Part shown: one piece after another, positions 1 to 64,000 of the stretch
Numbering within the stretch: the stretch's first letter is position 1
Layout of the letters: the number at the start of each line of letters is the position of its first letter
NCBI GenBank assembly: GCA_020351835.1
Contig: CP070669.1
Span: 1,736,827-1,800,826, forward strand
DNA: 64,000 nucleotides
Reading direction: 5' to 3'
Source of the DNA: Nitrospirota bacterium
GTDB lineage: Bacteria > Nitrospirota > Thermodesulfovibrionia > Thermodesulfovibrionales > BMS3Bbin05
Made by a program: the position numbers and the translations under genes
Notes under the pieces: model-generated
Seen by the model: the letters and a program-made list of their open reading frames with translations, nothing else
What the model was told of the DNA's origin: nothing
The model's database searches: none

Positions 1-713
1 TTCCTGGGAACTATTGGCAATACAACATCAAGCTCCCTCTGGCTCTTCCTCATATTCTGCCATACCTTTCTGGACGGCCTGTTAAGAAAATGGTACTTGA
101 AGAACTCCTGGGGCATCGGGGGATGACATCTCCAGCACAGGAAACCCACGTCAGCCCTGAACTTTACATCTCTGGTCCTGTCTTTACCCGGATCGGGCAC
201 AACAGAGTGGCACATCAGGCATACAGGCTTGTCCCTAACCTGAACAATATCCCCTTTATCATCCTTCATATCGTGGACATAGATCTCGGCATATTTCTCT
301 CTGAAATGACACTTAAAGCAGATAGCTCTCCTGTCATCATACGGCCCGCCTCTCAATAGTTTCGGGGCCTCCAGGAGACCCTCACCGCCATGTACCTCAT
401 GGCATGTAAGGCATTTCACACGGCCATTATATAATGGAAAGGTACTTCCTTCTGGCGCTGTAAATTCATCCGATGACACAACATTATTGGGGTGATGGTT
501 CTCCTCATAATCGTGGCAGGATATGCATATGTCTGAAGTATCAAGGTCTCCCGCCAGGTCAGGTGGCGGGCCAACAGGCTCCGAGGTCATATGGCATGTT
601 GAACAAAAAGAATGCTTTATCCTTGCTTCTTTGCCTTTGCTATCTGGCCGTATCTGATTTGAACAGGCTATGACAAGCAAAACGCCTATATATATGACTA
701 TTATCTTTTTCAT
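1..713 (-). CDS. Multiheme c-type cytochrome lipoprotein; the 3' end runs off the window and it is absent from the supplied ORF track
   Basis: Manual minus-strand translation from the ATG at 713-711 stays open to position 1. A GGAGG SD lies 5 nt upstream. The N-terminus MKKIIVIYIGVLLVIAC has a lipobox. Six CxxCH motifs are present: CSTCH, CISCH, CLTCH, CFKCH, CLMCH and CWRCH. Confidence 0.8.
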   Translation of the reverse strand, partial: MKKIIVIYIGVLLVIACSNQIRPDSKGKEARIKHSFCSTCHMTSEPVGPPPDLAGDLDTSDICISCHDYEENHHPNNVVSSDEFTAPEGSTFPLYNGRVKCLTCHEVHGGEGLLEAPKLLRGGPYDDRRAICFKCHFREKYAEIYVHDMKDDKGDIVQVRDKPVCLMCHSVVPDPGKDRTRDVKFRADVGFLCWRCHPPMPQEFFKYHFLNRPSRKVWQNMRKSQRELDVVLPIVPR

Positions 714-915
714 ATTCACCTCCCATATATATCATCTCATATAAAATTCTACCATTCAACCTTTTTTTATCTTATTCTAATTTGAAGGTCATTACAGTGA
801 CTTAATCACAAACGGTCATGCATGGATTCTTGCATGATTTATCCTCAAATAGAGGGTTTTTACGGGATTTCAAAACTAAACGGTTCAGGAAGAAATAGTT
901 GATTCCAGAAACTGC

Positions 916-1452
916 CTATTCCCTTTCGATACTACATTGTTTTGGAATTTTTTTAAAATATGGATATTTCTCAAATATTTCGGGATATTTCTCTTTGGCT
1001 TCAGCTACAGTCTCATCTTCTCTGTCTATTAGAAGTATATAAGCCGCAGGTCCTCCTGATTCGGATGACCATTCAACTACTAAGTCGCCTACGTAAGTAA
1101 TAGTTCCAGGTTTAATAAAAAAGTAATTTCTGTCTCCCCATACAAAGCTATCTCCCCTGAAGAATTTACTAAAATTCGATTCACCGCTTTTAATTTTGAT
1201 TACTCGGAGGTCCTCTGGGGCTTTCACAGGCTTAAATTTTACCCATGGCCATTTTTCGTCCTTTCCATGAATATAAATATAGCTATTATTTACATTTGTT
1301 CTTATTTTTGTTATTAATATTCCTTCATCTACATCTAATAATGTCCGAGAAGTTACATCAGTTACAGGAAATGTAGCGCAGCCAGTAAATATCATAATTG
1401 TAAACAATATGAAAAATGAAGATAATAAGATAACAAATCTACTTCTTTTCAT
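916..1452 (-). CDS. Hypothetical lipoprotein, paralog A of a tandem pair
   Basis: The signal plus lipobox reads LFTIMIFTGC. It shares blocks with the upstream ORF (DEGILITKIRTN, TYVGDLVVEW, DREDETVAEAKEKYPEIFEKYPYFKKIP). It overlaps the upstream gene by 14 nt. Confidence 0.6.
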   Translation of the reverse strand: MKRSRFVILLSSFFILFTIMIFTGCATFPVTDVTSRTLLDVDEGILITKIRTNVNNSYIYIHGKDEKWPWVKFKPVKAPEDLRVIKIKSGESNFSKFFRGDSFVWGDRNYFFIKPGTITYVGDLVVEWSSESGGPAAYILLIDREDETVAEAKEKYPEIFEKYPYFKKIPKQCSIERE

Positions 1453-2029
1453 TATCTTTAAACTCCTCTTTCAGTTTTTTTAACTCATCAACCTCTTCGA
1501 ATTTATCTACAATTTCAATATTTCTAACCGGGATTTTTTTTCTATACTCATATTTATCAAATAACCAGGGATATTGTTCTCTGACTTCAGCCATTGTTTC
1601 CGACTCCCTGTCCAATATTTGCATGCTAACATTTCCACCCCAAAAGCCATCGGTCCACTCAATAAAGATATCACCTACATAGGTAGCCACCTGTTGTTCT
1701 ATTTTAAAAAGCATCTCCCTCACTTCTGCGTAATATAATTGTCGATTCATTAGCCGCAAGTATAAGGAGTCACGGGCCGAGATTGGGATAACAGTTAAGT
1801 GTTCAGGATTTTCAATCCTGAAGTCTGCAATAGGGAATCCAGACCTATCCGCGTCATACATCATAAAGAAAAAAGGAGTAGAATTTGAATGGATTTTTGC
1901 AATTAAAATCCCTTCATCCTTATCAAGACTGGTTTCCCTCGTAATATTATGCGTAGCACATGCTGTAAGCAAGAAGGAAAATAAGAGAATAATGTAGATG
2001 AATGAATGCTTCAAGGATTTCTTATTCAT
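1439..2029 (-). CDS. Hypothetical lipoprotein, paralog B of a tandem pair
   Basis: I moved the start to the internal Met (MNKKSLKHSFIYIILLFSFLLTAC, which has a lipobox). Blocks DEGILIAKIHSN, TYVGDIFIEW and DRESETMAEVREQYPWLFDKYEYRKKIP match paralog A. Confidence 0.6.
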   Translation of the reverse strand: MNKKSLKHSFIYIILLFSFLLTACATHNITRETSLDKDEGILIAKIHSNSTPFFFMMYDADRSGFPIADFRIENPEHLTVIPISARDSLYLRLMNRQLYYAEVREMLFKIEQQVATYVGDIFIEWTDGFWGGNVSMQILDRESETMAEVREQYPWLFDKYEYRKKIPVRNIEIVDKFEEVDELKKLKEEFKDNEKK

Positions 2030-2164
2030 AGTACCCCCCATTATAGGTATACGATTTAACTGTCTGATATCAATAATTCTACAAGAAACTAACAAAATTA
2101 TATCACATCATAAACTGAACTATTCTGGTTGAATCAATTATATATACAGAATTAATAATAAATG

Positions 2165-2779
2165 CTATTCGCAATCCTGAATATAGCCGCTTAGAAACTC
2201 GATCCTTTTCTGCAATCTCTCTTTTTCGACCTCATCCTCTGTCAGATCTTTAAGGATATTTAGGTCAAGTATAATAAAATATGTCCATCCGTTATTTCGG
2301 TCTATCTCCAGCGCTCCCTCGACATATTTTATATCCTTTTGCACTTTCGCAGCCTTTCTCAGCATTACCGAATGATAAATATCATTGGGGGACTTACCCG
2401 GTTTTGCAGGAGAACTTCCGCCGGCACTTAACCTCCTAAGCTCTTCTACGGTTCTCTTCTCTTCTGCACACTTACCGACGGAGGCAAACTCATCGGCTTT
2501 TGTAAGTAAGGTCTCATCCGATTTTTTGACATAAGAAAAGAACAGATATTTCTGAATATACGCATCTGATATAGCGCATATATCATCAAGTTGTGCAAAT
2601 ATATCGATGGCGTTCACAAGGGACAGTTCAGCATCACAAACTCTTCCCTCAAGGAACGATCGCCTGAATCGCTCCATTTCGTCCAGGGCCTGGTTGCGTA
2701 TCGTATCCGGAAGCTTACCCGGCGTATAGCATGAGACCAAGCCTGCCATCACTATCATTATTATCATTATCTTTTTCAT
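2165..2779 (-). CDS. Lipoprotein encoded at the end of the Mla-like operon, family not recognised
   Basis: The signal plus lipobox reads MKKIMIIMIVMAGLVSC. Its start overlaps the MlaD-like stop as ATGA. The rest of the protein looks helical. Confidence 0.55.
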   Translation of the reverse strand: MKKIMIIMIVMAGLVSCYTPGKLPDTIRNQALDEMERFRRSFLEGRVCDAELSLVNAIDIFAQLDDICAISDAYIQKYLFFSYVKKSDETLLTKADEFASVGKCAEEKRTVEELRRLSAGGSSPAKPGKSPNDIYHSVMLRKAAKVQKDIKYVEGALEIDRNNGWTYFIILDLNILKDLTEDEVEKERLQKRIEFLSGYIQDCE

Positions 2780-3615
2780 GGATTAGGGAGCTCCGGCCTT
2801 TCCTTTCTTTCTCCCTCTTTAGGTGCGAGTGGCCACGTGTTGTTCAGCTTTAATAAGAGTCCGCTTCCAAGGTTGAGCGTACGATCGACCTTTCTTCTCA
2901 GCAGGTCGAGATCTCGAGTGGTCTTTGATATATTATCAAGTACCGGGTTTAACCTTTCGTTCACAGTAAGGTTTAGATCAGTGCTAAGAGTGTTTGCGTT
3001 CTCACCCAGAATTATGATCTTATCTAACATAGTGTCGATCTTTACCTTGCTCTCCTCTTCGAACATGAGATAAGAAATAGCACCTTTTCCATCTTCGACT
3101 GTAATGCTCAGCTTATCAGAGATTACCCTTATGTTCTTTACTATCCGGCGCACATCCTCCATCACGGGTTTCGCCTCTTTTATCAACGCGTCAATTCCTC
3201 CTTCGAACTCCAGGATAAATATCGCTTCCTCCTGCATTGGTTCCTTATCTGCCGAACCTGTCGTGAAATGAAGGTATGGATTGCCTATCATGCTTTCCTG
3301 GGTAAAAAAGACCCTGCTATCGCTCTTGATCCACTTCTGATATCTTTTTAGGATCGACAGAGTAAGCACGATATTACCGTCCTCACTTAATTCGACCTTG
3401 GACACCTCTCCCATCCTGAACCCTTCGAACTTGACCGGTATCCCTGCGAACAGTCTTTCACCGGTCTCTGAGTAGACAAAATACTTTATCTTTTTGGAAA
3501 AAAGGTCCTTTTGATATCCGACATAAAGAAGAGCTATTACCGTGAAAAGGATCACCAGTAGCGCCAGAGCCCCGATCTTTACTTCAAGGTGTTTGAATTT
3601 CCCTTCAGCAGCCAA
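2776..3615 (-). CDS. mlaD: MlaD/MCE-domain substrate-binding protein
   Basis: It has an N-terminal TM helix followed by an MCE-like block (GIPVKFEGFRMGEVSKVEL...VFFTQESMIGNPYL). It sits between ABC-like and lipoprotein genes with overlapping stop and start codons. Confidence 0.8.
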   Translation of the reverse strand: MAAEGKFKHLEVKIGALALLVILFTVIALLYVGYQKDLFSKKIKYFVYSETGERLFAGIPVKFEGFRMGEVSKVELSEDGNIVLTLSILKRYQKWIKSDSRVFFTQESMIGNPYLHFTTGSADKEPMQEEAIFILEFEGGIDALIKEAKPVMEDVRRIVKNIRVISDKLSITVEDGKGAISYLMFEEESKVKIDTMLDKIIILGENANTLSTDLNLTVNERLNPVLDNISKTTRDLDLLRRKVDRTLNLGSGLLLKLNNTWPLAPKEGERKERPELPNP

Positions 3616-4144
3616 GAGCTACCTCCATATCATATCCCCAGTCTAAAGCATGGCCCTCACCGACCCCGATCCACATCCGGGTACCGGAATTCATTACGCC
3701 CATAAGAGAAGGAAGTACATCCTTGAACTCTTTCAGGGTCAAAGAGTATTTAAAATCGCTCATAAGAACGACCTCCGGGTTCAGCACTATCCCTCTGAGA
3801 AACATTGCTCTGTACAGCTCCGTCTTATTAACTGCCTCTTTTCTACTGTGCATGACACCTGTCAGCCCTAAACTCTCAAGCCTTTGCTCCACCTTTTCTA
3901 TAGCTTCTTTCTTAGTGTTATGTTCATGATACTCAAGAGGTAAGATTATGTTCTCGATTATGCTCAAGTTAGACAGAAAAGGATAATACTTGGATACAAT
4001 ACCTATTCTTGAAGGAAGTGCTGCACCTTCGATGTCCATATCTGCAAGAGCCTCAAGAAGTTCGATGATATCACTATCATGTAGATAGCTTATCTCGATA
4101 TTCTTACTTGTATCCAGTATATTCCCCTTATAAGATATTTCCAT
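3605..4144 (-). CDS. ABC ATPase-like protein with degenerate catalytic motifs (MlaF position)
   Basis: It is only 179 aa. The Q-loop-to-H-loop region is recognisable (RIGIVSKYYPFLSNLSIIENIILPL, LNPEVVLMSDF, GEGHA). There is no GxxGxGKS/T Walker A, the signature is VNKTE instead of LSGGQ, and Walker B lacks DE. Confidence 0.6.
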   Translation of the reverse strand: MEISYKGNILDTSKNIEISYLHDSDIIELLEALADMDIEGAALPSRIGIVSKYYPFLSNLSIIENIILPLEYHEHNTKKEAIEKVEQRLESLGLTGVMHSRKEAVNKTELYRAMFLRGIVLNPEVVLMSDFKYSLTLKEFKDVLPSLMGVMNSGTRMWIGVGEGHALDWGYDMEVALGC

Positions 4145-4919
4145 ATCTAATCATATCATAGACGAGATCAAAGAAGACTATGAGCATTAATTGAAGCACC
4201 AGCCCATGGATCAATTTGACCGGGACCTCTGTGATGGAATGTTTAACACTTAAGGCATCCCTGATAGAAATAAAAACTATTATCAACCCGAACACGGTAG
4301 ACTTGATATATACAGTTATGAAATCCATCATGTCGGCTGATGCCGCCATTTTCATCAAATAGTCCTTGAACGGCGTGTTATTTATGTATCCAAAAGATAT
4401 AAAACCTCCTATAAGAGCTATCAGGCAGAAAAATACAGCAAGCATGATATTTGACAGTACTATAGCCGTAAAACGGGGGAACATCAAATATTCATACATG
4501 TCTATGCTAAATCCCTTTAACGTGTTCAACTCATTGTTCAACTTCATCAGGGCTATCTCAGATATCATGGCGCTGCCAGACCTTAACATCACTATAATTG
4601 CAACGAATGCTGATGAGAGCTCGTTAACTATAACAAGAAGAATGAAATCCCCTATCTGGTCATTGGCCCCGATAGAAGTAAAGAAATTGATAATATAATG
4701 AACTATTACAGCACCCATTACAAACGCGCCCGCAAATACAATGGGAACAGGCTGAACTGCCGTAAAATAAAGCTGTCTTAGGATAATCTCGAAGCCTGCC
4801 GGTGAGAAAACACTTCTGAAGCCCTTTAAAGTTCTTACAAAAAGGATAATAACGTCATGCGCCAGCTCATATTGCCTGAGAACGAATGCCCCTTGTCGTC
4901 TCAGAATAGTTTCTATCAA
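4128..4919 (-). CDS. mlaE: MlaE-type ABC permease
   Basis: It is a polytopic membrane protein of MlaE length and layout (263 aa). It is the first gene of the operon and overlaps the next ORF by 17 nt. Confidence 0.8.
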   Translation of the reverse strand: MIETILRRQGAFVLRQYELAHDVIILFVRTLKGFRSVFSPAGFEIILRQLYFTAVQPVPIVFAGAFVMGAVIVHYIINFFTSIGANDQIGDFILLVIVNELSSAFVAIIVMLRSGSAMISEIALMKLNNELNTLKGFSIDMYEYLMFPRFTAIVLSNIMLAVFFCLIALIGGFISFGYINNTPFKDYLMKMAASADMMDFITVYIKSTVFGLIIVFISIRDALSVKHSITEVPVKLIHGLVLQLMLIVFFDLVYDMIRYGNIL

Positions 4920-4935
4920 TGTCCTCCCCTTTTTA

Positions 4936-6237
4936 TCAGGTTCTTCCTACGCTGTAATATTTGAACCCAAGCCCCTTCATCACATCCGGTTCATAAACAT
5001 TCCTCAGGTCAAAGAAATAGTTCTTCTTCATCTCACTTTTGACCTTCTTCATGTCGAGATTCCTGAACTGGTTCCATTCAGTTATGATCAATGCAGCATC
5101 TGCACCTCTGAGTGCATCGTAAGCATCCTTTGCGAACTTCACGGAGGGCAACACGTCACGAGCATCGTCCATAGCTGCAGGATCATAAGCACTGATCCTG
5201 GCCCCTTCGTTCATCAGGGCCTCTATTATATGTATTGCAGGTGCTTCACGCATGTCGTTAGTGTTCGGCTTGAACGCAAGCCCGAGGACACCTATCTTCA
5301 CGCCCTTCAGTTCACCCATGGCATGATTTATCTTAGAGACCATTCTGTCCTTTTGTTGCTCGTTAGTCTGCACCGCGGCTTTAACAACGTCCATCTCTAC
5401 CCCGTGGTCCTGCCCTATCCGGATAAGAGCCCTCGTATCTTTGGGAAAGCACGATCCACCGAAACCGGGACCCGGGTGAAGGAACTTCCTTCCTATTCTA
5501 CCGTCAAGCCCCATTCCCTTTGATACCATATGAACATCAGCTCCAACCTGCTCACACAGATTCGCCATTTCGTTTATGAAGGATATCTTGGTTGCAAGAA
5601 AAGAATTAGACGCATATTTAATGAGCTCAGCTGTCTCTATATTGGTTATAACGAAAGGTGTTTCGATAAGATACAAAGGCCTGTAGAGGTCCTTCATTAT
5701 AGCGATGGCCTGCTCACTGTTCGAGCCAAGCACTACTCTGTCCGGCCTCATGAAATCCTCAATGGCCGCTCCTTCCCTGAGGAACTCAGGGTTAGACACG
5801 ATATCAAAATTCACTTTCTTCTTGAGGTTCTTCTTCATTATCTTTCTGATACGCTCGCCTGTACCTACCGGGACGGTACTTTTCGTAACAATGACCTTAT
5901 AATCCTTCATTAGTGCAGCCATCTGTTTTGCAACTTCATCCACATATTTCAGGTCGGCTGACCCGTCTCCCCTGGGTGGAGTACCGACCGCTATGAATAT
6001 CACAAGTGATGATCTTATCGCATCGTCAAGCTTAGTACTGAACGACAACCTTCCCTGCTCTACGTTCCTCTTTACCAGATCATCCAGGCCGGGCTCATAA
6101 AATGGTATCTCACCTTTTTTTAAAGCTCTCACCTTCTTCTGGTCCTTATCAATGCATGTTACATATACTCCGAACTCAGCAAAACATGCGCCCGTAACAA
6201 GTCCTACATACCCGGTCCCTATCACTCCTATATGCAT
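4936..6237 (-). CDS. ugd: UDP-glucose 6-dehydrogenase
   Basis: The N-terminal Rossmann motif is MHIGVIGTGYVGLVTGACFAEFG. The catalytic block GFGGSCFPKD is present. The length of 433 aa fits the family. Confidence 0.9.
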   Translation of the reverse strand: MHIGVIGTGYVGLVTGACFAEFGVYVTCIDKDQKKVRALKKGEIPFYEPGLDDLVKRNVEQGRLSFSTKLDDAIRSSLVIFIAVGTPPRGDGSADLKYVDEVAKQMAALMKDYKVIVTKSTVPVGTGERIRKIMKKNLKKKVNFDIVSNPEFLREGAAIEDFMRPDRVVLGSNSEQAIAIMKDLYRPLYLIETPFVITNIETAELIKYASNSFLATKISFINEMANLCEQVGADVHMVSKGMGLDGRIGRKFLHPGPGFGGSCFPKDTRALIRIGQDHGVEMDVVKAAVQTNEQQKDRMVSKINHAMGELKGVKIGVLGLAFKPNTNDMREAPAIHIIEALMNEGARISAYDPAAMDDARDVLPSVKFAKDAYDALRGADAALIITEWNQFRNLDMKKVKSEMKKNYFFDLRNVYEPDVMKGLGFKYYSVGRT

Positions 6238-6271
6238 TATTCCTCCTTATAACAATTATGCAAATAATTAA

Positions 6272-7009
6272 TCAGTCTTTTATCTCCTTGAGCTCAGCTG
6301 TAACGTGTCCTATAAGTGCTTCCAACTGTATCTTCACCGGTACTTTTCTGTGATCATCCGTTACCCAGATGAATATATCCCCCCTGCTGCTGAATATACC
6401 CTCTGATTGCAGGTTAGGTTTAATTAGTATCGTATCGAACTCTCCTGCCCGTACCTTTATTTTTTCCTTTTTAATTATGTCGACGACCACATCCCACACC
6501 TTCTTACTGTCAAAGATCTTCAATATGACCGGCTTACCCACATGCAGCTCCATACGTCTTAGTGAAAAGAACCCTGAAAGAGGATCATATGAGTTCTCCA
6601 CTATGTCGAAAATCTTCTTCTCTTTCTTCCTGTGATCCAGGTAAAGGGCCTTCTTTTCATCCTGTCGGAAGCGGACCTCTTTGTCTTTCCTGCTACTCCC
6701 TTCTCTTAACTTAAGATGGTAGTTAATAGCCTTTCCGTATTCTCCACCACTACCATCTACGATACAGGTTATGCGGTCATCCACCTTATAAAATGATGAG
6801 ATAAAGTCTGTAGACTCCGCTCTTGACTCTATAACGTAGTTGCTATCCTTCATCTCGACGCTCATTGTAGCTGTCCCGGCCTTTATGCCAAGCCATTTCA
6901 GTTCATACTTAAGCCACTCCGGAACATTAAACGCCTCAGCTTGTACAGACATAACCGTGAGAAATGATATAAATACAATAATGATTATAATTGAACGATT
7001 GTTCCTCAT
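6272..7009 (-). CDS. DUF3108-like secreted protein
   Basis: I moved the start to MRNNRSIIIIIVFISFLTVMSVQAEA, which forms an ATGA overlap with the HD gene stop. The pattern YELKWLGIKAGTATM...GDIFIWVTDDHRKVPVKI is typical of DUF3108. Confidence 0.6.
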   Translation of the reverse strand: MRNNRSIIIIIVFISFLTVMSVQAEAFNVPEWLKYELKWLGIKAGTATMSVEMKDSNYVIESRAESTDFISSFYKVDDRITCIVDGSGGEYGKAINYHLKLREGSSRKDKEVRFRQDEKKALYLDHRKKEKKIFDIVENSYDPLSGFFSLRRMELHVGKPVILKIFDSKKVWDVVVDIIKKEKIKVRAGEFDTILIKPNLQSEGIFSSRGDIFIWVTDDHRKVPVKIQLEALIGHVTAELKEIKD

Positions 7010-7545
7010 AGCGATCCTTCTGCTTTCTTGTTCCCTTTTGCTGCTGATATCCATGATAGTATCTTTTCATGCATTTTGATGAACCTCTCTATAGCGGGAT
7101 GTTGCTCACCAAGAGTGGCCTTAAACATGGTCAAAGACCTTTCGAACGAATCTGTTCTATCACTCCTTGCCAGATTATCTGCGTAAGCTACGATCATCTC
7201 TTCCGGCGCTTCTGGCATATAATTTTTAGATGGCAATCCAAGTTCCTCTGCTTCGTCCTTTGTAATCCCAGACCCTATATGCCTCTCTATTATCCTGACC
7301 ACCCTTTCATCCATACCCATCTCTCTTGCTATGTTTGCACCTACCACCGCATGTTCTATGTCAGAGGTCTTTGACCGGCCTATATCATGGTTAACAGCAC
7401 CAGCTTTTATAAGTTCCATGTCGACAGGTATCGAAATGTCTCCTGCTATCTCTAAAGCTTTTTCAGCAACCATTATGCAATGGCTGATAACAGCATCAGA
7501 ACAGCCTGCCAGCCTAAGGTACTTAAGGTCCGCATCATCTATCAC
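7006..7545 (-). CDS. HD-domain phosphohydrolase
   Basis: The HD motif NHDIGRS is present, followed by IERHIGSG. The protein is 179 aa. Confidence 0.65.
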   Translation of the reverse strand: MIDDADLKYLRLAGCSDAVISHCIMVAEKALEIAGDISIPVDMELIKAGAVNHDIGRSKTSDIEHAVVGANIAREMGMDERVVRIIERHIGSGITKDEAEELGLPSKNYMPEAPEEMIVAYADNLARSDRTDSFERSLTMFKATLGEQHPAIERFIKMHEKILSWISAAKGNKKAEGSL

Positions 7546-7665
7546 TGTATCTCCCGGAAGTCAATGATGTATATTTTAAATTATGGCAGATATCATTAGC
7601 AATAATATTGATTTCAGATCCTCATTAGGCTAAAATGGAGACAATCTTCGCCCATTAATTCACTA

Positions 7666-8370
7666 ATGAACATCGAACTTGTCAGCCAGGAGCTAAGGAA
7701 ATACTCAAGCAAGCCCAGGGCTAAGGCTTTACAGAGGTTTTTCAAGACAGGACCCGGAGAATATGGAGAGGGAGATATATTTATAGGGGTCAAGGTCCCC
7801 GATACAAGGAAGGTAGCAAAGAAATACCGGGATCTTGACATGCAGGCTGTCAAAATTTTATTAAGCTCACCTATACATGAGGAAAGACTTCTTGCTCTGT
7901 TGATAATTGTTCATCAATATTCATGCTGTGGCCCTTCGGTAAAGAAAGACATATATAAAATATATTTGAGCAGTACAAAGTACATAAATAACTGGGATCT
8001 CGTTGATCTAAGTGCCGGCAAGATACTAGGCCATCACCTATCGGTAAGAAGTAGAGGTCCGCTATACAAGCTTGCCCGTTCTTCGGACCTGTGGGAGAGA
8101 AGGATATCTATAATAGCCACATCACACTTTATCGGGAATAGTGACTTTGAAGATACATTAAAGATCGCAAAAATACTTTTGCACGATAAAGAGGACCTGA
8201 TCCACAAGGCGGTGGGATGGATGCTCCGTGAGATCGGCAAAAGGGATCTAGCGGTTGAGGAAGATTTCCTTAAGGAACACTATAAAATAATGCCAAGGAC
8301 CATGCTGAGATATGCCATTGAGAGGTTCCCGGATAAGAAACGACAGAAATATCTGAAGGGAAAGGTATAG
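7666..8370 (+). CDS. DNA alkylation repair protein (AlkD-like HEAT-repeat glycosylase family)
   Basis: The pattern LQRFFKTGPGEYGEGDIFIGVKVPDTRKVAKKY...WERRISI...VGWMLREIGK is characteristic of the DNA_alkylation family. Confidence 0.7.
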   Translation: MNIELVSQELRKYSSKPRAKALQRFFKTGPGEYGEGDIFIGVKVPDTRKVAKKYRDLDMQAVKILLSSPIHEERLLALLIIVHQYSCCGPSVKKDIYKIYLSSTKYINNWDLVDLSAGKILGHHLSVRSRGPLYKLARSSDLWERRISIIATSHFIGNSDFEDTLKIAKILLHDKEDLIHKAVGWMLREIGKRDLAVEEDFLKEHYKIMPRTMLRYAIERFPDKKRQKYLKGKV

Positions 8371-8458
8371 TCAAATATCGTAAGCGTGTCCTGCCACTTT
8401 GCTAATGATGTACCTTTCCGTGTAAAATAACGGACATATCTTATCAAGGAGAGGATGA

Positions 8459-8941
8459 ATGCCATCATTTGATATTGTATCTGAAATCAATATGCACGAA
8501 GCAACGAATGCCATCGATCAGGCGAACAGGGAGGTAGCAAATCGTTTTGACTTTAAAGGGACGAACTCCCGCTATGACAGGTCTGATGATGACATAATGA
8601 TGACATCTGTGTCAGAGTTCAATTTGAAGCAGATGATCGAGATCCTCAAGCTGAAACTGACCAAGAGGGGCATAGATATCAGCTGTCTTGAGGTCTCCGA
8701 ACCTGATATCTCCGGTAAAGAGGCACGTCAGAAGATCACCCTAAAGCAGGGGATCGATACTGAACTTGCTAAGAAGATCGTGAAGATGATAAAGGACGCA
8801 AAAATGAAGGTTCAGGGATCTGTACAGGGTGATAAGGTCAGGGTCTCTGGCAAAAAAAGGGACGACCTGCAAAAGGTTATATCGATGGTAAAAGATGCTG
8901 AGCTCGGAATTCCACTTCAGTTCGTTAATATGAGAGATTAA
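8459..8941 (+). CDS. yajQ: YajQ-family nucleotide/c-di-GMP-binding protein (UPF0234)
   Basis: The N-terminus MPSFDIVSEINMHEATNAIDQANREVANRFDFKG and the length of 160 aa are diagnostic of YajQ. Confidence 0.85.
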   Translation: MPSFDIVSEINMHEATNAIDQANREVANRFDFKGTNSRYDRSDDDIMMTSVSEFNLKQMIEILKLKLTKRGIDISCLEVSEPDISGKEARQKITLKQGIDTELAKKIVKMIKDAKMKVQGSVQGDKVRVSGKKRDDLQKVISMVKDAELGIPLQFVNMRD

Positions 8942-10683
8942 CCTGTTTCAGCTACATTTTCGTCGCTAAGGTCAATATTACCGTCTATCGCTCTCAGACC
9001 TTCTATTGCTTTCTCATTAAAAGGGGAAATATCGAGAGCCTTCCTGAAAGAGCTTTTAGCCCTTTGTTTGAACCCAAGTTTATAGAAAGTAAAACCCAGT
9101 GCAGTATGATAGTTTGTCATGTCGGGATCAAGCCTGACCGCCTCCTTTAGCTCTTTAGATGCTTCCTTGTAGAATGACAGCCTGTTAAGAGCAAGCCCTC
9201 TGTAATAATGATATTTTGCGTTGAACCCGGCGATCGATATAGCTTCAGCAAAAAGCTGCTCTGCCTCTATATAAGAATGGTGCAGCATTTTTGACCGACC
9301 TTCTTCGAACTTCTTTTCAGCTTCCTGTTCAACGGTCAGATCGCCTTCTGCAATGTTCTCATCGGGCTCGGTCTGAAGCGATTCATCATATTCTTCCCGC
9401 TCCTCCAGGTCAGACAACGCGTTATAGGCTTCAGTTATAATGCCTAGTATTTCGTTCAACTTTCTCTTGGTATCCTCCGATGATATGGCGAAATGCCTGT
9501 CAGGGTGGAACTCCTTGGCAAGACTAAAATATGCCTTCTTTATCTCATCCGTTGTCGCATATGACTTCACACCGAGCACTTTGTAATAATTTGCGGTCTG
9601 GCATATATCATACATATCATCCACCATTTTTACGAACTCCTGATCGATCTCCGCGAGCGGTTCGCTGATGATCTCCTCCGGGGTCACGTACTGCTGGGGC
9701 TGGTCCTTCTTCCTCTCCACTATGATCCGTGCGCTAAGAAAAGCATAGATCGATTTTATTGTCTCAAAATCGTTCATAAGTTCCGGGGTCAGGATATCCC
9801 TTATAGGTGTCTCTCCGTCTATTCTCGAAAGTATCTCCTTCCCTGTATCATCTAGGGCAAGGTCCTGGAACAGGTCCATTGGGTCCTCAGATAGGCACAA
9901 TACTGTATCAAGAGAAGGGAAGTCCTGCAGTATGTACTGAAAATTATTGATCCTTTTAATACTATGATATATAAGGTTTGCAGCGCTCAGGTTCAATGTG
10001 ATAGCCTCATTTGCTGTCAAAGGCCCCTCCTCGAACTCGAAATAACCGCAATCGCTGATCAATATACTGACAATTATTTCCATTACCTGATGCCTTACAG
10101 CTTTAGTTAGATCTGTCGCGTCAAGGTAGCCTAGCTTTATAAGCACAGCACCAAGTCTGTTGCCTGTGCTTTTTAACAGCTCACTTGCCTCAAAATATTG
10201 TTCCAGAGATATCTGCCCTTCTTTAAGCAGGACCTCGCCGAAGCGGTCATCTTCCCTGTTAGAACGGGCAAATACCATATCTCCGCCTTTTATGAATATT
10301 TTTGTTACTCTGGACCCTGATGTAACGACAAGTGTCCCTGTCTTCATGCTTCTCTGCAATCCGAGCAATATGTCAGGGAGCCTGAACTCCTGACAACTAC
10401 CCTTTATGGCACCTACCCGCCTGAACCCTACTATCAAACCCTGAAGTGACGGCTTGCTCCAGATGACCTCCCCCAGGAAGTCGATCTCGTACTCCTCAAT
10501 ATCTACTTGTATAACCTTGCCTTGCGGGAATGAGGGTGCGCGGTCCAGTATATGAAGGCACAGTCCATCGGCAGAATAGTCGATCGTTTTGCACCTGTAT
10601 CTTTCCGCATCGATCTTAAGCAAAAACTCCGTCTCTCTCTTATATCGTCTGAATATTCTCTTTTCGTCACTTCTTTCGATCAA
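8938..10683 (-). CDS. PilZ / PATAN(DUF4388) / J-domain / TPR multidomain protein
   Basis: The PilZ motifs are RRYKR (RxxxR) and DYSADG (DxSxxG). A DUF4388-like block is present (MKTGTLVVTSG..IFIKGGDMVFARS..RFGEVLLKEG). The J domain is YYKVLGV...AKEFHPDR, which includes HPD. The C-terminus carries TPR-like repeats. Confidence 0.75.
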   Translation of the reverse strand: MIERSDEKRIFRRYKRETEFLLKIDAERYRCKTIDYSADGLCLHILDRAPSFPQGKVIQVDIEEYEIDFLGEVIWSKPSLQGLIVGFRRVGAIKGSCQEFRLPDILLGLQRSMKTGTLVVTSGSRVTKIFIKGGDMVFARSNREDDRFGEVLLKEGQISLEQYFEASELLKSTGNRLGAVLIKLGYLDATDLTKAVRHQVMEIIVSILISDCGYFEFEEGPLTANEAITLNLSAANLIYHSIKRINNFQYILQDFPSLDTVLCLSEDPMDLFQDLALDDTGKEILSRIDGETPIRDILTPELMNDFETIKSIYAFLSARIIVERKKDQPQQYVTPEEIISEPLAEIDQEFVKMVDDMYDICQTANYYKVLGVKSYATTDEIKKAYFSLAKEFHPDRHFAISSEDTKRKLNEILGIITEAYNALSDLEEREEYDESLQTEPDENIAEGDLTVEQEAEKKFEEGRSKMLHHSYIEAEQLFAEAISIAGFNAKYHYYRGLALNRLSFYKEASKELKEAVRLDPDMTNYHTALGFTFYKLGFKQRAKSSFRKALDISPFNEKAIEGLRAIDGNIDLSDENVAETG

Positions 10684-10755
10684 TGAATGTTACCCCCGGA
10701 TCGATATGTCATGTTCTTTGAACAAGAAATGGTCAATTACATATTACACTTTTTT

Positions 10756-11397
10756 TTATTCGTCTTCAAGTCGATCGTCAGCGACCACCATTCCCGGCGT
10801 TACCCTTTCATCAATGAATGATGCCGGATCACTGATACTTCGCAGGAACACCGGCATCAGGAACTTATAAACAATGAAAACCTTATCTTTCATTCCTTTC
10901 CTTTCGCCCTCTGCGATCCTTGACTTATATTCCTCATGTATCCTGCTCTTCACAATCGGCAGTATCTTTACTGACAGCGACATCGTTCTGAACAGTTCTC
11001 TTATCGGCAATCCCACCTTCTCGAGCGGCCTCAAAAGCTCTCCCAAGGCATTAAGCGATTCATCAAGGGGTGATACTATAGTCAGGAACTTTGCTCCGTA
11101 TATCAACAGCAACACTCTCATCGTCCTAATAGAAGCTATACGGATACCTTCCTCTGTAATGATAAATGGCCCCAGGTCGAACATTATCCTCCCGGGATAA
11201 AATAGAACATTGGTAATGAAAGTGATAAAGAGAAAGATGGATATCGGAACGAAGCCAGTCTTAAGCTTTCTGTAGGGGAGCAAGATAGCAAGCGCTATAG
11301 CTAAAGCACAACCGGATGACAGAACAATGAGATCAGATATCCAGAATATAGAAGCCGCAAATACTATATATCCCGCGATACAGATCCTGGGGGCCAA
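10756..11397 (-). CDS. EcfT/CbiQ-like transmembrane component (TTG start)
   Basis: It is a multi-TM protein with the block TIVSPLDESLNALGELLRPLEKVGLPIRELFRTMSLSVKILP, typical of the CbiQ/EcfT family. No ATPase or S component lies adjacent. Confidence 0.6.
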   Translation of the reverse strand: MAPRICIAGYIVFAASIFWISDLIVLSSGCALAIALAILLPYRKLKTGFVPISIFLFITFITNVLFYPGRIMFDLGPFIITEEGIRIASIRTMRVLLLIYGAKFLTIVSPLDESLNALGELLRPLEKVGLPIRELFRTMSLSVKILPIVKSRIHEEYKSRIAEGERKGMKDKVFIVYKFLMPVFLRSISDPASFIDERVTPGMVVADDRLEDE

Positions 11398-11401
11398 GCT
11401 A

Positions 11402-12553
11402 TTACCTGCTGGCCAGTTTGGGCATGTCGGGGAGAGTTGAGAGGAATGAATTGATCCCCTTAGCTATGGATAAGGCCAGGTCCTTTCTGTATGAAGTCCT
11501 TCTCATCATAAGTTCTTCTTTTGGATTGGATATATAACCTATCTCAAGAAGTGCCGACGGCATATCCGTAAATAAGACGTAAAAACGTGCGTACTTAATA
11601 TCAAGATCAACAATCCTGCTTTTATATTTTACTTTCAGGTTCTTGATCATCGAACTTTGAATGTATCTTGCCAGTCTTCCTGAAGTATCCCGCTTAAGCG
11701 AGGTATCCAGGTCGGCCAGTATCTGGTCCTTGACCGATTCATATTTCTTCTGCTCTTCCAGTGAGATCGCGTTCTCTCTCGCCGCTACCTTCTGGTATTC
11801 CAGGTTATTCGTATGGTTAAGGAACCATGTCTCTATTCCACGTAATCCTCTCTTTCTGCTTGCATTTGCGTGAATCGATATAAATACATCAGCCTTGATG
11901 GAATTTGCATAAGAGGCCCTTCTACGAAGCTCGACGAACTTATCGGACTCGCGGGTCATATATACCTTTACAGCATACTTGCTCTCTAGAATCTCCTTTA
12001 CACGCTTTGAGACATCAAGCACAACATCCTTTTCCTTAAGACCTCTTCTTCCTATAGCACCGGGGTCCTTCCCGCCGTGCCCAGCATCAATAACCACTAT
12101 CTTCTTTCTGGGAATGAACTCATCTACCTTCACACCATGGTTGATGTCAATGACTATACGGTCAGGGCTCTGGAGTGTATAGATGTTATAATCGTCATAC
12201 GATCCAAGGCTCAGAACTACCCGAGTGGTCTTTTGATCGAACTCGGAGACCTGAACAGTCTTTACACTATTGTCATTTATTTCTAATGTCTCTTTATGGA
12301 ATGTCCCCGGATCAGTATCCTGGATATCAAAATACAGCCTGTCGGGAAACTTCAAGAGGTTCGGCTCATATGATGCCTTCTTATCAAGTTCAACTACTAC
12401 CCTCGTATATTTTTCATTGGTACTATACCTGATATCCGTGACGGTACTTTTATTTGATGACGAAAAAACAAGCGAAGAGGTCATCGAGAACGCAATGATC
12501 AGTAACAGCACCTTCAATGCCTTTCTCCAAAATATCACTCCGTATCCCTTCAT
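11402..12553 (-). CDS. N-acetylmuramoyl-L-alanine amidase with an AMIN domain
   Basis: An AMIN-like N-terminal domain is present (TDIRYSTNEKYTRVVVELDK...). An Amidase_3 core follows (VVIDAGHGGKDPGA...FISIHANA...ALLEIGYISN). Confidence 0.85.
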   Translation of the reverse strand: MKGYGVIFWRKALKVLLLIIAFSMTSSLVFSSSNKSTVTDIRYSTNEKYTRVVVELDKKASYEPNLLKFPDRLYFDIQDTDPGTFHKETLEINDNSVKTVQVSEFDQKTTRVVLSLGSYDDYNIYTLQSPDRIVIDINHGVKVDEFIPRKKIVVIDAGHGGKDPGAIGRRGLKEKDVVLDVSKRVKEILESKYAVKVYMTRESDKFVELRRRASYANSIKADVFISIHANASRKRGLRGIETWFLNHTNNLEYQKVAARENAISLEEQKKYESVKDQILADLDTSLKRDTSGRLARYIQSSMIKNLKVKYKSRIVDLDIKYARFYVLFTDMPSALLEIGYISNPKEELMMRRTSYRKDLALSIAKGINSFLSTLPDMPKLASR

Positions 12554-12554
12554 A

Positions 12555-12773
12555 TCAAACCGCCAGTACCTGGTCTACCTCTGGGACTTCCTGCTTCAGG
12601 GTCTTCTCAACCCAGTTCTTCATCGTAAGGGTAGACATTGGGCAGGTACTGCATGCTCCCATTAGCTTCACATAAACTGTCGATCCCTTTATATCCACGA
12701 GTTCAATATCTCCGCCCTCTCTCTTAAGACCTTCTCTTATCCTTTCAAGGGCATTTATCACTTTATCCTTCAT
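12555..12773 (-). CDS. NifU C-terminal-like Fe-S scaffold domain protein
   Basis: It is 72 aa with the block GGDIELVDIKGSTVYVKLMGACSTCPMSTLTMK (CxxC). Confidence 0.8.
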   Translation of the reverse strand: MKDKVINALERIREGLKREGGDIELVDIKGSTVYVKLMGACSTCPMSTLTMKNWVEKTLKQEVPEVDQVLAV

Positions 12774-12851
12774 TGCGTGCTCCTTCTTTTAATAATATTA
12801 TAATTATCGCTATAAATCAAGATAAAATTGGTATTTTCTTAAAGTAATTTA

Positions 12852-14054
12852 TTAAGAAGCGCTAATTTTTACAGGAATAAGTGAAAAAAAGCCGAGTACG
12901 AATAGCGCCCCTACAGACAAGACAGCGGGTCTTTGACTATGAAAAAAAGCCGACATCAGCCCGAACACCAGCGGGCCGATTATTGCCGAAGCCTTTCCTA
13001 CCGTAGCATAACTACCGAAGAACTCTGCTTCGCGGTTCTTTGGAACGAACATTGTGAACAGTGCTCGCGAGGCCGACTGGATAGATCCAAGTACGGAACC
13101 CGCAAGTGCAGCTACAATAAAGAACGCATCTTTCGATTCGACAATATAAGAGCATATCACAACAGATATCCACACCAGGATAGAGAACTGTACGATCCTC
13201 TTCGCCCCCAGTCTGTCAGTAACAAAAGAGGCCGCCATAGATCCGATAAAAGCAAATCCCTGAACTACTATGAAAAGTATCACAGCCTCTGCCCGTGAGA
13301 AGCCAAGGGTTGTTACAGCAAATATGCTTGCGAACACTATCACTGTATTTACACCGTCCGAATACAGGAAATACGATAGAAGAAAAAGCCTTGATTGCTT
13401 TAATTTGAGCAGACTGCGGATAGAACCTATAGTCTGGATCAGGCCATCCTTTGCAGAACCGATAATACTTTTGTCTCCTTTATCAGACGGCATCATAAAA
13501 AAGATCGGCATACTGAATATTAAAAAAAGAACGGACACTTCTATCCAGATGGCATTCATACTCCCAATATTGATAAAGTAGAGGGCGATCAATAGCGATA
13601 TTATCGATCCCACGTACCCTACAGCAAAGCCGATAGCCGATATCCTTCCTACATTGTGTTTATCCGATATTTGCGGGAGATATGAGTTGTAGAATACGAA
13701 ACCGCCCTCAACTCCGGTGTTAGCCAGCACAATGAGGATAAAGCCGGTTATCACCATTCCGGGCCTTAATGTAACGAACGATGTTACAAGAACTATAGCG
13801 GACAGCGTAAATAATATCAGGAACCTTTTTCTCTTCCCACTTGCATCGGCTATACCACCAATGAACGGTGAAGAAATTGATACAAGGAGCATACTGAGAG
13901 ATATTGCCCTTCCCCACCAGATATCACCCATGCCATCGGCATTACCGACTATAATATTTGCATAGTATACGGGGAATATTACTGCAGCAATGACGGCCGA
14001 ATAGGAGGAATTTGCGAAATCATAAAGTGCCCAGGCAAAGACCTTTCTATCCAT
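12852..14054 (-). CDS. MFS transporter (UMF1/Atg22-like)
   Basis: The N-terminus reads WALYDFANSSYSAVI. It has about 12 hydrophobic segments and is 400 aa long. Confidence 0.78.
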   Translation of the reverse strand: MDRKVFAWALYDFANSSYSAVIAAVIFPVYYANIIVGNADGMGDIWWGRAISLSMLLVSISSPFIGGIADASGKRKRFLILFTLSAIVLVTSFVTLRPGMVITGFILIVLANTGVEGGFVFYNSYLPQISDKHNVGRISAIGFAVGYVGSIISLLIALYFINIGSMNAIWIEVSVLFLIFSMPIFFMMPSDKGDKSIIGSAKDGLIQTIGSIRSLLKLKQSRLFLLSYFLYSDGVNTVIVFASIFAVTTLGFSRAEAVILFIVVQGFAFIGSMAASFVTDRLGAKRIVQFSILVWISVVICSYIVESKDAFFIVAALAGSVLGSIQSASRALFTMFVPKNREAEFFGSYATVGKASAIIGPLVFGLMSAFFHSQRPAVLSVGALFVLGFFSLIPVKISAS

Positions 14055-14111
14055 GAAATACCGTATCTATCAAGAGGCCACTTTGATGATAGCTTATCAA
14101 CACTTCTGCCT

Positions 14112-15509
14112 TTAAAGGAGATACTCGGCCAGGTTTATCTTGTATTTATTAGGATCCAGGGTCTTATATATGCTTCTTTTATATTTTCCATCATCCGTCT
14201 TATCGGTAAGGTCAACAACGTAACCATCAACCTTCTTCCCCTGACTGTTAACTATCACAAGCACTCTTGGCCTGTCATTGAAAAGAGGATTTGTCTCATG
14301 GACCAGCCCCATCTCTTTGCTATTCAAGAAAACTAGCGTCCCTATCGGGAATACGCCTACCATATTAACGAACACCTTCAGTAGAATCGGGTCTATCATG
14401 CTTCCAGCCCTGTCAACCATTACGCTAAGCGCTTTGTCGGGTCTAAGCGGGACCCTCGAATATACCCTGGAAGAGGTCATCGCATCATACTGATCGGCGA
14501 TGGTAACTATCCTTGAGAAGAAATCAAGTTCTTTCGTATACCTGACTATAGGATATCCTTTCAGGTCAAAATTCAGATGATGTTCAAAAGCTACGATCGC
14601 CGTTTTTATAGTGGTACTGTCGAGCCCCTTCAACTTAATGGCTGCCTGGGCCCCCCAGTATGGATGCTTCTTGACCACATCCCACTCTTGATCCGTAAAG
14701 CTCGATGGTTTGTTCAGGATTTCAGGGGGTATGTCCATCTTTCCCAGGTCATGGAACAGAGCCACCATTCCAAGTTCTGTCACCTGTTTCTTACTAAGTC
14801 CCAGTTTATGCCCAAGTGCAACCGCCAGGATACTGACATTGACCGAATGATGATATGTATAGTCATCATATTCCTTAATAGCCGTCATGCCGAGCACCAG
14901 CGATTCCTCCTCAAGTATCATGTCGACCATGGATTCGACGACCCTTTTAGCCTTCTTAAGCCCTACCTTCTCACCCGATTTGATCTTCGATATTACTCCT
15001 TTGCTGAACGAAACAGCATTGAAATAGGTCTTCTTAACTACCTTTCTCGGATCACTATCTCCTTCCTCTTTGATATGCTTCAGCCGTCCAAGTATCATCT
15101 GCGGTGTTTCTTTCATCATATCGGCCATCGCTATAAGTTTATCCTGTGCGTTCTGGCAACCCAGGAAGGCCTTGATGAACCTCTGCATGTCAACCGGACC
15201 TATGACATTCTTGAACTCAATGTTGCCTAGTTCTCTTTCCTTGAACTCCTTCATTAGATAGTCGAAATTAAGCAGGAACTCAACGGAATATCTGACCCTT
15301 GTATCATTTACATAGAAGAATTCACCAACAACCTCTATCGATACAACTGCCTCTGACTCGATAAATGGATTTATCAAGGCTACGAACTTCTCAATAGCGC
15401 TAAGCACAGCGACGTTAGATGGCGAGTGGAACTGGGCCGACCTCAGTACGACCGCCAGCTGGTTTATGATGTTCTTTGCCTCTTTATTTAGTTCTTTCTG
15501 GAACTCCAT
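14112..15509 (-). CDS. HD-GYP c-di-GMP phosphodiesterase with an N-terminal sensor-like domain
   Basis: The motifs HHSVNV, FHDLGK and HHLNFDLKGYP are present. Its start overlaps the upstream HEAT-repeat gene by 26 nt. Confidence 0.85.
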   Translation of the reverse strand: MEFQKELNKEAKNIINQLAVVLRSAQFHSPSNVAVLSAIEKFVALINPFIESEAVVSIEVVGEFFYVNDTRVRYSVEFLLNFDYLMKEFKERELGNIEFKNVIGPVDMQRFIKAFLGCQNAQDKLIAMADMMKETPQMILGRLKHIKEEGDSDPRKVVKKTYFNAVSFSKGVISKIKSGEKVGLKKAKRVVESMVDMILEEESLVLGMTAIKEYDDYTYHHSVNVSILAVALGHKLGLSKKQVTELGMVALFHDLGKMDIPPEILNKPSSFTDQEWDVVKKHPYWGAQAAIKLKGLDSTTIKTAIVAFEHHLNFDLKGYPIVRYTKELDFFSRIVTIADQYDAMTSSRVYSRVPLRPDKALSVMVDRAGSMIDPILLKVFVNMVGVFPIGTLVFLNSKEMGLVHETNPLFNDRPRVLVIVNSQGKKVDGYVVDLTDKTDDGKYKRSIYKTLDPNKYKINLAEYLL

Positions 15510-17139
15510 GCTCCAACCTCATGACCGCCATTCGCACATTGTCACGAATAAGGGCATTCTTTTCGTTCTTGAATTTAGCAAGTATATCAATGACGTCTTT
15601 CTGGCCTGTGAGCCCGAGAGCATAAGCCGAACAGGCACGGACCTCATTTAATTTGCCTCTGCCAAAAAATGGCTTCTTTCTAAGTATCTTAATGAAATAG
15701 TTGATCATATCCCTGTCTTTCCATGATGCTGCAGCCTCAAAGAACTCCTTTTTCTCACTCAGGTCCTTGCCCTTAAAGGCCTTGGACATTATCTCGTCCT
15801 GGAGCACCCTTTTTGCCAACGGAGAAGCCGTTGCTGCAAGCGCTTTTGCCGTCAGTCCCCTGACAGCAGGATCTGAGTCGAGCAAGAAACTCCTAAGGCC
15901 ATTTACGACCTCGGCACCTCCAAGGTAGCCAAGGGCCTTTATCACTTCTTTTCTGACCCTTATATCGGTATGCCTCAATTTCTTCTTCAGAAACTCGACC
16001 GCTCTTTTATCCTTTATACTTTTTAATACCAGTATGATGTTCCTTACCACGAACCACCTTTTATCGTTAAGCCCCTTTGCTACCGCGACAAGGTCTCTCT
16101 TGCCCAGGATTATCAATGAATTTATCATTATCTTTCTTGCATGGATCGTTTCAAGCTCACCGAGGGTCTTTATCAGGGCAGGAATAGCCGAAATATCCAT
16201 TAGCGGGAACAGCTCATTAGAGATCTCCTCATCATCCTCGGTCCTGCTATCCAGGAGTTCACCGAGCAATGTTATTACCCTGTCAGAATTTATGTAGGAC
16301 ATAACCAGCTTAAGAAGTGATTTCATCTTTTGTTCGGTCATTTCTGCCGTCATGATCAACCTGGTCCTTTTCAGGATATTGACCGCAAGGTCTATATGAT
16401 TGTTCTGAAGAGCGAAATCAATAGCACTCCTGAAGAATGATACCAGGTCCTGGAGCTCACCCTTCTTTTCTGAAAGATGGAGCATCTCGAAAAGAAGGTC
16501 TGTAAGCTTATCTATATAGTATCCGGTATCCCTGTCGAGCTCAGTCTGGAGCTTCTTTATGTCATCCTCATTGAGGGGAACTACAGGAACAACGCTAGCA
16601 TCCTCCGCACCTGACATCTCGTTATATGCTTTAAGCAGGTCATCCTCGTCGGCCGAGTTATCCTTTGCCTGCTGTACCGCCTTTTCCTCATAGTCTTCCT
16701 CATCAGAAAGAAAGGTCTCATCTACTATATATGATATATACTGGAAATCCCTCTCCCACATTAGAGTTACAACATCATCATCATCTTCTTCAGAATCAAG
16801 GTCCTGCATGATTATCTTCAGGAAGTCCTCTAGTTCTACCTTATCAAGGCCCCTCTTGAACGTGATCTCTCTGATCCCATCCTTAAAGAAGAAAAGGGCC
16901 AGGTTATCCTCTTTGTCCGGTTTGTAATAGACCTGCTCACCGTCATAAAGGATCTCGAGCTGTTTTACCTTAAAAACTATATCATCCGTATAGTCAAGAA
17001 GGTCCTCGAAGGTCTTATGGGCAGCTTCTATTGTCTTTATATAGATGGGATTGTTCTCAGGATACATCCTGAGATTTTTTTTGGACTTGATCAAAGTCTG
17101 CAATACTTCTTTAGCTATTTGTATCGAATCGGCTTCCAT
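15484..17139 (-). CDS. HEAT-repeat protein with an acidic central region
   Basis: The C-terminal half has repeated HEAT/PBS-lyase-like units (VRKEVIKALGYLGG, DPAVRGLTAKALA, LIRDNVRMAVMRL). Confidence 0.7.
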   Translation of the reverse strand: MEADSIQIAKEVLQTLIKSKKNLRMYPENNPIYIKTIEAAHKTFEDLLDYTDDIVFKVKQLEILYDGEQVYYKPDKEDNLALFFFKDGIREITFKRGLDKVELEDFLKIIMQDLDSEEDDDDVVTLMWERDFQYISYIVDETFLSDEEDYEEKAVQQAKDNSADEDDLLKAYNEMSGAEDASVVPVVPLNEDDIKKLQTELDRDTGYYIDKLTDLLFEMLHLSEKKGELQDLVSFFRSAIDFALQNNHIDLAVNILKRTRLIMTAEMTEQKMKSLLKLVMSYINSDRVITLLGELLDSRTEDDEEISNELFPLMDISAIPALIKTLGELETIHARKIMINSLIILGKRDLVAVAKGLNDKRWFVVRNIILVLKSIKDKRAVEFLKKKLRHTDIRVRKEVIKALGYLGGAEVVNGLRSFLLDSDPAVRGLTAKALAATASPLAKRVLQDEIMSKAFKGKDLSEKKEFFEAAASWKDRDMINYFIKILRKKPFFGRGKLNEVRACSAYALGLTGQKDVIDILAKFKNEKNALIRDNVRMAVMRLEHGVPERTK

Positions 17140-17183
17140 AGATTAGAAATTATCACAGGGATAGAATGTTGTCAAACAGTTCA

Positions 17184-17462
17184 TCAGAATAACCTGAGCC
17201 TCCGCTCACGTACATAATTCTTTATTATCATGGTTGCAGAATGGAGCCTTTGAAGTCGCATATTCCTCCACCTGATAGCTTCGACATCACCGTGTTTTAT
17301 CTTCTCACCCCTTATAGATGCCTGGACCTTGATCAGTTCCTCGTAGAGCTCCTTTATGACCGCTGGCTCCAGTGGCTTAAGGAATATCGGGTTGACAGTG
17401 ACATATCCTTCCCCAATATCAAATGCTATGGCCTTATAGCTCTTCCCTCTTATGTTAGCCAT
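17184..17462 (-). CDS. Small hypothetical protein (92 aa)
   Basis: This ORF overlaps the tatC stop by 8 nt and sits in the same transcriptional direction. I recognised no family. Confidence 0.45.
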   Translation of the reverse strand: MANIRGKSYKAIAFDIGEGYVTVNPIFLKPLEPAVIKELYEELIKVQASIRGEKIKHGDVEAIRWRNMRLQRLHSATMIIKNYVRERRLRLF

Positions 17463-18234
17463 CTTCCTTCTCCTTCGGCCTGAAGAGTTTTGATGCCAAT
17501 ATACCTATCTCATATAATACCATTATCGGACCTGCCATAAGCGTCTGGTTGAAAGCATCAGGAGTGGGAGTAAGTATGGCAGCTATCACAAAGGATATGA
17601 GAACAGCGTATTTCCTGTTCTTAGAAAGGGTCCGGGGGGTAACGATCCCCATTCTCGTCAGAAAAACGATCACTATCGGGAGTTCGAACACAAGGCCGAA
17701 CGCAACGATGAACTTGAGACAGAAATCAACATATGCACCAACCGATATCATTGGGGTAAGGGTCCCTACTTTGTAGTTAAGCAGGAACCCCATAGCAAAG
17801 GGCAGCACTATCAAAAAACAGAATGCTGCTCCCATCACGAACAGTGATGAAGCTATCATTATGAAAGGACCGACATACTTCCTTTCCTTAGGCAGAAGAC
17901 CGGGTGAGATGAACTTCCACACCTGGAACAATATTACCGGTAATGACAGGATGAAAGCACTTACAAGAGAGACCTTTATATGCATCCAGAAGGCCTCTGC
18001 AGGTGCAAGAAAGACGAGCGATTCTACATTGCTCTCTACAGGAATGAACCTGATAAAAGGAGCTTCAGCAATAAAGGATATCTTTGACTTTAACGGCAAT
18101 GTCAGAAATTCGAATATATGCTCAGAGAAGCCGAACAACAGCGCGAACCAGATGACCAGTGACAATATTGAGAATATTATTCTTCGCCTCAGCTCAGACA
18201 GATGTTCGGTGACAGGCATTTGCTCTTCAGTCAT
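17455..18234 (-). CDS. tatC: Twin-arginine translocase subunit TatC
   Basis: The sequence MTEEQMPVTEHLSELRRRIIFS is followed by six TM segments. I trimmed the start to the Met just downstream of the tatA stop. Confidence 0.9.
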   Translation of the reverse strand: MTEEQMPVTEHLSELRRRIIFSILSLVIWFALLFGFSEHIFEFLTLPLKSKISFIAEAPFIRFIPVESNVESLVFLAPAEAFWMHIKVSLVSAFILSLPVILFQVWKFISPGLLPKERKYVGPFIMIASSLFVMGAAFCFLIVLPFAMGFLLNYKVGTLTPMISVGAYVDFCLKFIVAFGLVFELPIVIVFLTRMGIVTPRTLSKNRKYAVLISFVIAAILTPTPDAFNQTLMAGPIMVLYEIGILASKLFRPKEKEDG

Positions 18235-18529
18235 TCCTGCCCTCTTCGTCATCCTCTCCCGATTCACCGTTACCTTTCTCAGGCCTTTGCTCACCAGTTG
18301 AAGGGTCCAGTCCTCCCTTCTCTATATAAGATTCCATATCCTTTGTACCCTGCCCGCTTACATCCTTTACCTCTGCATCTATCTGGTCCTTTATGCCAGA
18401 CATAGATCTCTTCAGCTCTCCGAGTGCTTTTCCGAGGGTCCTTCCAAGCTCCGGCAGCCGTTTAGGTCCGAAGACTATCAAAGCGACCACAAAGATGACT
18501 ATAAGTTCCTGCATACCAAGATCGAACAT
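18227..18529 (-). CDS. tatA: Twin-arginine translocase subunit TatA/E family
   Basis: The N-terminus is MFDLGMQELIVIFVVALIVFGPKRLPELGRTLGKAL, followed by an acidic tail. Confidence 0.85.
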   Translation of the reverse strand: MFDLGMQELIVIFVVALIVFGPKRLPELGRTLGKALGELKRSMSGIKDQIDAEVKDVSGQGTKDMESYIEKGGLDPSTGEQRPEKGNGESGEDDEEGRND

Positions 18530-18607
18530 TATTTATCCTTTTCTCCGCACGCGGTCATTTGGGCTCTTCTACCATGTGGGGACATTATTAGTAACCGGCA
18601 GGCCCTG

Positions 18608-19375
18608 TTATTCATCCGTACCAGATAGCACGAAATTGAAGGAGGCCATAAGCCTGAACTCAGGATCTCTGTTCTGAAATTCATAGCCGGCGCCGAGGAC
18701 AGTATACATATTGTCGAACGACCTTATCCTGTAACCCAGTCTTCCTTCTATGGTCTCAAAACCATCGGAATAATAACTGTCCACCATGAATAACTCAGCT
18801 ATTATATCGATATCATGGGCAGCCTTGAAGTCCATTCCAAGAATGAGCTCCATCTGCTCATCATATGCATCATCGAACGGCTCGGCGTAGATGAAATTAA
18901 TATGACCTGTGAAAGGACCTATCTTCTTACTTATTATCAGACCGGCACCTGCAGAGCCATCGGTCGTAAAAGTATCTTCACCACTTGGAAAAGATGCCAT
19001 CAAGAGGTAAGCTATTGATGGACCATATCTGTTCTCTCCGAAGAAGTTCTGCTTTATTCCTATAAATAAATCCTCTGCGCCATTCGTAACACCCTGAAAG
19101 TTGGACAGATAAGGTGCAGATAACATGATCTCCATCTTCGAAGTAATGGAATAACCAACCTTTAAAGTGCTTCTGAAATAATCAGTTTCTATGGCTTTTT
19201 CGAAGTCTAATCCTATGCTCAATGATCCCTTCTCCGATGTTAACGCACTGAAACCAGAGAATCCTCCGTTTGGCTGAAGGGGCTGCAGCCCGTTAAGCTC
19301 AAAAGCCATGGCGGGAATAGCAATGCTGAACACAGCAGCAAACAAAACCAGGAATAAGATTGTTCCTCGTTTCAT
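18608..19375 (-). CDS. Putative outer-membrane beta-barrel protein
   Basis: The signal peptide is MKRGTILFLVLFAAVFSIAIPAMA. Alternating hydrophobic beta-strand patterns run through the sequence, which has an aromatic-rich C-terminal region (LMASFNF). Confidence 0.55.
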   Translation of the reverse strand: MKRGTILFLVLFAAVFSIAIPAMAFELNGLQPLQPNGGFSGFSALTSEKGSLSIGLDFEKAIETDYFRSTLKVGYSITSKMEIMLSAPYLSNFQGVTNGAEDLFIGIKQNFFGENRYGPSIAYLLMASFPSGEDTFTTDGSAGAGLIISKKIGPFTGHINFIYAEPFDDAYDEQMELILGMDFKAAHDIDIIAELFMVDSYYSDGFETIEGRLGYRIRSFDNMYTVLGAGYEFQNRDPEFRLMASFNFVLSGTDE

Positions 19376-19451
19376 TGCTAACGATAACAAAATAATTCTG
19401 TCACTGTCAACTAAAAGTATTTGAAATATAACGAATTATTCAGGAAGCCTA

Positions 19452-19480
19452 TTGATGGCCGGTCAGTCCTGGCCATTTTT
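19452..19480 (+). terminator. Intrinsic-terminator-like hairpin with no upstream plus-strand gene
   Basis: ATGGCCGG-tcagt-CC(t)GGCCAT forms 8 bp with one bulge. It is followed by TTTTTA. Confidence 0.4.
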
Positions 19481-19487
19481 ATCCAGA

Positions 19488-19516
19488 TTGAACTGAGGTC
19501 GGCTATTTTATATAAT
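19488..19516 (+). promoter_or_regulatory. Sigma70-like promoter for tilS
   Basis: TTGAAC lies at 19488-19493 and TATAAT at 19511-19516, with a 17-nt spacer. The element is about 37 nt upstream of the tilS ATG. Confidence 0.45.
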
Positions 19517-19552
19517 GATTAGGAACATTCTTTTTTTACGGGAAGACAGTTA

Positions 19553-20929
19553 ATGCATATTCTGGATAAAGTAAAACAGGCCATTAAGAGACACTCTATG
19601 CTGTCTGGAGGAGAAAAGGTACTCATTGGGCTTTCCGGAGGCCCGGACTCAGTTTGTCTTTTGCAAATAATGGCGGAGCTGCGGTCCGGACTTGGCATTG
19701 AGATATCTGCAATTTATATTGACCACGGATTAAGACCTGAAGAGATACCGAATGAGATAGCCCTGTGCAAAAGGCTTTGCAAAGAGCGCGGGGTAGACCT
19801 AATAACAGAGTCTATCACGGTTAAATCAAGTCCGCTTGTTAAAGAAATGGGCACACAGGGAGCTGCCAGAGAGCTGAGATACGAAGCTATCCAGAAAGTA
19901 GCTACTGCCACGGGTTCTGATAAGATAGCTCTCGGACATCACATATCTGACCAAGTGGAGACCTTTCTGATCAATATGATCAGGGGTGCAGGTATGTCTG
20001 GACTTTCAGGAATACCTCCGTGTCGAGATAACATAATTCGCCCCCTTATAGGGCTCCACAAGGAAGAGATAGATGAGTTCCTCAGCTCAAATAAGATCGA
20101 ATACATAAGAGACTCATCAAATCTCGACGAAAAATACCTGAGGAACAGAATAAGGTCTTTGATAATCCCGGAACTGCAGAAGATCAATCCCGGGCTTATG
20201 GATACAATTAGCCGGAATGCTGAGATACTCAGGCAGGAAAACGATCATCTGGAAATGATCACTACAAAAACACTTATTAGGTTATTCAGCAGGAGATCAA
20301 AAGAACGGGTAGAACTTTTCCTGGTGCCGATGATATCATTGCCGGCAGTTATCCTAAGGAGGGCTCTAAGGAGAGCTATAGCAGAGATTGTCTCGCTGAG
20401 ATCGGTAAGCTATCAGAACATAGAGGATATGATAGAGCTTGTGAGAAGCGGTGAAACAGGCGGAAGGCTGAGCCTTCCCTGTGGGGTGAGGGTTGTACGC
20501 GAATATTCTGTCCTTGTAATAACGACAGAGCGGCCGCAAGAACTGAAGACCTATACACTTGATATTAATATGGACGTAGTTATTGAGGAAGCAGGTATTA
20601 TGGTTAGTGCTGAAAGGTCTGCTTCACCCATTGAACCCGGGAGCAGGTCCAGAGCAGTTTTCGACCTGACAAAATTAGGACTCCCACTTACGATCAGAAG
20701 GAGGAACGCTGGAGATTTCTTTTATCCTTACGGCTTTGGCAGAAAAAAGAAGATACAAGATTATTTCGTTGATGAAAAGGTTCCCAGGGACCTGAGGGAC
20801 TCGATCCCCCTTATATGCTCCGGAAATGACGTGGTCTGGGTAGTTGGCTACAGGCAGGACGGAAGGTTTGCTCCAGATCAGAATACCAAAGATTTTCTTA
20901 TCCTCACGTCACGTATTATCAATAACTAA
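19553..20929 (+). CDS. tilS: tRNA(Ile)-lysidine synthase
   Basis: The PP-loop motif is LIGLSGGPDSVCL. The length of 458 aa fits a TilS with substrate-binding C-terminal domains. Confidence 0.9.
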   Translation: MHILDKVKQAIKRHSMLSGGEKVLIGLSGGPDSVCLLQIMAELRSGLGIEISAIYIDHGLRPEEIPNEIALCKRLCKERGVDLITESITVKSSPLVKEMGTQGAARELRYEAIQKVATATGSDKIALGHHISDQVETFLINMIRGAGMSGLSGIPPCRDNIIRPLIGLHKEEIDEFLSSNKIEYIRDSSNLDEKYLRNRIRSLIIPELQKINPGLMDTISRNAEILRQENDHLEMITTKTLIRLFSRRSKERVELFLVPMISLPAVILRRALRRAIAEIVSLRSVSYQNIEDMIELVRSGETGGRLSLPCGVRVVREYSVLVITTERPQELKTYTLDINMDVVIEEAGIMVSAERSASPIEPGSRSRAVFDLTKLGLPLTIRRRNAGDFFYPYGFGRKKKIQDYFVDEKVPRDLRDSIPLICSGNDVVWVVGYRQDGRFAPDQNTKDFLILTSRIINN

Positions 20930-20999
20930 AACGTGATATAATTTAACTAGTAAGGTTAGATGCTCTCAGCAGTCTTTGATGAAATAAAGCAAGACAGCT

Positions 21000-21617
21000 A
21001 TGATGGAGGGATCTATGGCAGTCAAGAACACTATAAATTTTGTTATCCTCAGCGTTAACGATATGAGCCAAAAGACTGAAGATAGCATCTCCATGCTCCA
21101 AAACGCTCTTTTTTACAACAAGCGGTCTTTTGTAACAGATGCTCTTTCTCTCACGAATGAGATTCGTGAGAGGAAAGATAAGCTTACAAAGGAACTGGAG
21201 GTTGCGGCTGAGTCCGATCCTGAACTCAAGGTATATATCTCAATTCCGGCCCATCTCGGAAGGGTAAGCGATCTTATAAACAATATAGCTGATTCTATCT
21301 CCTCCAAGATTGATAAACAGCTGTTGTTCAGCGATAAGGCCGTCTCGGAGCTGACTTTCCTGCTTCAAAGGATAAAAGAGATACTTAACACGTTAACGGA
21401 CTATATCCTGGCCAGGAACACCTTTATTGCCAGTTATCTGAAGGAATCGGAGCAGGAAATTGAGCGAAGTGCTACAAAGTTCTCTACCCTTCATGAGGAG
21501 AGATTGATAGAGGGAATATGCACAACAAACGCATCGACACTTTATGTCCAGATGCTGGATGCGATAAAGGGGATAGCATGGCATACAAGGAAGATCGCGG
21601 AGGAATTGATCTCTTAA
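21000..21617 (+). CDS. PhoU-like helical-bundle protein (weak call)
   Basis: It is about 205 aa and helical. Its repeat character resembles PhoU or Na/Pi-cotransporter C-terminal domains. The start is uncertain among three nearby Met codons. Confidence 0.4.
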   Translation: MMEGSMAVKNTINFVILSVNDMSQKTEDSISMLQNALFYNKRSFVTDALSLTNEIRERKDKLTKELEVAAESDPELKVYISIPAHLGRVSDLINNIADSISSKIDKQLLFSDKAVSELTFLLQRIKEILNTLTDYILARNTFIASYLKESEQEIERSATKFSTLHEERLIEGICTTNASTLYVQMLDAIKGIAWHTRKIAEELIS

Positions 21618-21641
21618 TTAACGACAGACCATATAAATGAA

Positions 21642-21671
21642 AGCGGGCCCTGTACAAGGCCCGCTTTTTTT
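21642..21671 (+). terminator. Rho-independent terminator
   Basis: AGCGGGCC-ctgtacaa-GGCCCGCT forms an 8-bp GC-rich stem. It is followed by TTTTTTT and lies 25 nt after the stop of the 21000-21617 ORF. Confidence 0.8.
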
Positions 21672-21686
21672 ATGAATTAAATGTAA

Positions 21687-22139
21687 TTAATGATTCATCT
21701 TATGTTCATGACCATGTCCGGAACCGGCCACCTGGAACTTAAATACGGCTATATCAGTCAATTCCCCCTTATTGACCGATATCCTGATCTCCCACTCTCC
21801 TCCCATATTTATCACAACGTTCTCCGCAATATACATGCCATTACCTTCCCCTTTGATAACCGCTTTCTCATCCACCCCATGTCCCATCCCGGGCATCCAC
21901 GGTACTACCTCTATATTTGCGTCTTTTACAGCATGGCCTTCTTTATCTTCTATCATTATATCAAGCCTGTTCTTCCCTACCTTCATCTCCTTGTCATGCA
22001 CTGACAACTTAACAGCGAAATTTCCGTTATCCGTGTTCATGGAGATCGATCCAGTGCTTTCCATGTGTTTATGTTCCATCCCGGCAATCGCTATGACTGG
22101 AAACATTATCAGAATAATAAAAAAAATCCTTATTTTCAT
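21687..22139 (-). CDS. Secreted FixH/YtkA-like His/Met-rich protein, possibly metal (Cu) binding
   Basis: It has a signal peptide and a beta-sandwich-like pattern (NRLDIMIEDKEGHAVKDANIEVVPWMPGMGHG...GEWEIRISV). The C-terminus reads GSGHGHEHKMNH. Confidence 0.5.
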   Translation of the reverse strand: MKIRIFFIILIMFPVIAIAGMEHKHMESTGSISMNTDNGNFAVKLSVHDKEMKVGKNRLDIMIEDKEGHAVKDANIEVVPWMPGMGHGVDEKAVIKGEGNGMYIAENVVINMGGEWEIRISVNKGELTDIAVFKFQVAGSGHGHEHKMNH

Positions 22140-22229
22140 AGAACACTCCTTTTTTACTTATCTTATTTTATGATGGATTGAACCTGCACAATACATATGA
22201 ACTTTTCGACAAAAAGTTCAACTTGCTTT

Positions 22230-22514
22230 TCATGCAGATATGGGAGGTCTGTCAAGGTCTTCTACAAAGGAGCTCACATAATATCCGATGTCAAATCCCT
22301 TAACAGTGAATGATACAATGAAGTATACAGTTGTAGAAGGAAACAGACATACTCCCTTAAGGTCATTGCTCAGCTGGGAAGTAGCCCCCCCCAACTTGCA
22401 GACTTCAAGCGAACAAATACAGGATCCTGTCCCGCTCTTTGAATGGTCATATGAGACAGGCATCATGAATGCAAAAACAATACAAAATATGACTATTAAG
22501 CCGATAGGCCTCAT
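22230..22514 (-). CDS. Hypothetical small Cys-containing membrane or secreted protein
   Basis: It has only an N-terminal hydrophobic segment. There is no clear SD and I recognised no family. Confidence 0.3.
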   Translation of the reverse strand: MRPIGLIVIFCIVFAFMMPVSYDHSKSGTGSCICSLEVCKLGGATSQLSNDLKGVCLFPSTTVYFIVSFTVKGFDIGYYVSSFVEDLDRPPISA

Positions 22515-22554
22515 TTCATGTATGTTCGATGAAAGCGCGGATGAAAGTCAACTA

Positions 22555-23037
22555 TCAGATGTTTATGATCTCTCCATCCATTGAATCAGTATCAATTACC
22601 GCAATAGTTGCCTTACCGTATAACCAGTGTCCAGCCTCTCCCGGATTTACTAATAAAACGTTGTTCCGCGTCGCAAGCTTAGCCTTGTGTGTATGACCGT
22701 ATACGACAATATCGTAATGGCCGCTATCGGCAAGGGCATCTACTAGATGGTGTTCATGCATTACTATAATCCTCTTGCCAGAATATTCGAACTGATACGG
22801 TTGCTTCATTATCCTGCCTTCCGCCCTCTCATTTAGCAGAAGAAGGTCACCGTCATTATTACCGAACACCCCTACAAACTCAGCATTAAGGTCTCTGTAA
22901 GGTATACATGTAAAAGGTGATGTGAAATCACCCGCATGAACGACCAGGGCCACATTCCTTTCATTGAATATATCTACTGCTTTCTTAATATTGTCGACAT
23001 TGTCGTGAGTATCGGCCAGCACCCCTATCAACGACAT
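22555..23037 (-). CDS. YfcE/MJ0936-family metallophosphoesterase
   Basis: The motifs are LADTHDN, HAGDF, GNNDG and GHTH. The protein is 160 aa. Confidence 0.85.
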   Translation of the reverse strand: MSLIGVLADTHDNVDNIKKAVDIFNERNVALVVHAGDFTSPFTCIPYRDLNAEFVGVFGNNDGDLLLLNERAEGRIMKQPYQFEYSGKRIIVMHEHHLVDALADSGHYDIVVYGHTHKAKLATRNNVLLVNPGEAGHWLYGKATIAVIDTDSMDGEIINI

Positions 23038-23076
23038 CCTATCCTCCTTTGAGTATCAGATCCTGGTTGAGCAGTC

Positions 23077-23117
23077 AAAAAACAAAAGAGGGCCGGACAT
23101 GCGGTCCATTGCCCTCT
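23077..23117 (-). terminator. Rho-independent terminator after the DUF465 gene
   Basis: The minus-strand RNA reads AGAGGGC..GGAC-cgcau-GUCC..GCCCUCU followed by UUUGUUUUUU. It lies 20 nt downstream of the stop. Confidence 0.65.
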
Positions 23118-23136
23118 CTACAGTATATGATTTAAC

Positions 23137-23367
23137 TTAACTTGCTACTGCGTTCTTATATTCTCTTATGAACTCTGCCATGCGGTCCTTCATGGCCAGT
23201 TTCTTTTTCTGGAGTTTTTTCCTTTCAAGCTCTTCTTCTGTCGACAAGTATTTGTTCTTGTCCATTTCGGTGATCTTACCATCAAGTTCCCTGTGCTCTT
23301 CCTCTACCTTTCTGAATTCCTCGTTCTCTTTTCTTAAGGCCTCTACAATTTCGCTTTCTTTCACCAA
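23137..23367 (-). CDS. DUF465 (YdcH-like) coiled-coil protein
   Basis: It is 76 aa with the pattern LRKENEEFRKVEEEHRELDGKI...LSTEEELERKKLQKKKLAMKDRM. Confidence 0.75.
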   Translation of the reverse strand: MVKESEIVEALRKENEEFRKVEEEHRELDGKITEMDKNKYLSTEEELERKKLQKKKLAMKDRMAEFIREYKNAVAS

Positions 23368-23501
23368 AACCTCCTTAACTCCTTAATTAAAAATAAAAAA
23401 GACCCAAAGCACTCAGTTTACAATCCATTTCGATCTGGTTGTGAGTACTTTGTGGCCTTCACTCTTAAAAAATATCATATTCCAGTTCAAATTACAATAT
23501 C

Positions 23502-24125
23502 TTATTTTGGCTCTATAATTTCTACTTGCATTTCAATACGTTCTACCGGATTATCCCTGGCATCCCTCTCCAGGGAGACTATCTTATCTGCCACATCCAG
23601 GCCCTCAACGACCTCTCCAAAGACGGAGTACTGTCCGTCAAGATGAGGGGTATCTGCAACACATATGAAGAACTGTGATCCGGCACTATCAGGATGAGCC
23701 GAACGTGCCATTGATAATGTACCTCTTTTATGTGATCTTTTTGAGAACTCTGCTTTTACGGTGTATCCAGGCCCACCAAGCCCGTGCCTTGCCCTGTTCT
23801 CGTCCTTAGAGTTAGGGTCACCTCCCTGTATCATGAAGTTCGGGATCACCCTGTGGAAGACGGTCCCATCATAGAATCCTTTTTTTGCCAGTTCGATAAA
23901 GTTATCAACGTGATTGGGTGCAACATCCGGGAAGAACTTCAGCTTAATAGTACCAAGCTTGGTCTTGATCACAGCTAGAGTGTCTGACATTTTCTTTATC
24001 TCCTTTTTTGTATAGTTCTTATGCCTGGCTTTACCCCTTTGCAGATACTGCATCTGAGCATCTGCAGAGACAGCAAAGATCAAGATCATTGACATCATAA
24101 AGGTAATGAAAAATCTGTCCCTCAT
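23502..24125 (-). CDS. Cyclophilin-type peptidyl-prolyl cis-trans isomerase, secreted
   Basis: The blocks FHRVIPNFMIQGGDP and SMARSAHPDSAGSQFFI are present. I moved the start to MRDRFFITF..., which forms a TAATG overlap with the hemY stop. Confidence 0.9.
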   Translation of the reverse strand: MRDRFFITFMMSMILIFAVSADAQMQYLQRGKARHKNYTKKEIKKMSDTLAVIKTKLGTIKLKFFPDVAPNHVDNFIELAKKGFYDGTVFHRVIPNFMIQGGDPNSKDENRARHGLGGPGYTVKAEFSKRSHKRGTLSMARSAHPDSAGSQFFICVADTPHLDGQYSVFGEVVEGLDVADKIVSLERDARDNPVERIEMQVEIIEPK

Positions 24126-25492
24126 TATCCTACCTCCTTTAATCCAAGGATCTTTTCGCTCCATATATATGAGTTCTCGATACAGTCGTTCAGCGATATC
24201 CCCCTGTATGCATTACCCGTCAAATAGAATCCCCTCCACTTGCTGATTATCGCATGTATACTAGCAATTATTCTTTGATGACCTACATTGTATTGAGGGA
24301 TGGCGAGGTCATGCTTATATACCCTTACGAACTCGGGATCTGCGTTAATGCCCATTATAGCCCTGAGCTCCGACATAACGTCACCTACTATCTTATCATC
24401 TTCCTGAAGGGCTATATCAGATGCCCTTGCCCCTCCCACCATGGTTCGGAGCAGTACCTTGCCATCAGGTGCTCTGTCAGGGAAAATGCTAGAGTCCCAT
24501 AAGGTCCCAAGTATCCTTCTCCTTTCTTTGTAAGGTACCAGGTAACCAAAACCATCCAGGGATAGTCCGATCTTTTCTTTACTGAATCCCAGACAGGCCA
24601 CTGATACGGCCGGATAGGGTATCTTATCCAGCATTTCCGATATTTCTTTATTCTCCTGCCTGAGTATCTTCGATGAAATATGGGCAGGGGTAGCCAGCAC
24701 CAGTATGTCTGCTTTCATCTCATCACCATTGCCAAGAAATACACCGTAGTTCTTATCCCTCCTGTCGATAGAACTAACCTCTGAGTCGATCTTCAGTCTA
24801 TGGCCAAGCTGCTCCCTCAAACTGTCTATAAGCGAATGCATTCCTCCATCGAAAGTTGTAAGTGTACCGCCGGGGCCTGAACCTACCTTCTTACCCGTCC
24901 CCTTTGCCTCTTTCTGAAGCTTTATCATTCCCCTTATAAGGCTTCCGTATTTACGCTCGATCTCATCAATGCGGGGAAAACAGCTTTTCAAAGAGAGCTT
25001 GCTGCTGTCTCCGGCATAAATCCCGGATGCCATGGGATCTATAAGCTTTTCGTACGCTTCTTTTCCGAGACGCCTCACAGCGAAATCCATAAGGGTCTCA
25101 TCATCAGCCGTTCCCCTGGGAGCAAAGATCTCATAGATTATCCTCAACCTTCCCCTCAAGCTGAGTAGATTCGACCTAAAGAACTCTGGCGGGGACTCGG
25201 GCAGTTTGTGGAGTTGGTCATCCGAGTAGATGAACCTCTTGCGTGCATTATCATTGCTCCTTACCGGTGCGAGCCCCAACATGGAGGCAAGTTCAAGAGT
25301 TCTTGGCTTATTGTCAAGAAAGCCGTTCACACCCCACTCACAGAGGTACCCCTCGGCCCTGTCGGTCCATATCTTGCCACCCGGCCTTGAGGCACTCTCC
25401 AGTACCTCAACATCCAATCCCGGTTCTTTCCTTAAAAGAAAGTAAGCGAGTGATAGACCTGAGATACCTCCACCGACAATTACTATTTTCAT
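24125..25492 (-). CDS. hemY: HemY-type protoporphyrinogen/coproporphyrinogen III oxidase (FAD)
   Basis: The N-terminal FAD fold is MKIVIVGGGISGLSLAY. It is 455 aa and is the last heme gene of the operon. Confidence 0.85.
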   Translation of the reverse strand: MKIVIVGGGISGLSLAYFLLRKEPGLDVEVLESASRPGGKIWTDRAEGYLCEWGVNGFLDNKPRTLELASMLGLAPVRSNDNARKRFIYSDDQLHKLPESPPEFFRSNLLSLRGRLRIIYEIFAPRGTADDETLMDFAVRRLGKEAYEKLIDPMASGIYAGDSSKLSLKSCFPRIDEIERKYGSLIRGMIKLQKEAKGTGKKVGSGPGGTLTTFDGGMHSLIDSLREQLGHRLKIDSEVSSIDRRDKNYGVFLGNGDEMKADILVLATPAHISSKILRQENKEISEMLDKIPYPAVSVACLGFSKEKIGLSLDGFGYLVPYKERRRILGTLWDSSIFPDRAPDGKVLLRTMVGGARASDIALQEDDKIVGDVMSELRAIMGINADPEFVRVYKHDLAIPQYNVGHQRIIASIHAIISKWRGFYLTGNAYRGISLNDCIENSYIWSEKILGLKEVG

Positions 25493-25504
25493 AAGATCAG
25501 ACCC

Positions 25505-26467
25505 CTAACGAGATGTCTTTCTGAGAACAATGTCTTTCAATGCTTCGATGAACTTATGCGATGTATTAAGAGAATCTACTCGTCTGAGCATTATACCATG
25601 TTCCAACGCAAGATCCCTGTACAGTATATCTATCTCATAAAGAGTTTCAATATGGTCCGATACGAAACTGACAGGCACAATAAGTAATTCTTTAATACCC
25701 GTCTTCCCCAACTCTATTATCTTCTCATCGGTCGACGGCTCCAACCATTTGACAGGCCCGCTTCTGCTCTGATAGGCGAGGTGAGAACGGATATCATACC
25801 CTTCAGAACCCAGTCGTTCGTTAACAAGTTCTATGGTGCCCTTAATATGGTCAACATACGGATCACCATTTTCTATGAAACTTTTCGGCAGGCTGTGAGC
25901 GCTGTAAAGAAGTTCAACTTCGGTCCTTCCATCAGGAACGGATCTCTTTATGCTTTCTGCAATAGCATCAACATAAATAGGATGATCATACCATTGCTCT
26001 ACAAAATCAAAATCGATCTCATAATCATCAATGTGCCTTTTCAACTCCCTGAATGCTGAACCTGTCGTAGCTATGGAATAGTGCGGGTACATAGTAAGAA
26101 CAACGCACTCTCTGATACCGTCGTTACTCATATGGTCCATGGCATCTCTTATAAAAGGTTTCCAGTACCTCATGCCGATATAGACCCTGAAGTCATTTTC
26201 TCCGCCAAGGGTCTTTTGAAGTTCCGATGCCTGCTCGCCGGTTATCTTAAGGATCGGGGAACCACCCCCTATCTGTCTGTAGTATCCCCGGGTCTTACCT
26301 GAACGCATGGATGATATCAGCCACGCTAAGGGCTTCTGAAGGAACGGCGGACCAAGTTTGATGATATCTCTGTCCGAGAAGAGGTTGTAAAGAAAAGGCC
26401 TTACTGCTTCAAGTGTATCAGGACCGCCAAGATTAAGAAGCAATACGCCTTTGGGTCTTTCACCCAT
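25505..26467 (-). CDS. hemH: Ferrochelatase (proto- or coproporphyrin type not resolvable by eye)
   Basis: The blocks LLNLGGPD, MRYWKP, YPHYS and PVSFVSDHIETL are present. Confidence 0.9.
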   Translation of the reverse strand: MGERPKGVLLLNLGGPDTLEAVRPFLYNLFSDRDIIKLGPPFLQKPLAWLISSMRSGKTRGYYRQIGGGSPILKITGEQASELQKTLGGENDFRVYIGMRYWKPFIRDAMDHMSNDGIRECVVLTMYPHYSIATTGSAFRELKRHIDDYEIDFDFVEQWYDHPIYVDAIAESIKRSVPDGRTEVELLYSAHSLPKSFIENGDPYVDHIKGTIELVNERLGSEGYDIRSHLAYQSRSGPVKWLEPSTDEKIIELGKTGIKELLIVPVSFVSDHIETLYEIDILYRDLALEHGIMLRRVDSLNTSHKFIEALKDIVLRKTSR

Positions 26468-26468
26468 C

Positions 26469-27497
26469 TTACTTACTGCTTATTTCATGCACGGCATCAA
26501 CGAGTGCCTTTGCGCCATCTACAGGGGTCTCAGGAATTATGCCGTGACCGAGATTGAATATATGCCCCCTCGCAGAAGAGGCCTTGCTCAGGATATCTTT
26601 TGCAGCTTCCCGGATCGAATCCCTAGGCATGAAGAGGCACAAAGGGTCTAGATTCCCCTGTATGGAACGTTTTTTACCGATCTGTTTGGCCGCTTTTGCC
26701 ATATCTATGCGCCAGTCTATCCCAAGTACATCTGATCCGGCCTTCCTGGCAATGTCAAGTATACCTGCGCAGTTATTAACAAAGTAGATTATCGGTACGC
26801 CCTTCTTTTTCAGTACCTTGACAGCATCTTTAACAAAAGGCAGAGAGTATCTCTCATAGTCTGCCGGCGAGAGTGCTCCAGCCCAGCTATCGAATATCTG
26901 TATAGCCTGTGCTCCTGCGTCTATCTGAGCAGACAGGTATGCAACAGTATTATCAGTGATCCTCTCCATCAGTTCCATAAAAAGAGGTGGGTTCTGGTAC
27001 ATCATCCGTTTAGTGTTAAGGAAGGTCTTTGAGCTTCCACCTTCTATCATATATGTGGCCAGTGTGAAAGGCGCTCCCGCAAAGCCTATAAGAGGCACCT
27101 TTTTGGCAAGTTCCCTGCGGAGGATCCTGATGGTATCAAGAACAAACGGGACATCCTCTTCAGGCTCAATATCAATAAGCTTCTCGACCGACCTTCTGTC
27201 CCTTACTGGATTGCTGAACACCGGGCCCTTCTTCTCAAGGAACCTGAGCTTAAGACCCATAGGCTCCAAAGGTATCAATATATCCGAAAAGAGGATGGCG
27301 GCATCAACTCCAAGAATGTCTATCGGCTGGATAGTGACCTCCGCCGCAAGTTCCGGTGTCTTACATAACGTGAGGAAATCCACTTTTGATCTTACCTTTT
27401 GATAGTCGGGCAGATACCTTCCGGCCTGGCGCATGATCCAGATCGGCGTATATTTAACCTCTTCTCCTCGGCATGCTTTAAGAAAGGTATCGTTCAT
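26469..27497 (-). CDS. hemE: Uroporphyrinogen decarboxylase
   Basis: The blocks PIWIMRQAGRYLPDY, IQPIDILGVDAAILFSDIL and IFNLGHGI are present. Confidence 0.92.
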   Translation of the reverse strand: MNDTFLKACRGEEVKYTPIWIMRQAGRYLPDYQKVRSKVDFLTLCKTPELAAEVTIQPIDILGVDAAILFSDILIPLEPMGLKLRFLEKKGPVFSNPVRDRRSVEKLIDIEPEEDVPFVLDTIRILRRELAKKVPLIGFAGAPFTLATYMIEGGSSKTFLNTKRMMYQNPPLFMELMERITDNTVAYLSAQIDAGAQAIQIFDSWAGALSPADYERYSLPFVKDAVKVLKKKGVPIIYFVNNCAGILDIARKAGSDVLGIDWRIDMAKAAKQIGKKRSIQGNLDPLCLFMPRDSIREAAKDILSKASSARGHIFNLGHGIIPETPVDGAKALVDAVHEISSK

Positions 27498-27514
27498 ATA
27501 TCCTCCAGTCGTTC

Positions 27515-28594
27515 TTATTTATTTGAAATATCATGTTTCTTTATTTTTGCAGGCACATAACTGCAGAACGGCTCCTCGTCCATATAATTGCCTGTGACCG
27601 CATAAGCCCTTGCCCTGCAACCTCCGCACACATTTATATACTCACATGCTCCGCACTTGCCCTTGTAGCTTTTAAAATCCCTCATATCCCTGAACAGCTC
27701 AGAGTTCTCCCATATCTCTTTGAACGGCTGCTTGAAAACATTTCCTGCAGACTTCGGAAAGTAACTGCAGGGTAACACTTCTCCATCGACATCGATCAGA
27801 CAGATAAGTTGTCCGGCTATGCACCCTTTCGCACCACCAGTGGAGAACTTCAGAGATCTTTTCTGGAACTTTTCACCATCCTTCTTGGACCTTTGCAGAA
27901 CTACTCTGTAATAATGGGGGGCGCATGTAGGTCTGACTAGCATATCATGCTCCTCTTTTTCCATATCATAATGCCAGTCAAGTATCTCTTCATATTCTTC
28001 CTTCGATATAAGCTCGCTCATTATGTCCTCACCTCTCCCGGTCGGGACTATCATGAACATATACCATGCCGTAGCTCCGATCTTCTTGGCCAGTTGATAT
28101 ACCTTCGGTATCTCTTCCTGATTTCGCTTCGTAAAGGAAGAGTTTATGATAAACTCGATCCCATGCTTCTTGAAAAGCCCAGCAGCCCTTAAAGTCCCAT
28201 CGAACGCACCTTTCTGGTTCCTGAAGTCGTCATGAACCTCCTTTGTAGAACCATCGAGGCTCAGAGATACGATCCTGATCCCTGACTCCTTCATCTTCTC
28301 ACATTTCTCGTCGTTAACAAGAACACCGTTGGTTGCCATGCACATTCTGAGTCCCTTGTCCGTCCCGTATCTGGCGATATCGAACACGTCCTTGCGCATT
28401 AACGGCTCCCCGCCAGAAAGAACGACCACAGGTTCAGAGTATGAAGCTATGTCGTCAAGCACCTTAAAGGCGTCTTCGGTAGAAAAATCGGGATGATCCT
28501 TAACTACCGCCTCAGAAGACGATCGGCAGTGGACACACTTAAGGTTGCATCTTCTGGTAACTTCCCATGCTATCCATTTAGGGCTGAAATCCAT
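27515..28594 (-). CDS. Radical SAM/SPASM protein of the NirJ/AhbD-like type; first gene of the heme operon
   Basis: The radical SAM motif is [14 protein letters not shown] (Cx3Cx2C). The C-terminal SPASM cysteines are [18 protein letters not shown]. Confidence 0.75.
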
Positions 28595-28648
28595 GATAAC
28601 TCCGTAAAATCAGATCTATATTATGATCGGCCAAAAAAGCAGTAATTA

Positions 28649-30283
28649 TTATACCCCTACTATGTTTATTTTTTCCTGCTCAAGAAATACGGTCTCTTCT
28701 ATCGCCCTGAGAAGCGTCCCGAAAGTACCCCGGTCAAGAGCAGAGATGGCAAGGGCAGAATACCTGTTCATAATGTTTCTTATCTCATCAGAATGTACTT
28801 TATCTGCTTTGTTAAATACTATCAATCTTCTCTTTTCGCCCAGATCAAGGTCGTTCAATATCCGTTCTACTGAGCCTATCTGCTGTTCGAACCTGGGGTT
28901 GGAGATATCGACAAGATGAAGAAGCAGGTCCGCGTCCTCAAGTTCTTCAAGCGTAGCCTTGAACGCCGCCATCAGGTCTCCCGGCAGGTCTCTTATAAAA
29001 CCGACAGTATCAGTTATTATTATCTCCCTTTCTTTGGGAAAGCGTAAGCGTCTGCTGGCGGTATCAAGAGTTGCAAAAAGCTTATCCTCCACAAAGGTCG
29101 ATGAATCGGTCAACCTGTTAAGAAGGGTAGACTTACCTGCGTTCGTATATCCGACTATCGAGACGATTGGAAGACCCTGTTTCTTGCGCCTGTTCTTTCT
29201 CTGCTTTCTCGCGCTGGATAACCTCTGAAGCTGTTTTTCAAGGAGTTTGATCCTGTCACGAACACGCCTTCTGTCTATCTCAAGCTTCATCTCGCCCGGT
29301 CCTCTTCCCCCTATACCACCGGTCAAACGTGACATTGCGGTTCCCTTTCCGGTAAGCCGCGGCAAACGATACTTCAACTGTGCAAGCTCTACCTGTACCT
29401 TTCCGTCCTTGCTATGGGCCCTTCTGGCGAAAATATCAAGTATGAGTTGCGACCGGTCAATGACCTTCATTTCGGTTATGTCAGCGATAGACCTGCTTTG
29501 GGACGGCGTCAGGTCCTGGTCAAATATCAGGACTGTCGCTCCTTTGGACAGGGCATTGATTATCAGTCCTTTCATCTTTCCCTTTCCCATGAGATATTTC
29601 GGATCTATGTCCTTTGCCCTCTGTATAACCTTGTCAAGAACCGCGACATTACATGAAAGTGCCAGTTCGTTCAGCTCTTCCAGGGAATCCTCCTGCTCAT
29701 ATACAGGCGCCTTTGATACGCTTACAAGAATTGCCCTCTCACGATCATCTCCTGCCTTGAGCATCCATTGCCTGTCCATCTCCTTTTCCAGGTTAGACAG
29801 GAATGAAGCAAAGTCCATATCAAATCCATGAAAATCACCGCTATAAAAGATCTCTACTTCTCCTCCAGGCATTAAATGTGCCACATGGAGGTATCTGGGC
29901 ATTTCATCATATACACCGATAGCTGCTATAGCATCCATACGGAGCAATGCGAGGTCCGTCAGGTCGTCCTGTGTGAGGGTCTCTTTACCAAGATGTGTAT
30001 GGATAAGTCTCAATCCCCTCAGTGCCTTTCTACCTATGGGATAATTGGTAAGATCGGGGATATATATACCGTCCGTGTCACCAAGGATCACATGAGTCAC
30101 TGCACCGTTCCTGTTCACAAGTATCCCTATCTGTCGATTTAGCCTGCCGGACAGCTCTGCAAGGAACCTTGCAAGTTCATTCGTTACAAGGTTGACGGGA
30201 GGGATCCTGCGCCTGTATAGCCGCTCAAGAGAGCTCTTCTCCGTTTTTTTCAGGCCGGATGTATTACCGAATACAGAAGCTAT
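28649..30283 (-). CDS. hflX: GTPase HflX; the 5' boundary is uncertain (see finding)
   Basis: The G domain has GYTNAGKSTLLN, DTVGF and NKAD. The conserved HflX N-terminal region (LERLYRRR...ELARFLAELS) lies upstream of the first canonical start at GTG 30118. It stays in frame up to a stop at 30299-30301. Confidence 0.85.
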   Translation of the reverse strand: MASVFGNTSGLKKTEKSSLERLYRRRIPPVNLVTNELARFLAELSGRLNRQIGILVNRNGAVTHVILGDTDGIYIPDLTNYPIGRKALRGLRLIHTHLGKETLTQDDLTDLALLRMDAIAAIGVYDEMPRYLHVAHLMPGGEVEIFYSGDFHGFDMDFASFLSNLEKEMDRQWMLKAGDDRERAILVSVSKAPVYEQEDSLEELNELALSCNVAVLDKVIQRAKDIDPKYLMGKGKMKGLIINALSKGATVLIFDQDLTPSQSRSIADITEMKVIDRSQLILDIFARRAHSKDGKVQVELAQLKYRLPRLTGKGTAMSRLTGGIGGRGPGEMKLEIDRRRVRDRIKLLEKQLQRLSSARKQRKNRRKKQGLPIVSIVGYTNAGKSTLLNRLTDSSTFVEDKLFATLDTASRRLRFPKEREIIITDTVGFIRDLPGDLMAAFKATLEELEDADLLLHLVDISNPRFEQQIGSVERILNDLDLGEKRRLIVFNKADKVHSDEIRNIMNRYSALAISALDRGTFGTLLRAIEETVFLEQEKINIVGV

Positions 30284-30393
30284 ATCTTTTCCTCCATATT
30301 AATATTATACTGGATTTGACATGCATAGTGCAGAAGGACGAAGTAAATATTATTTAATAACAGTCAGTTAAACTACCTACGCAGGGCAGACGA

Positions 30394-30422
30394 TTGACCC
30401 TGCCCAGTTTATTGTTATATAT
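30394..30422 (+). promoter_or_regulatory. Possible sigma70-like promoter for the fmdB-like operon
   Basis: TTGACC lies at 30394-30399. An AT-rich -10 (TATATA/ATATAT) follows after a 16-17 nt spacer. The element is about 45 nt upstream of the ATG. Confidence 0.3.
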
Positions 30423-30467
30423 TAAATAGTTTGGTATTAGTTTATAAGTTCAAGGAGGTTCGTATAA

Positions 30468-30743
30468 ATGCCTATTTATGAATATAAATGCTCAGACTGT
30501 TCTGAGGAGATGGAGTTCATTCAGAAGTTCTCTGATGATCCCATTGAAGAGTGCCCGAAGTGCAAGGGAAGGCTCGAAAAACTGATATCTGCTAACTCCT
30601 TTGTTCTCAAGGGCTCTGGCTGGTATAAGACGGATTATGTATCCGGCAGCCAGAAATCTGAACAAAGCGACAGTAAAGACAAGAAGTCAGATGATAAGAA
30701 GAGCGCCGGGAAGGAAAAGAAGACAGAAGCGGTCAGTGCATAG
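30468..30743 (+). CDS. FmdB-family zinc-ribbon protein
   Basis: The N-terminus is MPIYEYKCSDCSEEMEFIQKFSDDPIEECPKCKG (CxxC...CxxC). A strong SD (AAGGAGG) precedes it. Confidence 0.8.
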   Translation: MPIYEYKCSDCSEEMEFIQKFSDDPIEECPKCKGRLEKLISANSFVLKGSGWYKTDYVSGSQKSEQSDSKDKKSDDKKSAGKEKKTEAVSA

Positions 30744-31498
30744 TGCCCGGTACTCATATCCACATCCCCTTCAATAAGATCGGTCAATATAATTCGTTCC
30801 TTAACGAGAAGAGACCGGATCTAGAAGTGTATTTTAACCATGATTCACTGGATATCGCCGATATAGGCCTGTTAGAAGATACTTTTTCGCTTCTCGATTA
30901 TAAGCCGGAGCTGTCAATCCACGCACCTTTCATAGATCTCTCACCAGCCGCCATAGACGACAGGGTCAGGGAAGCAACAATGTACCGGTTCGATCAGCTG
31001 CTAAAGGTCGCTCAAGTATTAAGACCCGGGGTTATAGTGTTCCATTCCGGTTATGAAAAGTGGAAATACGCCCTGGAAATAGATATCTGGCTCGAAAAGA
31101 GCCTGCTAACCTGGAGAGATATCCTGGGCAGATGTCAGAAGCTCGGAATAAAAATAGCAATAGAGAATATATTTGAAGACACTCCTGATAACCTCTTCCT
31201 TCTTGCGGGGGAAATGGGTTCAGAAGACTTCGGTCTCTGCTTTGACACGGGACACTTCAACCTGTTTTCATCCATCAGTCTCGATGAGTGGATAGGGAAG
31301 ACCCGTGAGCATATAATAGAGCTTCACCTCCATGATAACGATGGCAGATCAGATGCTCATGGAAGCCTGGGTAGTGGAAGCTTCGATTTCCATGAGCTCT
31401 TCAGCCTTTTGAAAGGCAGGGATGACATATTAAAGACCATAGAGGCGCATACGCCTGAGGGTGCGCTTAAAAGCCTTGAGATACTGGATAAGTATTGA
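30743..31498 (+). CDS. Xylose-isomerase-like TIM-barrel protein (sugar phosphate isomerase/epimerase family)
   Basis: The GTG start overlaps the upstream stop as TAGTG. The motifs VFHSGY, IAIENI, CFDTGH and HLHDN are present. Confidence 0.72.
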   Translation: MPGTHIHIPFNKIGQYNSFLNEKRPDLEVYFNHDSLDIADIGLLEDTFSLLDYKPELSIHAPFIDLSPAAIDDRVREATMYRFDQLLKVAQVLRPGVIVFHSGYEKWKYALEIDIWLEKSLLTWRDILGRCQKLGIKIAIENIFEDTPDNLFLLAGEMGSEDFGLCFDTGHFNLFSSISLDEWIGKTREHIIELHLHDNDGRSDAHGSLGSGSFDFHELFSLLKGRDDILKTIEAHTPEGALKSLEILDKY

Positions 31499-31563
31499 CA
31501 ATTCTTCCGCATTTTTATTAGTTTATATATCTTTAGATACTAATGAACGGAAGGAACAGATAG

Positions 31564-31992
31564 ATGAAGACACTGTTTGCGAAAAAAGGTGAAGTTGAAA
31601 GAAAATGGTATGTGGTCGATGCCAAGGACCAGGTCCTTGGAAGACTGGCTACCAGAATAGCAAATTACCTGAGGGGTAAGCACAAAGCACAGTTCACGCC
31701 CCATGTTGACACGGGTGATTTCATTATAGTCGTTAACGCTGAAAAAGTTAAGCTAACGGGCAACAAGCTCGAGCAGAAGGAATATTATCGCCACACGGGG
31801 TATCCCGGAGGCATAAGATCGGAATCTGCTAAGTTCAGGATGGAGAACAAGCCAGAGGCGATGATAATAGATGCGGTAAAGGGAATGCTTCCAAAGAACA
31901 GGCTTGGAAGAGGCCTTATTAAGAAACTGAAGGTCTACAGGGGATCAGAGCATCCACACACGGCGCAAAGACCTGAAAATATAAGCTTATAA
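31564..31992 (+). CDS. rplM: 50S ribosomal protein L13
   Basis: The blocks [27 protein letters not shown] and HTGYPGG are present. The protein is 142 aa. Confidence 0.95.
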
Positions 31993-32009
31993 TTAAGGAG
32001 TATTGATTA

Positions 32010-32402
32010 ATGGCAGACATCACGTATAGCGCGACAGGAAGAAGAAAGAGCTCAGTAGCCAGAGTGATCCTGAAAAAAGGAAGCGGAGAGATCACGGTGA
32101 ACAAGAAGCCTATCGAAAAGCATTTCCCGAGAGAAACACTGCGGATGGTTATAAAGCAGCCGCTTGAGCTCACAGGAATGCTTGAAAAGATAGATGTATC
32201 TGCCAATGTAAAAGGCGGTGGTCTGAGCGGACAGGCCGGTGCAGTAAAGCACGGGATATCGCGTGCTCTGCTCGAAGTCAATCCAGACCTGCGCGGTAAG
32301 CTTAAGAAAGAAGGATTTCTCACCAGGGACCCCAGGGAGAAGGAGAGAAAGAAGTACGGTCTTGCGGGTGCACGCAAGAGGTTCCAGTTCTCCAAGAGAT
32401 AA
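32010..32402 (+). CDS. rpsI: 30S ribosomal protein S9
   Basis: The blocks [10 protein letters not shown] and [19 protein letters not shown] are present. The C-terminus is [10 protein letters not shown]. Confidence 0.95.
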
Positions 32403-32408
32403 TATCCG

Positions 32409-33449
32409 ATGCTTAAGGTCGCCATATGCGGGGGCAGCGGTTACACTGGCGGCGAACTACTCCGGATACTTTCCAGTCATTCCAAGGTAAAGGTAACTGC
32501 TGTAACCTCAGAGCGTTCAGCGGGAAAGAAGGTGACAGACCTTTTCCCGTCGTTGTATACGTACGCACGGATGGAGTTCGAGCCGCTGAAGCCGGAAAAG
32601 TTGCTGAAGAAAGCGGATCTGTTCTTTCTGGCCCTTCCTCATGCGGCCTCTCAGGAGGCAGTGGATTTCTTTTATCAGAACGGGAAGAAAGTGATAGACC
32701 TTTCGGCCGATTACCGGCTTCATGATCCAAAGGTTTACAGCGAATGGTACAGTACAAACCACAATTTTACAAATACTTTAAAAAAGGCCGTATACGGCCT
32801 GCCCGAACTTCATCGCGGTAAGGTAAAGAAATCATCGCTGGTAGCAAATCCGGGATGCTACCCCACAAGCGCTATCCTGGGACTGTATCCTGTCCTGACA
32901 AAAGGGCTGATCAAGTCAGGCAGTATAATCATTGACTCTAAATCGGGCACTTCAGGAGCTGGGCGGAAGGGATCGGTGAACTTCTCATATTGCGAGGTTA
33001 ATGAAGGGTTCAAGGCCTATGGCATAGCAGGTCACCGGCATACTCCGGAGATCGAACAGGAGATCTCTTTGATAGCAAAGAAGAAGATAAAGGTTAACTT
33101 CACGCCGCACCTGTTGCCTGTGAACCGAGGGATACTATCGACCATATACGTTGATCTGATAAAGAGGTCGGATACGAAAACGATGATCGAGCTTTATAAG
33201 AAGATTTACGGGAAGGAAGCTTTCGTGAAGGTCCTTGATGAGAACTTCTTTCCTAACATAAAGAACGTCGCAGGCACCAACTTCTGCGAGATAGGATTAA
33301 AGGTCGATACTCGTACGAACAAATTGATAATAGTCTCGGCTATAGATAACCTTATCAAAGGGGCTTCCGGCCAGGCAGTTCAGAACATGAACATCATAAT
33401 GGGATTTAAAGAGAGCGAGGGACTCGATTCTCTGGCAGTGCATCCTTGA
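32409..33449 (+). CDS. argC: N-acetyl-gamma-glutamyl-phosphate reductase
   Basis: The blocks VAICGGSGYTGGELLRIL, NPGCYPTS and DNLIKGASGQAVQNMN are present. Confidence 0.93.
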   Translation: MLKVAICGGSGYTGGELLRILSSHSKVKVTAVTSERSAGKKVTDLFPSLYTYARMEFEPLKPEKLLKKADLFFLALPHAASQEAVDFFYQNGKKVIDLSADYRLHDPKVYSEWYSTNHNFTNTLKKAVYGLPELHRGKVKKSSLVANPGCYPTSAILGLYPVLTKGLIKSGSIIIDSKSGTSGAGRKGSVNFSYCEVNEGFKAYGIAGHRHTPEIEQEISLIAKKKIKVNFTPHLLPVNRGILSTIYVDLIKRSDTKTMIELYKKIYGKEAFVKVLDENFFPNIKNVAGTNFCEIGLKVDTRTNKLIIVSAIDNLIKGASGQAVQNMNIIMGFKESEGLDSLAVHP

Positions 33450-33470
33450 TCGAAAACTATCTCAGGAAAA

Positions 33471-34667
33471 ATGATCATTCCAAAGAATAAAAAGATCCCT
33501 AAAGGGTTCCGGTTTGCCGTTGCATCGGCCGGCATCAAACATAAAGGGCGCGCAGACATGGGACTCATAGTATCTGACGTAGAGGCTGCCGCAGCAGGGG
33601 TCTTTACTACGAACAGGGTACGTGCTTTCAACATTGACCTTAATAAGAAGAAGTTGCGATACGGACGAGGACAGGCAATAGTCGTTAACAGCGGCAATGC
33701 CAACGTATGCACTGGGAAGCAAGGAGAAAAGGACACTATTTACATGGCAGATTCAACTGCACAGCTTATAGGTGTCGCACCCGGAAGAACGTTCGTCTGT
33801 TCTACCGGCGTAATTGGCACACCCATGCCAATGGATAACGTCCGCAAGGGTATCAATACGCTTGCCAGGGATCTCGGCAAACACTCTATCAGTGACGTTT
33901 CCAATGCGATAATGACAACAGACAGGTTCCCAAAGACCTCGTCCAGACAGATCATGGTCGGTGGTAAGATGGTGACCATAACTGCATCCGCTAAAGGCGC
34001 AGGTATGATAGATCCGAATATGGCAACGATGCTCTGTTTTATTATCACTGATGCCAGGATAGAAGGTAGTGCTATGAAGAAGGTCCTTAAAGATGTTGTC
34101 AATGATACGTTTAACACAATAACGGTCGACGGTGACATGAGCACAAGCGATACTGTGCTAATGATGGCGAACGGACTTGCCGGGAACAAGATAATAAAAC
34201 CCGGGTCTAAGGATATTAAGAAGGTAAAAGCAACTGTTCACGATATTTGTTACGAACTTGCAGAAATGATGGTCAAGGACGGTGAAGGTGCAACCAAGAT
34301 AATAGATATAGAGGTCAAAGGGGCCAAGACGAAGGCCGACGCCCGAAAGGCAGCCGATGCGATCGCCAACTCACTCCTGGTCAAGACAGCGATATACGGT
34401 AATGATGCCAACTGGGGGCGAATAATTGCGGCTGCCGGATATTCGGGTGCAAACTTTAACCACAGGAAGGTCAGTATTTTCTTTAATCGTTTATTGGCTG
34501 TCAAAAATGGTGTATCAGCAACGACCGATAAGGCTGCAAACGCAGAATTGAAGAAGAAAAAAGTGAAAATAACGATAGATCTCAATGCGGGCAAATGTGC
34601 GGCAGCCGCCTTGTCTTGCGACCTCACCGAAGAGTACATCAGGATCAACGCCGGATATCGCACCTGA
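33471..34667 (+). CDS. argJ: Bifunctional ornithine acetyltransferase / N-acetylglutamate synthase
   Basis: The blocks GFRFAVASAGIK and the autoprocessing site PNMATMLCFIITDA are present. The C-terminus is EEYIRINAGYRT. Confidence 0.93.
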   Translation: MIIPKNKKIPKGFRFAVASAGIKHKGRADMGLIVSDVEAAAAGVFTTNRVRAFNIDLNKKKLRYGRGQAIVVNSGNANVCTGKQGEKDTIYMADSTAQLIGVAPGRTFVCSTGVIGTPMPMDNVRKGINTLARDLGKHSISDVSNAIMTTDRFPKTSSRQIMVGGKMVTITASAKGAGMIDPNMATMLCFIITDARIEGSAMKKVLKDVVNDTFNTITVDGDMSTSDTVLMMANGLAGNKIIKPGSKDIKKVKATVHDICYELAEMMVKDGEGATKIIDIEVKGAKTKADARKAADAIANSLLVKTAIYGNDANWGRIIAAAGYSGANFNHRKVSIFFNRLLAVKNGVSATTDKAANAELKKKKVKITIDLNAGKCAAAALSCDLTEEYIRINAGYRT

Positions 34668-34791
34668 ACCGATATAACTCTTTGTTATTATTGCATTTAA
34701 TTAGACTCTATCAGGGATAATACCTAAGCGCTTGCGCAATCTATTAACAGGCTACCTAAATTTATAAATTTAAAATACCTAAATTTTTTTC

Positions 34792-34820
34792 TTGACAAAG
34801 GTGAATAATTGTGATTAAAT
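34792..34820 (+). promoter_or_regulatory. Near-consensus sigma70 promoter with extended -10 and an upstream A/T tract
   Basis: TTGACA lies at 34792-34797. A 17-nt spacer ends in TGa, followed by TTAAAT at 34815-34820. The element is preceded by aaatttataaatttaaaatacctaaattttttt. Confidence 0.5.
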
Positions 34821-34826
34821 ATACCC

Positions 34827-34892
34827 ATAAGCGCCTCGTTACCTCCCCTAAGCTGCTGTCCACAATCCACGGACAGCAGCTACTTTTTTTTT
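34827..34892 (+). ncRNA. Candidate small RNA (about 65 nt) with a CCUCC-containing single-stranded region and its own terminator
   Basis: The predicted transcript is AUAAGCGCCUCGUUACCUCCCCUAAGCUGCUGUCC-acaauccac-GGACAGCAGCUAC-U9. There is no ORF. The unit lies between the argJ stop (34667) and a convergent gene. Confidence 0.45.
34851..34892 (+). terminator. Strong rho-independent terminator
   Basis: A perfect 11-bp stem forms between AGCTGCTGTCC (34851-34861) and GGACAGCAGCT (34871-34881). The loop is 9 nt. Nine T residues follow at 34884-34892. Confidence 0.85.
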
Positions 34893-35059
34893 AAACCATA
34901 ATAACAGTTTCAATTGAGGTTGTTTTTGATATATCTTATTGAAATATATAGATTTTTGCTGGAAAAATAAAGCCGGACCGGTCGAGATCAGTCAAGGCTA
35001 TCATTGTAAGCTGTTGTTTTTATTTAATAATTATATGCTCTTTCGGGCTCCGGCAAGGT

Positions 35060-36181
35060 TCAGTCTTCCAGTTCTATCAGGTCATAATCCCTACTTCCGA
35101 GCCCTAGTCTTTCTGCCTCCTCCACCTGTATATTGTATGGCTTCTTATGGAGCTTTCCAAAGGTATCTCCCGGTTCACGGATATCCTCGTCTGAAGCCAG
35201 TGAATCACCCAGCACAGCCGTCCTGTCAAGTATGTCTATTGATGCCTGCTCGATCGCAACTATATCATCAGAGAGGAGTATGCCCGCATCCTGAATAACG
35301 GGGACCTCGGCCGCTGGCATACAGTCACACTCCGGCTGGACCTCTGTCAGGAAGTTTATATACAGCACTTTATGTTCTTTAAATGTAGACAGGACCGCGG
35401 ATGTCGCCTCCGCAAGTGACCTCATGAACCTTTCATCGTCCTGCGGGAACCCGATAGATCCAGTCGGGCATCCGCGTTCGCACCTTCCGCATCGCCAGCA
35501 TTTCTCCTCTTCCCATTCCATCTTTCCACCGCTAAAAGATATGATATCCAAGGGACATATCTCAACGCACTGGTCACAAAGTTCACACAGTTCCTCATCC
35601 CACTTCATCCTTCCCTCTCCTATCGTGTGCATAGAGCCGCGTCCGCATTTCCAACCGCACTCTCTGTGAGATGAACTTACTCCTCCCATGGCCATGTTCT
35701 TTATTGCACCCGCATACCCGGCATTGATATGTCCCTTAACGTGCGAACATACTACCATCGCAGGGACATCATGTATAAGAGATGCTACAGCGATCTCTTT
35801 GAGTATATCTCCAGCCTTTACCATAATATTGTCATTACCATAAAGACCGTCCGCAATTACGACAGGGGCTCCTACTGAGAGGTTATTGATACCGTTATGA
35901 TTAGCAACCTCAAGGTATTCAACACCCATGATCCTGACCGTATCTGTTACAAAGGGTTTTGAGCCGATCGCAATGAGTGCATCTACTACCTTTCTTATAA
36001 AGACCGGTCTTACGATCCTGTGAGCTCCGAACGAACCGAAATGGGTCTTTACAGCGACATATTCATTTGCGAAATATCTATTAAGCTCTGCTTTTTTAAG
36101 TAGTCCTTCCAGCTTGCCTGGCATGCTGTGCTCATACTTCCACTTGTCAACCCGGGCTTTTGAGAAATATACATTTGACAT
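35060..36181 (-). CDS. DUF362-domain protein with an inserted 2x[4Fe-4S] ferredoxin domain
   Basis: The N-terminus is DUF362-like ([28 protein letters not shown]). The cluster motifs are [12 protein letters not shown] and [12 protein letters not shown]. An AAGGAGG SD is present. Confidence 0.75.
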
Positions 36182-36248
36182 ACAGGTGCCTCCTTTCGAA
36201 ATTCATAATTCTTGCAATATGTTCACTATAAGATATATATTTAAAAAT

Positions 36249-38924
36249 ATGGTAAATCTGATACTTAGAAAGATTTTTGGCACAAAGACCGAAAGAGAGC
36301 TTAAACGCTTATTGCCCCTTGTAGAACAGATTAACGGACTTGAAGCCTCTATATCAACCCTCTCTGACGAGCAACTTCAGGGCAAAACGGAGGAGTTCAG
36401 GGCAAGGCTGAGGAGCGGAGAAACTTTGGACGATATACTGCCGGAGGCCTTTTCGGTCGTGAGAGAAGCCTCCAGACGCATCCTTAATATGAGGCATTTC
36501 GATGTTCAGTTAATGGGTGGCATGGTACTTCATGAGGGTAAGATAGCAGAGATGAAGACCGGGGAAGGAAAGACGCTCGTCGCGACGGCCCCTGTTTACC
36601 TTAATTCAATAGAAGGAAGGGGTGTTCACGTCGTAACAGTAAATGACTACCTTGCCAAGAGAGATGCCCAGTGGATGAGCCCTGTATATCATTTTCTCGG
36701 TCTTACCGTAGGGGTCATTCAGTCCGACCATTCTTTTTTTTATGATCCTTCTTATACAGGAGATGATGTGCGCTTGCAGAACCTGAGACCTTGCAGCAGA
36801 CATGAAGCATATTCAAAGGATATAACATACGGTACCAATAATGAGTTCGGATTTGACTATCTTAGAGATAACATGAAGTACGAATTCAGTGATTATAGTC
36901 AGAAGGTCCACAACTTTGCGATAGTGGATGAAGTGGATAGTATCCTTATAGACGAGGCCCGTACCCCGCTAATAATCTCAGGGCCGTCCGAAGAATCAAC
37001 TGATAAGTACTACAATATAAACAGGATGATCCCTAAGCTTCAGGTCGATCAGGACTTTACTATAGATGAAAAGGCCAAGACCGCCATTCTCACCGAGGAA
37101 GGAAGTGTAAGAGCAGAGCAACTGCTAAATGTTGACAACCTTTTCGATCCATCTAACATCGATCTTGTTCATCACGTTCTTCAGGGCCTTAAGGCTCATC
37201 ACCTCTTCAGGAAGGATGTTGATTATGTTGTCAAGAACGGCGAGATCATAATAGTAGACGAGTTCACTGGGAGGCTCATGCCGGGAAGGAGGTGGTCGGA
37301 CGGGCTTCACCAGGCTATAGAGGCTAAGGAACATGTAAAGATCGCAAGCGAGAACCAAACGCTTGCCACGATCACATTTCAGAACTACTTCAGGATGTAT
37401 GACAAATTGGCTGGAATGACAGGAACGGCAGATACTGAGGCAGAGGAGTTCGCAAAGATATATGATCTTGATGTAGTGGTAATACCGACCAATAGGGACA
37501 TGGTAAGAAATGACCATTCAGATATGATATATAAGACCGAAGCTGCAAAGTTCAGGGCTGCAATAAATGAGATAAGGGACTGCCATGAAAGAGGGCAGCC
37601 GACTCTGGTCGGGACTATATCTATAGAAAAGTCTGAACTTCTCAGTAAGATGCTCAAAAAGGAGAAGATACCCCACTCAGTGCTAAATGCAAAGTATCAT
37701 GAAAAGGAAGCGGAGATCATAGCTCAGGCCGGCAGGCTTGGGGCGGTGACCATAGCAACAAACATGGCCGGAAGAGGCACTGATATTGTGTTAGGTGGAA
37801 ATCCCGGTATAGTTTCGAGAGAGATACTGAGAGATATTAACGATCCTTCAGATGAACAGTTGCAGGATGCTCACAGCAAAGCAGAGGAGCAGTGCCTTGC
37901 CGAAAAAGAGAAAGTACTTGAAGCCGGAGGACTACATATCCTTGGAACGGAAAGGCATGAGGCAAGACGTATCGACAACCAGTTGAGAGGCCGTTCAGGA
38001 AGGCAGGGAGACCCTGGAAGCTCCAGGTTCTATCTTTCACTTGAAGATGACCTGATGAGGATATTCGGTTCTGACCGGATATCAGGGCTTATGGACCGAC
38101 TCGGAATGGAGGAGGACGTACCGATCGAGAACAGACTCGTGAGCCGCGCCATAGAGACATCACAAAAGAGGGTCGAGTCACATAACTTCGACATCAGAAA
38201 GCATCTTCTTGAGTATGACGATGTAATGAACAAGCAGAGAACCGAGATATATGCATACAGGAGAGAGATACTCACATCGGATTCACTTAGGGACAAGGTT
38301 GTTGAAATGATAGACATATGCATTGATGAGCTATTGTTTATTTATTGCCCTGAGGATAAGCACCCTGAAGAGTGGAATTTTTCAGGGCTTAAGGAGGCCT
38401 ATTACGGTATTTTCGGGTTCACTCCATCCGGAACGGAGGATATAAAGGGCATTGAAGCGCTCAGGCAGGAACTTACTGAACAATCGTTAACCTTCTACAG
38501 TGTCAAAGAGAGCGAGATAACCGAAGAGGTCATCCGCAGCATAGAAAAAATGGTCATGCTCCAGGTAGTAGATAGCCAGTGGAAAGATCATCTTCTGGCG
38601 ATGGACCACCTTAAGGAAGGAATTGGGTTAAGGGGTTATGGACAGAGAGATCCTCTTGTTGAATATAAAAGAGAGGCATACGATATGTTCACTGATATGA
38701 CAGACAGGATCAATACGGAGATAATTACAAGAGTGTTCAGAGTTCAGATTAGATCAGAGCAGGAATTATCAGGCTCTATCAATAGATCTCAAAAAATGGT
38801 ATACAGTAGAGGGGAGTCTGAGTCAAAACAGCCTGTAAAGAAGACCGCTAAGGTCGGGAGAAACCAGCCCTGCCCTTGCGGGAGCGGCAAAAAATACAAG
38901 AAGTGTTGTGGTGCTAATGTATAA
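36249..38924 (+). CDS. secA: Preprotein translocase ATPase SecA
   Basis: I trimmed the start to [20 protein letters not shown], the conserved SecA N-terminus. The block [12 protein letters not shown] and the DEVD box are present. The C-terminal zinc finger is [14 protein letters not shown]. Confidence 0.95.
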
Positions 38925-40320
38925 TGTAATAATCATAGGTAGCGATCTCCAGTTTGATGAGAAGTTCAAGACGATCATTGCGGAATCTAATATTAATGCG
39001 ACCTCTTTCAAGACCATTTCACAGGCAAATAAGCATATAAAGGACGCATCAGCAATAATAATAACTAACGAGATGTCAGCCGATAAGGGGTTTGGAGAGT
39101 TCATAAGGAGAACGGAGGACATACCAAAACTGGTGGTTATGAAGGAATCCCCTATGAGAGGGTTGAACAAATGGACAAGATCTGACCTCATCTATCCGAT
39201 CCTTACTCCCTCACATAAGGAACTTCTTTTCTACATAAATAAAGCTATCGCCGACAGTGAGATTTATCATAAATACGCTGAACTGAAGAACGATTTCCTG
39301 ATCGCAAAGAATGACCTCGTCCTGTACGAAGAGATGAACAGGTCACTTACAGCATCCCTTGACCTTGACGAGATCATAGATAATTTCATGAAGCTTATAG
39401 TTGACAATGCTAATGCGAAGGAGTGGTCCCTTTATTTCTACGATGAAGAAGAGAAGGGGTTATTTCTTGAGAAGACCCATAGAAAGAGCCAGAAGAGATC
39501 AAAGAACGACAGACTGAAGCTCGGAGAGGGAATAGCAGGATGGGTCGCTCAGGAAGGACATCCGATCATAATACCTGACTCAAGCAGGGATAAAAGAATA
39601 AGCGCAAAATCAAAGAAGGAAAAAGTTATACAGAATAAATCGATCATCTGTGTACCACTTAAGAGCAAAGGAGACCTGATCGGGGTACTTGAGGTATTTA
39701 ACAAGAAAAAGAACGTGCCGTTCTCAAAACATGATCTTGATATTATTCAGAAGATAGCTGACTATGCGTCCATTGCTATAGAAAGAGCGTCGCTATACCA
39801 GAAGATGGCTGATCTTGCTATTACTGACGACCTGACGAAATTATTTAACTCCAGATATCTTAACAGGACAATAGAGATAGAGCTTACAAGATGTGAGAGG
39901 TACAATACCTCGGTATCATTGATATTCATGGACCTTGACTATTTCAAGGAGATAAACGACCAGCACGGTCATCTGGTCGGAAGCAAGGTTCTGGTTGAAC
40001 TTGGTCAACTACTTATAAAAGGCCTCAGATCAGTTGATATAGTTTCCAGGTATGGAGGAGATGAGTTCGTCATCGTGTTGCCTCAGACCTCTCCTACTGT
40101 CGCCACCGAAATAGCGGACAGACTGCGCATATCGATAAACAGGCATATCTTTCTTAAAAAAGATGGGCTCAACCTTAAACTTACGGCTAGTTTTGGTATT
40201 GCATCATATCCTGAAAGCGCTGGTTCAAAAGAAGAACTACTAAGACTTGCAGATGAGGCAATGTACGAGGTAAAGAACAGGACAAGGGACGGCGTCTACA
40301 CTATAAAAGCCTCTTCTTAA
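38917..40320 (+). CDS. Diguanylate cyclase with a degenerate receiver-like N-terminus and a GAF domain
   Basis: The motif [13 protein letters not shown] carries an RSVD I-site five residues upstream. A GAF-like block is present ([19 protein letters not shown]). The ATG overlaps the secA stop by 8 nt. Confidence 0.85.
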
Positions 40321-40363
40321 GGGGTTCCCTTTTTTATATGTTCAGTGTACAATAATTACAAAT

Positions 40364-42232
40364 ATGGCTCTTTTTAATTACGCGACAAAAGAGATCACTC
40401 TCAAGATAGTCTATTACGGACCAGGCCTCAGCGGGAAAACCACTAATATTGAATATCTACACTCGACGTTTGATCCTAAAAGCAGGGGAAAGCTTCTTTC
40501 ATTGTCCACAGAAGCTGACAGGACCCTCTTCTTCGATTTCCTTCCTGTCGAGATAGGAAAGATAAAGGAGTTCTCGATACGGTTCCAGCTCTATACTGTG
40601 CCAGGACAGGTACGGTACAACTCTACAAGAAAGCTTGTATTAAAAGGTGCTGATGCAGTTGTATTCGTCGCCGATTCGCAGGAGGCAATGAAAGAGGCTA
40701 ATATCGAGAGCTATCAGAATATGAAGGAGAACCTTTTAGAGAATGGCCTTGATATCAATGATATCCCTATTGTGTATCATTATAATAAGCGTGATCTTCC
40801 GGATATCCAAAGTGTCGATGCTATTAGCAGGGACATTAATCCTAACGGAGCATCATTTTTCGAGGGTGTTGCTATAGAAGGAAAGGGAGTAGAGGAGGCT
40901 TTTCAGGCCGTAACAAAACAATTACTTAAGCATATAGCCAGGAAGCACCGCATTGATCTCTCTTCGAAGGAAACGATGTCAGTTGAAACGCCGTCATTGG
41001 TCGAAGAGGAGGTTATTGAGGAGCTATCGCCCCTGGAAGCCATTCATGCAGATGAAATGGGCATGGAAGCTGAGGAGACAGTCGAAGCTGGTATCTTTGA
41101 AGGTGAGGGCTCATCTTTGGAGGAACTTCATGCCGAAGTAGTAAGTGATATCGATGAAGATGAGGCAGTGGAAGCAGACATATTCGAACCGGGTACTGGA
41201 TCAGATGAGATCAATGACGTACCTTCACTTGAGGAACTTCAGGAAAAGATGGCCCGTGAGTTGGAGGATGATTCGACAGCGGATGCAGAGGCCGTCCTGT
41301 CAAAAGGAGCTGACTTTGAATATGAAGGTGAAGACGATGCATTCGTCCTTGAAGAACCTTCTATTGATGATACAGCTGGATCAAGTTTTGATGACGGATC
41401 AGATGACATAGATCTGGTGAGCTCTGAGTTCGATGATACACCTACCGAAACAATGGATGACCTGCAGGACCAGGAAGAGGTCATGGAGAGCTCAACTATC
41501 GAAGACAGGGATGAAGAGATGTCCTTTGAGATACCTGAAGAACCTGCTGAACAGGAACCTGACAATGTCATAGAAGAAGAGCCTGAGCAAGAGGATGAAT
41601 CTATTGAATCCATTTATAAGGCATTTATGACCGAAGAGGAGGAAGATACGGGTGATGTAGCCGAGTCAACGCCTGAGCCTGATTTCACTCCACCTCCCCC
41701 TATAGTTGAAAGTACTCCTGAAGTCAAACCTAGTCCTTCCGAAGAGATCGAGATCACACTTCCTGAAGGGTCCGAGGAAGAGGAACCGGCCTTTGAAGAA
41801 CCTGAAACTGAAGCAGTTGAGTCAGCTGAGTTCAATGACTTCAGTAGCGCTATATCCGAAATGGAGCGTGAGAAACCTGCACAAGATACCCGTTCTGAAA
41901 AGTTATCGCCTGTATCCGGGGAAACCGGCATATCTGAAGCAACAAGGAACGTTATCCTCGATGAGATCAACGCTCTTTCCAAGAGCGTAGGTAAAATGGG
42001 TAGTGCTATGTCTTCCTTTAAGTCCGAGCTTAGCGTACTGGCGGACAGGATAGCTGACATTGAAAAAAGCATATCTTCGATAAGTGAACAGGCGGACGAA
42101 ATAAAGGAAGCGGTCGAGAACGGATCGGCCAGTCCCGGGATGTTAACAAGCCAGACCCTCGAGACGATAATGCAGTTGAAAAGCAGTATAGATAAGGCAA
42201 AAAAGAAGAAGTTCTGGTTATTTTTCAGCTAG
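40364..42232 (+). CDS. MglA-like Ras-superfamily GTPase fused to a long acidic low-complexity C-terminal region
   Basis: The first roughly 190 aa closely follow the MglA pattern (KIVYYGPGLSGKTTN, STEADRTLFFDFLP, LYTVPGQVRY, YNKRDL). The remaining roughly 430 aa are D/E/S/P-rich. A coiled-coil-like end terminates in KAKKKKFWLFFS. Confidence 0.8.
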   Translation: MALFNYATKEITLKIVYYGPGLSGKTTNIEYLHSTFDPKSRGKLLSLSTEADRTLFFDFLPVEIGKIKEFSIRFQLYTVPGQVRYNSTRKLVLKGADAVVFVADSQEAMKEANIESYQNMKENLLENGLDINDIPIVYHYNKRDLPDIQSVDAISRDINPNGASFFEGVAIEGKGVEEAFQAVTKQLLKHIARKHRIDLSSKETMSVETPSLVEEEVIEELSPLEAIHADEMGMEAEETVEAGIFEGEGSSLEELHAEVVSDIDEDEAVEADIFEPGTGSDEINDVPSLEELQEKMARELEDDSTADAEAVLSKGADFEYEGEDDAFVLEEPSIDDTAGSSFDDGSDDIDLVSSEFDDTPTETMDDLQDQEEVMESSTIEDRDEEMSFEIPEEPAEQEPDNVIEEEPEQEDESIESIYKAFMTEEEEDTGDVAESTPEPDFTPPPPIVESTPEVKPSPSEEIEITLPEGSEEEEPAFEEPETEAVESAEFNDFSSAISEMEREKPAQDTRSEKLSPVSGETGISEATRNVILDEINALSKSVGKMGSAMSSFKSELSVLADRIADIEKSISSISEQADEIKEAVENGSASPGMLTSQTLETIMQLKSSIDKAKKKKFWLFFS

Positions 42233-43710
42233 CCCACTTCGTTTAATGTTTTAATAAGGGCCTCTGCCTTCTTTAAGGTCTCAAGGTACTCTTTTTCAGG
42301 ATCTGAATCGGCAACGATCCCGGCACCCACATGAACATAAGACCTTTCGTCTTTACATACAAAAGTTCGAATTACAATGTTCATATCCATTATCCCCGAA
42401 TAACCTATATAACCTATTGATCCCGTGTACGGTCCTCTTTTTACGGGTTCCAGTTCGTCTATGATCTCCATACATCTCACCTTGGGGACTCCGGTTATCG
42501 TACCGCCAGGGAAGGTAGCCCTGACCAGGTCGAAGCAGTCCTTATTTTCTGCCATTCTCCCCTTGACGTTAGAAACGATATGAATTACGTGAGAATAGTC
42601 CTCCGTTATCATAAGCTCATCAACCTCAACCGTTCCATAATCACATACTTTACCTATATCATTCCTTTCCAGGTCGATCAACATTATATGCTCAGCTCTT
42701 TCCTTCTTGTTCAGGATCAGCTCACGTCTCATCCGTTCATCCTCTCTATGATCTCTTCCTCTCGGTCTAGTCCCTGCTATTGGTCTTGTATCCGCTATCC
42801 CGTTCCTCAGCCTTACTAACCTTTCAGGGGATGAACTCACTATAACGTAATCTCCAAGGTCTGCATAGGATGCAAACGGAGAGGGATTTATCTCAAACAA
42901 TTTCCTGTACATGTCCCAGGTATCCGTTCCCCCCATATCAGCTGATACTCTCTGCGACAGGTTAGCCTGAAATATATCTCCGGCTCTTATATATTCTTTG
43001 GCTCTTTTAACCATATCAACGTAGTATGGCCTCTCCATCTCGTAGAAGATCTCTTTGCCGTTCTTACTACGTGACCGCATCTCTGGTACCACGATATTCT
43101 CTAACCTCTTTAGAACATCCTGTATCTCCTCAACTGCACGGTCATAAGCTAATGAAAGGTCTATATCGGATATGTTGTCAGTGAACGCTCTCTCCCTGGC
43201 TCCCGGACAGATAACTACCCAGGCTTTTTTCAGCTTTTGATCAAAGGATACGACCTTATCAACTATAAGAAAGTGAGCATCAGGTATCAAGAGGTCATCC
43301 TTTACAGTAACAGGCAGCCTTTCAAAATAATGAACAAAATCATAACTGATAAGACCTATTGCACCGCCCTGAAAGGGCGGGAGTTGAGGATCGTTCAGCT
43401 GATCATAAGCACCAAGAATCTTTCTTAGCTTCGACAAAGGTCTTTGGAATGATATAGTTCGTTTGCCGTTTATTATCGTTTCTACCCTTCCGTTCTTCAC
43501 TTTTAATTCCATATACGGATCAAATGTGATAAATGAAAATCTTGAGATGTGCTCGGGCCCTTTCCCGCTCTGAAGAAGTATGGTCTTTGCGTTCCTGAAG
43601 GCAGAGTAGATATAAGCAGGATCACTATAATGCACCTCCACAGATAAAGGGGGGATAGGTCCGCCGGCACATCTGGCAAGGAACTCTTTTTTAGAAATGT
43701 ATGATCTCAT
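42229..43710 (-). CDS. Chorismate-utilising enzyme, component I (anthranilate or aminodeoxychorismate synthase)
   Basis: The blocks FQANLSQR, SSSPERLVR, IAGTRPRG, PGGTITGVPK and GAGIVADSDPEKEYLET are present. No glutamine amidotransferase partner lies adjacent. Confidence 0.85.
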   Translation of the reverse strand: MRSYISKKEFLARCAGGPIPPLSVEVHYSDPAYIYSAFRNAKTILLQSGKGPEHISRFSFITFDPYMELKVKNGRVETIINGKRTISFQRPLSKLRKILGAYDQLNDPQLPPFQGGAIGLISYDFVHYFERLPVTVKDDLLIPDAHFLIVDKVVSFDQKLKKAWVVICPGARERAFTDNISDIDLSLAYDRAVEEIQDVLKRLENIVVPEMRSRSKNGKEIFYEMERPYYVDMVKRAKEYIRAGDIFQANLSQRVSADMGGTDTWDMYRKLFEINPSPFASYADLGDYVIVSSSPERLVRLRNGIADTRPIAGTRPRGRDHREDERMRRELILNKKERAEHIMLIDLERNDIGKVCDYGTVEVDELMITEDYSHVIHIVSNVKGRMAENKDCFDLVRATFPGGTITGVPKVRCMEIIDELEPVKRGPYTGSIGYIGYSGIMDMNIVIRTFVCKDERSYVHVGAGIVADSDPEKEYLETLKKAEALIKTLNEVG

Positions 43711-43726
43711 TAAACGAAGGGATCTG

Positions 43727-44446
43727 TCACACCGACATTACTTCAAGGGAAATGAGCTCAACGGCATTAAGTGGATCATCGTGGCCTAATATACCTCTTC
43801 CCACAACTATATAATCTGCCCCGTTCTTAAGTGCATCCTTGGGCGTCATCGTCCTTTGCTGATCATCGGGCGGGCTCCATGAAGGCCTTATCCCCGGTGT
43901 AACAACGATGAAGTCATCACCGCAATGCCTCTTGATCATGGAAGCCTCATGACCCGAGGCCACAACACCGTCAAGGTTACATTGCTTGGCTAAAGATGCA
44001 AGTTGCTTTGCATGCGTCTTGATAGTGTGCGAGAACCCGAGCTCTCCTTTGAACTGGTCCTGTGAGATACTGGTCAGAACTGTCACTCCGATGACCTTAG
44101 GTCTGTCAAGGTTCTCCTTCAGGCATACTTCAACCACCCTTTCTTGGCATCGCTTCATCATCTCTGACCCGCCGGAAGTATGCACATTGAACATATACAC
44201 GCCCATTCTTGATGCTAATTCGGCGGACCTTAGCACTGTATTAGGAATATCATGGAACTTGAGATCGAGAAATATCTTTTTACCCTTATCGCCTATCTTC
44301 TTAACTATATCGGGTCCGCCAGCAAGGAACAGCTCAAAGCCTATCTTGAACACATTGACCCATTCACCCAGCATATCGACGGTCTCGATGGCTTTCGAAG
44401 GGTCTGGCATGTCAAGTGCCAGTATCAGTTTGTCCTTTAATTGCAA
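43727..44446 (-). CDS. pyrF: Orotidine 5'-phosphate decarboxylase
   Basis: The blocks LILALDMPD, IFLDLKFHDIPNT and YIVVGRGI are present. Confidence 0.9.
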   Translation of the reverse strand: MQLKDKLILALDMPDPSKAIETVDMLGEWVNVFKIGFELFLAGGPDIVKKIGDKGKKIFLDLKFHDIPNTVLRSAELASRMGVYMFNVHTSGGSEMMKRCQERVVEVCLKENLDRPKVIGVTVLTSISQDQFKGELGFSHTIKTHAKQLASLAKQCNLDGVVASGHEASMIKRHCGDDFIVVTPGIRPSWSPPDDQQRTMTPKDALKNGADYIVVGRGILGHDDPLNAVELISLEVMSV

Positions 44447-44522
44447 ATCAGGCCCCCATATATGATAGGATCCAAGCCTTTTTGATTTAACTTATTTCAG
44501 GCACATTTGTCCATCAGGCCTG

Positions 44523-45836
44523 CTAGCGTCCGAACGATATCAAAATGTATAGTCTGTTGATATTGTCCGGCTCGCTCAGTGCAGCCTCCCTGAAGTTCTC
44601 ATAAGTCCCTCTGTCCTGATCGGCCAATTGTATCTTACTTGCAGGAATATCGCTGTGCTCAAGAATGAAGTCCCTGATCCTTTCTTCACGCTTTGAATCA
44701 AGTTTAACATTCTCAGCCGTTACATTCGAATCAAATGAGTAACTTACTATATCAACACTTCGAACCTTCCTGTCGGATGCATATGATATCAACTGAAGAA
44801 GGAGATCGAAGGATTCGCTTACGATATCATCCGTACCTGCAGGAAAATGTATCATTAACTGAGCACCTTCATGGATAATATGAACCTTATCTCCTGATAT
44901 ATCTTCAAGCACTGCAGGGGGTGCCGCTATTACCGTAGGCACATCTTTGGTCATCTCGACATCTTCGATAACCACTGTGTCTTTGGTTATATCAGGCCGC
45001 GTTTCCTGCACAGCCATTTCCTGATCGCTTATCTCTTCGATGGTCTCTTCCTCTCTGATCACCTCAGGCCTGGTTTCCTTTGTAGCGATCACTTCATCCT
45101 CTATTAAACCTGCCTTCTCTACGGCCTCTTCAGCATCAGCTACAGGGACCTCACCGGAAACCTCTTCCTGCTTTATCCTTTCCTCTTCATCTTCATCATC
45201 ATAGTACCTGGCCAGTGGTTCACTGAAGCGGGTGGGCTCTTCCTCACCCGGTAAAGGTGAAAGCATGTCAAAGGCCATCATAATGCCTATCGTCCCACCA
45301 TAGTTATGCTCCCCTCCATCCACGGTATAATAATCATGAAAATCTATCTTTACCGAATAGGTTTCGTCTATGAAATACCTGAATCCTATCCCGCCATTAA
45401 CAGTGAACTTGCTCTCATTGTTCACAAGATCGGTGTTAAAATTTCCGCCACCTACACCAAGAGAGAGATATGGTACAAAATCCCTGTCAGAGAATGGATA
45501 TAATAAGGCACTCAGCGACAGGAAAGTAGCGTTCGGAACATTTGCGTCATAATCAAGCGTTGAAAGCAGTGACAACTCGATGCCGACATGCTCGTTAACA
45601 TTGTACCCCAGGTCCAATCTGCCGGAAAATCCGTCATCACTGCCCAGGTCTTCATCGATCATCATATAACCAAGCGAGAACCCTGCCTCACCCGTCTTAG
45701 CCCTAAGATCTGCATTACAATGGGCTACTTCTACAACCAGACTATAGATGACGAATAGTGCGATAAATAAGAACATGCGGCTATAGGATGTTCCCGCAAC
45801 ATAGCGACTAAATCTTCTAGAAATAAGGCTGGTCAT
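44523..45836 (-). CDS. OmpA-like outer-membrane protein: 8-strand-type beta-barrel, acidic linker and a divergent OmpA_C-like domain
   Basis: The N-terminal barrel pattern matches the paralog at 45985. The central region is E/D-rich. The C-terminus reads IHFPAGTDDI...SVDIVSYSFDS...KLDSKREERIRDFIL...NRLYILISF. The start is uncertain (Met1 or Met21). Confidence 0.6.
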   Translation of the reverse strand: MTSLISRRFSRYVAGTSYSRMFLFIALFVIYSLVVEVAHCNADLRAKTGEAGFSLGYMMIDEDLGSDDGFSGRLDLGYNVNEHVGIELSLLSTLDYDANVPNATFLSLSALLYPFSDRDFVPYLSLGVGGGNFNTDLVNNESKFTVNGGIGFRYFIDETYSVKIDFHDYYTVDGGEHNYGGTIGIMMAFDMLSPLPGEEEPTRFSEPLARYYDDEDEEERIKQEEVSGEVPVADAEEAVEKAGLIEDEVIATKETRPEVIREEETIEEISDQEMAVQETRPDITKDTVVIEDVEMTKDVPTVIAAPPAVLEDISGDKVHIIHEGAQLMIHFPAGTDDIVSESFDLLLQLISYASDRKVRSVDIVSYSFDSNVTAENVKLDSKREERIRDFILEHSDIPASKIQLADQDRGTYENFREAALSEPDNINRLYILISFGR

Positions 45837-45942
45837 TTAGAGCGTATTATATCACAAAATCTTTTAAATCTACATATTTATTAAATTTCTATATGGTATT
45901 TTGTAAATATTATCCGCGATAATATTTACCCTGTTGCGTGAG

Positions 45943-45971
45943 TTGACTTAATCACAAAAATGAACTATCAT
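45943..45971 (+). promoter_or_regulatory. Sigma70-like promoter for the 45985 OMP gene
   Basis: TTGACT lies at 45943-45948 and TATCAT at 45966-45971, with a 17-nt spacer. An AGGAG SD and the GTG start at 45985 follow. Confidence 0.45.
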
Positions 45972-45984
45972 TAGGAGTTTGTGA

Positions 45985-46821
45985 GTGTCGATTATTATGA
46001 AAGTTAAACTTTTGATTATAGGCATCCTCACTTTCTTTCTGCCTTATTATCAGGCTGCAGAATGCGGTGCAAAGATACGGGAGATGACCGGAGAAGCAGC
46101 TATTTCGGTCGGATATATACTACTTGATGATGAGCTTGGAAGCAATGACCGCTTTTTCACCAGAATAGACCTCGGCGCAAATCTGACCCACAAGTGGGGC
46201 TTCGAGGTATCTCTCCTGAACTCTGTTCATTCACTTGCCAGGGTTCCTGACCTTACTTTCTATAATGTGAGTGCCGTATATCATATCATGGAAAAAGCTA
46301 ACAGATCCCCTTACGTTGTAATGGGCTTGGGGGCCGGTAATTTCAATACAGATAAGTTGAACAATGAGAGCAAGTTCAATGTCAGTGTTGGTGGTGGCGT
46401 TAAATGGTTCCTGGAAAGGGACCTGGCATATAAGATAGACCTTAGAGATCAAATAATCGCTGATGATCTTTCTCATAATATTACTGTATCTTTCGGCATA
46501 ATGTACCTTTTTGACCTGTTCGAGACGGAATCGCCATCAGTAATAGAAGAAGAGCCCGAACCTGAAGAAATGCCTGAACCAATAGAAGAAGTGCCGGCTG
46601 CACCTGTCGAAGAAGAAAAGGAACCTGAAGTAGTGATAGACATGCCGGAAGAGGAAGTTGTTTTTGAAGAAGTTCAGGACGCGGCTGAAGATGAGATAGT
46701 GATGCCTGAACCGGAAGAAGAGCCCGAAGAGGATGAAGAAGAACCTGAAGAAGTGCCTCCACCACCACCGCCGGTTAAGAAACGTGTGCCCGTTGAAGAG
46801 GAGAACAAATGGTTAAGGTGA
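45985..46821 (+). CDS. Outer-membrane beta-barrel protein paralog with a Glu/Pro-rich C-terminal tail
   Basis: It has a signal peptide and shares barrel blocks with 44523-45836 (TGEAAISVGY..DDELGS, GLGAGNFNTDKLNNESKFNVSVGGG, FGIMYLFD). The tail reads EEPEPEEMPEPIEE...PPPPPPVKK. Confidence 0.6.
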   Translation: MSIIMKVKLLIIGILTFFLPYYQAAECGAKIREMTGEAAISVGYILLDDELGSNDRFFTRIDLGANLTHKWGFEVSLLNSVHSLARVPDLTFYNVSAVYHIMEKANRSPYVVMGLGAGNFNTDKLNNESKFNVSVGGGVKWFLERDLAYKIDLRDQIIADDLSHNITVSFGIMYLFDLFETESPSVIEEEPEPEEMPEPIEEVPAAPVEEEKEPEVVIDMPEEEVVFEEVQDAAEDEIVMPEPEEEPEEDEEEPEEVPPPPPPVKKRVPVEEENKWLR

Positions 46822-46950
46822 TAATAGTACCTATATCTCAATGAGTTGGACCCACCTGCGTTATTCGTTACAATGTGGCATATTTTTTTTCATACTGATA
46901 AAATATCATCCTGTATTTCTTGTTAGCTTAGCAATGTACAAGCATTTGAT

Positions 46951-47274
46951 ATGAAGAAGAACCGCATTCTAATAATAGCATTATCAATTTGTATCATTTC
47001 AATATCAGTCATTTACATGGCCGATGCTCCCGAAGGTGCAGATCTTTTCAGGAGCGAAGGGTGCATCGAATGCCATACTATCAATGGCCGGGGAGGAAAG
47101 ATAGGTCCGGACCTTACCTCTGTGACAGAAAGAAGAAGTGCCGGCTGGATCAAAGATCAGATCAAAGAACCTAGATCACATAATCCTTCTTCCCGGATGC
47201 CTGGTTTCAGCCATTTATCGTGGATGGAATTGCGTGCACTGACAGGGTATCTTAAGGAACACAACGGAAAGTGA
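46951..47274 (+). CDS. Membrane-anchored or secreted class I c-type cytochrome
   Basis: It has a single CIECH heme motif after an N-terminal hydrophobic segment. A distal Met candidate lies in SRMPGF. Confidence 0.75.
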   Translation: MKKNRILIIALSICIISISVIYMADAPEGADLFRSEGCIECHTINGRGGKIGPDLTSVTERRSAGWIKDQIKEPRSHNPSSRMPGFSHLSWMELRALTGYLKEHNGK

Positions 47275-47277
47275 TGT

Positions 47278-47544
47278 CTAGCCGGGAGGATCCTCTTCAG
47301 CAAGTTCCGCCTCTATCTCCTGCTTAACTTCCTCGACGATCGTGTCTATTACCTTTAATGATTCCCTGGCCATGTCACGCTCGACCTTCTGAAGCGCAAA
47401 TCCGGCATGTACAAGCACATAATCACCAACCTCGACCTCAACCGGCATAAGCATGAGGTTTATGTCCTTTCTGGCACCATAAACCTCTATCTTGGCTTTC
47501 ATACCGTCCATTTCGATTATCTTTGAAGGTATCGCGAGACACAC
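47278..47544 (-). CDS. hypC: Hydrogenase assembly chaperone HypC/HybG
   Basis: The N-terminus is MCLAIPSKIIEMDG, and the block GDYVLVHAGFAL is present. Confidence 0.9.
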   Translation of the reverse strand: MCLAIPSKIIEMDGMKAKIEVYGARKDINLMLMPVEVEVGDYVLVHAGFALQKVERDMARESLKVIDTIVEEVKQEIEAELAEEDPPG

Positions 47545-47551
47545 GGTCCGG

Positions 47552-48076
47552 TCAGCTCCTTTCCCAGAAGTTCTTCTGCATAGATGCCATCTCTTCTTCA
47601 GAGACCGGCTCAGGAACGTACCCGAGGGACTTCAGTTCATCTATAACAACATTCACAAGTTTCTCAAAACTGGCCTGGACCTCATCTGTCAGCTCAAGGC
47701 CCAGGGATATCTTTTTGGGTTCGACACCGAACAGTACCATATTCAAAGGCAGTTCATCGGATACGGTTGCCGCAGCCAGTACATCAGAAAGTCCAAGCTG
47801 GTGAGGAGATATCTTTGTCATGAACTTGGCCGGGACATCCTCCCCCTCCAGTCTGACTACAGTTCCGGGTTCTTTTCCGCACTTTAATGCGTCAATAATG
47901 ATCAGATGGTCCCTCTTACTGATATATGATAGAAGTTCGATACCGGAAGTACCCCCGTCAAGGAACTCGACATCATCACCGAACCTGTACCGTCTCTCTA
48001 TCTCATTAACGACCCTTACACCAACACTGTCATCGGTCATGAGCACATTTCCTACACCTAGAACTAGAACTTTCAA
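47552..48076 (-). CDS. hybD: Hydrogenase maturation endopeptidase (HybD/HyaD family)
   Basis: The blocks VLVLGVGNVLMTDDSVGVRV, IIIDA and HQLGL are present. Confidence 0.9.
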   Translation of the reverse strand: MKVLVLGVGNVLMTDDSVGVRVVNEIERRYRFGDDVEFLDGGTSGIELLSYISKRDHLIIIDALKCGKEPGTVVRLEGEDVPAKFMTKISPHQLGLSDVLAAATVSDELPLNMVLFGVEPKKISLGLELTDEVQASFEKLVNVVIDELKSLGYVPEPVSEEEMASMQKNFWERS

Positions 48077-48119
48077 TTTGTGACCCCTTTGATCAACGAT
48101 TTTCTAATACTGGCATATA

Positions 48120-48147
48120 CCGGCCCCCTGAATCAACAGGGGGCCGG
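48120..48147 (-). other. GC-rich intra-operon stem-loop between hybC and hybD
   Basis: A perfect 11-bp stem forms as CCGGCCCCCTG-aatcaa-CAGGGGGCCGG. It lies 20 nt after the hybC stop and no U-tract follows on the minus strand. Confidence 0.6.
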
Positions 48148-48166
48148 ATAAGCGGAAGGTTATGTA

Positions 48167-49867
48167 TTAAACAGCCTTTACCTTTACTATCTCGTTATTG
48201 TTCTTATCGACAACATGAATAGCACACGCAAGGCACGGATCGAATGAGTGAACCGTCCTTAGCACCTCTAGCGGTTTCTTCGGGTCCTTTACCGGCGTCC
48301 CTATCAAAGCCGCTTCATAAGGACCAAGTGCGTCCTTGCTGTTCCTCGGTCCCGCGTTCCAGGTCGACGGAACAACCGCTTGATAGTTCTTGATCTTCCC
48401 GTTCTTTATAACTATCCAGTGGGACAATATGCCCCTAGGTGCCTCATGGAACCCATGTCCCATCTGCTCACCTGACGGAAATGTCGGAGCATTGAAAGTG
48501 GACACATCTCCCTTAGAGATGTTCTCTACAAGTGCTTCCCACTGTCCGACAAGTGTGTCGTAGAGTACGGCACACCTTATTGACCGGGCCCCTATCCTTC
48601 CGATCGTCGAATGCAGTGCTCCTACACCGACCTTTGTCTTGGCAAGAGAGCTGATAGTATCTAGCATGCTGTGGACATACTTCTGAGTGCCTTTGTGCCC
48701 CGCTGCATACATACAGAGCACATTAGCAAGCGGGCCCACCTGCGCCGGCTCGCCCTTGAAGGTAGGTGATTTTACCCAGGAGTATTTACCGTTGTCCTGA
48801 AAATCGGTATATTTTGGCTCCGTCTCCTCCTCAAAAGGATGTCGGTCCCAGTCTCCGTCATACCAGGAATGCTTGATGCTCTCCTTAACATTGTCCCTGA
48901 AGAATTTGTCCTGATAGCTCTTTATGGGCGTAAACTTACTTACATCACCGTTAGGGATATAACCACCCGGCAGGGCGAACTCAGTGCCCTTTGTATCCAT
49001 CGGCATATCAGGCGCCGAAAGATAGTTGACGACGCCCTTGCCATGACCGGTCCAGCCTGCATAAAATGCTGCAACGGCAGCGGTATCAACCAGCAACACG
49101 TTCTTTACAAAATCACCGGCCTTGTCTATCAGTGTCTTAATGTAATAGAGACGCTCCATGTTAAGCGTTGACTGACTGTCAAGGTTAATGGCATTTGCAA
49201 CGCCTCCGACAGCAACGTTCTGTATATGGGGTGTCTTTGAGCCGAGGATACCGACAACCTTGTTTATCTCACGCTGCTGCTCCAGGGCCTGCAGATAATG
49301 GTGAGCCGCCAGCATGTTCACTTCCGGGGGAAGTGTCATGGCCGGATGACCCCAGTATCCGCTTCCGTATACACCAAGCTGCCCCGAACCAACAAACGTC
49401 TTCAGTCTGTCCTGTGACTCTTTTACCGCCTGATAACTGTTGCCGGCCCATGATGAAAGAGACTGCCCCAGCTTAGCTGTAGCCTTGGCGTCAGCCTTCA
49501 AAGCAGAAACAATATCGACCCAGTCCAGGGCTCCGAGGTGATAAAAGTGTACAATGTGATCGTGAGTGGCATGAGCACCCATCATAAGGTTCCTTATATA
49601 CTGGGCATTAAGTGGTACCTCAAGACCCAGCGCATTTTCTACCGAACGCACAGAAGCCAGTGCGTGGACCGTAGTTCAGACGCCGCAGAAACGCTGGGTA
49701 AATATCCACGCATCCCTGGGGTCACGGCCCTTTAGGATGTTCTCTATCCCGCGCCACATCTGTCCCGATGACCATGCATTGGTCACCTTACCGCCTTCGA
49801 TCTCGCAGTCGATCCTGAGATGACCTTCGATCCTGGTGATAGGATCAATCGTTATTCTCTTTCCCAT
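48167..49867 (-). CDS. hybC: [NiFe]-hydrogenase large subunit (HybC type) with one in-frame TGA at 49676-49678, a putative selenocysteine
   Basis: The two track ORFs (49676-49885 and 48167-49651) are in the same frame, and only the TGA separates them. The joined product reads [23 protein letters not shown]...QRFCGV[TGA][16 protein letters not shown]...[15 protein letters not shown]. It is collinear with E. coli HybC as I recall it. A GGAGG SD precedes the ATG at 49867. Confidence 0.85.
49642..49669 (-). promoter_or_regulatory. Candidate SECIS-like hairpin downstream of the hybC TGA
   Basis: On the mRNA, UGA is followed by 10 nt and then ACGCAC-UGGCUUCU-GUGCGU (6-bp stem, 8-nt loop). The loop GG sits 21-22 nt from the U of UGA. 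Possible extra CC/GG pairs lie below a bulge. Confidence 0.4.
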
Positions 49868-49913
49868 AAATGCCTCCTTCCACAATTATTTGATATATTT
49901 ATTATCTCGTATC

Positions 49914-51044
49914 TCAATGGGCCTCCTCCGGAAAAAGGTTCAGATATTTGACGGACACCTTGAACCCTAATATTGCAAATGCCACCATTCCGGCGGTAAG
50001 CGCAAACTCCATCCAGGATGGGAAGTAATCGACACCTGTCTTCCCCGCATAATCCGCAAGTCCGAACAGAGCTACGTTCATTCTGTTAAGGACTATACCA
50101 GCAATTACAAGCACATTGACCGAGAAAATACTTCTCATATTGCTTCTCCGATCCCTGGATATTAGCAGGATGAACGGGAGTATAACACCTATAACCATCT
50201 CGAGCAGATACATGTTAGAGGAGGTGCTCCCGGTAAATGCCATGCCTATCCCTGCAACGGTCACAAGGTCCCAGAGCTTCATTATGAGATACAAGGAAAC
50301 CGTGATCAATGAGCCTTTTGCAAGCCCGGAAAGGATATCCATATCAGGCTTGTGATTGAATACCCTTGTGCTTAGTATGGTCTCGAAGCTTACCATGGAC
50401 AGACCCATCAGAACTGCGGATACAAGAAAATGGTAAGGAAGCAAACTGCTATACCATAATGGCGAGAGCTTCGATGGTATTATCAGGTACACAGCACCCA
50501 AAGATGACTGGTGCAATGTCGACAGAAGCACGCCAAAAAGAACGACAGGGACCATTATCTTGTTCATGAAGTTCAACAGACCCGTCATCTTCAGTTTCTC
50601 GAATATCATCGGGCTGGACTCAGCCGCAAGTGTGCTCGTGTAAAGAACAACATGGATAGCAACTATGAACATGATAGAATTGACCTGCCACATCACCATT
50701 GGATGCCATATACGGAACGACTGGCCGATGTCAAGGAATATCGCTATGGCAGCAAGCAGGTAGCCAAAGAAAGCGTTCAAGACAGCCGGCCTGACGATCG
50801 GTTTATATTTCTTCCAGTTCAGGATATAGACCGCACCCGCTATTATGAATCCTCCGGCTGCCATTGCAACCCCTCCGAGGACATCAAAGGCGATCCAGAA
50901 ACCCCACGGCCATATCGAGTTAAGATTAGTTACCGCTCCGAGACCGAAGAACATACGGTACAGGGCAACAAGTCCACCGGCACCCATGATAAGAAGCAAG
51001 ACCGTTGTCGTCGGAGTCCACATCTTTATATCATTTTGGTTCAT
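49914..51044 (-). CDS. hybB: HybB-like integral membrane subunit (NrfD/PsrC family)
   Basis: It is 376 aa with about 10 hydrophobic helices. It lies between the hybA-like and hybC-like genes, as in the E. coli hyb operon. Confidence 0.82.
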   Translation of the reverse strand: MNQNDIKMWTPTTTVLLLIMGAGGLVALYRMFFGLGAVTNLNSIWPWGFWIAFDVLGGVAMAAGGFIIAGAVYILNWKKYKPIVRPAVLNAFFGYLLAAIAIFLDIGQSFRIWHPMVMWQVNSIMFIVAIHVVLYTSTLAAESSPMIFEKLKMTGLLNFMNKIMVPVVLFGVLLSTLHQSSLGAVYLIIPSKLSPLWYSSLLPYHFLVSAVLMGLSMVSFETILSTRVFNHKPDMDILSGLAKGSLITVSLYLIMKLWDLVTVAGIGMAFTGSTSSNMYLLEMVIGVILPFILLISRDRRSNMRSIFSVNVLVIAGIVLNRMNVALFGLADYAGKTGVDYFPSWMEFALTAGMVAFAILGFKVSVKYLNLFPEEAH

Positions 51045-51048
51045 ATGG

Positions 51049-52053
51049 TCATTCCTCCTTATCCGCTTTCTTATTTCTGCTCGTTATAGCCCATGTTCCA
51101 GCGCCAACCAGAAGCACTCCGACTATAACGGCCGGTATCTTCGATATGTATGCCCAGGTAAGGTCAGGAAGGAAGGTCTCATCAACATTCTTATGGAACC
51201 CGAGCAGATCAAAGGGGACACCGGCAAGCATCATATACTGAGTTCCTCCGGCCTCCTTCGCCCCGTAAATATGGTTAAGGTACTTTGAGACAGGCCTTCT
51301 CATCTTCTCACCGGAATCTACCTTTTGCACGGGATAGTCATATTCCTGCCCAGGCTTGAGCTCCAGCCTCTTCTGGGCCTCGACCTTGAGGTCTGCAACC
51401 TTACCGAATATCGACGCCCCGGTAGGGCAGAACTCGCAGCAAGCCGAGAACGAACCTTCTTTTATCCTGTGACGGCAAAGCTGGCATTTTCTGACCTGAG
51501 GAAAGGCCTTTTCATATTCGTATTGAGGGACCCTGAAAGGACATGCAAGCATGCAATACCTGCAGCCGATACACCTGTCCTCTTCGTAATAAACGATACC
51601 GTTGTCGGGGTCCTTCTTGAGAGCTGCGACCGGACATACAGAAACACAGGTAGGAGCTATACAGTGAAGACAGTGCTGCTTGATAAAGGAATAGCCGTTC
51701 TCAGCGCTGTCCTTGTTCTCTCCCGTGCCGCTCCTGTGGACCCTGATCACATTAAGTGTCTTTGAAGAAAGTGCCTTCGGTGCGTCCCATATCTCCTGAG
51801 GGGTCCTGAACTCGTATGGCGGGTCCGTTGCGCCTTTGGAGTAAAGAGCACCTCCTTCCACACTATTGAACTGCTTGCAGTTGTACATGCATGACTTACA
51901 TCCGATGCACAAAGTTGCGTCGTAAAGAATCCCCACAGCTTCCGGAGGAAGTTCCCTTGGCATGGATGCATCGGCAGGCCGCGCACCGGACGACAGTACA
52001 AGGCTGCCGCCGACAACTGCAGTCTTTAAGAAATCCCGCCTGTTGATATCCAT
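51049..52053 (-). CDS. hybA: HybA-like periplasmic 4x[4Fe-4S] ferredoxin subunit with a Tat signal and a C-terminal TM anchor
   Basis: The Tat signal is MDINRRDFLKTAVVGG. Multiple CxxCxxCxxxCP clusters are present (CIGCKSCMYNC, CLHCIAPTCVSVCP, CIGCRYCMLACP). The C-terminus is hydrophobic. Confidence 0.88.
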   Translation of the reverse strand: MDINRRDFLKTAVVGGSLVLSSGARPADASMPRELPPEAVGILYDATLCIGCKSCMYNCKQFNSVEGGALYSKGATDPPYEFRTPQEIWDAPKALSSKTLNVIRVHRSGTGENKDSAENGYSFIKQHCLHCIAPTCVSVCPVAALKKDPDNGIVYYEEDRCIGCRYCMLACPFRVPQYEYEKAFPQVRKCQLCRHRIKEGSFSACCEFCPTGASIFGKVADLKVEAQKRLELKPGQEYDYPVQKVDSGEKMRRPVSKYLNHIYGAKEAGGTQYMMLAGVPFDLLGFHKNVDETFLPDLTWAYISKIPAVIVGVLLVGAGTWAITSRNKKADKEE

Positions 52054-52056
52054 TAC

Positions 52057-53181
52057 CTACTCCTCCTTATCTTGTTTTTCATCATCCTTCTTGCCCAGAC
52101 CTGTAAGCATAGCCGCACCTGCCGCGCCTATCGCTACACCGGCCACTCCTGTAGCAAGTGACTTTATGCCTGATGAAGCGCCTTCTTTGCCCGGCAATAC
52201 TTCATCGAACAGAGCCGGCGGCGTAATATACTTCGGCCTTGCCGGGGAGTGGAGCGGAAGAGTAAAACCGACTCCCTTCTCAGTACATCCGAAGCAGGGG
52301 TGTCCGGTTCCGACCGGCCATGCTCCTGCTCCGATATCATTGAAAAGAATGACCGGACAGTTAGCGTGTGTCTCCGGCCCTTTACATCCCAGCTTATACA
52401 AACAGTACCCTTTTCTGTGCCCCTCGTCCCCGAACTGATTAGCGAACCTTCCGGCATCGAAATGAGGACGGCGCTCGCAGTTCTCATGTATCAGCCTTCC
52501 ATATGCGAACTTTGGCCTTCCCTGGTCATCGAGTTCAGGAAGCTTCTTCAGGGTCAGGAAATACAGCACTGTTGAGAGGAAATTATACGGATTGGGTGGA
52601 CATCCCGGTATATTAATAACAGGGGTCTTGATCCCTTTGTTCTTTAGAACCTCATGAGCAGGTGTAGCACCTGTCGGGTTCGGATCAGCCGAAGGAACTC
52701 CGCCCCACGATGCACAGGATCCGATCGCAATTACGGCTGCCGCTTTTGATCCCATATCCTCAAGGATGGACTGGACCGTCTGGCCACCTATCTTGCAGTA
52801 AATACCGCCATCCTTTACAGGTATTGAACCGTCAACTACCAGGATATACTTACCTTCGTTCTCCTTCATTGACTTCAAACGCGCTTCTTCCGCTTGATGG
52901 CCTGAACCTGCATTAAGGGTCTCATGATAGTCCAGTGATATCAACTCAAGAATAAGTTTCTCAAGGGTCGGGTGGTTAGTCCTGAGAAGTGTTTCTGTAC
53001 ATCCTGTGCACTCCTGAGCGGACAGCCAGAGGACGGGCGGACGTTTCGGACTTGAAGCGGCCTCAGCTATCCTCTCTCCCATACTGACCGGAAGTCCGAG
53101 AGTTACAGCAACTCCGGTACAGAACTTCACAAAGTCTCGTCTGGACACTCCCTGCTTTTCGATCACAGACATAAAATCCAT
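52057..53181 (-). CDS. hybO: [NiFe]-hydrogenase small subunit with a Tat signal
   Basis: I placed the start at the ATG at 53181, which has an AAAGGAGG SD. The Tat signal is SRRDFVKFCTG. The blocks WLSAQECTGCTES-like, GSCASWGG and PGCPPNP are present. Confidence 0.92.
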   Translation of the reverse strand: MDFMSVIEKQGVSRRDFVKFCTGVAVTLGLPVSMGERIAEAASSPKRPPVLWLSAQECTGCTETLLRTNHPTLEKLILELISLDYHETLNAGSGHQAEEARLKSMKENEGKYILVVDGSIPVKDGGIYCKIGGQTVQSILEDMGSKAAAVIAIGSCASWGGVPSADPNPTGATPAHEVLKNKGIKTPVINIPGCPPNPYNFLSTVLYFLTLKKLPELDDQGRPKFAYGRLIHENCERRPHFDAGRFANQFGDEGHRKGYCLYKLGCKGPETHANCPVILFNDIGAGAWPVGTGHPCFGCTEKGVGFTLPLHSPARPKYITPPALFDEVLPGKEGASSGIKSLATGVAGVAIGAAGAAMLTGLGKKDDEKQDKEE

Positions 53182-53582
53182 ACGTACCTCCTTTTCGCAC
53201 ATTTAACGAACGAACTTCTTTCCCTTATTTAAAAAAATCAACTAATCGTTAGAACCCCTCCTGAGACAATGTATTATTTTTATATACCGCTAATAATTAC
53301 ATATAATATTTTATATGTCAATAAGGAATTTTGATAAGCAATATTCATACCACAGCACTGTGCCATAACGAATTATTTAACTAGTTGATCTACAAAATAA
53401 ATTCTTGCGATCAGAACGCTGTCAGGACATGGATAACAAGTCTTATTTGTGTATTTTCGTAACGCCTCGGGACGCTATTATTCAATTTGATTTAAGCAAT
53501 GAATATTTTGTACCATGAATGCACACTTTTGCTCCAGGGAAGTGTTTCTCACCGTCTATAATTCTATGCCGGAGGTAACTGA

Positions 53583-55574
53583 ATGAACAAGCGCTTTGAC
53601 GAACTCTGTATCAATACCCTTAGAATGCTTTCTGCAGATGCCGTCCAGAAGGCCAATTCCGGACATCCCGGGATGCCAATGGGAGATGCCGCCATGGCAT
53701 ATACTCTATGGACAAAATTCCTGAAGCACAATCCAAAGAACCCTCACTGGCATAACAGGGACAGGTTCATACTTTCCGCCGGTCACGGTTCAATGCTTCT
53801 GTACAGCCTTTTGCATCTCACTGGTCACAATATTTCAATGAAAGACATTAAGAATTTCAGGCAGTTAGGCAGCAAGACCCCGGGTCATCCCGAGCACGAC
53901 CTGGACAGCGGTATAGAGACAACGACAGGCCCTCTCGGGCAGGGTTTCGCAACAGGGGTTGGGATGGCAGTAGCCGAAAAGTATCTTGCAGAGATGTTCA
54001 ATAAGCCGGGATTCAGTATCATTGATCACTATATATATGCCATATGCAGTGACGGAGACCTGATGGAAGGCATATCTCATGAAGCGGCTTCCTTTGCCGG
54101 CCATTTCGGCCTCGGAAAGCTCATCTATCTTTACTCTGACAATAAGATATCGATTGACGGTTCCACAGACCTTACCTTTACCGAGAACGTAGCTTCACGT
54201 TTCCGTGCCTATAACTGGCATGTTCAGAAAGTCGATGGTAATGACGTTCAAGAAGTAGCCTCTGCAATAAGAGAAGCACAAAAGGAGTCCGGTAAACCTT
54301 CTATGATCATAGCGAGAACACATATTGGTTACGGCAGTCCTAATAAGCACGATACCTCCGGTGTTCATGGATCACCCCTCGGAGAAGAGGAGCTTAAATT
54401 AACAAAAGAGAACCTTGGATGGCCTTTAAAGAAGTTCTATGTGCCGCCTGAAGTGCTCTCACATTTCCGCAAGGCGGTTGATAAAGGGAAGAAGGCAGAG
54501 GAGCAGTGGAAAGAGAAGTTCAAGAAATACAGGAAGAAGTATCCCAAGCTTGCGAAGCAGTGGAATATGATGGTCAAGCGTAATGGAACAGATCACAAAA
54601 AATATTTCCCCTCCTTCAAACCCTCTGACGGACCTCTTGCTACAAGAAGTGCTTCGGGCAAAATACTTAACAGTATTGCTGACCATATCCCTCATCTCCT
54701 TGGAGGATCAGCTGACCTGGCCCCGTCCAACAATACATACCTGAAGGACTACCCGGAGTTCGGATCGAAAAAAGGAGGAAGGAACTTCCATTTCGGCGTT
54801 AGAGAACATGTGATGGGGGCTATTTTGAACGGTATGGCTCTGAGCAATATGCTCATTCCTTATGGAGGAACGTTCTTTGTCTTTACGGACTATATGAGAT
54901 CCTCAATGCGAATTTCGGCTCTTACAGGAGCACATGTCATATATATTCTCACACATGACTCAGTAGGACTTGGTGAGGATGGGCCAACGCACCAGCCTAT
55001 AGGTCACCTGACCAGTATGAGAGCGATGCCCAACATGTCCCTTATCAGGCCGGCAGATGCGAATGAAACATCGGTCGCATGGCAGGTAGCTCTGGAACAG
55101 AAGGACAGGCCATGCTCGCTGATACTTACGCGCCAGAAGCTCCCTGTTATCGACAGGAAGAAATATGCTTCTGCCAGCCTCATAAGAAAAGGCGGTTACA
55201 TACTTGCGGATTGTAAGGGCAAACCCCGCATCATTATTATTGCTTCAGGTTCTGAAGTACACCTCGCCCTTGAAGCGTTCGAGAGGCTTTCCGCTGAAGG
55301 TCACAGAGTGAGAGTGGTCAACATGGCCTCGTTCGATCTTTATGAAAGGCAATCAGGAGCATATAAGGATAATGTCCTGCCCCCTGATATCGAGAACAGG
55401 ATAGCCATCGAGGCAGGACACACGCTTAGCATGTATAAGTATGTCGGACTTAAAGGAGACGTTATCGGGATCGACAGCTTTGGAGCTTCTGCTCCGGCTA
55501 AGGACCTCTTCAAGAAGTTCGGGATAACGACGGACAACCTTGTAAGACGTGTCAGAACAATGCTCAAGGGGTAA
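53583..55574 (+). CDS. tkt: Transketolase
   Basis: The blocks [26 protein letters not shown] and [16 protein letters not shown] are present. The protein is 663 aa. Confidence 0.95.
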
Positions 55575-55578
55575 CGTA

Positions 55579-56043
55579 ATGAAAATAGCAATAGGTGCCG
55601 ACCATGGAGGTTTTTTGCTTAAGGAAGCGTTAAAGCCATACCTGGTCCAGGCAGGCCATACCGTCATAGATGTAGGCGCTCCATCTGATGAGCCATCCGA
55701 CTATCCGGATATTGCCGCCATGGTCGCGCAGAAGGTCATGAGAGCTGACTCTGACAGAGGCATAGTTATATGCGGAAGCGGTGTGGGAGCGTGCGTTGCG
55801 GCTAATAAGTTCCCGCGTATCAGGGCTTCAGTATGCCATGACACCTATTCAGCGCATCAGGGTGTAGAACATGACGACATGAACGTGCTTTGCCTGGGTG
55901 CAAGGATAATCGGAGAGGCACTTGCAAAGGATATTGTATCATCGTTTATCTCGGCAAAATTCGCCGCAGATGTAGAAAGGTACAAGAGAAGACTTGATAA
56001 GGTACTTGACATCGAGAGGCGATTCAGCGCCGACAATACCTGA
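55579..56043 (+). CDS. rpiB: Ribose-5-phosphate isomerase B
   Basis: I trimmed the start to MKIAIGADHGGFLLKEALK. The block ICGSGVGACVAANK is present. Confidence 0.92.
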   Translation: MKIAIGADHGGFLLKEALKPYLVQAGHTVIDVGAPSDEPSDYPDIAAMVAQKVMRADSDRGIVICGSGVGACVAANKFPRIRASVCHDTYSAHQGVEHDDMNVLCLGARIIGEALAKDIVSSFISAKFAADVERYKRRLDKVLDIERRFSADNT

Positions 56044-56057
56044 TACCATAGGACATA

Positions 56058-56852
56058 TTATCCCCCCGCAGGTCTCTTCTGCCTTTTTCTGAGCCTTACG
56101 ATAATGAATATGCCGGCAGCTATCATGGCACTGCATAGCATCTGACCCATCGTCAAGGTTCCAAAGATCAATCCTATCTGGGGATCAGGCTCGCGAAAGA
56201 ACTCTATTATGAACCTGAATATCCCGTAGAAGATAAGGAAGAACGGCATCATCAGACCATCAGCTCTTATTCTGTCCTTGAGTATCCACAGTATAGCGAA
56301 AAGAACAGGTCCCTCAAGGAAAGCCTCATATAGCTGTGAGGGATGCCTCGGCAAATTACCACCCTCAGGGAATATCATGGCCCATGGGACATCGGTCACT
56401 CTCCCGAACAGTTCACCGTTAATGAAGTTGCCGATCCGGCCGAACATAAGGCCTACAGGTCCTGTAACCGTTACCATGTCAGCCATGACCGCAAGGTTCA
56501 GGTCCCTTCTCTTTACGAATATCACTCCGCAGATAACCGCCCCTATCAGACCGCCGTGAAATGACATCCCACCATGCCAGACGGCAAAGATGTCAAAAGG
56601 GTTCTTTATATAGAAAGAAAGATTGTAAAAGATAACATAACCCAGACGCGCACCCAGTATTAGCCCTATGATCATGTAGAAATATAGCGACTCGATGACA
56701 TCTTTGGATATTCCAAGGCCCTTTTTCTTGATCTGCTTTCTGACTAGCAGGTATGAACCTACAAAGCCAAATAAGTACATCAGTCCGTACCATCTGACCT
56801 GAATAGGTCCTATCTCGAAGATATACGGCCTGATGTTAGGAAATTCTATCAT
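56058..56852 (-). CDS. lgt: Prolipoprotein diacylglyceryl transferase
   Basis: I trimmed the start to MIEFPNIRPYIFEIGPIQVRWYGLMY. The blocks GGMSFHGG, GRIGNFINGELFG and HPSQLYE are present. Confidence 0.9.
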   Translation of the reverse strand: MIEFPNIRPYIFEIGPIQVRWYGLMYLFGFVGSYLLVRKQIKKKGLGISKDVIESLYFYMIIGLILGARLGYVIFYNLSFYIKNPFDIFAVWHGGMSFHGGLIGAVICGVIFVKRRDLNLAVMADMVTVTGPVGLMFGRIGNFINGELFGRVTDVPWAMIFPEGGNLPRHPSQLYEAFLEGPVLFAILWILKDRIRADGLMMPFFLIFYGIFRFIIEFFREPDPQIGLIFGTLTMGQMLCSAMIAAGIFIIVRLRKRQKRPAGG

Positions 56853-56978
56853 GAAAAATATTTTACTGTTTTCATGCTGTAAATGTGTATCATGCCTTAC
56901 TTTATTATATAAATGGATTGTGATACTATTTAGATTATTTACCGGGTATTTTTCTAAAACTGCTTTTGGAGGCAATTC

Positions 56979-57884
56979 ATGAAACTTGCTATTATCGGTC
57001 TGGGCAAAATGGGGATGAACATGGCTAAGCGCCTCCTCCGTAACAAGATAGAGGTAGTGGCTTTTAACAGAACATCCCGGAAAACAGAGCAGATCGAACA
57101 AGAAGGAGCTATCGGGGCCTATTCTCTTGAAGAAGTGATCAATAAGACAGGCTCACCAAGGATAATCTGGCTGATGTTGCCGGCGGGAAAAGCAGTAGAT
57201 GAATACATCGAACGCCTCGCCGATATGATGAGTGACGGAGATATCATCATTGACGGTGGCAACTCTTTCTATAAAGACTCTGTCAGAAGACACGATTTTC
57301 TTTATTCCAAAGGTATCAGGTTCATTGATGCCGGTATAAGTGGCGGTGTATGGGGACTTGAAGCAGGTTATTGCACTATGGTAGGTGGTGACATCAAGAC
57401 CTACAAATATCTTGAGCCTGTGTTCAGAGCTCTCGCTCCCAAGCATGGATATATGTACTGCGGCGCGACCGGCGCGGGCCATTATACAAAAATGGTCCAT
57501 AACGGTATAGAATACGCCATGATGCAGTCCTATGCCGAAGGATTCGAGATACTTAAATCCTCTCCCTACAGGGAATCATTGAACTTCGCTGATCTGTCAC
57601 GACTGTGGAACCAGGGTAGCGTCATAAGATCGTGGTTGCTCGAGCTACTCGAAAGGGCTTTTGCAGATGATGATGATCTGTCCGACATAGAAGGTTATGT
57701 AGAAGACTCCGGTGAAGGCCGCTGGACCGTCCAGGAGGCTATAGACCTGGATGTCCCCGCAGAGGTTATCCTTATGTCGTTGTTCAAAAGGTTCCGCTCC
57801 AGGCAGTCAGCTCCTTATAGTGACAAGGTGATAGCGGCCCTGCGTAACCAGTTCGGTGGACATAGCGTAAAAAAGAGATCCTGA
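56979..57884 (+). CDS. gnd: 6-phosphogluconate dehydrogenase, short (about 300 aa) decarboxylating form
   Basis: The blocks MKLAIIGLGKMGMNMAKRL, DGGNS, GAGHYTKMVHNGIEY and GEGRWT are present. Confidence 0.88.
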   Translation: MKLAIIGLGKMGMNMAKRLLRNKIEVVAFNRTSRKTEQIEQEGAIGAYSLEEVINKTGSPRIIWLMLPAGKAVDEYIERLADMMSDGDIIIDGGNSFYKDSVRRHDFLYSKGIRFIDAGISGGVWGLEAGYCTMVGGDIKTYKYLEPVFRALAPKHGYMYCGATGAGHYTKMVHNGIEYAMMQSYAEGFEILKSSPYRESLNFADLSRLWNQGSVIRSWLLELLERAFADDDDLSDIEGYVEDSGEGRWTVQEAIDLDVPAEVILMSLFKRFRSRQSAPYSDKVIAALRNQFGGHSVKKRS

Positions 57885-57973
57885 CATTTGTCCGGGAGAG
57901 CTATGCATGAATTTATCCGGGCAAATCTGCATAATATCAGTACTTCGCATTTTCAATATATTAGGAGGTAACA

Positions 57974-59110
57974 ATGTCTGACAATCCGCTGGTAGGGCTG
58001 TTGAAACTCGGCCAAAGTTTCTGGTACGACAATATTAGCAGGGACCTGATAGGCTCCGGTGAGCTCAAAAGGATGATAGATGAGGATGGGATGAGAGGTG
58101 TTACCTCTAATCCAAGTATCTTTTTCAAGTCCATAAAGGGCAGCGATGTCTATGATGAACAGCTGAGGTCATTCCCGCCTGACAACGGCATGTCTGACAA
58201 GGATGTTTTCTACGAGCTTGCTATAAAGGACATTCAGGATGCAGCGGACCTGTTGTTGCCCGTTTACCAGGAGAGTAAGGGTTCTGACGGTTTCGTCAGC
58301 ATGGAGGTGGACCCTTCCTTTGCATACAAGATAAAGGAAACTATCAAAGAGGCAGAGGAATTGTATTCACGAATAAAGAGGCCCAACCTGATGATAAAGG
58401 TCCCTGCTACCAAGGAAGGCCTCTTTGCCCTTACTGAGCTGATATCAAAAGGGATCAACGTAAATGTGACACTCCTTTTCTCGGTTAAACGGTATGAGGA
58501 GGTGACACATGCATATTTACAGGGGCTTGAAAAGAGGCTTCAGAGCGGTGAAGCTATTGGTAATATCAGTTCGGTGGCAAGCTTCTTCGTAAGCAGGGTG
58601 GATAGCCTGACAGATAAACTTCTAAGCGAAGTTATATCGTCAGACGACCCCGATGACGACAAGAAAAAGGCAAAGGCACTGCTTGGCAAGACAGCCGTAG
58701 CGAACGCCAAGATAGCTTACCAGGTGTTCAAGAACGTATTTTCTCATGACAGGTACATGAAGCTAAAGAAGGAAGGAGCCAGTGTCCAGCGCCTCTTATG
58801 GGCCAGTACAAGCACAAAAAGCCCTGAGTACAGTGACCTCCTCTATGTTGACAGTCTTATAGGTCCATCTACGGTCAATACCATGCCGCCCAATACACTT
58901 GTTGCGTTCAGGGACCACGGCAAGCTGGAGAGAACGGTAGACAGGGACATAGATGATGCCTATAAAGTGCTGAACGAACTTGAGGAGCTTGAGATCAATA
59001 TAGAGCAGATAACCGAGGACCTTGAGGACGAAGGCGTACGACTGTTCAGAGAGGCATTTGATTCTTTAATATCACTCATAGGAGAAAGGAGACAGGTGCT
59101 GAGCAAATGA
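57974..59110 (+). CDS. tal: Transaldolase (long subtype)
   Basis: The blocks [20 protein letters not shown] and the active-site Lys region LMIKVPAT are present. Confidence 0.9.
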
Positions 59111-60639
59111 ACGAAGGTCCGGCGAGTAACACCGCTTGTGCTATAGAAACCATCAAAGATCCGTTCTGCATAGTTATCTTTGGGGCTTCTGGTGACCTGA
59201 CAAGAAGAAAGCTGATCCCATCACTTTATAGATTATATATCAACGGTATACTACCGGATAATTTCCTGATCGTTGGCACGGCTCGGAGCGATATGACCGA
59301 CAAAGCGTTCCGGAACCTGACAAAGGACTGGCTTGAGAAGGAAGGCAAGAAGGACTTTGACAGAAAAAGGTGGAACAGTTTCTCCGAGAGGATCTACTAT
59401 AAAAGCGTTCAATATGATGACCCCGGGACTTTCAAGTCCCTTGAGGAACATATCTCGGCCCTGGAAGCAAAGCACGGCACTTCGGGTAACCTGATCTTCC
59501 ATCTTGCTACACCTCCGCATCTCTATGAGTCGATAATAGACAATATAGGTTCATCAAATCTCCAGTTCTCACATGGAGGGTTTACTAGGATAGTAATAGA
59601 AAAGCCGTTCGGAAGGGACGTTGAGACAGCAAAGGCACTGAACTCACACCTTCTTAAGTATTTCAAGGAGGAGCAGATATTCAGGATCGACCACTACCTT
59701 GGCAAGGAAACGGTACAGAACATCCTCCTTTTCCGGTTTGCCAACTCCATAGTTGAACCGCTCTGGAACCGTAATTACGTAGATCACGTTCAGATCACTG
59801 TAGCAGAAACTCTCGGCATAGGCCACAGGGCAGGATACTATGATAGTGCGGGGGTTCTCAGAGATATGTTCCAGAACCATATGCTCCAGCTGCTTGCTTT
59901 GATAGCGATGGAACCGCCAAGTGTTTATGACTCGAGACATGTCCGGGATGAAAAGGTTAAGGTCCTGCAGGCTTTAAGACCTTTAAGCAGGGAAGTGCTC
60001 TCCAGTCAGTTCGTGCTCGGACAGTACGGAGAAGGACAGATAGACGGTAACAAGGTAACATCATACAGGAACGAAAGTGGGATCGACCCCCGGTCCAACA
60101 CGGCCACATTTGCTGCAGCTAAGATCTTTATCGACAACTGGAGATGGCAGGATGTCCCATTCTTTATAAGGACAGGGAAAAGGCTTAACAAGAGAATATC
60201 CGAGATCTCAGTGCATTTCAAGAACGCGCCGAACCATATGTTCAGTAACCACCCCGTCGATGTAACACCTAACGTCCTTTCATTCATCATTCAGCCTGAA
60301 GAGGAGATCGTGTGGGGCATTCAAACGAAGGTCCCCGGATCTAAGCTATGCCTAAGAGATGCCGGGCTCCGCTTCAATTACCGGGATCACTATTCATTTC
60401 TGTCACTTGACGCTTATGAGAGAGTGCTCATCGACTGCATCATGGGCGATCAGCTCCTTTTTGTTCGTCACGACGGCATTCAAACTACATGGGAATTTCT
60501 CAAGCCTGTCCTGGATTCTATTGATGGAGGTCCGGGAGCACCTTTTGAAGTACATGGATACAGGTCCGGATCATGGGGTCCTGACGCTTCTGATGAACTT
60601 ATCGGTCAGGAGGGCCGGGCATGGAAGAGCATGGCATGA
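59107..60639 (+). CDS. zwf: Glucose-6-phosphate 1-dehydrogenase
   Basis: The blocks [22 protein letters not shown] and [11 protein letters not shown] are present. The start forms an ATGA overlap with tal. Confidence 0.93.
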
Positions 60640-60649
60640 ATAATCCGTT

Positions 60650-61399
60650 ATGTATGGTCTTGAGATAAAGATATTCGATTCTTCAGATGATCTGTATAAT
60701 TATACAGCCGGACTGTTATCCAGAACAATAAAAGATAGCTCACTTTATCGGAAGCATTCGTCTATCGCCCTGTCCGGCGGAACCAGCCCGATGAGACTGT
60801 ATGGTATCATGGGAGATTTTGGGGGCCCTGATAACATTGAATGGGAAAATGTTCATTTGTTCTGGGGTGATGAAAGGTGCGTACCTCCCGATGATAAGAT
60901 GAGCAACTATGGGTCTGCAATAAGCTCCCTTATATCCAAAGGTAATATCCCGTCAGATAATATTCACAGGATCAGGGGAGAGCTTGGACCTGAGGACGGG
61001 GCCAGGGATTATGAGATGAGGCTTAGGGAGTTCTTCAACGACTCATTGTTCCCGGAGTTCGATGTCATACTGCTCGGGCTCGGTGAGGATGCCCATACAG
61101 CATCGCTTTTCCCGGGTTCCGAGGCTTTAAGGGAAGATGAACATTGGGTAACGGGAGTAAGAAGGGACAACGGCCCTGACAGGATAACGCTCACTATACC
61201 GTCTATAAATAACGCAAATACTATCATATTCATTGTAACCGGAATAGAGAAAGCTGAGGCTGTATCGGACGTCTTCTTTAAGACTCCAGATCCCGAGATA
61301 TATCCAGCACAGGCGATAAAGCCCGCAAAAGGGAACGTCTACTGGGTACTGGACAGAGACGCCGCATCTGTTTACCTTCAGAGGTCCTCAAAGGCTTAG
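60650..61399 (+). CDS. pgl: 6-phosphogluconolactonase
   Basis: The blocks IALSGGTSP, FWGDERCVP, GLGEDAHTASLFPG and the region VTGIEKAEAV are present. Confidence 0.88.
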   Translation: MYGLEIKIFDSSDDLYNYTAGLLSRTIKDSSLYRKHSSIALSGGTSPMRLYGIMGDFGGPDNIEWENVHLFWGDERCVPPDDKMSNYGSAISSLISKGNIPSDNIHRIRGELGPEDGARDYEMRLREFFNDSLFPEFDVILLGLGEDAHTASLFPGSEALREDEHWVTGVRRDNGPDRITLTIPSINNANTIIFIVTGIEKAEAVSDVFFKTPDPEIYPAQAIKPAKGNVYWVLDRDAASVYLQRSSKA

Positions 61400-61508
61400 A
61401 CATTTAGCAGATATTTTGTAATCATGCTTACGACGGAAGTAACAGCTTTTAGTTATAATACTTTCATACCCGGATCACTGAAATAGTTCAATCATGTCAG
61501 GAGGCAAT

Positions 61509-61880
61509 ATGAGAATATTTAGAGTTTTATTGATAACGCTGGCCCTGATTTACATCTGTGCTGCCCTCTCTCTGGCAGACATATCGCAAGGGAAGAAACT
61601 GTTCGAAGACCCTAAGTTCGCCGGCAGTACAAATAACAAAAGCTGCAACTCATGTCATCCGGATGGCAGGGGACTCGAGAACGCTTCCGGAAAGCCCCAA
61701 TACTCTATAATGGGGAGCAACCTTTCATCGCTTGAAGCAACGGTTAACGTCTGCATAAAGAAGGCTCTAAAGGGAAAGCCCCTTGAGCATAATTCAAGTG
61801 AGATGAAGGACATTGTAGAGTATATCGGCTCAGTCAAAGGAAAAGAGTTCAAGGAAAGAAGAGTTATTAAAGGTTGTTAA
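61509..61880 (+). CDS. Secreted monoheme c-type cytochrome
   Basis: I placed the start at the ATG at 61509, which follows an AGGAGG SD. It has a signal peptide and a single CNSCH motif. Confidence 0.7.
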   Translation: MRIFRVLLITLALIYICAALSLADISQGKKLFEDPKFAGSTNNKSCNSCHPDGRGLENASGKPQYSIMGSNLSSLEATVNVCIKKALKGKPLEHNSSEMKDIVEYIGSVKGKEFKERRVIKGC

Positions 61881-61909
61881 TATAAGGGGGAAATGTCCCC
61901 CCCCTTATA
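61881..61909. terminator. G/C-run hairpin immediately after the cytochrome c stop; possible terminator without a U-tract
   Basis: TATAAGGGGG-aaatgtccc-CCCCCTTATA forms a 10-bp stem. A second TCCCCC...GGGGGA hairpin follows around 61931-61955. Confidence 0.4.
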
Positions 61910-62073
61910 TATTAATGAGTGGTCAAGCATCCCCCAACCCCTCCCTCAGGGGGAAACTGACTCATATGATATTTTATAACCACTCCTCCTCTATGAGATT
62001 GTACCTTTAGTTCTTTTTCTTGTAAGTTTGGGTAAAAAATGCTGTAAGTGGAGCAACTTAAGAAGAGACCGTC

Positions 62074-62523
62074 TTATTTGAGCTTACCGCTGATGATCCT
62101 GTCAACGGAAAAGGCTCCGGCACCCTTTACTATCAGAGCAAAACATATTCCCAGCACAAGAATATGATATTCATACCCTTCGCCCGCCTGTACACCGAAC
62201 CAGTTCATGAAAAATCCGTGCTGAAGATGATTAAAATATGCACATACACCAATATTTACCGCTATACCAAGAGACGCGATCCTTGTCAATAAACCTAATA
62301 TAATTGCTATGCTTCCCCCAAACTCGACAACTATTATCATTATAACTACAAATGAAGGAAGGCCTAATGCAGTTTTAAAAACCTCAACCGTTTGTTCAAA
62401 GCCAGCCCCGCCGAACCATCCAAGTGCTTTCGAAGCTCCATGAAAGAACATTACTATCCCCAGAGAAAGTCTCAGGAACATAAAACCTGTAGTATCATCG
62501 GTCTGAAGGATCTCTTTTAACAT
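62074..62523 (-). CDS. DoxX-family membrane protein
   Basis: It has four hydrophobic helices and the block LRLSLGIVMFFHGASK. The protein is 149 aa. Confidence 0.8.
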   Translation of the reverse strand: MLKEILQTDDTTGFMFLRLSLGIVMFFHGASKALGWFGGAGFEQTVEVFKTALGLPSFVVIMIIVVEFGGSIAIILGLLTRIASLGIAVNIGVCAYFNHLQHGFFMNWFGVQAGEGYEYHILVLGICFALIVKGAGAFSVDRIISGKLK

Positions 62524-62627
62524 TTTAGTGTTCTCATATGATCAGCTTGGCTTTATTTACAGTAAACAATAAAATCATTATACCATAATATATTTGTAAT
62601 TCAATTAGAACACACATTACCTCTATC

Positions 62628-62643
62628 TGTGATCGGGGTCACA
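62628..62643. promoter_or_regulatory. Perfect CRP-type palindrome TGTGA-N6-TCACA
   Basis: TGTGATCGGGGTCACA sits in the divergent intergenic region. It is 48 nt upstream of the 62691 ATG and about 105 nt upstream of the doxX ATG. Confidence 0.5.
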
Positions 62644-62690
62644 TTATTTATGACCTTTGTTCTGGCAGAATATACTTAAGGAGGCATATT

Positions 62691-63074
62691 ATGAACGACA
62701 CAGGGGCTCGCCGTCTCAAAGAAGCAGGGGAGTTCTTACAGGAAGCGAAATTCTTACTGAATGAGAAGCTCGGCAATGTGCACGTATTAACGAAGATATA
62801 CCACTCAATGATCTACGGACTGTTCGCGTTGTTCAATATACGATCCATAGGGGATCTTTCACATTATGAGCTGATCCAGATGTTCAAAACAGCATATATA
62901 GAAAAAGAAGGATTCAGCCCTTCCTATCAAGAGGTGCTTGATCTGACCTACGACCTTGTACACACGTGTTCATGCTCTGACACCAGAGATATCGATCTTA
63001 TAGATACAGATAAGGCATTGTCGGCTGCAAACTGGCTTCTTAAAGATATAGCTGATCACCTTGCCGGCAGATGA
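62691..63074 (+). CDS. HEPN-like domain protein
   Basis: It is a 127-aa helical protein with a HEPN-like layout and an R-x6-H motif (RSIGDLSH). A strong SD (AAGGAGG) precedes it. No adjacent nucleotidyltransferase partner is present. Confidence 0.45.
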   Translation: MNDTGARRLKEAGEFLQEAKFLLNEKLGNVHVLTKIYHSMIYGLFALFNIRSIGDLSHYELIQMFKTAYIEKEGFSPSYQEVLDLTYDLVHTCSCSDTRDIDLIDTDKALSAANWLLKDIADHLAGR

Positions 63075-63080
63075 TCTATC

Positions 63081-64000
63081 CTAGGGAATGCTGTTCTCGT
63101 CTATGAAAGGCAGTAATATCATGAACGTAGTCCCTTTGCCCACACTGCTTTCAGCATATATATATCCATTATGCCTCTTAACGATCCCGTAGACTATTGA
63201 CAGCCCAAGACCCGTACCCTTCCCCACATCCTTAGTGGTGTAAAAGGGTTCGAATATCTTCTCTTTAATATGGGGCTCCATACCCGTTCCATTATCCTTT
63301 ACCTTTATAAGCATATAGACCCCCCTGGCCCCAAATCCGAACGTCTCAATGGCAATATCGTCCATTTCATACTTCTCTGTCTCGATAGATATCTTACCTG
63401 CTTTACGCATAGCATCCTTTGCATTTGCTATCAGGTTTACCAGTATCTGCTCGAACTGGTTCAGATCGATCATTACATACCCTTCATCGTCCAAAAGCTT
63501 AAACTCGAACTCGATATCTATTCCTACGATCCTTCTCAAGAACTCCATCCGACTTCGTATGAACTCATTTACATTCACCGGCTGGATGTTCACAGGATGC
63601 TTTCGGCTGTAAGTAAGAAGACCCTGTGTAAGGTCCATAGCTCTCAGAGTTGACTCATATATGCCGTCAACATAATTTTCAAGAACACTCCCCTTTTCGA
63701 CCTCATCTTTAAGCATCTCCGCAAATCCATGCATGGCCGTAAGGATGTTATTGAACTCATGAGATATTCCTCCGGTGAGAGTCCCTATCGCCTCGAGCTT
63801 TTGTGACTGAAGAAGCTGTTCCTCAAGGTTCTTCCGGTCTGTCACATCTCTTACTACCTTAACTCCCGCTATCACCTCACCTTTTTCATCAAAGAGAGGA
63901 GATGAGACCATATCATAATAACGGGTACCATCATCCGAATCCATGATCCTTTGAGACCCGTGGATCTTACCGTCCTGATAGGTCAGTTCGACGGGGCATC
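63081..64000 (-). CDS. PAS-domain sensor histidine kinase; the 5' end runs off the window
   Basis: The frame stays open upstream of the track Met to position 64000 (..CPVELTYQDGKIHGSQRIMDSDDG..VVRDVTDRK). The H-box is ISHEFNNIL and the ATPase G-boxes are DNGTGM and GTGLGLS. Confidence 0.85.
   Translation of the reverse strand, partial: CPVELTYQDGKIHGSQRIMDSDDGTRYYDMVSSPLFDEKGEVIAGVKVVRDVTDRKNLEEQLLQSQKLEAIGTLTGGISHEFNNILTAMHGFAEMLKDEVEKGSVLENYVDGIYESTLRAMDLTQGLLTYSRKHPVNIQPVNVNEFIRSRMEFLRRIVGIDIEFEFKLLDDEGYVMIDLNQFEQILVNLIANAKDAMRKAGKISIETEKYEMDDIAIETFGFGARGVYMLIKVKDNGTGMEPHIKEKIFEPFYTTKDVGKGTGLGLSIVYGIVKRHNGYIYAESSVGKGTTFMILLPFIDENSIP

Follow-up and report, generated by a model that had tools for sequence, protein, structure and literature searches.

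The gene at the ATPase position of an Mla operon from a Nitrospirota bacterium appears, from profile alignments and structure prediction, to encode a pseudo-NBD (pNBD) of 179 aa, descended from an MlaF-type ATPase and retaining a compact NBD fold from which all the catalytic motifs have been lost. Together with the neighbouring MlaE and MlaD genes it forms an obligate syntenic module shared by several phyla. We lean towards the view that pNBD is a structural, MlaF-derived subunit of an ATP-independent variant of Mla, i.e. one in which this subunit probably does its work without ATP.

The operon and its context

The window (the whole stretch of DNA that was analysed, 64 kb) carries four overlapping ORFs, all on the minus strand, at 2165-4919, where the first-pass annotation had placed an Mla/MCE-type operon; the matches to PF02405 and PF02470 (Table 1) and the gene overlaps of 17 nt (MlaE/pNBD), 11 nt (pNBD/MlaD) and 4 nt (MlaD/lipoprotein, ATGA) bear out this description.

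Table 1. Genes of the locus, and positions within pNBD that correspond to the catalytic motifs of ABC NBDs
Feature	Position	Strand	Remarks
HD-domain protein	7006-7545	-	upstream, co-directional with the module; Pfam
DUF3108 protein	6272-7054	-	upstream, co-directional with the module; Pfam
UDP-glucose 6-dehydrogenase (UGDH)	4936-6237	-	upstream, co-directional with the module; Pfam
MlaE-like permease	4128-4919	-	263 aa; TTG start with GGGGAGG just before; PF02405, E 2e-43
pseudo-NBD (pNBD)	3605-4144	-	179 aa; predicted ABC NBD fold without catalytic motif
Walker A region equivalent	4040..4099	-	residues 16-35; beta3 IEISY, LH, helix alpha1 DSDIIELLEALAD; AlphaFold2 secondary structure
Q-loop equivalent and first helix of the helical subdomain	3926..3994	-	residues 51-73, SKYYPFLSNLSIIENIILPLEYH
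ABC signature position	3818..3832	-	residues 105-109, VNKTE; aligned to BceA ISGGQ and to LSGGE of the canonical profile
Walker B position	3752..3772	-	residues 125-131, VVLMSDF; profile alignments
H-loop (switch) position	3656..3670	-	residues 159-163, IGVGE; HHalign columns
MlaD-like MCE protein	2776-3615	-	279 aa; PF02470, E 1e-10
lipoprotein	2165-2779	-	204 aa; signal peptide and lipobox LVS/C (cleavage at the slash)

The order HD-DUF3108-UGDH-MlaE-pNBD-MlaD-lipoprotein is common to loci L001-L005. The upstream genes (4936..7545) are kept with the module solely inside the Thermodesulfovibrionales-like clade, and in other phyla the neighbours differ, e.g. MnmG or ArgJ; the HD, DUF3108 and UGDH genes are context, not core of the module. 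In a scan of eight ORFs between 916 and 7054 (those of the module, UGDH, DUF3108 and two lying downstream), STAS (MlaB) and the MlaC/MlaA types PF05494 and PF04333 gave no match; most non-proteobacterial Mla systems likewise lack MlaA, MlaB and MlaC (PMC10665443).

Homology and fold of pNBD

pNBD has no match in Pfam even at E<=1, the ABC_tran model (PF00005) staying below threshold, and its NCBIfam matches (FtsE, DarD, LolD and MlaF) are weak and confined to profile positions about 75-191. A profile search of the PDB matched it to the NBDs of BceA, ArtP, LolD and MlaF, HHalign against canonical NBDs gave a probability of 99.6% (E 1e-23), and a canonical-NBD HMM an E-value of 1e-19. The AlphaFold2 model, built on 49 sequences, is a confident one (pLDDT 92.2, pTM 0.89); with this model the top Foldseek matches listed are all ABC NBDs, LolD, FtsE, LptB and MlaF included, at TM 0.65-0.78 over about 170-195 columns, i.e. 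over the whole chain. The earlier assignment of the ORF as a homologue of ABC NBDs is thus well founded: homology and predicted fold place it with the ABC_tran class, of which it shares none of the catalytic motifs. The first 43 residues are modelled as three beta strands and a helix of the NBD core, so that the N-terminus is more than a mere stump.

Among full-length relatives, the closest ones (P0047 type) have the hallmark SNLS..ENI.LPL.YH in common with pNBD and match MlaF and MceG best in the PDB, which points to an MlaF-type ancestry of pNBD. The more general form of this hallmark in the block of residues 51-73, (S/T)(N/D)(L/M)(S/T)..EN(I/V).(L/F)P(L/I).xH, also occurs in one MlaF chain.

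Loss of the catalytic motifs

Profile alignments to solved and canonical NBDs, from which the motif losses were read, contain no intact Walker A or Walker B. The Walker A pattern GxxxxGK[ST] is absent from pNBD and from all 52 of the short homologues described below; in the AlphaFold2 model just two residues (LH) link beta3 to alpha1, where a P-loop of 8 residues is expected, and the alignments with canonical NBDs start at residue about 39-45, past this region. The glutamine of the Q-loop is replaced by Ser51—aligned to IGFVFQ..L...L.V.ENI.LP of canonical NBDs—and Ser is the family consensus. The signature reads V105-N-K-T-E109 in the column alignments. At the Walker B position Ser129 and Asp130 stand for the Asp and the catalytic Glu, and the D-loop equivalent that follows reads SLTL; the segment VVLMSDF is itself unconserved across the wider family. 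The catalytic His of the H-loop corresponds to Gly162 in the HHalign columns, and the nearby His165 is unconserved (Arg in P0009, Met in P0010/11).

These alignments agree with what had been claimed from the sequence, i.e. that Walker A is missing, that VNKTE replaces LSGGQ and that Walker B has no catalytic Glu. The further claim of a scaffold retained from Q-loop to H-loop stands for the scaffold, but not for the Q-loop Gln and the H-loop His, which are both lost.

Distribution and synteny

In a library of 1.84 billion proteins, short motif-less pNBDs, of roughly 165-180 aa, account for 52 of the best 150 cluster representatives (50% identity). With lengths and motifs kept in 11 close homologues besides, such a pattern is far beyond chance. 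The hosts belong to Nitrospirota (Thermodesulfovibrionales), Desulfobacterota (Desulfonatronum) and Deferribacterota (Calditerrivibrio), and also include Desulfonauticus, so that the module is present in at least three bacterial phyla. Its members are currently annotated as hypothetical proteins or as generic ABC-type ... ATPase subunits.

The operons of relatives show the same short degenerate ORF between MlaE and MlaD: the MlaE gene lies upstream of pNBD in all 46 loci (46/46) and MlaD lies downstream in 37/38, while a match to the lipoprotein HMM follows in 17 of the 25 loci that leave room for it. pNBD is not peculiar to a single genome; the first-pass annotation missed that it belongs to a family spanning several phyla, with a lipoprotein conserved alongside it. 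The Desulfobacterota versions of the module carry, in addition, a conserved gene of 345-349 aa of unknown function.

Conservation and selection

pNBD is the fastest-evolving gene of the operon, with 49% identity to its counterpart in BMS3Abin07 (close to the values of the lipoprotein, 53%, and the DUF3108 protein, 52%) against 61-77% for MlaD, MlaE and UGDH. This divergence, and the missing Pfam match, are what can be said for an ORF-calling artefact or a decaying MlaF pseudogene, an explanation to which we give practically no credit. The frame is intact and overlaps a gene on both sides, close homologues (n=11) still measure 178-179 aa when identity has fallen to 34%, and pS (0.73-0.83, saturated) greatly exceeds pN (0.31-0.44); decay is excluded on these grounds. 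The confident fold prediction, the recurrent synteny, and the short motif-less representatives from three phyla point the same way, and the earlier opinion that the gene is not a decaying one was right.

Conservation culminates at residues 51-70/73, with 2.8-2.9 bits per position versus 1.0-1.5 at the elements of the former ATP site. P55 and N65 are invariant in the family, L60, E64 and L68 are conserved at >=90%, and conservation is weakest in the N-terminal and Walker B regions. From this profile, residues 51-73, which correspond to the region by which canonical NBDs dock the coupling helix, are the putative docking site for the coupling helix of MlaE.

Several charged positions at the former signature region (R101, K102, E103, E109 and R117) are also kept family-wide, which is more than a mere scaffold might need. 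These residues, like the additional gene of the Desulfobacterota versions, would fit a regulatory switch in which a ligand—a lipid precursor, a second messenger, another protein or a nucleotide bound in a non-canonical way—gates MlaE through pNBD without hydrolysis. We nevertheless judge such a switch quite unlikely: pNBD has no recognisable binding motif, the regions that would make a nucleotide pocket (N-terminal and Walker B) are precisely those least conserved, and R117 and its neighbours (the ARAL helix) are also structural in canonical NBDs.

The partner proteins

MlaE aligns over its full length to the MlaE structures of P. aeruginosa, E. coli and A. baumannii and to that of mycobacterial YrbE1A. 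Within the subfamily, conservation is highest in the coupling-helix region, LRSGSAMISEIALMKLNNELNTL, and R113, S114, A117, E121, M125, E130 and L134 are invariant in its alignment.

In MlaD an N-terminal TM helix is followed by a single MCE domain (about 43-120) and about 150 aa without domain match, which may well be helical, up to a C-terminus with the conserved motif LLLKLNNTWPL...ELPNP; in the alignment of orthologues (n=10) the middle region varies in length and the C-terminus is conserved. Its NCBIfam matches are TIGR00996 (Mce family, residues 17-254) and TIGR04430 (MlaD, residues 8-131).

The lipoprotein has no match in Pfam (E<=1), NCBIfam or the PDB. Homologous fourth genes bearing a lipobox are present in L001, L004, L014, L016 and L017 (blastp E 1e-7 to 1e-81), and the lipoprotein is thus a co-conserved fourth gene of the module, outside known families. 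Cys48, Cys68, Cys104 and Cys203, conserved in most orthologues, not all, might form periplasmic disulfides.

The length of the MlaD extension with its conserved TWPL motif, the co-conserved lipoprotein and the loss of every energy-coupling motif could also mean that the module no longer moves lipids, the MCE hexamer, the extension and the lipoprotein making a trans-envelope tether or scaffold on an inert MlaE-pNBD base. Such a loss of transport seems to us very unlikely, as the MCE domain and the transmembrane core of MlaE are conserved across phyla, and as PqiABC and LetAB, MCE systems devoid of ATPase, are still regarded as lipid transporters.

ATP supply and proposed mechanism

The search for an ATPase took in the 64-kb window and, around related loci, up to 10 kb of flanking sequence. 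The canonical-NBD HMM found no canonical NBD in the window, and the 408 kb of the 46 pNBD loci hold only two such ORFs, both unrelated to the module; an unrelated phosphate-transporter operon is the one place, in any phylum, where canonical NBDs stand beside it. Presumably no other ATPase serves the module.

The ATPase of the mycobacterial Mce systems, MceG/Mkl, is encoded away from the mce operons and offers a precedent for an ATPase supplied in trans. An MceG/Mkl-like protein encoded elsewhere might likewise drive the present transporter, pNBD being then accessory, regulatory or an exchangeable placeholder; the strongly conserved coupling helix of MlaE could equally serve a real NBD, and the YrbE/MceG complex of mycobacteria has been solved (8fed). 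We consider this unlikely. pNBD keeps the docking surface for the coupling helix and would compete for the only two sites of the MlaE dimer, it is co-translated with MlaE in every locus, and a mixed dimer of pNBD and a real NBD would have no complete ATP site, because pNBD offers neither Walker A nor signature. Two alternatives were initially envisaged, one with an ATPase encoded in trans and one with a conduit that needs no ATP and whose pseudo-ATPase is structural. Both are still apt, and the evidence favours the second because conservation peaks at the Q-loop/helical-subdomain block and at the coupling helix of MlaE, and because no canonical NBD is found nearby.

For the structural pseudo-ATPase we propose the following scheme. 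pNBD would be made stoichiometrically with MlaE, because their genes overlap, and would most likely form a cap, structural only, over both cytoplasmic coupling helices of the MlaE dimer, in the very place that MlaF occupies in MlaFEDB, where the coupling helix of MlaE binds MlaF (PMC7790496). MlaE2-pNBD2-(MlaD)6, with the periplasmic lipoprotein, would make an envelope lipid conduit without ATP hydrolysis at pNBD. The likeliest state of MlaE would be the nucleotide-free, outward-open one, its pocket continuous with the MCE pore: nucleotide-free MlaFEDB is indeed outward-open, with lipids bound and a continuous MlaE-MlaD channel (PMC7790496). Lipids might in that case distribute themselves passively between inner membrane and periplasmic or outer-membrane side; the transfer of phospholipids between MlaFEDB and MlaC is spontaneous both ways, ATP merely biasing it towards retrograde (bioRxiv 10.1101/2021.05.25.445566). 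A bolder version, which we put forward only as a tentative possibility, is that the dead NBD locks MlaE outward-open, that the C-terminal extension of MlaD and the lipoprotein bridge to the outer membrane, and that phospholipids flow down their gradient, i.e. an equilibrative and effectively anterograde conduit from inner to outer membrane in Nitrospirota, Desulfobacterota and Deferribacterota.

In which direction Mla moves lipids, and what part ATP plays in it, has been a matter of dispute for years, and the pNBD lineage is a natural experiment in this respect: across several phyla it has discarded every ATP-binding residue but retains MlaE, the NBD fold and the MCE protein. If the ATP-independent conduit is true, evolution has here “knocked out” ATP coupling and provides a direct test of what ATP does in Mla. 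Experiments can address the question, since hosts are in culture (Calditerrivibrio nitroreducens, Desulfonatronum spp.). Automated annotation hides the family, and surveys based on synteny with ABC_tran would score its clusters as MlaDE only; Grasekamp et al. 2023 note MlaDE clusters and the “uncertainty of MlaF annotations” (PMC10665443).

Comparison with known systems

The module resembles MlaFEDB of E. coli, A. baumannii and P. aeruginosa (6xbd, 7d06, 7ch8) by an MlaE with a coupling helix, an MlaD that bears an MCE domain and an N-terminal TM helix, and a co-encoded subunit of NBD fold whose nearest full-length relatives match MlaF best. Of this class the permease and the TM-anchored MCE protein are thus present, but the 64-kb window contains no catalytically competent MlaF: pNBD is without the Walker A, Q-loop, signature, Walker B Asp-Glu and H-loop residues, and falls short of the 269 aa of MlaF by about 90. 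The module's MlaD, on the other hand, measures 279-340 aa as compared with 183 aa in E. coli (PMC10665443), and the fourth gene is a novel lipoprotein, with no MlaB, MlaC or MlaA detected among the module and upstream genes scanned.

In the mycobacterial Mce1-4 systems with MceG/Mkl (8fed-8fef), YrbE belongs to the MlaE family and the MCE proteins have long C-terminal regions; the TIGR00996 match of the module's MlaD is in line with this likeness. Their operons, however, have two YrbE and six Mce genes and no NBD-like gene, whereas the module has a single MlaE, a single MCE protein and a pNBD of its own.

Pqi has a lipoprotein partner, PqiC, and PqiABC and LetAB (YebST) possibly resemble the module by a trans-periplasm MCE tunnel without ATPase subunit; such tunnels are mentioned in PMC7790496. 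PqiA and LetA are unrelated to MlaE, however, and 3 or 7 MCE domains contrast with the single one of the module's MlaD, for which the match to PqiB is weak and partial (E 0.005); the lipoprotein gives no signal with PqiC/PF03886 at E<=1. Membership of this group is rejected on the three counts of inner-membrane protein, number of MCE domains and lipoprotein, and the analogy is functional only.

ABC transporters with a degenerate site (heterodimeric type I exporters, ABCG5/G8, Cdr1; PMC7756269) likewise keep, for structural or allosteric reasons, an NBD that has lost catalytic residues. They nevertheless retain one ATP site that is fully active, and ATP still binds at their degenerate site; the only NBD gene of the module is without P-loop altogether, so that a pNBD homodimer would have no ATP site at all. 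The module would thus be a rare ABC transporter in which the sole NBD, and not a single site, is a pseudoenzyme.

The “ancestral core” MlaEFD of Veillonella parvula shares with the module the order E, NBD, D, a long MlaD and the absence of MlaA, MlaB and MlaC (PMC10665443). Its mlaF homologue is described as much like that of model diderms, while the NBD of the module is dead. At the other end of the system, the MlaD of V. parvula terminates in a beta-barrel, and the module has instead a separate co-conserved lipoprotein, which adds a new periplasmic partner to the MCE systems.

Organization of the module

The four minus-strand genes overlap by 17 nt (MlaE/pNBD), 11 nt (pNBD/MlaD) and 4 nt (MlaD/lipoprotein). 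For all four, ORF analysis with Pfam and NCBIfam searches led to the same coordinates and identities as the first-pass annotation, which had read the second gene as a degenerate ATPase at the position of MlaF; we call pNBD (pseudo-NBD) this 179-aa ORF and its short motif-less homologues. The lipoprotein of the window has no relative in PDB, Pfam or NCBIfam, and a scan for promoters and terminators returned the counts of shuffled sequence. Directly downstream of the module lie two overlapping tandem ORFs, lipoprotein-like paralogues of each other (37% identity, E 5e-30), whose adjacency to the module is not kept in related loci.

Features of the module, of the window and of related loci (window positions unless a locus is named)
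Feature	Position	Strand	Remarks
MlaE permease, 263 aa	4128-4919	-	PF02405, E 2e-43
Coupling helix of this MlaE			LRSGSAMISEIALMK
pNBD ORF, 179 aa	3605-4144	-	no Pfam match even at E<=1
MCE protein (MlaD), 279 aa	2776-3615	-	PF02470, E 1e-10; TIGR00996 (Mce family), residues 17-254
Lipoprotein, 204 aa	2165-2779	-	lipobox LVSC; no family
Lipoprotein-like paralogues	916-1452; 1439-2095	-	lipobox-like TACA/TGCA; no Pfam family
UDP-glucose 6-dehydrogenase (UGDH), DUF3108 protein, HD-domain protein	4936-7545	-
PilZ/DnaJ protein, 581 aa	8938-10683	-	PilZ + DUF4388 + DnaJ + TPR
Diguanylate cyclase and small-GTPase-domain genes	38908-42232	+
Fifth gene of Desulfobacterota modules	L014 6301-7347; L016 8113-9162; L020 12230-13267		345-349 aa; N-terminal TM; no Pfam
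Surroundings of P0095	L018 6001-7480		TrkA-TrkH-NBD-MlaD
Fragmented metagenome locus	L036 6264-8608		no MlaD match

Fold and lost motifs of pNBD

Judged from profile alignments and a predicted structure, pNBD is an ABC NBD that has lost all its catalytic residues. NCBIfam ATPase models (FtsE, DarD, LolD, PstB, MlaF and others) match it weakly, at model positions of about 75–191 only; a profile of its homologues matches the solved NBDs BceA, ArtP, LolD, MacB, LptB and MlaF over query residues 39–163, and the profile-profile comparison with canonical NBDs reaches a probability of 99.6% (E 1e-23). Aligned column by column, the Q-loop Gln corresponds to Ser51, LSGGQ to V105-N-K-T-E109, the Walker B Asp to Ser129, the catalytic Glu to Asp130 and the H-loop His to Gly162; the D-loop position reads SLTL, and GxxxxGK[ST] is absent from the whole ORF. 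These alignments bear out the losses claimed beforehand, i.e. no Walker A, VNKTE in place of LSGGQ and no catalytic Glu.

An AlphaFold2 model built from 12 close homologues was unusable (pLDDT 53.5) and was replaced by one built from a 49-member family alignment (pLDDT 92.2, pTM 0.89). Every top Foldseek match listed for the latter is an ABC NBD, and the alignments cover nearly the entire chain (TM 0.65–0.78). In this model the first 43 residues fold into three strands and one helix matching the NBD core, with two residues only at the place of the eight-residue P-loop. On this model, pNBD is thus a compact and complete NBD fold whose nucleotide site has been deleted, not a fragment. We also reject the idea that it is the C-terminal piece of a split MlaF: there is no room upstream, MlaE ending at 4128.

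Selection on pNBD and its origin from MlaF

Eleven homologues of pNBD are each 178–179 aa long, with identities down to 34% and 40 invariant columns. The order HD-DUF3108-UGDH-MlaE-ORF-MlaD-lipoprotein and the 17-nt MlaE/ORF overlap are kept in BMS3Abin07, BMS3Bbin05 and one more distant lineage. Compared with BMS3Abin07, pNBD is the fastest-evolving gene of the operon (49% identity; 52% for the DUF3108 protein and 53% for the lipoprotein). Because synonymous sites are saturated—dS was finite in one pair only (2.9, ratio 0.14)—we compared pN with pS: pN (0.31–0.44) lies far under the saturated pS (0.73–0.83). Fixed length, recurring synteny and pN much below pS rule out a pseudogene, in keeping with the intact frame noted at first; this reading and that of a calling artefact count as refuted and retain practically no probability.

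Motif comparison among the nearest full-length relatives of pNBD, which are MlaF-like and partly degenerate (P0047, P0074, P0116, P0048, P0054, P0051, P0080 and P0095), reveals a graded degeneration. The P0047 type keeps Walker A, Q and the Asp-Glu residues and misses LSGGQ; the P0051/P0080/P0095 type has a Walker A without Lys or Ser (e.g. GPEKSGKD, GPENCGTD), no Q and no signature; the short pNBD family has lost every motif together with about 40 N-terminal residues. The best solved relatives of P0047 are MlaF and MceG, and the hallmark (S/T)(N/D)(L/M)(S/T)..EN(I/V).(L/F)P(L/I).xH of the family is also found in the A. baumannii MlaF chain, so that pNBD descends, in degenerate form, from MlaF and stands in the ancestral E-F-D gene order. 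P0095 itself has no adjoining MlaE.

Distribution of the module

A search of 1.84 billion cluster representatives with an HMM was examined for its best 150 matches: 52 of them are proteins of 125–181 aa with neither Walker A nor signature motif, and 45 of these 52 share the core P(L/F)(L/I)SNLS..ENI. Named hosts belong to Thermodesulfovibrionales/Nitrospirota, Desulfonauticus and Deferribacterales; the cultured ones are Desulfonatronum lacustre, D. thioautotrophicum and Calditerrivibrio nitroreducens. The source annotations read "hypothetical protein" or generic ABC-type ATPase/ATP-binding subunit. That relatives might carry the same degenerate ORF was a check proposed at the outset, and they do: MlaE-pNBD-MlaD, then a protein of ~200–250 aa, occurs in all seven contexts inspected individually, and the next-closest MlaE relatives (32–36% identity) likewise have a short ORF without Pfam match between MlaE and MlaD. 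A profile scan of a genome collection gave one close species representative (BMS3Bbin05) and four matches that are not family-like (24–27% identity, partial alignments, unrelated taxa).

Metagenomes were scanned with a degenerate DNA pattern followed by HMM classification, which gave 46 loci with a pseudo-NBD, some of them redundant copies; 22 of the 57 stretches matching the pattern were without the MlaE/pNBD/MlaD module. MlaE is directly upstream of pNBD in 46/46 loci, MlaD directly downstream in 37 of the 38 with room for it, and lipoprotein HMM matches occur in 17/25. Across phyla, the lipoproteins encoded by the fourth gene are homologues (blastp against the window protein, E 1e-7 to 1e-17), and all have a lipobox; Cys48, Cys68, Cys104 and Cys203 are kept in most orthologues, not all, which suggests periplasmic disulfides. 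We found no canonical NBD in the whole 64-kb window, and only two in the 408 kb around the 46 loci: PstB of a phosphate-transporter operon and an edge fragment. This is a four-gene, multi-phylum Mla-type module whose sole NBD is a P-loop-less pseudoenzyme.

The surroundings vary with the clade. The UGDH, DUF3108 and HD genes are syntenic with the module across the Thermodesulfovibrionales-like loci (L001–L005) and not in other phyla, which may point to a link with the envelope or with glycolipids peculiar to that clade. Desulfobacterota modules have a fifth conserved gene (27% identity, E 6e-46 between L014 and L016), followed by CorC and the apolipoprotein N-acyltransferase Lnt, with MnmG upstream. 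At the metagenome locus L036 the pseudo-NBD adjoins MlaE in three ORF fragments; decay of this copy or misassembly may explain it.

Proposed contact with MlaE and possible mode of action

Within the family, pNBD residues 51–70 are the most conserved (2.8–2.9 bits per position); they span the counterpart of the Q-loop and the helix that opens the helical subdomain. The elements of the former ATP site vary most (1.0–1.5 bits). In canonical NBDs, the region of the Q-loop and of this helix lines the groove into which the membrane subunit inserts its coupling helix. The matching MlaE subfamily is in turn most conserved in its coupling-helix stretch, LRSGxAxIxEIALMKxNNELxTL. In MlaFEDB, MlaE contacts MlaF through a coupling helix that connects TM2 with TM3 (PMC7790496). 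On the simplest reading, the pseudo-NBD would still cap both coupling helices of MlaE. A pNBD homodimer can form no ATP site.

Without nucleotide, MlaFEDB stands outward-open, and the pocket that holds its bound lipids runs on into the MCE pore (PMC7790496); phospholipids move in vitro spontaneously both ways between MlaFEDB and MlaC, ATP only tipping the balance toward the retrograde direction (bioRxiv 10.1101/2021.05.25.445566); an ATP-independent mode is therefore plausible. Lipid flux through the module would then be passive, its direction being likewise what we infer, with no other ATPase serving it. The first-pass annotation, whose interpretation is supported overall, had left the choice between an ATPase encoded in trans and a structural pseudo-ATPase. 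We lean, with a little over even confidence, to the second, in an ATP-independent variant of Mla. An ATPase supplied in trans would account for an energized module, but its mixed dimer with pNBD could form no ATP site, pNBD providing neither Walker A nor signature motif, and we hold it improbable. That pNBD is a ligand-gated regulatory subunit, for which the conserved R101-K-E103, E109 and R117 speak, seems less probable again, and a non-transporting tether comes behind it as a long shot.

Comparison with known systems

The structural pseudo-ATPase module would work like MlaFEDB/MlaEFD, from which it descends, without the competent MlaF that defines them. It functionally resembles the ATPase-less PqiABC and LetAB; as none of their defining proteins is present, we reject its membership of Pqi or Let. 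Known degenerate-site ABC transporters, unlike this module, keep one active site (review PMC7756269). Grasekamp et al. reported clusters of MlaDE and doubts about MlaF annotation and did not describe the pNBD proteins (PMC10665443); searches of open-access full texts turned up no account of an Mla/MCE operon with a P-loop-less NBD, which is no proof of novelty.

Elsewhere in the window, the 581-aa PilZ/DnaJ protein is an unusual fusion of a c-di-GMP receptor with a J-domain, and the gene of a GAF-GGDEF diguanylate cyclase precedes that of a 622-aa protein which begins with a Ras/Arf/Roc-like small-GTPase domain.

Follow-up and report, generated by a model that had tools for sequence, protein, structure and literature searches.

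c-di-GMP is known to control enzymes and transcription factors, as well as secretion ATPases and the motors of flagella or pili. To our knowledge, the PilZ-DnaK proteins of Myxococcus xanthus are the sole hint that this second messenger also controls the Hsp70 system directly. Four PilZ proteins of M. xanthus carry a DnaK or a DnaJ domain (PMC8316039), and the PilZ-DnaK chaperones CsdK1 and CsdK2 have been characterised genetically, their binding of c-di-GMP being predicted from motifs (PMC10313047). Mutants lacking csdK1/2 are normal in viability, motility, EPS and development (PMC10313047), a phenotype that weighs against the c-di-GMP-responsive adaptor proposed below. When 24 PilZ genes of M. 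xanthus were deleted, defects in motility or development were reported for plpA, pixA, pixB and pkn1 only. In the M. xanthus PilZ-DnaK and PilZ-DnaJ proteins, PilZ is fused to part of the Hsp70 machinery, which suggests that c-di-GMP feeds into what the chaperone does with particular clients. Specialised J proteins are also described in Nostoc (DnaJ3, with DnaK1), M. xanthus (SgmC, with SglK), Shewanella (AtcJ) and Mycoplasma (TopJ). They act with dedicated DnaK paralogs and take Hsp70 to a single task, namely T4P and EPS in Nostoc and M. xanthus, and cold adaptation or a polar organelle in the others, and not to folding in general.

The gene described here (8938..10683 on the (-) strand of the window, i.e. 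the whole stretch of 64,000 nucleotides analysed) has a TTG start and encodes a protein of 581 aa in which a PilZ domain, a PATAN domain containing an alpha-clip, a middle domain, a J domain and a TPR module follow one another. Its product is 100% identical to the NCBI entry 'MAG: DnaJ domain-containing protein [Nitrospirota bacterium]', and AlphaFold2 modelled the whole protein with a mean pLDDT of 88.9 and a pTM of 0.79. The sequence-only reading had described a 581-aa ORF with PilZ, DUF4388/PATAN, J and TPR domains. The ORF is genuine, all four domains exceed their Pfam gathering scores (GA), and the Pfam profile search upheld the PilZ and J domains in particular. The gene thus encodes a real, conserved Nitrospirota protein with one, possibly two, predicted c-di-GMP modules and a J domain. 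Like CsdK1, CsdK2 and the M. xanthus PilZ-DnaJ proteins, it couples PilZ to the Hsp70 machinery, but CsdK1 and CsdK2 carry Hsp70 itself whereas the Nitrospirota protein carries a J domain. As far as the published descriptions, on which this comparison is based, go, none of the M. xanthus PilZ chaperone proteins is reported to have a PATAN domain, an MshEN-type alpha-clip, the middle domain or TPRs.

From the domain content and the predicted structure, we propose with moderate confidence that this is a cytoplasmic class-C (type III) J-domain protein acting as a c-di-GMP-responsive DnaK/Hsp70 adaptor for specific clients. A c-di-GMP input with an Hsp70 output is a reasonable hypothesis because about 90 homologs keep both the PilZ contacts and the HPD tripeptide of the J domain with hardly any change. 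DnaJ3, SgmC, AtcJ and TopJ are likewise class-C-like J proteins; the likeness is drawn on the J domain alone, and no second-messenger receptor domain is reported in any of them.

The best 80 genome matches were all from Nitrospirota (Thermodesulfovibrionia; 80/80), with 2-4 paralogs per genome. The protein belongs to a large modular family that, in this genome scan, is confined to Nitrospirota. The core of the family is formed by PATAN, the middle domain and J. PilZ may be present or absent, and members end either in TPRs or in an acidic linker and one transmembrane (TM) helix. The TM-anchored sister proteins sometimes have a periplasmic RodZ_C domain after the helix. Among 149 representatives at 50% identity, 46 have the architecture PilZ-PATAN-MID-J-TPR, 28 PATAN-MID-J-TPR and 22 PilZ-PATAN-MID-J-TM, next to others that include a J-less variant, PilZ-PATAN-MID-TM (6/149). 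The sensor half alone, used as homology query, gave 10 matches, a number set by the word-index limit.

The PilZ domain (residues 8-96, 10396..10662 (-)) is a predicted beta-barrel. It matched PF07238 with 35.2 bits against a GA of 22.5 over residues 8-88, and the same profile is precomputed in the database entries of most family members. The AlphaFold2 model places the PilZ strands at residues 19-96. As a single-sequence query against the PDB the domain gave noise only, so that structural matches required the family profile, which recovered the solved PilZ domains of Lpg0364, BcsA and PA4608. In an alignment of 89 full-length homologs with 34-73% identity to the target, R9 is kept in 86/89 and R13 in 87/89. 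The segment R9-IFR-R13 (10645..10659 (-)), at the N-terminal edge of the domain, aligns with RRSHR of the c-di-GMP-bound PilZ domain of BcsA. Since R9 and R13 are conserved and aligned to BcsA, an intact RxxxR motif is present, three residues upstream of the RRYKR that had been named at first; the latter register (R12 to R16) does not hold, R16 not being conserved. The second motif, DYSADG, was correctly recognised as a true (D/N)xSxxG: D35-Y-S-A-D-G40 (10564..10581 (-)) lies downstream of RxxxR within the expected distance of about 20-30 residues and aligns with DFSDGG of BcsA, with D35 in 83/89 members (N in the other 6) and S37 and G40 in 89/89 each. This pattern indicates that both c-di-GMP-binding motifs are under strong purifying selection. 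PilZ domains without ligand binding have usually lost motif residues. In the case of M. xanthus PlpA, intact PilZ motifs proved no guarantee of c-di-GMP binding.

The PATAN domain (DUF4388, PatA_N; residues 95-246, 9946..10401 (-)) matched PF14332 with 67.8 bits (GA 25), which bears out the DUF4388/PATAN-like assignment made earlier. A helical insertion was inferred because 152 residues match 118 profile positions, and the AlphaFold2 model has four helices at 148-209 within the domain. For the PATAN beta-core, Foldseek gave no confident PDB fold match. The same PATAN/DUF4388 domain with a two-repeat alpha-clip insertion occurs in the PatA-type PATAN-REC regulators of cyanobacteria (PixE, PixG, LsiR, PatA), and cyanobacterial PATAN regulators are membrane-localised and have the T4P motor proteins PilB1 and PilC as binding partners. 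Unlike PatA-type regulators, the Nitrospirota protein has no receiver domain (no Response_reg match in the Pfam and NCBIfam searches of the 581-aa protein), its predicted input is PilZ and not phosphorylation, and its output is a J domain with TPRs. It is, by its domain matches, a PATAN-containing protein and not a PatA-type regulator.

The insertion itself is predicted to be an MshEN-type 24-5-24 four-helix module. This alpha-clip (10087..10245 (-)) is a 53-residue unit of two 24-residue motifs (residues 147-170 and 176-199) and a 5-residue spacer (171-175). It covers 53/53 positions of NCBIfam NF053729, the MshE-related c-di-GMP motif, with 38.5 bits (cut-off 38), and this profile matches 80/85 family members. 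Foldseek with the full-length model was swamped by TPR matches; with a truncated model, the top match of the alpha-clip was MshE with bound c-di-GMP (5HTL; 53 columns, rmsd 0.6 A, 42% identity, probability 1.0). The predicted model superposed on c-di-GMP-bound GSPII-B of PilF at 1.2-1.4 A, and the matches also included the PilB(N)-PilZ complex 7LKM. The alpha-clip thus shares the 24-5-24 motifs and the four-helix bundle with the MshEN (GSPII) domains of MshE, PilB and PilF (5HTL, 8PDK). In contrast to these proteins, it is inserted in PATAN, and the likeness is confined to the 53-residue N-subdomain, without MshEN_C and without a secretion ATPase; T2SSE_N and T2SSE had no Pfam match at E<=1 in the 581-aa protein.

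The alpha-clip aligns without gaps to MshE residues 9-61. Its motif II is complete (R176, L177, G178, L192, V196, Q199). Motif I keeps R147, F148 and G149 and departs from MshE at three ligand contacts (L25 to Y163, L29 to S167 and Q32 to L170) as well as at I19 (Q157). These deviations are family-wide, Y at position 17 being found in 78/95 PilZ-containing and 24/28 PilZ-less paralogs. The alpha-clip had been missed by the first reading and is a candidate second c-di-GMP site, but binding there is uncertain because motif I deviates at three ligand-contact positions.

These features bear on two other explanations of the sensor half. According to the first, the protein is a J-domain adaptor in which PilZ and the alpha-clip serve as protein-interaction modules without nucleotide, so that DnaK would be recruited constitutively and c-di-GMP would have no direct role. 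[quoted passage not shown] The departure of motif I from the consensus at 3-4 key positions speaks for it, as do the GSPII-A domain of Thermus PilF, which is near-consensus and does not bind c-di-GMP, the presence of 7LKM among the Foldseek matches and the many paralogs without PilZ. However, R9, R13, D35, S37 and G40 are near-invariant in about 90 diverged homologs, which is hard to explain without a ligand, and the alpha-clip has an entirely canonical motif II. We therefore regard constitutive recruitment as unlikely.

According to the second, the PATAN alpha-clip and not PilZ is the main ligand site, or is an additional one, perhaps with an altered specificity, one of its guanine half-sites being canonical and the other remodelled (Tyr, Val/Ser, Leu/Met). 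In that case a nucleotide would regulate even the paralogs without PilZ, and those with PilZ would sense two inputs. The 24-5-24 module is found with the same deviations in paralogs with and without PilZ, and the breadth of the NF053729 matches and the close superposition of the model on ligand-bound MshE point the same way. Moreover, according to Wang et al., perfect motifs are unnecessary and the MshEN-containing response regulator Bd2402 is a tight c-di-GMP binder, and PilF GSPII-B still has a KD of 6 nM after replacement of the first-position Arg in both motifs. On the other hand, single substitutions of conserved MshEN hydrophobics cut the affinity more than 10-fold, and the loss of binding in XpsE has been attributed to changes that include one of the I19R type, while the family has K/R/Q at this position. 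The NF053729 score lies just 0.5 bit over the cut-off, and the literature searched contained no report of c-di-GMP binding by any PATAN alpha-clip. This second explanation seems rather unlikely, and the c-di-GMP-responsive adaptor, with PilZ and possibly also the alpha-clip as receptors, is preferred.

PATAN is followed by a middle domain (residues 247-345, 9649..9945 (-)), a small alpha/beta fold without a family name, for which Pfam and NCBIfam searches gave no match. It is modelled with a pLDDT of about 85-95, has near-invariant P268, L271, F272, Q273 and L315 in the family alignment, and adjoins PATAN in most of the 149 representatives, being an almost constant companion of PATAN in the family. 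It had been overlooked in the first reading.

The J domain (residues 365-433, 9385..9591 (-)) matched PF00226 with 60.6 bits (GA 27.8) and forms four helices in the AlphaFold2 model. The HPD tripeptide (residues 393-395, 9499..9507 (-)), the Hsp70 contact, is invariant in 89/89 full-length members and likewise in alignments A1 and A3, so the early claim of a J domain with an intact HPD stands. F392, K408, L409, A419 and Y420 are at least 90% conserved in the family alignment. Translation of the stated coordinates confirmed the HPD as well as the two PilZ motifs. Conservation at this level implies that the Hsp70 interface is functional, and a vestigial J domain in a c-di-GMP-binding scaffold or sink independent of Hsp70, which the J-less variants might suggest, is highly improbable given this record and the profile score. 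The protein is not a DnaJ ortholog, because it scores far below the cut-off of TIGR02349 (full DnaJ; 60.9 vs 377.2) and only the J domain aligns. CbpA (NF007618) is likewise far off (34.5 vs 403). Orthology to DnaJ (class A) or CbpA (class B) was accordingly ruled out, the NCBIfam alignment being limited to the J domain and including no G/F-rich region, zinc finger or DnaJ C-terminal client-binding domain, and the JGI name 'curved DNA-binding protein CbpA' given to homologs is an over-annotation.

A low-confidence linker (441-446 in the AlphaFold2 model) joins the C-terminal TPR module (residues 451-568, 8980..9333 (-)), which consists of three repeats and a capping helix. TPR_2 (35.6 bits, GA 27) and TPR_11 (32.7 bits, GA 26.8) gave matches at residues 489-556, in agreement with the repeats first noticed there. 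Foldseek gave target-normalised TM-scores of 0.9-0.95 to three-TPR domains, among them SGT, HOP TPR1, RPAP3 and CHIP; the similarity to SGT, HOP and CHIP is taken as generic. The Hsp70/Hsp90 EEVD clamp positions (K, N, N, K and R on the A helices of the three repeats), compared by eye in the sequence, read EEGR, YYRG and TALG where K..GN, N and K...R would be expected, and on this inspection a 'carboxylate-clamp' reading of the TPRs appears unlikely. The eukaryotic DNAJC3/P58IPK and DNAJC7 also combine J and TPR in one chain, and DNAJC3 (2Y4T) was among the top PDB sequence matches. DNAJC3, however, has its TPRs before the J domain, in reversed order, nine of them against three here, and no sensor domain; the likeness to DNAJC3 and DNAJC7 is a convergent domain combination and not orthology.

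Taken together, these features allow a sequence of steps to be proposed for the c-di-GMP-responsive adaptor. c-di-GMP would bind to the PilZ domain and possibly also, at a different affinity, to the alpha-clip. The ligand might then alter the packing of the sensor half against the J domain, or the position of the J domain. The PATAN-middle unit and the TPRs would choose the client or the site, where the J domain would stimulate ATP hydrolysis by DnaK so that Hsp70 clamps the chosen client. Since sister proteins carry a TM helix, sometimes with RodZ_C after it, the most likely site of action is a membrane-associated envelope or pilus-type machinery, which is the least certain step. It is conceivable, although doubtful, that the two receptor types, PilZ and the alpha-clip in PATAN, together act as a switch, with two thresholds or by coincidence, that permits Hsp70 to be recruited to machinery at the membrane. 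The alpha-clip is conserved as an asymmetric module in which one guanine half-site is canonical and the other remodelled, which may also mean that the second site reads another cyclic dinucleotide.

The earlier statement that no experimentally characterised example was known agrees with our literature searches insofar as they found no paper on a c-di-GMP-regulated J-domain protein. The concept is less new than that statement implied, being preceded by the M. xanthus PilZ-DnaK chaperones (PMC10313047, PMC8316039) and by the PilZ-DnaJ proteins. The same searches found no experimental c-di-GMP studies in Nitrospirota. If the proposal is true, it would give the widespread and poorly understood PATAN alpha-clip a ligand-binding role and Nitrospirota/Thermodesulfovibrionia an extra receptor class. 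The 581-aa protein is soluble and confidently modelled, which makes it well suited to clean in vitro work on second-messenger gating of a J-domain co-chaperone, and paralogs that lack PilZ or have a membrane anchor in place of the TPRs are natural controls.

The gene neighbourhood was compared over 82 family loci. When the 20 flanking proteins of the window were searched at these loci, the best-shared neighbour occurred in 4/82 and YajQ in 0/82. De novo clustering of the flanking ORFs gave no neighbour in more than 17/82 loci, the most frequent clusters being limited to one paralog subgroup, and two family loci (L001 and L002) had unrelated neighbours. As no neighbour is conserved over the 82 loci, the gene is not part of an operon. 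The promoter and terminator scan gave no signal above shuffles, and none of its candidates lay in the 72-bp gap upstream of the gene. A DnaK gene was absent from the window and from the 82 family loci. The YajQ gene, which overlaps the 3' end, and an HD-GYP gene 3.4 kb upstream were considered as partners and rejected, neither being conserved. An MglA-like GTPase, cited at first in support of a polarity or motility theme, does exist (40364-42232 (+)), but it lies 30 kb away, is unlinked and belongs to a neighbourhood that is not conserved, so its relevance falls away. A PilB-type ATPase is found near only 2/82 family loci, which, like the lack of a conserved neighbour and of a DnaK gene, counts against the c-di-GMP-responsive adaptor. 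In favour of the adaptor, the same window also encodes a GAF-GGDEF protein with an I-site and an intact HD-GYP protein, from which the organism is predicted to both make and degrade c-di-GMP.

The gene (window positions 8938 to 10683, minus strand) starts with TTG, with a GGGGG run about 9-13 nt to its 5' side, and its 581-aa product is 100% identical over the full length to the NCBI entry 'MAG: DnaJ domain-containing protein [Nitrospirota bacterium]'. The four domains described from the sequence alone were all found in this single protein above their Pfam gathering scores, namely PilZ (residues 8-88), DUF4388/PATAN (residues 95-246; 9946-10401), DnaJ, the J domain (residues 365-433), and TPR_2/TPR_11 (residues 489-556), all on the minus strand and with E-values from 1e-8 to 1e-18, far beyond chance. 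A small alpha/beta domain, called MID here (residues 247-345; 9649-9945, minus strand), was recognized by its confident fold and its conservation. The AlphaFold2 models had a pLDDT of 88.9 and a pTM of 0.79 for the full-length protein, and a pLDDT of 88.6 for residues 90-350. Conservation was counted in an alignment of 89 full-length homologs (34-73% identity), all of which keep the HPD motif that had been read as intact. This confirms the four-domain observation; the register of one motif had to be corrected, and two further features came to light.

The correction concerns the PilZ domain. Both of its motifs are intact and near-invariant as claimed, but the 'RRYKR' previously taken as RxxxR is three residues out of register: its last arginine, R16, is variable (K22, R14, H14 and others), while the conserved motif is R-I-F-R-R, with R9 in 86 and R13 in 87 of the 89 homologs. 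The DxSxxG motif has D in 83 homologs (N in the other 6), and S and G in all 89. [quoted passage not shown] Since these contact residues are near-invariant, the PilZ domain probably binds c-di-GMP; PlpA, as a counter-example, keeps us from wording this more firmly.

A second candidate c-di-GMP site lies within PATAN. The DUF4388 model has 122 positions and matches 152 residues of the protein, which indicates an insertion, modeled by AlphaFold2 as four helices over residues 148-209. The NCBIfam model NF053729 ('MshE-related c-di-GMP motif') spans residues 147-199, referred to as the alpha-clip, end to end (38.5 bits, cut-off 38), and of 85 family members it hits 80 (best E-value 9.4e-13). The alpha-clip has exactly the MshEN layout of 24 residues, a 5-residue spacer and 24 residues described by Wang et al. 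(PMC5013675). The best Foldseek match of the 90-350 model was MshE with c-di-GMP (5HTL; 53 columns, rmsd 0.6 A, 42% identity, Foldseek probability 1.0), followed by the c-di-GMP-bound GSPII-B of Thermus PilF (1.2-1.4 A). Makarova et al. 2006 (cited in bioRxiv 2021.06.11.447907) had already identified the PATAN insertion as the repeat that T2SS/T4P ATPases carry at their N-terminus.

In an ungapped phmmer alignment, R147/F148/G149 correspond to MshE R9/L10/G11, and R176/L177/G178/L192/V196/Q199 to MshE R38/L39/G40/L54/L58/Q61, so that motif II, and motif I at its start, follow the canonical pattern. Motif I deviates from MshE at L25 (Y163), L29 (S167) and Q32 (L170), and I19 is replaced by Q157. 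These deviations are kept alike in paralogs with or without PilZ (position 17 is Y in 78 of 95 PilZ-containing and 24 of 28 PilZ-less paralogs, and position 24 is L, M or I), and define a variant rather than decay. MshEN affinity falls more than 10-fold on single hydrophobic substitutions, and an I19R-type change is among those listed as inactivating XpsE; binding is nevertheless possible despite imperfect motifs, as in the MshEN-containing regulator Bd2402 (Wang et al., PMC5013675). PilF GSPII-A has near-consensus motifs yet does not bind c-di-GMP, while GSPII-B binds at 6 nM without the first-position arginine in either motif. Binding of c-di-GMP by the candidate alpha-clip site is thus conceivable but somewhat doubtful. 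Literature searches returned no report of a PATAN-context alpha-clip repeat binding c-di-GMP.

For the PATAN beta-core (residues ~95-146 and 210-246), Foldseek returned no confident solved structural relative, its only matches being weak ones (probability 0.1-0.4) to subdomains of the actin-like ATPases PilM, MreB, EutJ and PPX/GppA. MID matches no Pfam or NCBIfam model, nor any fold in the PDB; it is found together with PATAN in nearly every family member, and its residues P268, L271, F272, Q273 and L315 are near-invariant. Judged by its sequence, the protein is a class-C J protein, lacking a G/F region, a zinc finger and a DnaJ C-terminal domain. The J region alone aligns with the DnaJ model TIGR02349 (60.9, cut-off 377) and with the CbpA model NF007618 (34.5, cut-off 403); 'CbpA', the name that JGI gives to homologs, over-annotates them. 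The TPR module, modeled as three repeats tethered by a low-confidence linker (residues 441-446), is closest in fold to the SGT, HOP, CHIP and RPAP3 class. EEVD-clamp residues were not seen by eye, so this likeness was taken as generic and a clamp reading is not favoured.

In a word-indexed search, over 100 clusters shared this Pfam content, and a one-genome-per-GTDB-species scan found 187 relatives. The best 80 of these were all MAGs labelled Nitrospirota, Nitrospirae, Thermodesulfovibrionia/-ales or 'uncultured/unclassified bacterium', and the family was seen among them only in Nitrospirota, a result limited to the family-specific J-domain peptide pattern on which the scan was keyed. Single genomes carry 2-4 paralogs (four in DASPRG01), PilZ-less ones included. 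The source genome of the window has a second copy elsewhere (P0010, 54% identity), and one metagenomic contig (L002, 8001-11562) bears two adjacent full-architecture paralogs of 601 and 571 aa, tail to tail.

When 1.84 billion representatives were searched exhaustively with HMMER, over 150 at the 50% identity level had scores above 386 bits, and 149 of these were classified by BLASTP against the query's domains and a hydropathy scan. They comprised PilZ-PATAN-MID-J-TPR (46, plus 5 with MID undetected), PATAN-MID-J-TPR (28, plus 3), PilZ-PATAN-MID-J-TM (22), PilZ-PATAN-MID-J (14), PATAN-MID-J-TM (6) and, without a J domain, PilZ-PATAN-MID-TM (6). In the TM forms (P0152, P0159, P0237, P0252, P0120 and others), TPR gives way to a long linker rich in Glu and Asp and to one predicted transmembrane helix, which in nearly all cases lies within ~50-150 residues of the C-terminus; some also have a periplasmic RodZ_C domain. 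In some sister proteins PilZ follows the J domain. PATAN-MID(-J) is therefore the conserved core, with PilZ as an optional input and TPR and the membrane anchor as alternative C-terminal modules.

That HPD is invariant speaks for an interaction of the protein with an Hsp70. In the most economical model, it would be a ligand-responsive adaptor for DnaK, in which the PATAN-MID unit and TPR (in sister proteins, the membrane anchor) would select the site, DnaK would be loaded by the J domain, and c-di-GMP would alter the geometry or availability of the site-choosing parts or of the J domain. A membrane-associated target is favoured, because TM and RodZ_C sister architectures exist, because Synechocystis PATAN proteins bind PilB1 and PilC and localise to the membrane (bioRxiv 2021.06.11.447907), and because specialised DnaK/J systems serve T4P and polysaccharide secretion (Nostoc DnaK1/DnaJ3; M. 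xanthus SglK/GrpS/SgmC). The proposal of a c-di-GMP-controlled co-chaperone is, as a hypothesis, partly supported, and as a candidate for a co-chaperone gated by a second messenger the protein is clean and testable.

The second-messenger/Hsp70 concept is not unprecedented. Nearest to this protein among those described are CsdK1 and CsdK2, PilZ-DnaK chaperones of M. xanthus in which PilZ is likewise fused to an Hsp70-system component; they are genetically characterised, with c-di-GMP binding predicted only (PMC10313047). [quoted passage not shown] In full-text literature searches, neither a c-di-GMP-regulated J-domain protein nor a PATAN-DnaJ protein appeared as the subject of a study. Public databases already list the present protein and its Pfam architecture. 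What is new beyond the fusion of PilZ to an Hsp70 component is therefore the PATAN-embedded MshEN-type module and the modular, multi-paralog family.

No gene neighbour was conserved across 82 compared loci; L001 and L002 have unrelated neighbours. DnaK genes are missing from the window and from all 82 loci, and only two loci have a PilB-type ATPase nearby. On the 5' side of the target gene, in the same orientation, come genes for a CbiQ-like membrane protein (10756-11397, minus) and an AMIN-domain N-acetylmuramoyl-L-alanine amidase (11402-12553, minus). The 72-bp gap between the CbiQ-like gene and the target contains nothing resembling a promoter or terminator, so co-transcription with them is possible; this gene order is not kept elsewhere. 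A convergent YajQ/DUF520 gene (8459-8941, plus; 160 aa, Pfam 214.7 bits) shares 4 nt with the 3' end of the target and occurs at none of the 82 other loci. Some YajQ proteins are reported to bind c-di-GMP.

The window shows that the organism runs c-di-GMP signalling. It encodes an HD_5 protein (14112-15509, minus; 465 aa) with intact HD (253) and GYP (318) motifs, likely a c-di-GMP phosphodiesterase, homologs of which lie near family members in 3 of the 82 loci (L014, L024, L025), and a GAF-GGDEF diguanylate cyclase (38908-40320, plus) with GGDEF at 383 and an RxxD I-site (RSVD) five residues upstream. The MglA-like GTPase that the sequence-only reading had linked to a polarity or motility theme is present (40364-42232, plus; 622 aa), but it lies 30 kb away and is not evidence about the target protein. 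Its C-terminal ~430 aa are extremely acidic and of low complexity. The GTPase gene starts 44 nt after the GAF-GGDEF gene, and the two could make up a separate c-di-GMP/polarity gene pair.

Follow-up and report, generated by a model that had tools for sequence, protein, structure and literature searches.

What is the short unit of promoter-like and terminator-like sequence that lies between argJ and a convergent gene in this Nitrospirota genome, and does it give rise to an RNA of its own? The Nitrospirota, which comprise sulfate reducers, magnetotactic bacteria and subsurface lineages, are for the most part uncultivated, and no description of regulatory RNAs in this phylum was found in the literature. 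The stretch of DNA that was analysed, hereafter the window, is 64 kb long; within it argJ (33471-34667, plus strand, stop at 34667) is preceded by rplM-rpsI-argC and faces a gene on the opposite strand, which is adjoined on its far side by secA:

35060-36181, minus strand: convergent gene of 373 aa with DUF362 and 4Fe-4S ferredoxin domains (Pfam PF04015 and Fer4), stop at 35060.

A first-pass annotation of the window had proposed a small RNA (sRNA) gene in the gap between these two genes, which it gave as 390 nt; the gap exists and is 392 nt in length. From the comparison of related genomes described below, we consider the unit very probably to be a free-standing, independently transcribed small non-coding RNA gene that is conserved across the Nitrospirota. 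The full statement, in which this sRNA also acts in trans by pairing with G-rich sites of the Shine-Dalgarno type, seems to us reasonably likely.

The 5' part of the unit has the layout of a promoter, and its elements can be placed as follows:

34776-34790, plus strand: upstream A/T element, TACCT followed by a T7 run and abutting the -35; UP-element-like, or possibly a binding site for a factor or regulator.
34792-34797, plus strand: -35 hexamer TTGACA (consensus), read directly in the sequence.
34812-34820, plus strand: extended -10, TGaTTAAAT, with the TG at 34812-34813 and the hexamer TTAAAT at 34815-34820; the spacer is 17 nt.

The features by which a sigma-70-type promoter with an extended -10 is recognised in sequence, i.e., a -35 hexamer, a spacer of 16-18 nt, TGn and a TATAAT-like hexamer, are thus all present. 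The TTGACA, the 17-nt spacer and the TG were found in the window where the first-pass annotation had placed them, as was the upstream A/T tract, a motif similar to which occurs in most relatives: (T/A)ACCT and a T-run stand at an equal distance 5' of TTGACA in most family members. The extended -10 which had been described is also there, but its hexamer matches the consensus at four of six positions and is without the A at position 2 that is usually critical. In relatives, the -10 hexamer reads TATAAA, TATTAA or TTTTAT with the spacing unchanged. Neither the promoter nor the terminator of the RNA gene was picked up by a generic scanner for such elements, because its rules need an A at -10 position 2 and a loop of at most 8 nt. 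The pattern TTGACA-N14-TGN-TWWWWT occurs twice in the 64-kb window against 0.03 occurrences expected under shuffling, an excess of about 60-fold.

A lack of conservation in the promoter elements had been named beforehand as the result that would overturn the sRNA reading. Across the distinct instances of the unit, the elements are conserved and the spacer drifts: an exact TTGACA is found in 130 of 147, the 17-nt spacer in 127 of 146 and the TG of the extended -10 in 126 of 146. In an alignment of near relatives (A1), no change is seen in TTGACA, in TAATT.TGATTAAAT or in the upstream T-run, while a 4-6-nt block of the spacer varies by lineage, as do the bases at and near +1. Such drift in the spacer and at +1, beside fixed promoter elements, is a pattern of conservation of the promoter type and not of the coding type.

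Downstream of the promoter, the predicted RNA and its parts occupy the following positions:

34827-34892, plus strand: predicted sRNA transcript of about 62-66 nt, with a putative start at about 34826-34828 and its 3' end in the U-run.
34829-34852, plus strand: unpaired 5' seed, AAGCGCCUCGUUACCUCCCCUAAG, with the near-invariant core CCUCGUUACCUCCCCUAA at 34834-34851.
34851-34881, plus strand: terminator hairpin, with a perfect 11-bp stem (34851-34861 with 34871-34881) and a 9-nt loop, ACAAUCCAC.
34884-34892, plus strand: U-tract (T9) of the intrinsic terminator, after a 2-nt gap from the stem.

In relatives, the conserved block begins 5-11 nt 3' of the -10, so that it starts essentially at the 5' end of the RNA. 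No ATG, GTG or TTG occurs within 34827-34892, which bears out the earlier statement that neither an ORF nor a start codon lies between the promoter and the terminator. The 3' part carries what identifies an intrinsic (Rho-independent) terminator, a GC-rich hairpin and a direct U-tract. The first-pass annotation had counted this terminator, with its perfect 11-bp stem and nine U residues, among the strongest in the window; at -20.8 kcal/mol, it is the strongest combination of hairpin and T-run on either strand in our own scan. The hairpins of relatives have a mean of -19.2 kcal/mol and a mean of 7.9 T in the 10 nt from the start of the T-run. The 66-nt RNA as a whole folds at -21.4 kcal/mol (z = -6.4 against dinucleotide shuffles), with strong pairing limited to the terminal hairpin.

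Covariation among related genomes, which had been put forward as a check on the unit, is evident in the hairpin. Among 94 homologues, 8 of the 11 pairs have changed on both sides, 92.2% of the hairpin cells are paired against at most 68% when the partners are slid, and none of 500 shuffles reaches the observed covariation score, in an alignment which was fitted to the covariance model and therefore favours the structure somewhat. RNAalifold returned the same helix, as the single one, and supported no helix in the 5' part. Conservation in the stem, and in the YCCCAC half of the loop, goes beyond what the structure requires.

The most conserved part of the unit is the 5' seed. Its core, CCUCGUUAYCUCCCCUAA, is at least 90% identical in every column across loci that were chosen without reference to the RNA (anchored on ArgJ or on DUF362), and conservation drops on both sides of it. 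When 92 homologues were folded one by one, UUACCUCCCCUA had an unpaired probability of 0.85-1.0, in keeping with the earlier prediction of an unpaired 5' part with a stretch resembling the anti-Shine-Dalgarno sequence. The resemblance to the 3' tail of 16S rRNA (ACCUCC...), the anti-Shine-Dalgarno, extends over ACCUCC only; a search of the related DNA that was collected turned up no 16S rRNA 3' end. Furthermore, any CCUCC pairs with any GGAGG, so this likeness alone discriminates little. The DUF362-anchored loci show natural variants of the seed, e.g., AAAUGCCUCGUUAUCUCCCCUAAU, and most of the changes are transitions (C to U, G to A), which are compatible with pairs that are kept through wobble and may be read as weak evidence for them.

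How far does this conservation reach? Homologues of its ArgJ place the window in the Nitrospirota, and its transaldolase is identical to one encoded on a 2.29-Mb Nitrospirota MAG contig. The order argJ, gap, DUF362 is kept in contigs whose ArgJ is 99%, about 70% and 62% identical to that of the window. From CATAAGCGCC through T9, the window and the genomes with ArgJ 69-70% identical agree at every position (100% identity), whereas the intergenic DNA around the unit is barely alignable in these same genomes. The unit persists where ArgJ identity has dropped to 62%, with changes in the loop, one G-C pair of the stem turned to G-U, and CCCCU turned to CCCUU.

A search for the 17-mer GCGCCTCGTTACCTCCC in a species-representative genome collection gave at least 120 matches. 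At least 105 Nitrospirota genomes match, all with the layout of promoter, seed, hairpin and T-run, two of these being cut by contig ends; the labels on the carrier records are Nitrospirae, Nitrospirota, Thermodesulfovibrionales, Thermodesulfovibrio, Ca. Sulfobium and Nitrospiraceae. Among the matches listed, 15 come from unrelated phyla, and these are without promoter and without hairpin and are roughly the number expected by chance. Two matches in viral contigs both lie inside a long ORF and were set aside as chance.

Since the 17-mer is invariant by construction in a set gathered in this way, which is biased to that extent, 80 metagenome loci were collected via the DUF362 protein alone. A covariance model (R1) was built from 60 sequences and run on these DUF362-anchored loci, 75 of which have enough 3' flank; the RNA is present in 54 of the 75. 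About 20 DUF362 loci are without the RNA at that site, and a few loci keep hairpin fragments only. Such fragments, e.g., CCCACGGACAGCAG and T's, were seen 3' of DUF362 at L157 (2623-2660), L144 and L134, and they look like decayed or rearranged copies where the gene has been lost at the site. R1 scores the RNA of the window at 84.3 bits (E = 3e-24). The gene is single-copy in the window, and an unfiltered search of the 64 kb with the model found no second copies or paralogues.

The surroundings of the unit are less constant than the unit itself. The DUF362 gene is its usual tail-to-tail neighbour in relatives, and most carriers are without argJ upstream, so the unit is not merely the terminator of argJ. 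In 24 loci, the neighbours are other genes, which differ by subclade, and the unit is intact there. On these comparisons, the RNA gene is a self-contained module.

We then asked whether the RNA belongs to a described family. A covariance-model search with Rfam 15 gave no match at the gathering score in the whole window, including tRNA, rRNA and riboswitch models, and at E of at most 10 the region 34600-35100 gave only low-scoring eukaryotic snoRNA and rRNA models, far below their thresholds. The first-pass impression that no Rfam family could be recognised has therefore held, and the literature, searched by topic and with the sequence itself, yielded no account of the RNA.

The closest analogue is Yfr1, to which the RNA is likened here without membership. 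Yfr1 is a cyanobacterial sRNA of 54-69 nt that occurs almost throughout one phylum (PMC2190773, PMC6778093), and its two stem-loops flank an unpaired stretch of 16-20 nt that contains the 11-nt motif ACUCCUCACAC (PMC2190773). Common to both RNAs are an ultraconserved, unpaired, C/U-rich motif resembling the anti-Shine-Dalgarno sequence, a 3' stem-loop that is a Rho-independent terminator, and a conserved genomic position; Yfr1, too, was found by motif search. However, Yfr1 has an extra 5' stem-loop, whereas the Nitrospirota RNA has its seed at the extreme 5' end and one supported helix. Its invariant block, of about 18 nt, is longer than the Yfr1 motif and differs from it in sequence, it comes from another phylum, ACUCCUCACAC is absent from it, and no Rfam model matches it.

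RsaE/RoxS of the Firmicutes are trans-acting RNAs whose unpaired C-rich motifs recognise G-rich or Shine-Dalgarno stretches in the mRNAs of metabolic genes by base pairing (PMC6158497, PMC8216469). They resemble the Nitrospirota RNA in being conserved across a large clade, and the latter may have a second C-rich motif, YCCCAC, in its terminator loop. RsaE/RoxS are nevertheless about 90-115 nt long with several hairpins, carry their C-rich motifs in loops and have known targets and regulators, and no similarity between the two was found in sequence or by covariance model. A simpler layout is that of RybB and MicA, enterobacterial Hfq-dependent sRNAs with a single-stranded 5'-terminal seed, a Rho-independent terminator and a long U-tail. 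The Nitrospirota RNA has this same minimal layout and no sequence relationship to them, its seed being C-rich and anti-Shine-Dalgarno-like. The CcsR or 'cuckoo' sRNAs of Alphaproteobacteria carry anti-Shine-Dalgarno-like CCUCCUCCC motifs whose proposed partners are ribosome-binding sites; these motifs lie in hairpin loops, and the RNAs form tandem repeats beside DUF1127 genes. In contrast, the Nitrospirota RNA is a single copy in the window and has no Rfam match. As the defining features of Yfr1 are absent, and as RsaE/RoxS and the enterobacterial 5'-seed sRNAs are unrelated, the RNA is filed as a new sRNA family.

A strong promoter, a conserved single-stranded C-rich 5' seed and a terminator with a long U-tail make up the architecture of a trans-acting base-pairing sRNA. 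In the mechanism that we propose, a near-consensus sigma-70-type promoter would start transcription about 2 nt 5' of the ultraconserved block, and the intrinsic terminator, a GC-rich hairpin and about eight U's, would end the transcript. The first 24 nt or so would remain unpaired and present the C-rich core as a seed, which would pair in trans with G-rich sites of the type GGGGAGGUAACGAGG (a Shine-Dalgarno sequence and spacer); this pairing would block ribosome access or alter mRNA stability. The hairpin and U-tail would give the RNA stability and might offer a chaperone binding site. The core complement GGGGAGGUAACGAGG resembles a Shine-Dalgarno sequence and its spacer, which makes occlusion of ribosome-binding sites the most economical mechanism. 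The U-tail has the length (about 7 or more) looked for in Hfq-dependent sRNAs; homologues of Hfq, ProQ and CsrA were absent from 1.38 Mb of related DNA, a sample that says little about whole genomes.

The searches for partners of the seed identified no target and left one weak lead. A duplex-energy scan of the whole window and of 65 start regions returned top matches that reflect generic Shine-Dalgarno strength. Across 1006 start regions from 185 loci, no neighbour gene family showed consistent complementarity to the seed; this test was blunt, because the reversed-seed control is itself C-rich. The DUF362 start regions (n = 121) had a median of -14.5 kcal/mol against -14.4 kcal/mol for the reversed-seed control, and the DUF362 5' leaders showed no conservation beyond the Shine-Dalgarno sequence. 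Close complements of the 18-mer core in 1.38 Mb of related DNA amounted to its own antisense strand and noise. Within the window, the core complement GGAGGTAAC occurs at three sites only, i.e., the antisense of the RNA gene and the starts of tkt (transketolase) and tal (transaldolase):

53571-53579, plus strand: GGAGGTAAC site at the tkt start region.
57964-57972, plus strand: GGAGGTAAC site at the tal start region.

Both genes lie in a single pentose-phosphate cluster (tkt, rpiB, gnd, tal, zwf and pgl, 53.5-61.4 kb), in which rpiB has GGGGTAACG. When this lead was pursued through homologues of Tal and a further four clusters, one relative, L211 (Tal 72% identical), proved to retain the tkt site, and five other tal starts have only GGGAGG. 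The occurrence of GGAGGUAAC at the tkt and tal starts is thus a weak pointer to pentose-phosphate genes as targets.

The tail-to-tail position of the DUF362 gene raises another explanation, in which the RNA would serve chiefly as the cis-antisense partner of this 4Fe-4S gene. The two transcripts would be fully complementary in most genomes, mutual control would come about by transcriptional collision, RNase III cleavage or an mRNA 3'-end sponge, and the DUF362 mRNA, too, would end at the shared hairpin. We regard this as unlikely to be the main role. The arrangement is nonetheless found in most of the 17-mer loci, besides the 54 of 75 DUF362-anchored loci given above, and in 91 of 138 loci the DUF362 stop either overlaps the T-run of the RNA or is no more than 10 nt away from it. 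Read on the DUF362 strand, the sequence after the hairpin is CUUAGGGGAGG, with no U-run, which makes read-through into the seed region plausible; with convergence as tight as this in most genomes, transcription from DUF362 probably continues there into the RNA gene, in antisense to it. Against this stands the spacing in the window, where the two genes are 167 nt apart (91-270 nt in the window and its near relatives) and the DUF362 gene has a weak hairpin and T5 of its own at about 34998-34962 on the minus strand. The partnership also breaks in both directions, since the unit is intact in the 24 loci without DUF362 and the RNA is missing from its site at about 20 DUF362 loci. Perfect complementarity in cis needs no conserved sequence, yet the seed is near-invariant; cis-antisense interplay cannot account for that invariance, and we keep it as the main rival or as an added role. 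The tight link to DUF362 hints at an additional or different role.

A second alternative, which we find a shade more doubtful, is that the RNA works by protein binding or mimicry and not by pairing with specific mRNAs. In one version, it would be a decoy of the 16S rRNA 3' tail that titrates a factor recognising the tail or competes for Shine-Dalgarno sequences. An invariant block of 18 nt over many species exceeds most multi-target seeds, the sequence itself is conserved in the stem and in part of the loop, and the promoter, strong and constitutive-looking, suggests high abundance. ACCUCC is common to the RNA and the anti-Shine-Dalgarno, and neither the neighbour-family search nor the complement search of 1.38 Mb pointed to a specific target. 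On the other hand, no candidate protein partner is known, the likeness to the 16S tail goes no further than ACCUCC, and the seed variants are mostly transitions, as kept base pairs would allow. A more elaborate form has an abundant housekeeping mimic of the 16S tail, showing an unpaired ACCUCCCC, that competes for Shine-Dalgarno sequences or titrates a factor binding the anti-Shine-Dalgarno, its abundance perhaps being tuned by the DUF362 mRNA 3' end as a sponge; to this we would give slightly less credence again. If true, it would set translation initiation globally in the Nitrospirota.

It is highly improbable that there is no independent RNA and that the hairpin is only the terminator of argJ, with a promoter that arose by chance in A/T-rich DNA. 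The hairpin does share the strand of argJ, lies 184 nt 3' of its stop and is the only terminator after that gene; it may also stop argJ read-through. However, most relatives are without argJ and still keep TTGACA, the 17-nt spacer and TG; the conserved block starts just after the -10 and not at the hairpin, the spacing between argJ and the unit varies, and the promoter pattern exceeds its expectation under shuffling as given above. This explanation was rejected since the unit is kept without argJ. A minus-strand small protein, from a 48-aa ORF at 34724-34870 which is in the ORF list of the window and is called in L005, L006 and L003, is scarcely credible and was likewise rejected, as the ORF contains a 1-nt indel in L004, where it is uncalled, spans a promoter spacer that varies in blocks and not at third codon positions, and has a start context that is not conserved across the RNA family. 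The locus shows gene callers putting spurious small ORFs on this RNA gene.

With the reading as a conserved sRNA gene, the Nitrospirota would have an sRNA gene that is clearly delimited, easy to recognise and represented by a covariance model, much as cyanobacteria have Yfr1. The near-invariant seed of about 18 nt implies a strongly constrained set of targets or a single, highly conserved partner, and this partner would reveal a core post-transcriptional circuit of the phylum. In practical terms, the gene could serve as a marker, with a reference promoter and terminator for the phylum.

Some minor features of the region were also recorded. In several relatives, the gap between argC and argJ is 400-800 nt (L002 2209-3001, L004 2601-3001, L005 2535-3001) against 22 nt in the window, and a minus-strand ORF of 52-53 aa is called in it. 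The spacer between the RNA gene and DUF362 in L002-L006 and L009 holds a GC-rich inverted repeat, TTATCTGCGC..ATCCGCGATAATCCGCGG (at about 4600-4680 in L005), which is absent from the window and may be a DUF362 terminator or a small repeat element. Beyond DUF362, the leader of secA (36182-36251, plus strand; start at 36249) is A/T-rich and without a recognisable Shine-Dalgarno sequence, whereas most genes of the window use the GGAGG type. The second match of the window to TTGACA-N14-TGN-TWWWWT, at 17175-17137 on the minus strand, has the -10 TAATTT, which ends 8 nt 5' of an ATG (17139) with which a long ORF begins; this makes a candidate leaderless mRNA.

Follow-up and report, generated by a model that had tools for sequence, protein, structure and literature searches.

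A predicted selenocysteine at the bridging Ni-Fe ligand of a Hyb-type uptake hydrogenase from Nitrospirota and its relatives

Why would a hydrogenase operon that is otherwise intact carry a stop codon exactly where its large subunit should place a metal-binding cysteine? The operon in question, hybO-hybA-hybB-hybC-hybD-hypC, comes from a member of the Nitrospirota and lies on the minus strand of the window (the whole 64-kb stretch of DNA that was analysed). Its features, in the order of transcription, are:

52057..53202, minus strand: hybO, [NiFe] hydrogenase small subunit (Pfam Oxidored_q6 and NiFe_hyd_SSU_C), with the twin-arginine signal SRRDFVKF
51049..52053, minus strand: hybA, 4Fe-4S ferredoxin-type electron-transfer subunit (Pfam Fer4_11; NCBIfam HybA, 365 bits versus a cut-off of 263), stop codon TGA
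49914..51044, minus strand: hybB, NrfD-type integral membrane (quinone-reducing) subunit (Pfam NrfD), stop codon TGA
48167..49867, minus strand: hybC-type large subunit, 566 codons when the UGA at codon 64 is read through, ending in the C-terminal DPCLACAIH and a 15-residue tail
49676..49678, minus strand: in-frame UGA, codon 64, at the second Cys of RxCGxC (Cys64 of HybC); predicted selenocysteine (Sec) codon
49646..49665, minus strand: predicted SECIS upper stem-loop, ACGCAC-UGGCUUCU-GUGCGU, beginning 10 nt 3' of the UGA
47552..48076, minus strand: hybD, maturation endopeptidase that cleaves the C-terminal tail from the large subunit (Pfam HycI), stop codon TGA
47278..47544, minus strand: hypC/hybG-type chaperone for large-subunit maturation (Pfam HupF_HypC; NCBIfam hypC_hupF, 78 bits versus a cut-off of 48)

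What kind of enzyme is this? The operon would encode a Tat-exported, membrane-anchored uptake [NiFe] hydrogenase of the Hyb type, similar to E. coli hydrogenase 2 (Hyd-2). Its subunits are nearest to those of Hyd-2, HybA and an NrfD-type HybB take the place of a cytochrome b, and the gene order is O-A-B-C-D; the assignment to Group 1c rests on these PDB and NCBIfam matches and on gene order. Among the NCBIfam models for Hyd-2-type operons, cut-offs are passed for three only: HybA (NF008134) and two subfamily models of broader scope, the small-subunit model hydA (TIGR00391) and hupD (TIGR00140; HyaD/HybD family hydrogenase maturation endopeptidase), which hybD matches at 158.1 bits versus a cut-off of 151.8. 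The equivalog models built on E. coli Hyd-2 for the small subunit, the large subunit and HybD all score below their cut-offs (for hybO, the best NCBIfam match is "hydrogenase 2 small subunit" at 484 bits, under the equivalog cut-off of 659; for the large subunit, it is likewise the hydrogenase 2 model), and so does the model for the HybB-like subunit: hybB reaches about 283 bits with both "Ni/Fe-hydrogenase cytochrome b subunit" and HmcC, each under its cut-off. These scores make the window enzyme a distant ortholog of Hyd-2, from Nitrospirota.

The large-subunit gene starts with an ATG at 49867, six nucleotides downstream of a GGAGG, and ends with a TAA at 48167. Within it, the plus strand reads TCA at 49676-49678, giving a TGA on the minus strand in the frame of the gene. 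An ORF lister accordingly reports two ORFs, of 69 and 494 amino acids, which share one frame and both match Pfam NiFeSe_Hases (profile positions 1-25 and 36-508); the translation across the TGA reads RFCGV-UGA-TTVH. The closest solved structure is E. coli Hyd-2 HybC (6EN9_L; E 3e-235), and the top PDB matches are all Hyd-2 large chains, from E. coli or Citrobacter. The alignment with HybC is free of gaps across the first 460-odd residues and pairs residue 64 of the query with HybC Cys64 in QRICGVCTTTHAL; the DPCLAC motif and the tail after the His are present at the C-terminus. A preliminary description of this DNA had read the two ORFs as one gene split by a TGA that coincides exactly with the second, bridging Cys in the N-terminal RxCGxC, with the rest of the gene, the DPCLAC motif, the tail and the partner genes hybO, hybA, hybB, hybD and hypC intact. 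The frame and the profile matches, the alignment to Cys64, the translation, and the Pfam and NCBIfam assignments of the partners bear out each part of that reading. With Sec at codon 64 the N-terminal site would become a CxxU motif, the mark of N-terminal CXXU-type [NiFeSe] variants, and a UGA at a redox or metal-ligand site that aligns with Cys of homologs is a hallmark of a bacterial selenoprotein gene.

TGA keeps its ordinary meaning elsewhere: 19 of the 55 long ORFs in the window end in TGA, hybA, hybB and hybD of the same operon included, which excludes genome-wide recoding, as the preliminary description had argued. A scan of the window for other ORF pairs joined by a TGA turned up no other credible candidate for a selenoprotein gene.

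Is the TGA peculiar to one genome? The preliminary description had pointed to this column in orthologs as the place to look, and a TGA occupies it in 22 of the 85 genes compared, namely in the window and in 21 of 84 loci fetched from genomes and metagenome-assembled genomes (MAGs); the other 63 have TGC or TGT. The TGA-bearing ("Sec-type") genes, which comprise the window gene, L001-L015, L017-L019, L021, L026 and L028, come from Thermodesulfovibrionales/Nitrospirota, Desulfobulbales, Desulfobacterales, Desulfobacca and other MAGs. A 98.8%-identical strain that was assembled separately (L159; GCA_975955985.1) has the same TGA. Sixteen of the Sec-type genes form a main clade, and three other Sec-type lineages (L014/L017; L026; L015/L019) each branch beside genes that have Cys at this position ("Cys-type"). 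Two residues, Y167 and I201, were considered as co-adaptations to Sec when they seemed specific to Sec-type genes in the genome set; Y167 was then found in 27 of 95 closer Cys-type proteins, and both were set aside as lineage markers.

The second piece of evidence is an RNA hairpin just 3' of the UGA. In bacterial SECIS elements, the apical loop carries a G at position 1 or 2 (PMC13582414), and a stem-loop of this description lies 10 nt past the codon, with the loop GCUU in relatives and UGGCUUCU in the window. The consensus structure was computed with RNAalifold from 59 distinct sequences. Relatives mostly have an 8-bp stem closed by a GCUU tetraloop, ACGCAC(UG)-GCUU-(CA)GUGCGU, with a folding energy of -11.9 kcal/mol and a z-score of -4.6; the window hairpin is the weakest variant (-8.4 kcal/mol, z -3.0), with a U.U at pair 7 that occurs in one of the 59 sequences. 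Six of the eight pairs are invariant and RNAalifold detected no compensatory covariation in the 59 main-clade sequences; because the stem is invariant, the support that the hairpin lends comes from conservation, not from covariation. That conservation is at the level of codons. Among 16 Sec-type orthologs, 7% of same-amino-acid codon pairs differ within codons 68-74, which contain the hairpin, versus 55.5% gene-wide, and of the 560 seven-codon windows in the Sec clade this one varies least at synonymous positions; in four Cys-type sets the same codons rank between 126 and 448 of about 560, i.e., they are ordinary. When metagenomes were searched for the hairpin with any base allowed at the third codon position (TGN), 74 contigs with 55 distinct sequence variants were recovered, and all 74 have TGA. 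The hairpins of L014/L017, L026 and L015/L019 differ from one another, each with a loop G at position 1 or 2 (GGU, GGC, CGGGC), and L020, a Cys-type sister, lacks the L015/L019 hairpin (z +0.68). The conserved hairpin is thus confined to Sec-type genes and is under strong synonymous constraint.

Folding energy by itself does not tell the two types apart: the 54 nt after the codon fold at -17.2 kcal/mol in Sec-type and at -17.8 kcal/mol in Cys-type genes (p 0.85), because hairpins arise in any case from the conserved peptide and, in Cys-type genomes, from a higher GC content, and the synonymous-constraint test was therefore used in its place. A lower stem (CNAC/GUNG), judged by eye, pairs in some sequences only and is not claimed as part of the element; in the window, Rfam gave no family match at the gathering threshold.

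What, then, does the ribosome do at codon 64? The best explanation, which we hold with considerable confidence, is SelB/SECIS-directed insertion of selenocysteine into a Hyb-type uptake hydrogenase. The preliminary description had favored Sec as the most economical reading, and the conservation of the TGA across lineages together with the constrained hairpin found in Sec-type genes only now gives that choice its footing. According to this model, the UGA would be read by the bacterial SelB/Sec-tRNA(Sec) system; the stem-loop in the coding sequence, of 6-8 bp and with a G-containing apical loop, would act as the SECIS element, presumably by binding SelB and bringing it to the ribosome ahead of termination by release factor 2. 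The product would be a full-length subunit of 566 residues in which the thiolate that bridges Ni and Fe is probably replaced by a selenolate (RxCGxU), with the C-terminal DPCxxC ligands kept as cysteines. An effect of the bridging selenium on catalysis is something we infer.

Could the same recoding site deliver cysteine? Genes for a tRNA-Sec-like tRNA-Cys with a UCA anticodon (selC*, or tRNA-ReC) are found in Thermodesulfovibrio, Thermodesulfobacteria and delta-proteobacteria, the lineages that have this hydrogenase gene, and opal suppression with Cys has been demonstrated (Mukai et al., 2016; PMC5389517). If such a tRNA served a genuine SelB-type site, always or when selenium is scarce, the enzyme would be an ordinary all-Cys Hyb hydrogenase. 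This alternative fits all of the sequence evidence equally well, and Takano et al. (2026; PMC13582414) point out that ambiguity between Cys and Sec at UGA is inherent whenever Sec hydrogenases are called from sequence alone. We nevertheless consider it unlikely: a costly UGA and SECIS kept just to insert Cys are hard to square with the plain TGC of many sister lineages, and repeated maintenance or gain of the UGA, seen in four lineages, points to an advantage of using selenium. Neither the window nor the flanks contain a selC* gene, though none would be expected there. Similarly, selA, selB, selD and tRNA-Sec genes are absent from the 64-kb window, and tRNA-Sec from the flanks of 78 related loci; these absences are uninformative because sel genes are not expected to be linked to a hydrogenase operon. 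The complete selA/B/C/D apparatus is present in all selC*-containing genomes examined by Mukai et al. (2016), Thermodesulfovibrio isolates included (PMC5389517).

Alternatively, the gene might be split into two translated parts, of 63 residues and of 494 residues from an internal GTG, or the UGA might be read through by a near-cognate tRNA that inserts another residue, such as Trp. Gene callers annotate 63-aa and 494-aa ORFs in every assembly, the latter starting with GTG, and 19 of the best 120 matches in the protein database are clusters of exactly 494 amino acids that begin at the same point; in all five of these cases for which the DNA was checked, a 63-aa ORF is followed by the TGA and then by the 494-aa ORF. 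The internal GTG, however, is the codon for Val73, lies within the hairpin and has no Shine-Dalgarno sequence. Translation initiated at this GTG would leave out T65-S72, with the invariant His68 of CxxCxxxH among them, yet these residues are conserved. Codons 65-67 precede the first codon after the UGA that could serve as a start; in 16 Sec-type orthologs they show synonymous changes without loss of their amino acids and are therefore translated. The 63-residue fragment, for its part, stops just short of the fourth ligand and would leave Ni with three, and Trp as a bridging ligand would be chemically implausible. Both forms of this alternative are thus very improbable.

Is the gene alive at all? 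The preliminary description had judged a dead pseudogene unlikely and had looked to relatives for further disruptions. Each of the 22 Sec-type genes has the single in-frame stop and no second disruption; 21 of them are complete to the stop codon, with 566-571 codons and an intact DPCLAC, and the exception (L028) runs off its contig after 559 codons, beyond DPCLAC. In the 16-gene main clade, dN versus the window gene is 0.03-0.10 upstream and 0.08-0.20 downstream of the UGA, whereas dS is at least 0.95 or saturated; dN/dS ratios were discarded, since NG86 returned saturated dS as -1 and mean ratios were meaningless, and the dN values and the saturation itself were used instead. A nonsense mutation, or a miscalled TGC or TGT, that leaves a dead or Cys-type hydrogenase is therefore the least probable of the alternatives and is effectively refuted by the comparative data: a bare in-frame stop in an otherwise standard gene and the lack of Sec machinery in the window would suit it, but the same TGA recurs at 21 other genome loci, in the independent assembly of the 98.8%-identical strain and in 74 metagenome contigs, the 22 genes show low amino-acid change on both sides of the codon against saturated synonymous sites, all partner genes are intact, and the synonymous constraint on the hairpin is found in Sec-type genes only.

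With Sec insertion as the preferred reading, these genes probably represent a natural and widespread clade of Hyb-type periplasmic uptake hydrogenases, spread over Nitrospirota and Desulfobacterota, in which a selenolate bridges Ni and Fe (RxCGxU). The clade would have seen several switches between Cys and Sec, with each Sec lineage using its own SECIS hairpin, and such repeated switching with separate hairpins implies a selective advantage of selenium at the bridging position. To our knowledge, the biochemistry and structures of [NiFeSe] hydrogenases (O2 tolerance, high rates of H2 production, maturation) all concern selenium as a terminal Ni ligand in the C-terminal motif, and we know of no characterization of bridging selenium in a native enzyme, the arrangement being familiar from sequence lists or from the artificial C79U variant of E. 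coli hydrogenase 1 (Hyd-1).

How new is the variant? The preliminary description called an N-terminal Sec a different and possibly undescribed form of the active site. The first half of this stands, for the enzyme keeps DPCLAC and so differs from terminal-ligand [NiFeSe] hydrogenases; the second does not, as CXXU was noted in 2011 and, for Group 4, in 2026, and C79U has been engineered. The N-terminal bridging-Sec variant is not new in kind, and the bridging-Sec hydrogenase is very probably a rare natural variant that sequence surveys have listed. A literature search, outside of which the review by Baltazar et al. (2011) fell, found nothing further on HybC with selenocysteine or TGA or on Group 1c [NiFeSe] enzymes. 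The present comparison shows the predicted bridging-Sec Hyb enzymes to be real and conserved, and to be encountered commonly in anoxic sediments, soils and groundwater. Since gene callers split such genes into 63-aa and 494-aa ORFs, metagenomic surveys of hydrogenases will mis-annotate or under-count them.

Where does the enzyme stand among known systems? In architecture it follows E. coli Hyd-2 (HybOABC, Group 1c; PDB 6EN9/6EHQ), with which it shares the gene order hybO-hybA-hybB-hybC-hybD plus a HypC-type chaperone, the Tat signal on the small subunit, the C-terminal DPCxxC-x2-H motif and the cleavable tail; the difference is Cys64 in HybC versus UGA in the window gene. Canonical [NiFeSe] hydrogenases, i.e., Group 1a HysAB of Desulfovibrio and Desulfomicrobium and Group 3 Fru/Vhu of methanococci, carry Sec as the first residue of the C-terminal DPUxxC, where it is a terminal Ni ligand. 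Like them, the window enzyme would have one of the large subunit's four Ni-ligating cysteines replaced by Sec, specified, as in the bacterial representatives, by a UGA and a SECIS element inside the coding sequence. Unlike them, it has DPCLAC at the C-terminal site, as do all 22 Sec-type genes, and its predicted Sec is the second residue of the N-terminal motif, a ligand that bridges Ni and Fe. The corresponding models fit poorly: the large subunit scores 230 bits with HysA, versus a cut-off of 780, and the small subunit 252 with the NiFeSe small-subunit model, versus 470. The electron-transfer partners differ as well, with canonical [NiFeSe] enzymes using soluble cytochrome c3 (PMC8020662) and the window operon encoding HybA and HybB.

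For the N-terminal motif itself, the record is one of sequences. As reported by Takano et al. (2026; PMC13582414), an N-terminal CXXU had already been listed by Baltazar et al. (2011) for one sequence of Group 3 and two of Group 1. Evans et al. (2021; PMC8020662), who speak of "purported" natural examples of bridging Sec, disagree with that account: from this review they quote a bridging Sec at C579, which is the C-terminal site. Takano et al. (2026) describe 27 CXXU-type enzymes of Group 4, the only group with a systematic CXXU dataset, and these resemble the window family in several ways (PMC13582414). The predicted bridging Sec sits at the same CxxU position, the evidence was obtained in silico, the SECIS-like hairpin has a G as its first or second loop base, Sec and Cys types occur as a mosaic, and the gene cluster stays unchanged. 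Yet Group 4 enzymes are energy-converting, multi-subunit and cytoplasm-facing, whereas the window enzyme, by its homology to Group 1 Hyd-2 and its Tat-exported architecture, is a periplasmic Hyb-type uptake hydrogenase and falls outside Group 4. The nearest experimental counterpart is E. coli Hyd-1 C79U, a Group 1 enzyme in which Sec occupies the corresponding bridging site of the N-terminal motif: it retains 13% of native activity, the highest of four Cys-to-Sec variants, and has a lowered apparent Km for H2 (PMC8020662). That it stays active makes Sec insertion at codon 64 chemically plausible. Still, C79U is artificial, made through a UAG codon and EF-Tu with no SECIS, on a Group 1d scaffold that tolerates O2 and has no evolutionary history with selenium at this place. 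The well-understood Hyb/Hyd-2 scaffold, with close Cys-type sisters as controls, offers instead a natural system in which to study the role of bridging selenium and, if the Sec reading is true, a chemistry distinct from that of the terminal-ligand selenium in all [NiFeSe] hydrogenases studied.

Read through its TGA, hybC is a single gene of 566 codons on the minus strand, running from ATG at 49867, preceded by GGAGG, to a TAA ending at 48167. The TGA lies in frame at 49678..49676 (minus strand), and the ORF list indeed splits the gene into two ORFs of one frame, as the preliminary description held: 69-aa and 494-aa pieces, both of which match Pfam NiFeSe_Hases (profile positions 1-25 and 36-508, respectively). 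The nearest solved structure is the large chain of E. coli hydrogenase 2 (6EN9_L, E 3e-235); the alignment is gap-free across the first 460-odd residues and sets codon 64 on HybC Cys64 of QRICGVCTTTHAL, so the alignment given in the preliminary description was right. The in-frame TGA is thereby confirmed to stand in place of the second cysteine in the N-terminal RxCGxC motif, a residue that bridges Ni and Fe in standard [NiFe] enzymes (PMC8020662). The C-terminus reads DPCLACAIH followed by a 15-residue tail; thus, both ligands at this end are Cys, and the site cut by HybD is present.

The six genes of the hyb operon in the window
53202-52057, minus strand, hybO, with the Tat signal SRRDFVKF
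52053-51049, minus strand, hybA, operon member
51044-49914, minus strand, hybB, NrfD type
49867-48167, minus strand, hybC, large subunit with TGA at codon 64
48076-47552, minus strand, hybD, operon member
47544-47278, minus strand, hypC, operon member

Immediately past hypC lie a small cytochrome c ORF (107 aa, 46951-47274, plus strand; annotation from the gene table of L159, the hyb locus of assembly GCA_975955985.1) and two divergently oriented outer-membrane beta-barrel paralogs (44523-45836, minus; 45985-46821, plus). Just upstream of the operon, and divergent from it, is a pentose-phosphate cluster (53583-61399, plus) encoding transketolase, RpiB, a 6-phosphogluconate dehydrogenase-like protein, transaldolase, glucose-6-phosphate dehydrogenase and 6-phosphogluconolactonase, its run broken by lgt (prolipoprotein diacylglyceryl transferase; 56058-57101, minus). 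Farther away, hemY (protoporphyrinogen oxidase), hemH (ferrochelatase) and hemE adjoin a radical SAM/SPASM protein (24125-28594, minus), and four ORFs of 178, 218, 204 and 179 aa without a Pfam match (916-2779 and 3605-4144, minus) interleave with MlaD-like and MlaE-like genes and may be unrecognised parts of an Mla-type lipid transport cluster.

Could the TGA be an accident? Of the 84 related loci retrieved, all from species-representative genomes, 21 carry TGA at exactly this column (L001-L015, L017-L019, L021, L026 and L028; Sec-type) and the other 63 carry TGC or TGT (Cys-type). The same TGA is present in a separate NCBI assembly, GCA_975955985.1, from a strain sharing 98.8% identity across 3.6 kb, and 19 clusters among the best 120 protein database matches are exactly 494 residues long, broken at the TGA point; all five inspected as DNA consist of a 63-aa ORF, TGA and a 494-aa ORF in an intact hyb operon. 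Judged by these comparisons, the TGA is not a sequencing or assembly error. Nor is TGA recoded genome-wide, since it terminates 19 of the 55 long ORFs in the window, including hybA, hybB and hybD. A two-polypeptide enzyme is ruled out: in Sec-type orthologs codons 65-67 vary synonymously with their amino acids kept and are therefore translated, and they precede GTG at Val73, the earliest codon at which translation could restart after the TGA. The view that a pseudogene is unlikely is borne out by the relatives, which show no further disruptions: each of the 22 Sec-type genes (window plus 21 loci) has exactly one in-frame stop, 21 are complete to the stop codon (566-571 codons, DPCLAC kept), and the contig of L028 ends after 559 codons, just beyond DPCLAC. 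In the 16-gene main clade, dN against the window's gene is low both upstream (0.03-0.10, codons 1-63) and downstream (0.08-0.20, codons 65-566) of the TGA, with synonymous sites saturated. Gene callers have cut the large subunits of P0050, P0055, P0065, P0066, P0084 and other database matches to 494 aa, some of these clusters containing up to 56 member sequences; thus, Sec-type Hyb hydrogenases are systematically mis-annotated in metagenome catalogues.

Directly 3' of the UGA, the window has a stem-loop, ACGCAC-UGGCUUCU-GUGCGU (49665..49646, minus strand; -8.4 kcal/mol, z -3.0). Most relatives have an 8-bp stem with a GCUU tetraloop (-11.9 kcal/mol, z -4.6); the window hairpin is weaker because Ser72 is UCU instead of UCA or UCG, which leaves pair 7 of the stem mismatched as U.U, a variant found in 1 of 59 distinct sequences and common to the window and L159 (821-840; the 98.8% identical strain). 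Over the 54 nt after the codon, Cys-type genes fold equally well, so folding energy does not discriminate and is by itself no evidence. Synonymous variation does discriminate: among 16 Sec-type orthologs, 55.5% of same-amino-acid codon pairs differ synonymously gene-wide and only 7% differ in codons 68-74 (HALASVR, the hairpin), the lowest value among all 560 seven-codon windows, with His (CAC), Ala (GCA), Val (GUG) and Arg (CGU) codons invariant; in four Cys-type gene sets these codons are ordinary, with ranks between 126 and 448 of about 560. A metagenome scan that fixed the hairpin but allowed any third base in the critical codon (TGN) picked up 74 contigs, whose 54-nt stretches fall into 55 distinct variants, and TGA was present in 74 of 74; because all belong to one clade, part of this linkage is common descent. 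RNAalifold recovers the 8-bp stem from the 59 distinct sequences and reveals no compensatory change in it: six of the pairs are invariant, and at pair 7 53 sequences have U-A, five have U.G and one (the window) has U.U. Support for the hairpin thus comes from conservation, not covariation. The stem begins 10 nt after the UGA, with the loop at about +20 and G as its first or second base; this spacing and loop G fit the minimal fdhF SECIS of E. coli. They also fit the consensus for bacterial SECIS elements quoted in PMC13582414.

In a neighbour-joining tree (a simple distance tree), the window falls in the main Sec-type clade, which includes Nitrospirota, Desulfobulbales and Desulfobacterales sequences; three more Sec-type lineages adjoin Cys-type sisters.

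Sec-type lineages with Cys-type neighbours, and their hairpins
L014/L017, beside Cys-type L016/L035, hairpin CUGACCUC-GGU-GAGGUCAG
L026, beside Cys-type L023/L031, hairpin UGGCCUC-GGC-GAGGUCA
L015/L019, beside Cys-type L020, hairpin CUCGGUC-CGGGC-GAUCGAG

These hairpins lie about 20-45 nt after the TGA and differ by lineage; that of L015/L019 has no equivalent in its Cys-type sister L020 (z +0.68). Sec may have been gained several times, or may be ancestral with repeated Cys replacement and SECIS turnover, a choice that a distance tree cannot make. Two residues appeared to track Sec in the genome set: Y167 (21/22 Sec-type vs 2/63 Cys-type genes; window codon 49369-49367, minus) and I201 (21/22 vs 4/63; 49267-49265, minus). 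They were rejected as Sec-coupled changes and are lineage markers, Y167 also being present in 27 of the 95 closer Cys-type proteins. Some relatives encode a second [NiFe] large subunit of another group less than 10 kb from the hyb operon (L013 ~5745, L020 ~13044, L050 ~19713), with a RICGICPWxHH or RLCGICPVSHH motif.

How, then, is UGA64 read? Its identity, position and conservation and the constrained hairpin are direct observations, and this comparative evidence strongly supports the original proposal: UGA64 is very probably read as selenocysteine. The gene would work like a bacterial selenoprotein gene: SelB with Sec-tRNA(Sec) would bind the hairpin, UGA64 would be decoded, and the large subunit would be made at full length, its metals bridged as Ni-(mu-Se)-Fe; we infer that SelB binds and that Se is incorporated, as well as any effect on catalysis. 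The remaining maturation (HypC, HybD cleavage) and the electron path (HybO to HybA to HybB to quinone) would be as in Hyd-2. Bridging-Sec chemistry is viable, since the engineered Hyd-1 variant C79U, with Sec at this very position, retains 13% of native activity, more than the other three Cys-to-Sec variants; its apparent Km for H2 is lower, but its O2 tolerance is not raised (PMC8020662). The main residual alternative is insertion of Cys at the same UGA64, perhaps under Se scarcity, by a Cys-inserting tRNA. Genes for tRNA-Sec-like tRNA-Cys(UCA) (selC*) occur in Thermodesulfovibrio, Thermodesulfobacteria and delta-proteobacteria (Mukai et al., 2016; PMC5389517), which makes Cys insertion compatible with the sequence evidence, and the same limit on sequence-only calls is acknowledged by Takano et al. 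(2026; PMC13582414). All selC*-containing genomes examined, including Thermodesulfovibrio isolates, have complete selABCD (Mukai et al., 2016). No selA, selB, selD or tRNA-Sec was found within the 64-kb window or the flanks of 78 related loci; selenocysteine insertion does not require their linkage to the operon. A 622-aa ORF (40364-42232, plus) weakly matches the small-GTPase/Ras family at its N-terminus and matches neither SelB nor any other family.

The suggestion that an N-terminal Sec is possibly undescribed was overstated: such enzymes are rare but known from sequences, with 47 Group 4 enzymes in which Sec is confined to the N-terminal motif, as CXXU in 27 (Takano et al., 2026; PMC13582414). 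Baltazar et al. (2011) is cited discordantly: Takano et al. credit it with two Group 1 and one Group 3 N-terminal CXXU sequences with a predicted bridging Sec, vs Evans et al. (2021; PMC8020662), who describe bridging cases in nature as "purported" and assign them to C579, in the C-terminal motif, not to C79. Our literature search, in which Baltazar et al. (2011) was represented by citing papers, turned up neither a Sec enzyme of the Hyb type or Group 1c nor biochemical work on any natural bridging-Sec hydrogenase. The window's gene thus adds to a known but barely explored kind and founds no new category; what it documents, by a clean test, is a conserved, environmentally common clade of probable natural bridging-Sec hydrogenases, its genes systematically split by gene callers, that offers Sec/Cys sister pairs for experiment. 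Its nearest genomes are Thermodesulfovibrionales/Nitrospirota MAGs (82-89% protein identity). It lies outside the canonical Group 1a [NiFeSe] family, whose models score far under cut-off (HysA, 230 vs 780; small subunit, 252 vs 470). Homology and operon structure place it among Hyb-type Group 1 hydrogenases, and the operon has the architecture of E. coli Hyd-2, a periplasmic, membrane-anchored, quinone-linked uptake hydrogenase.
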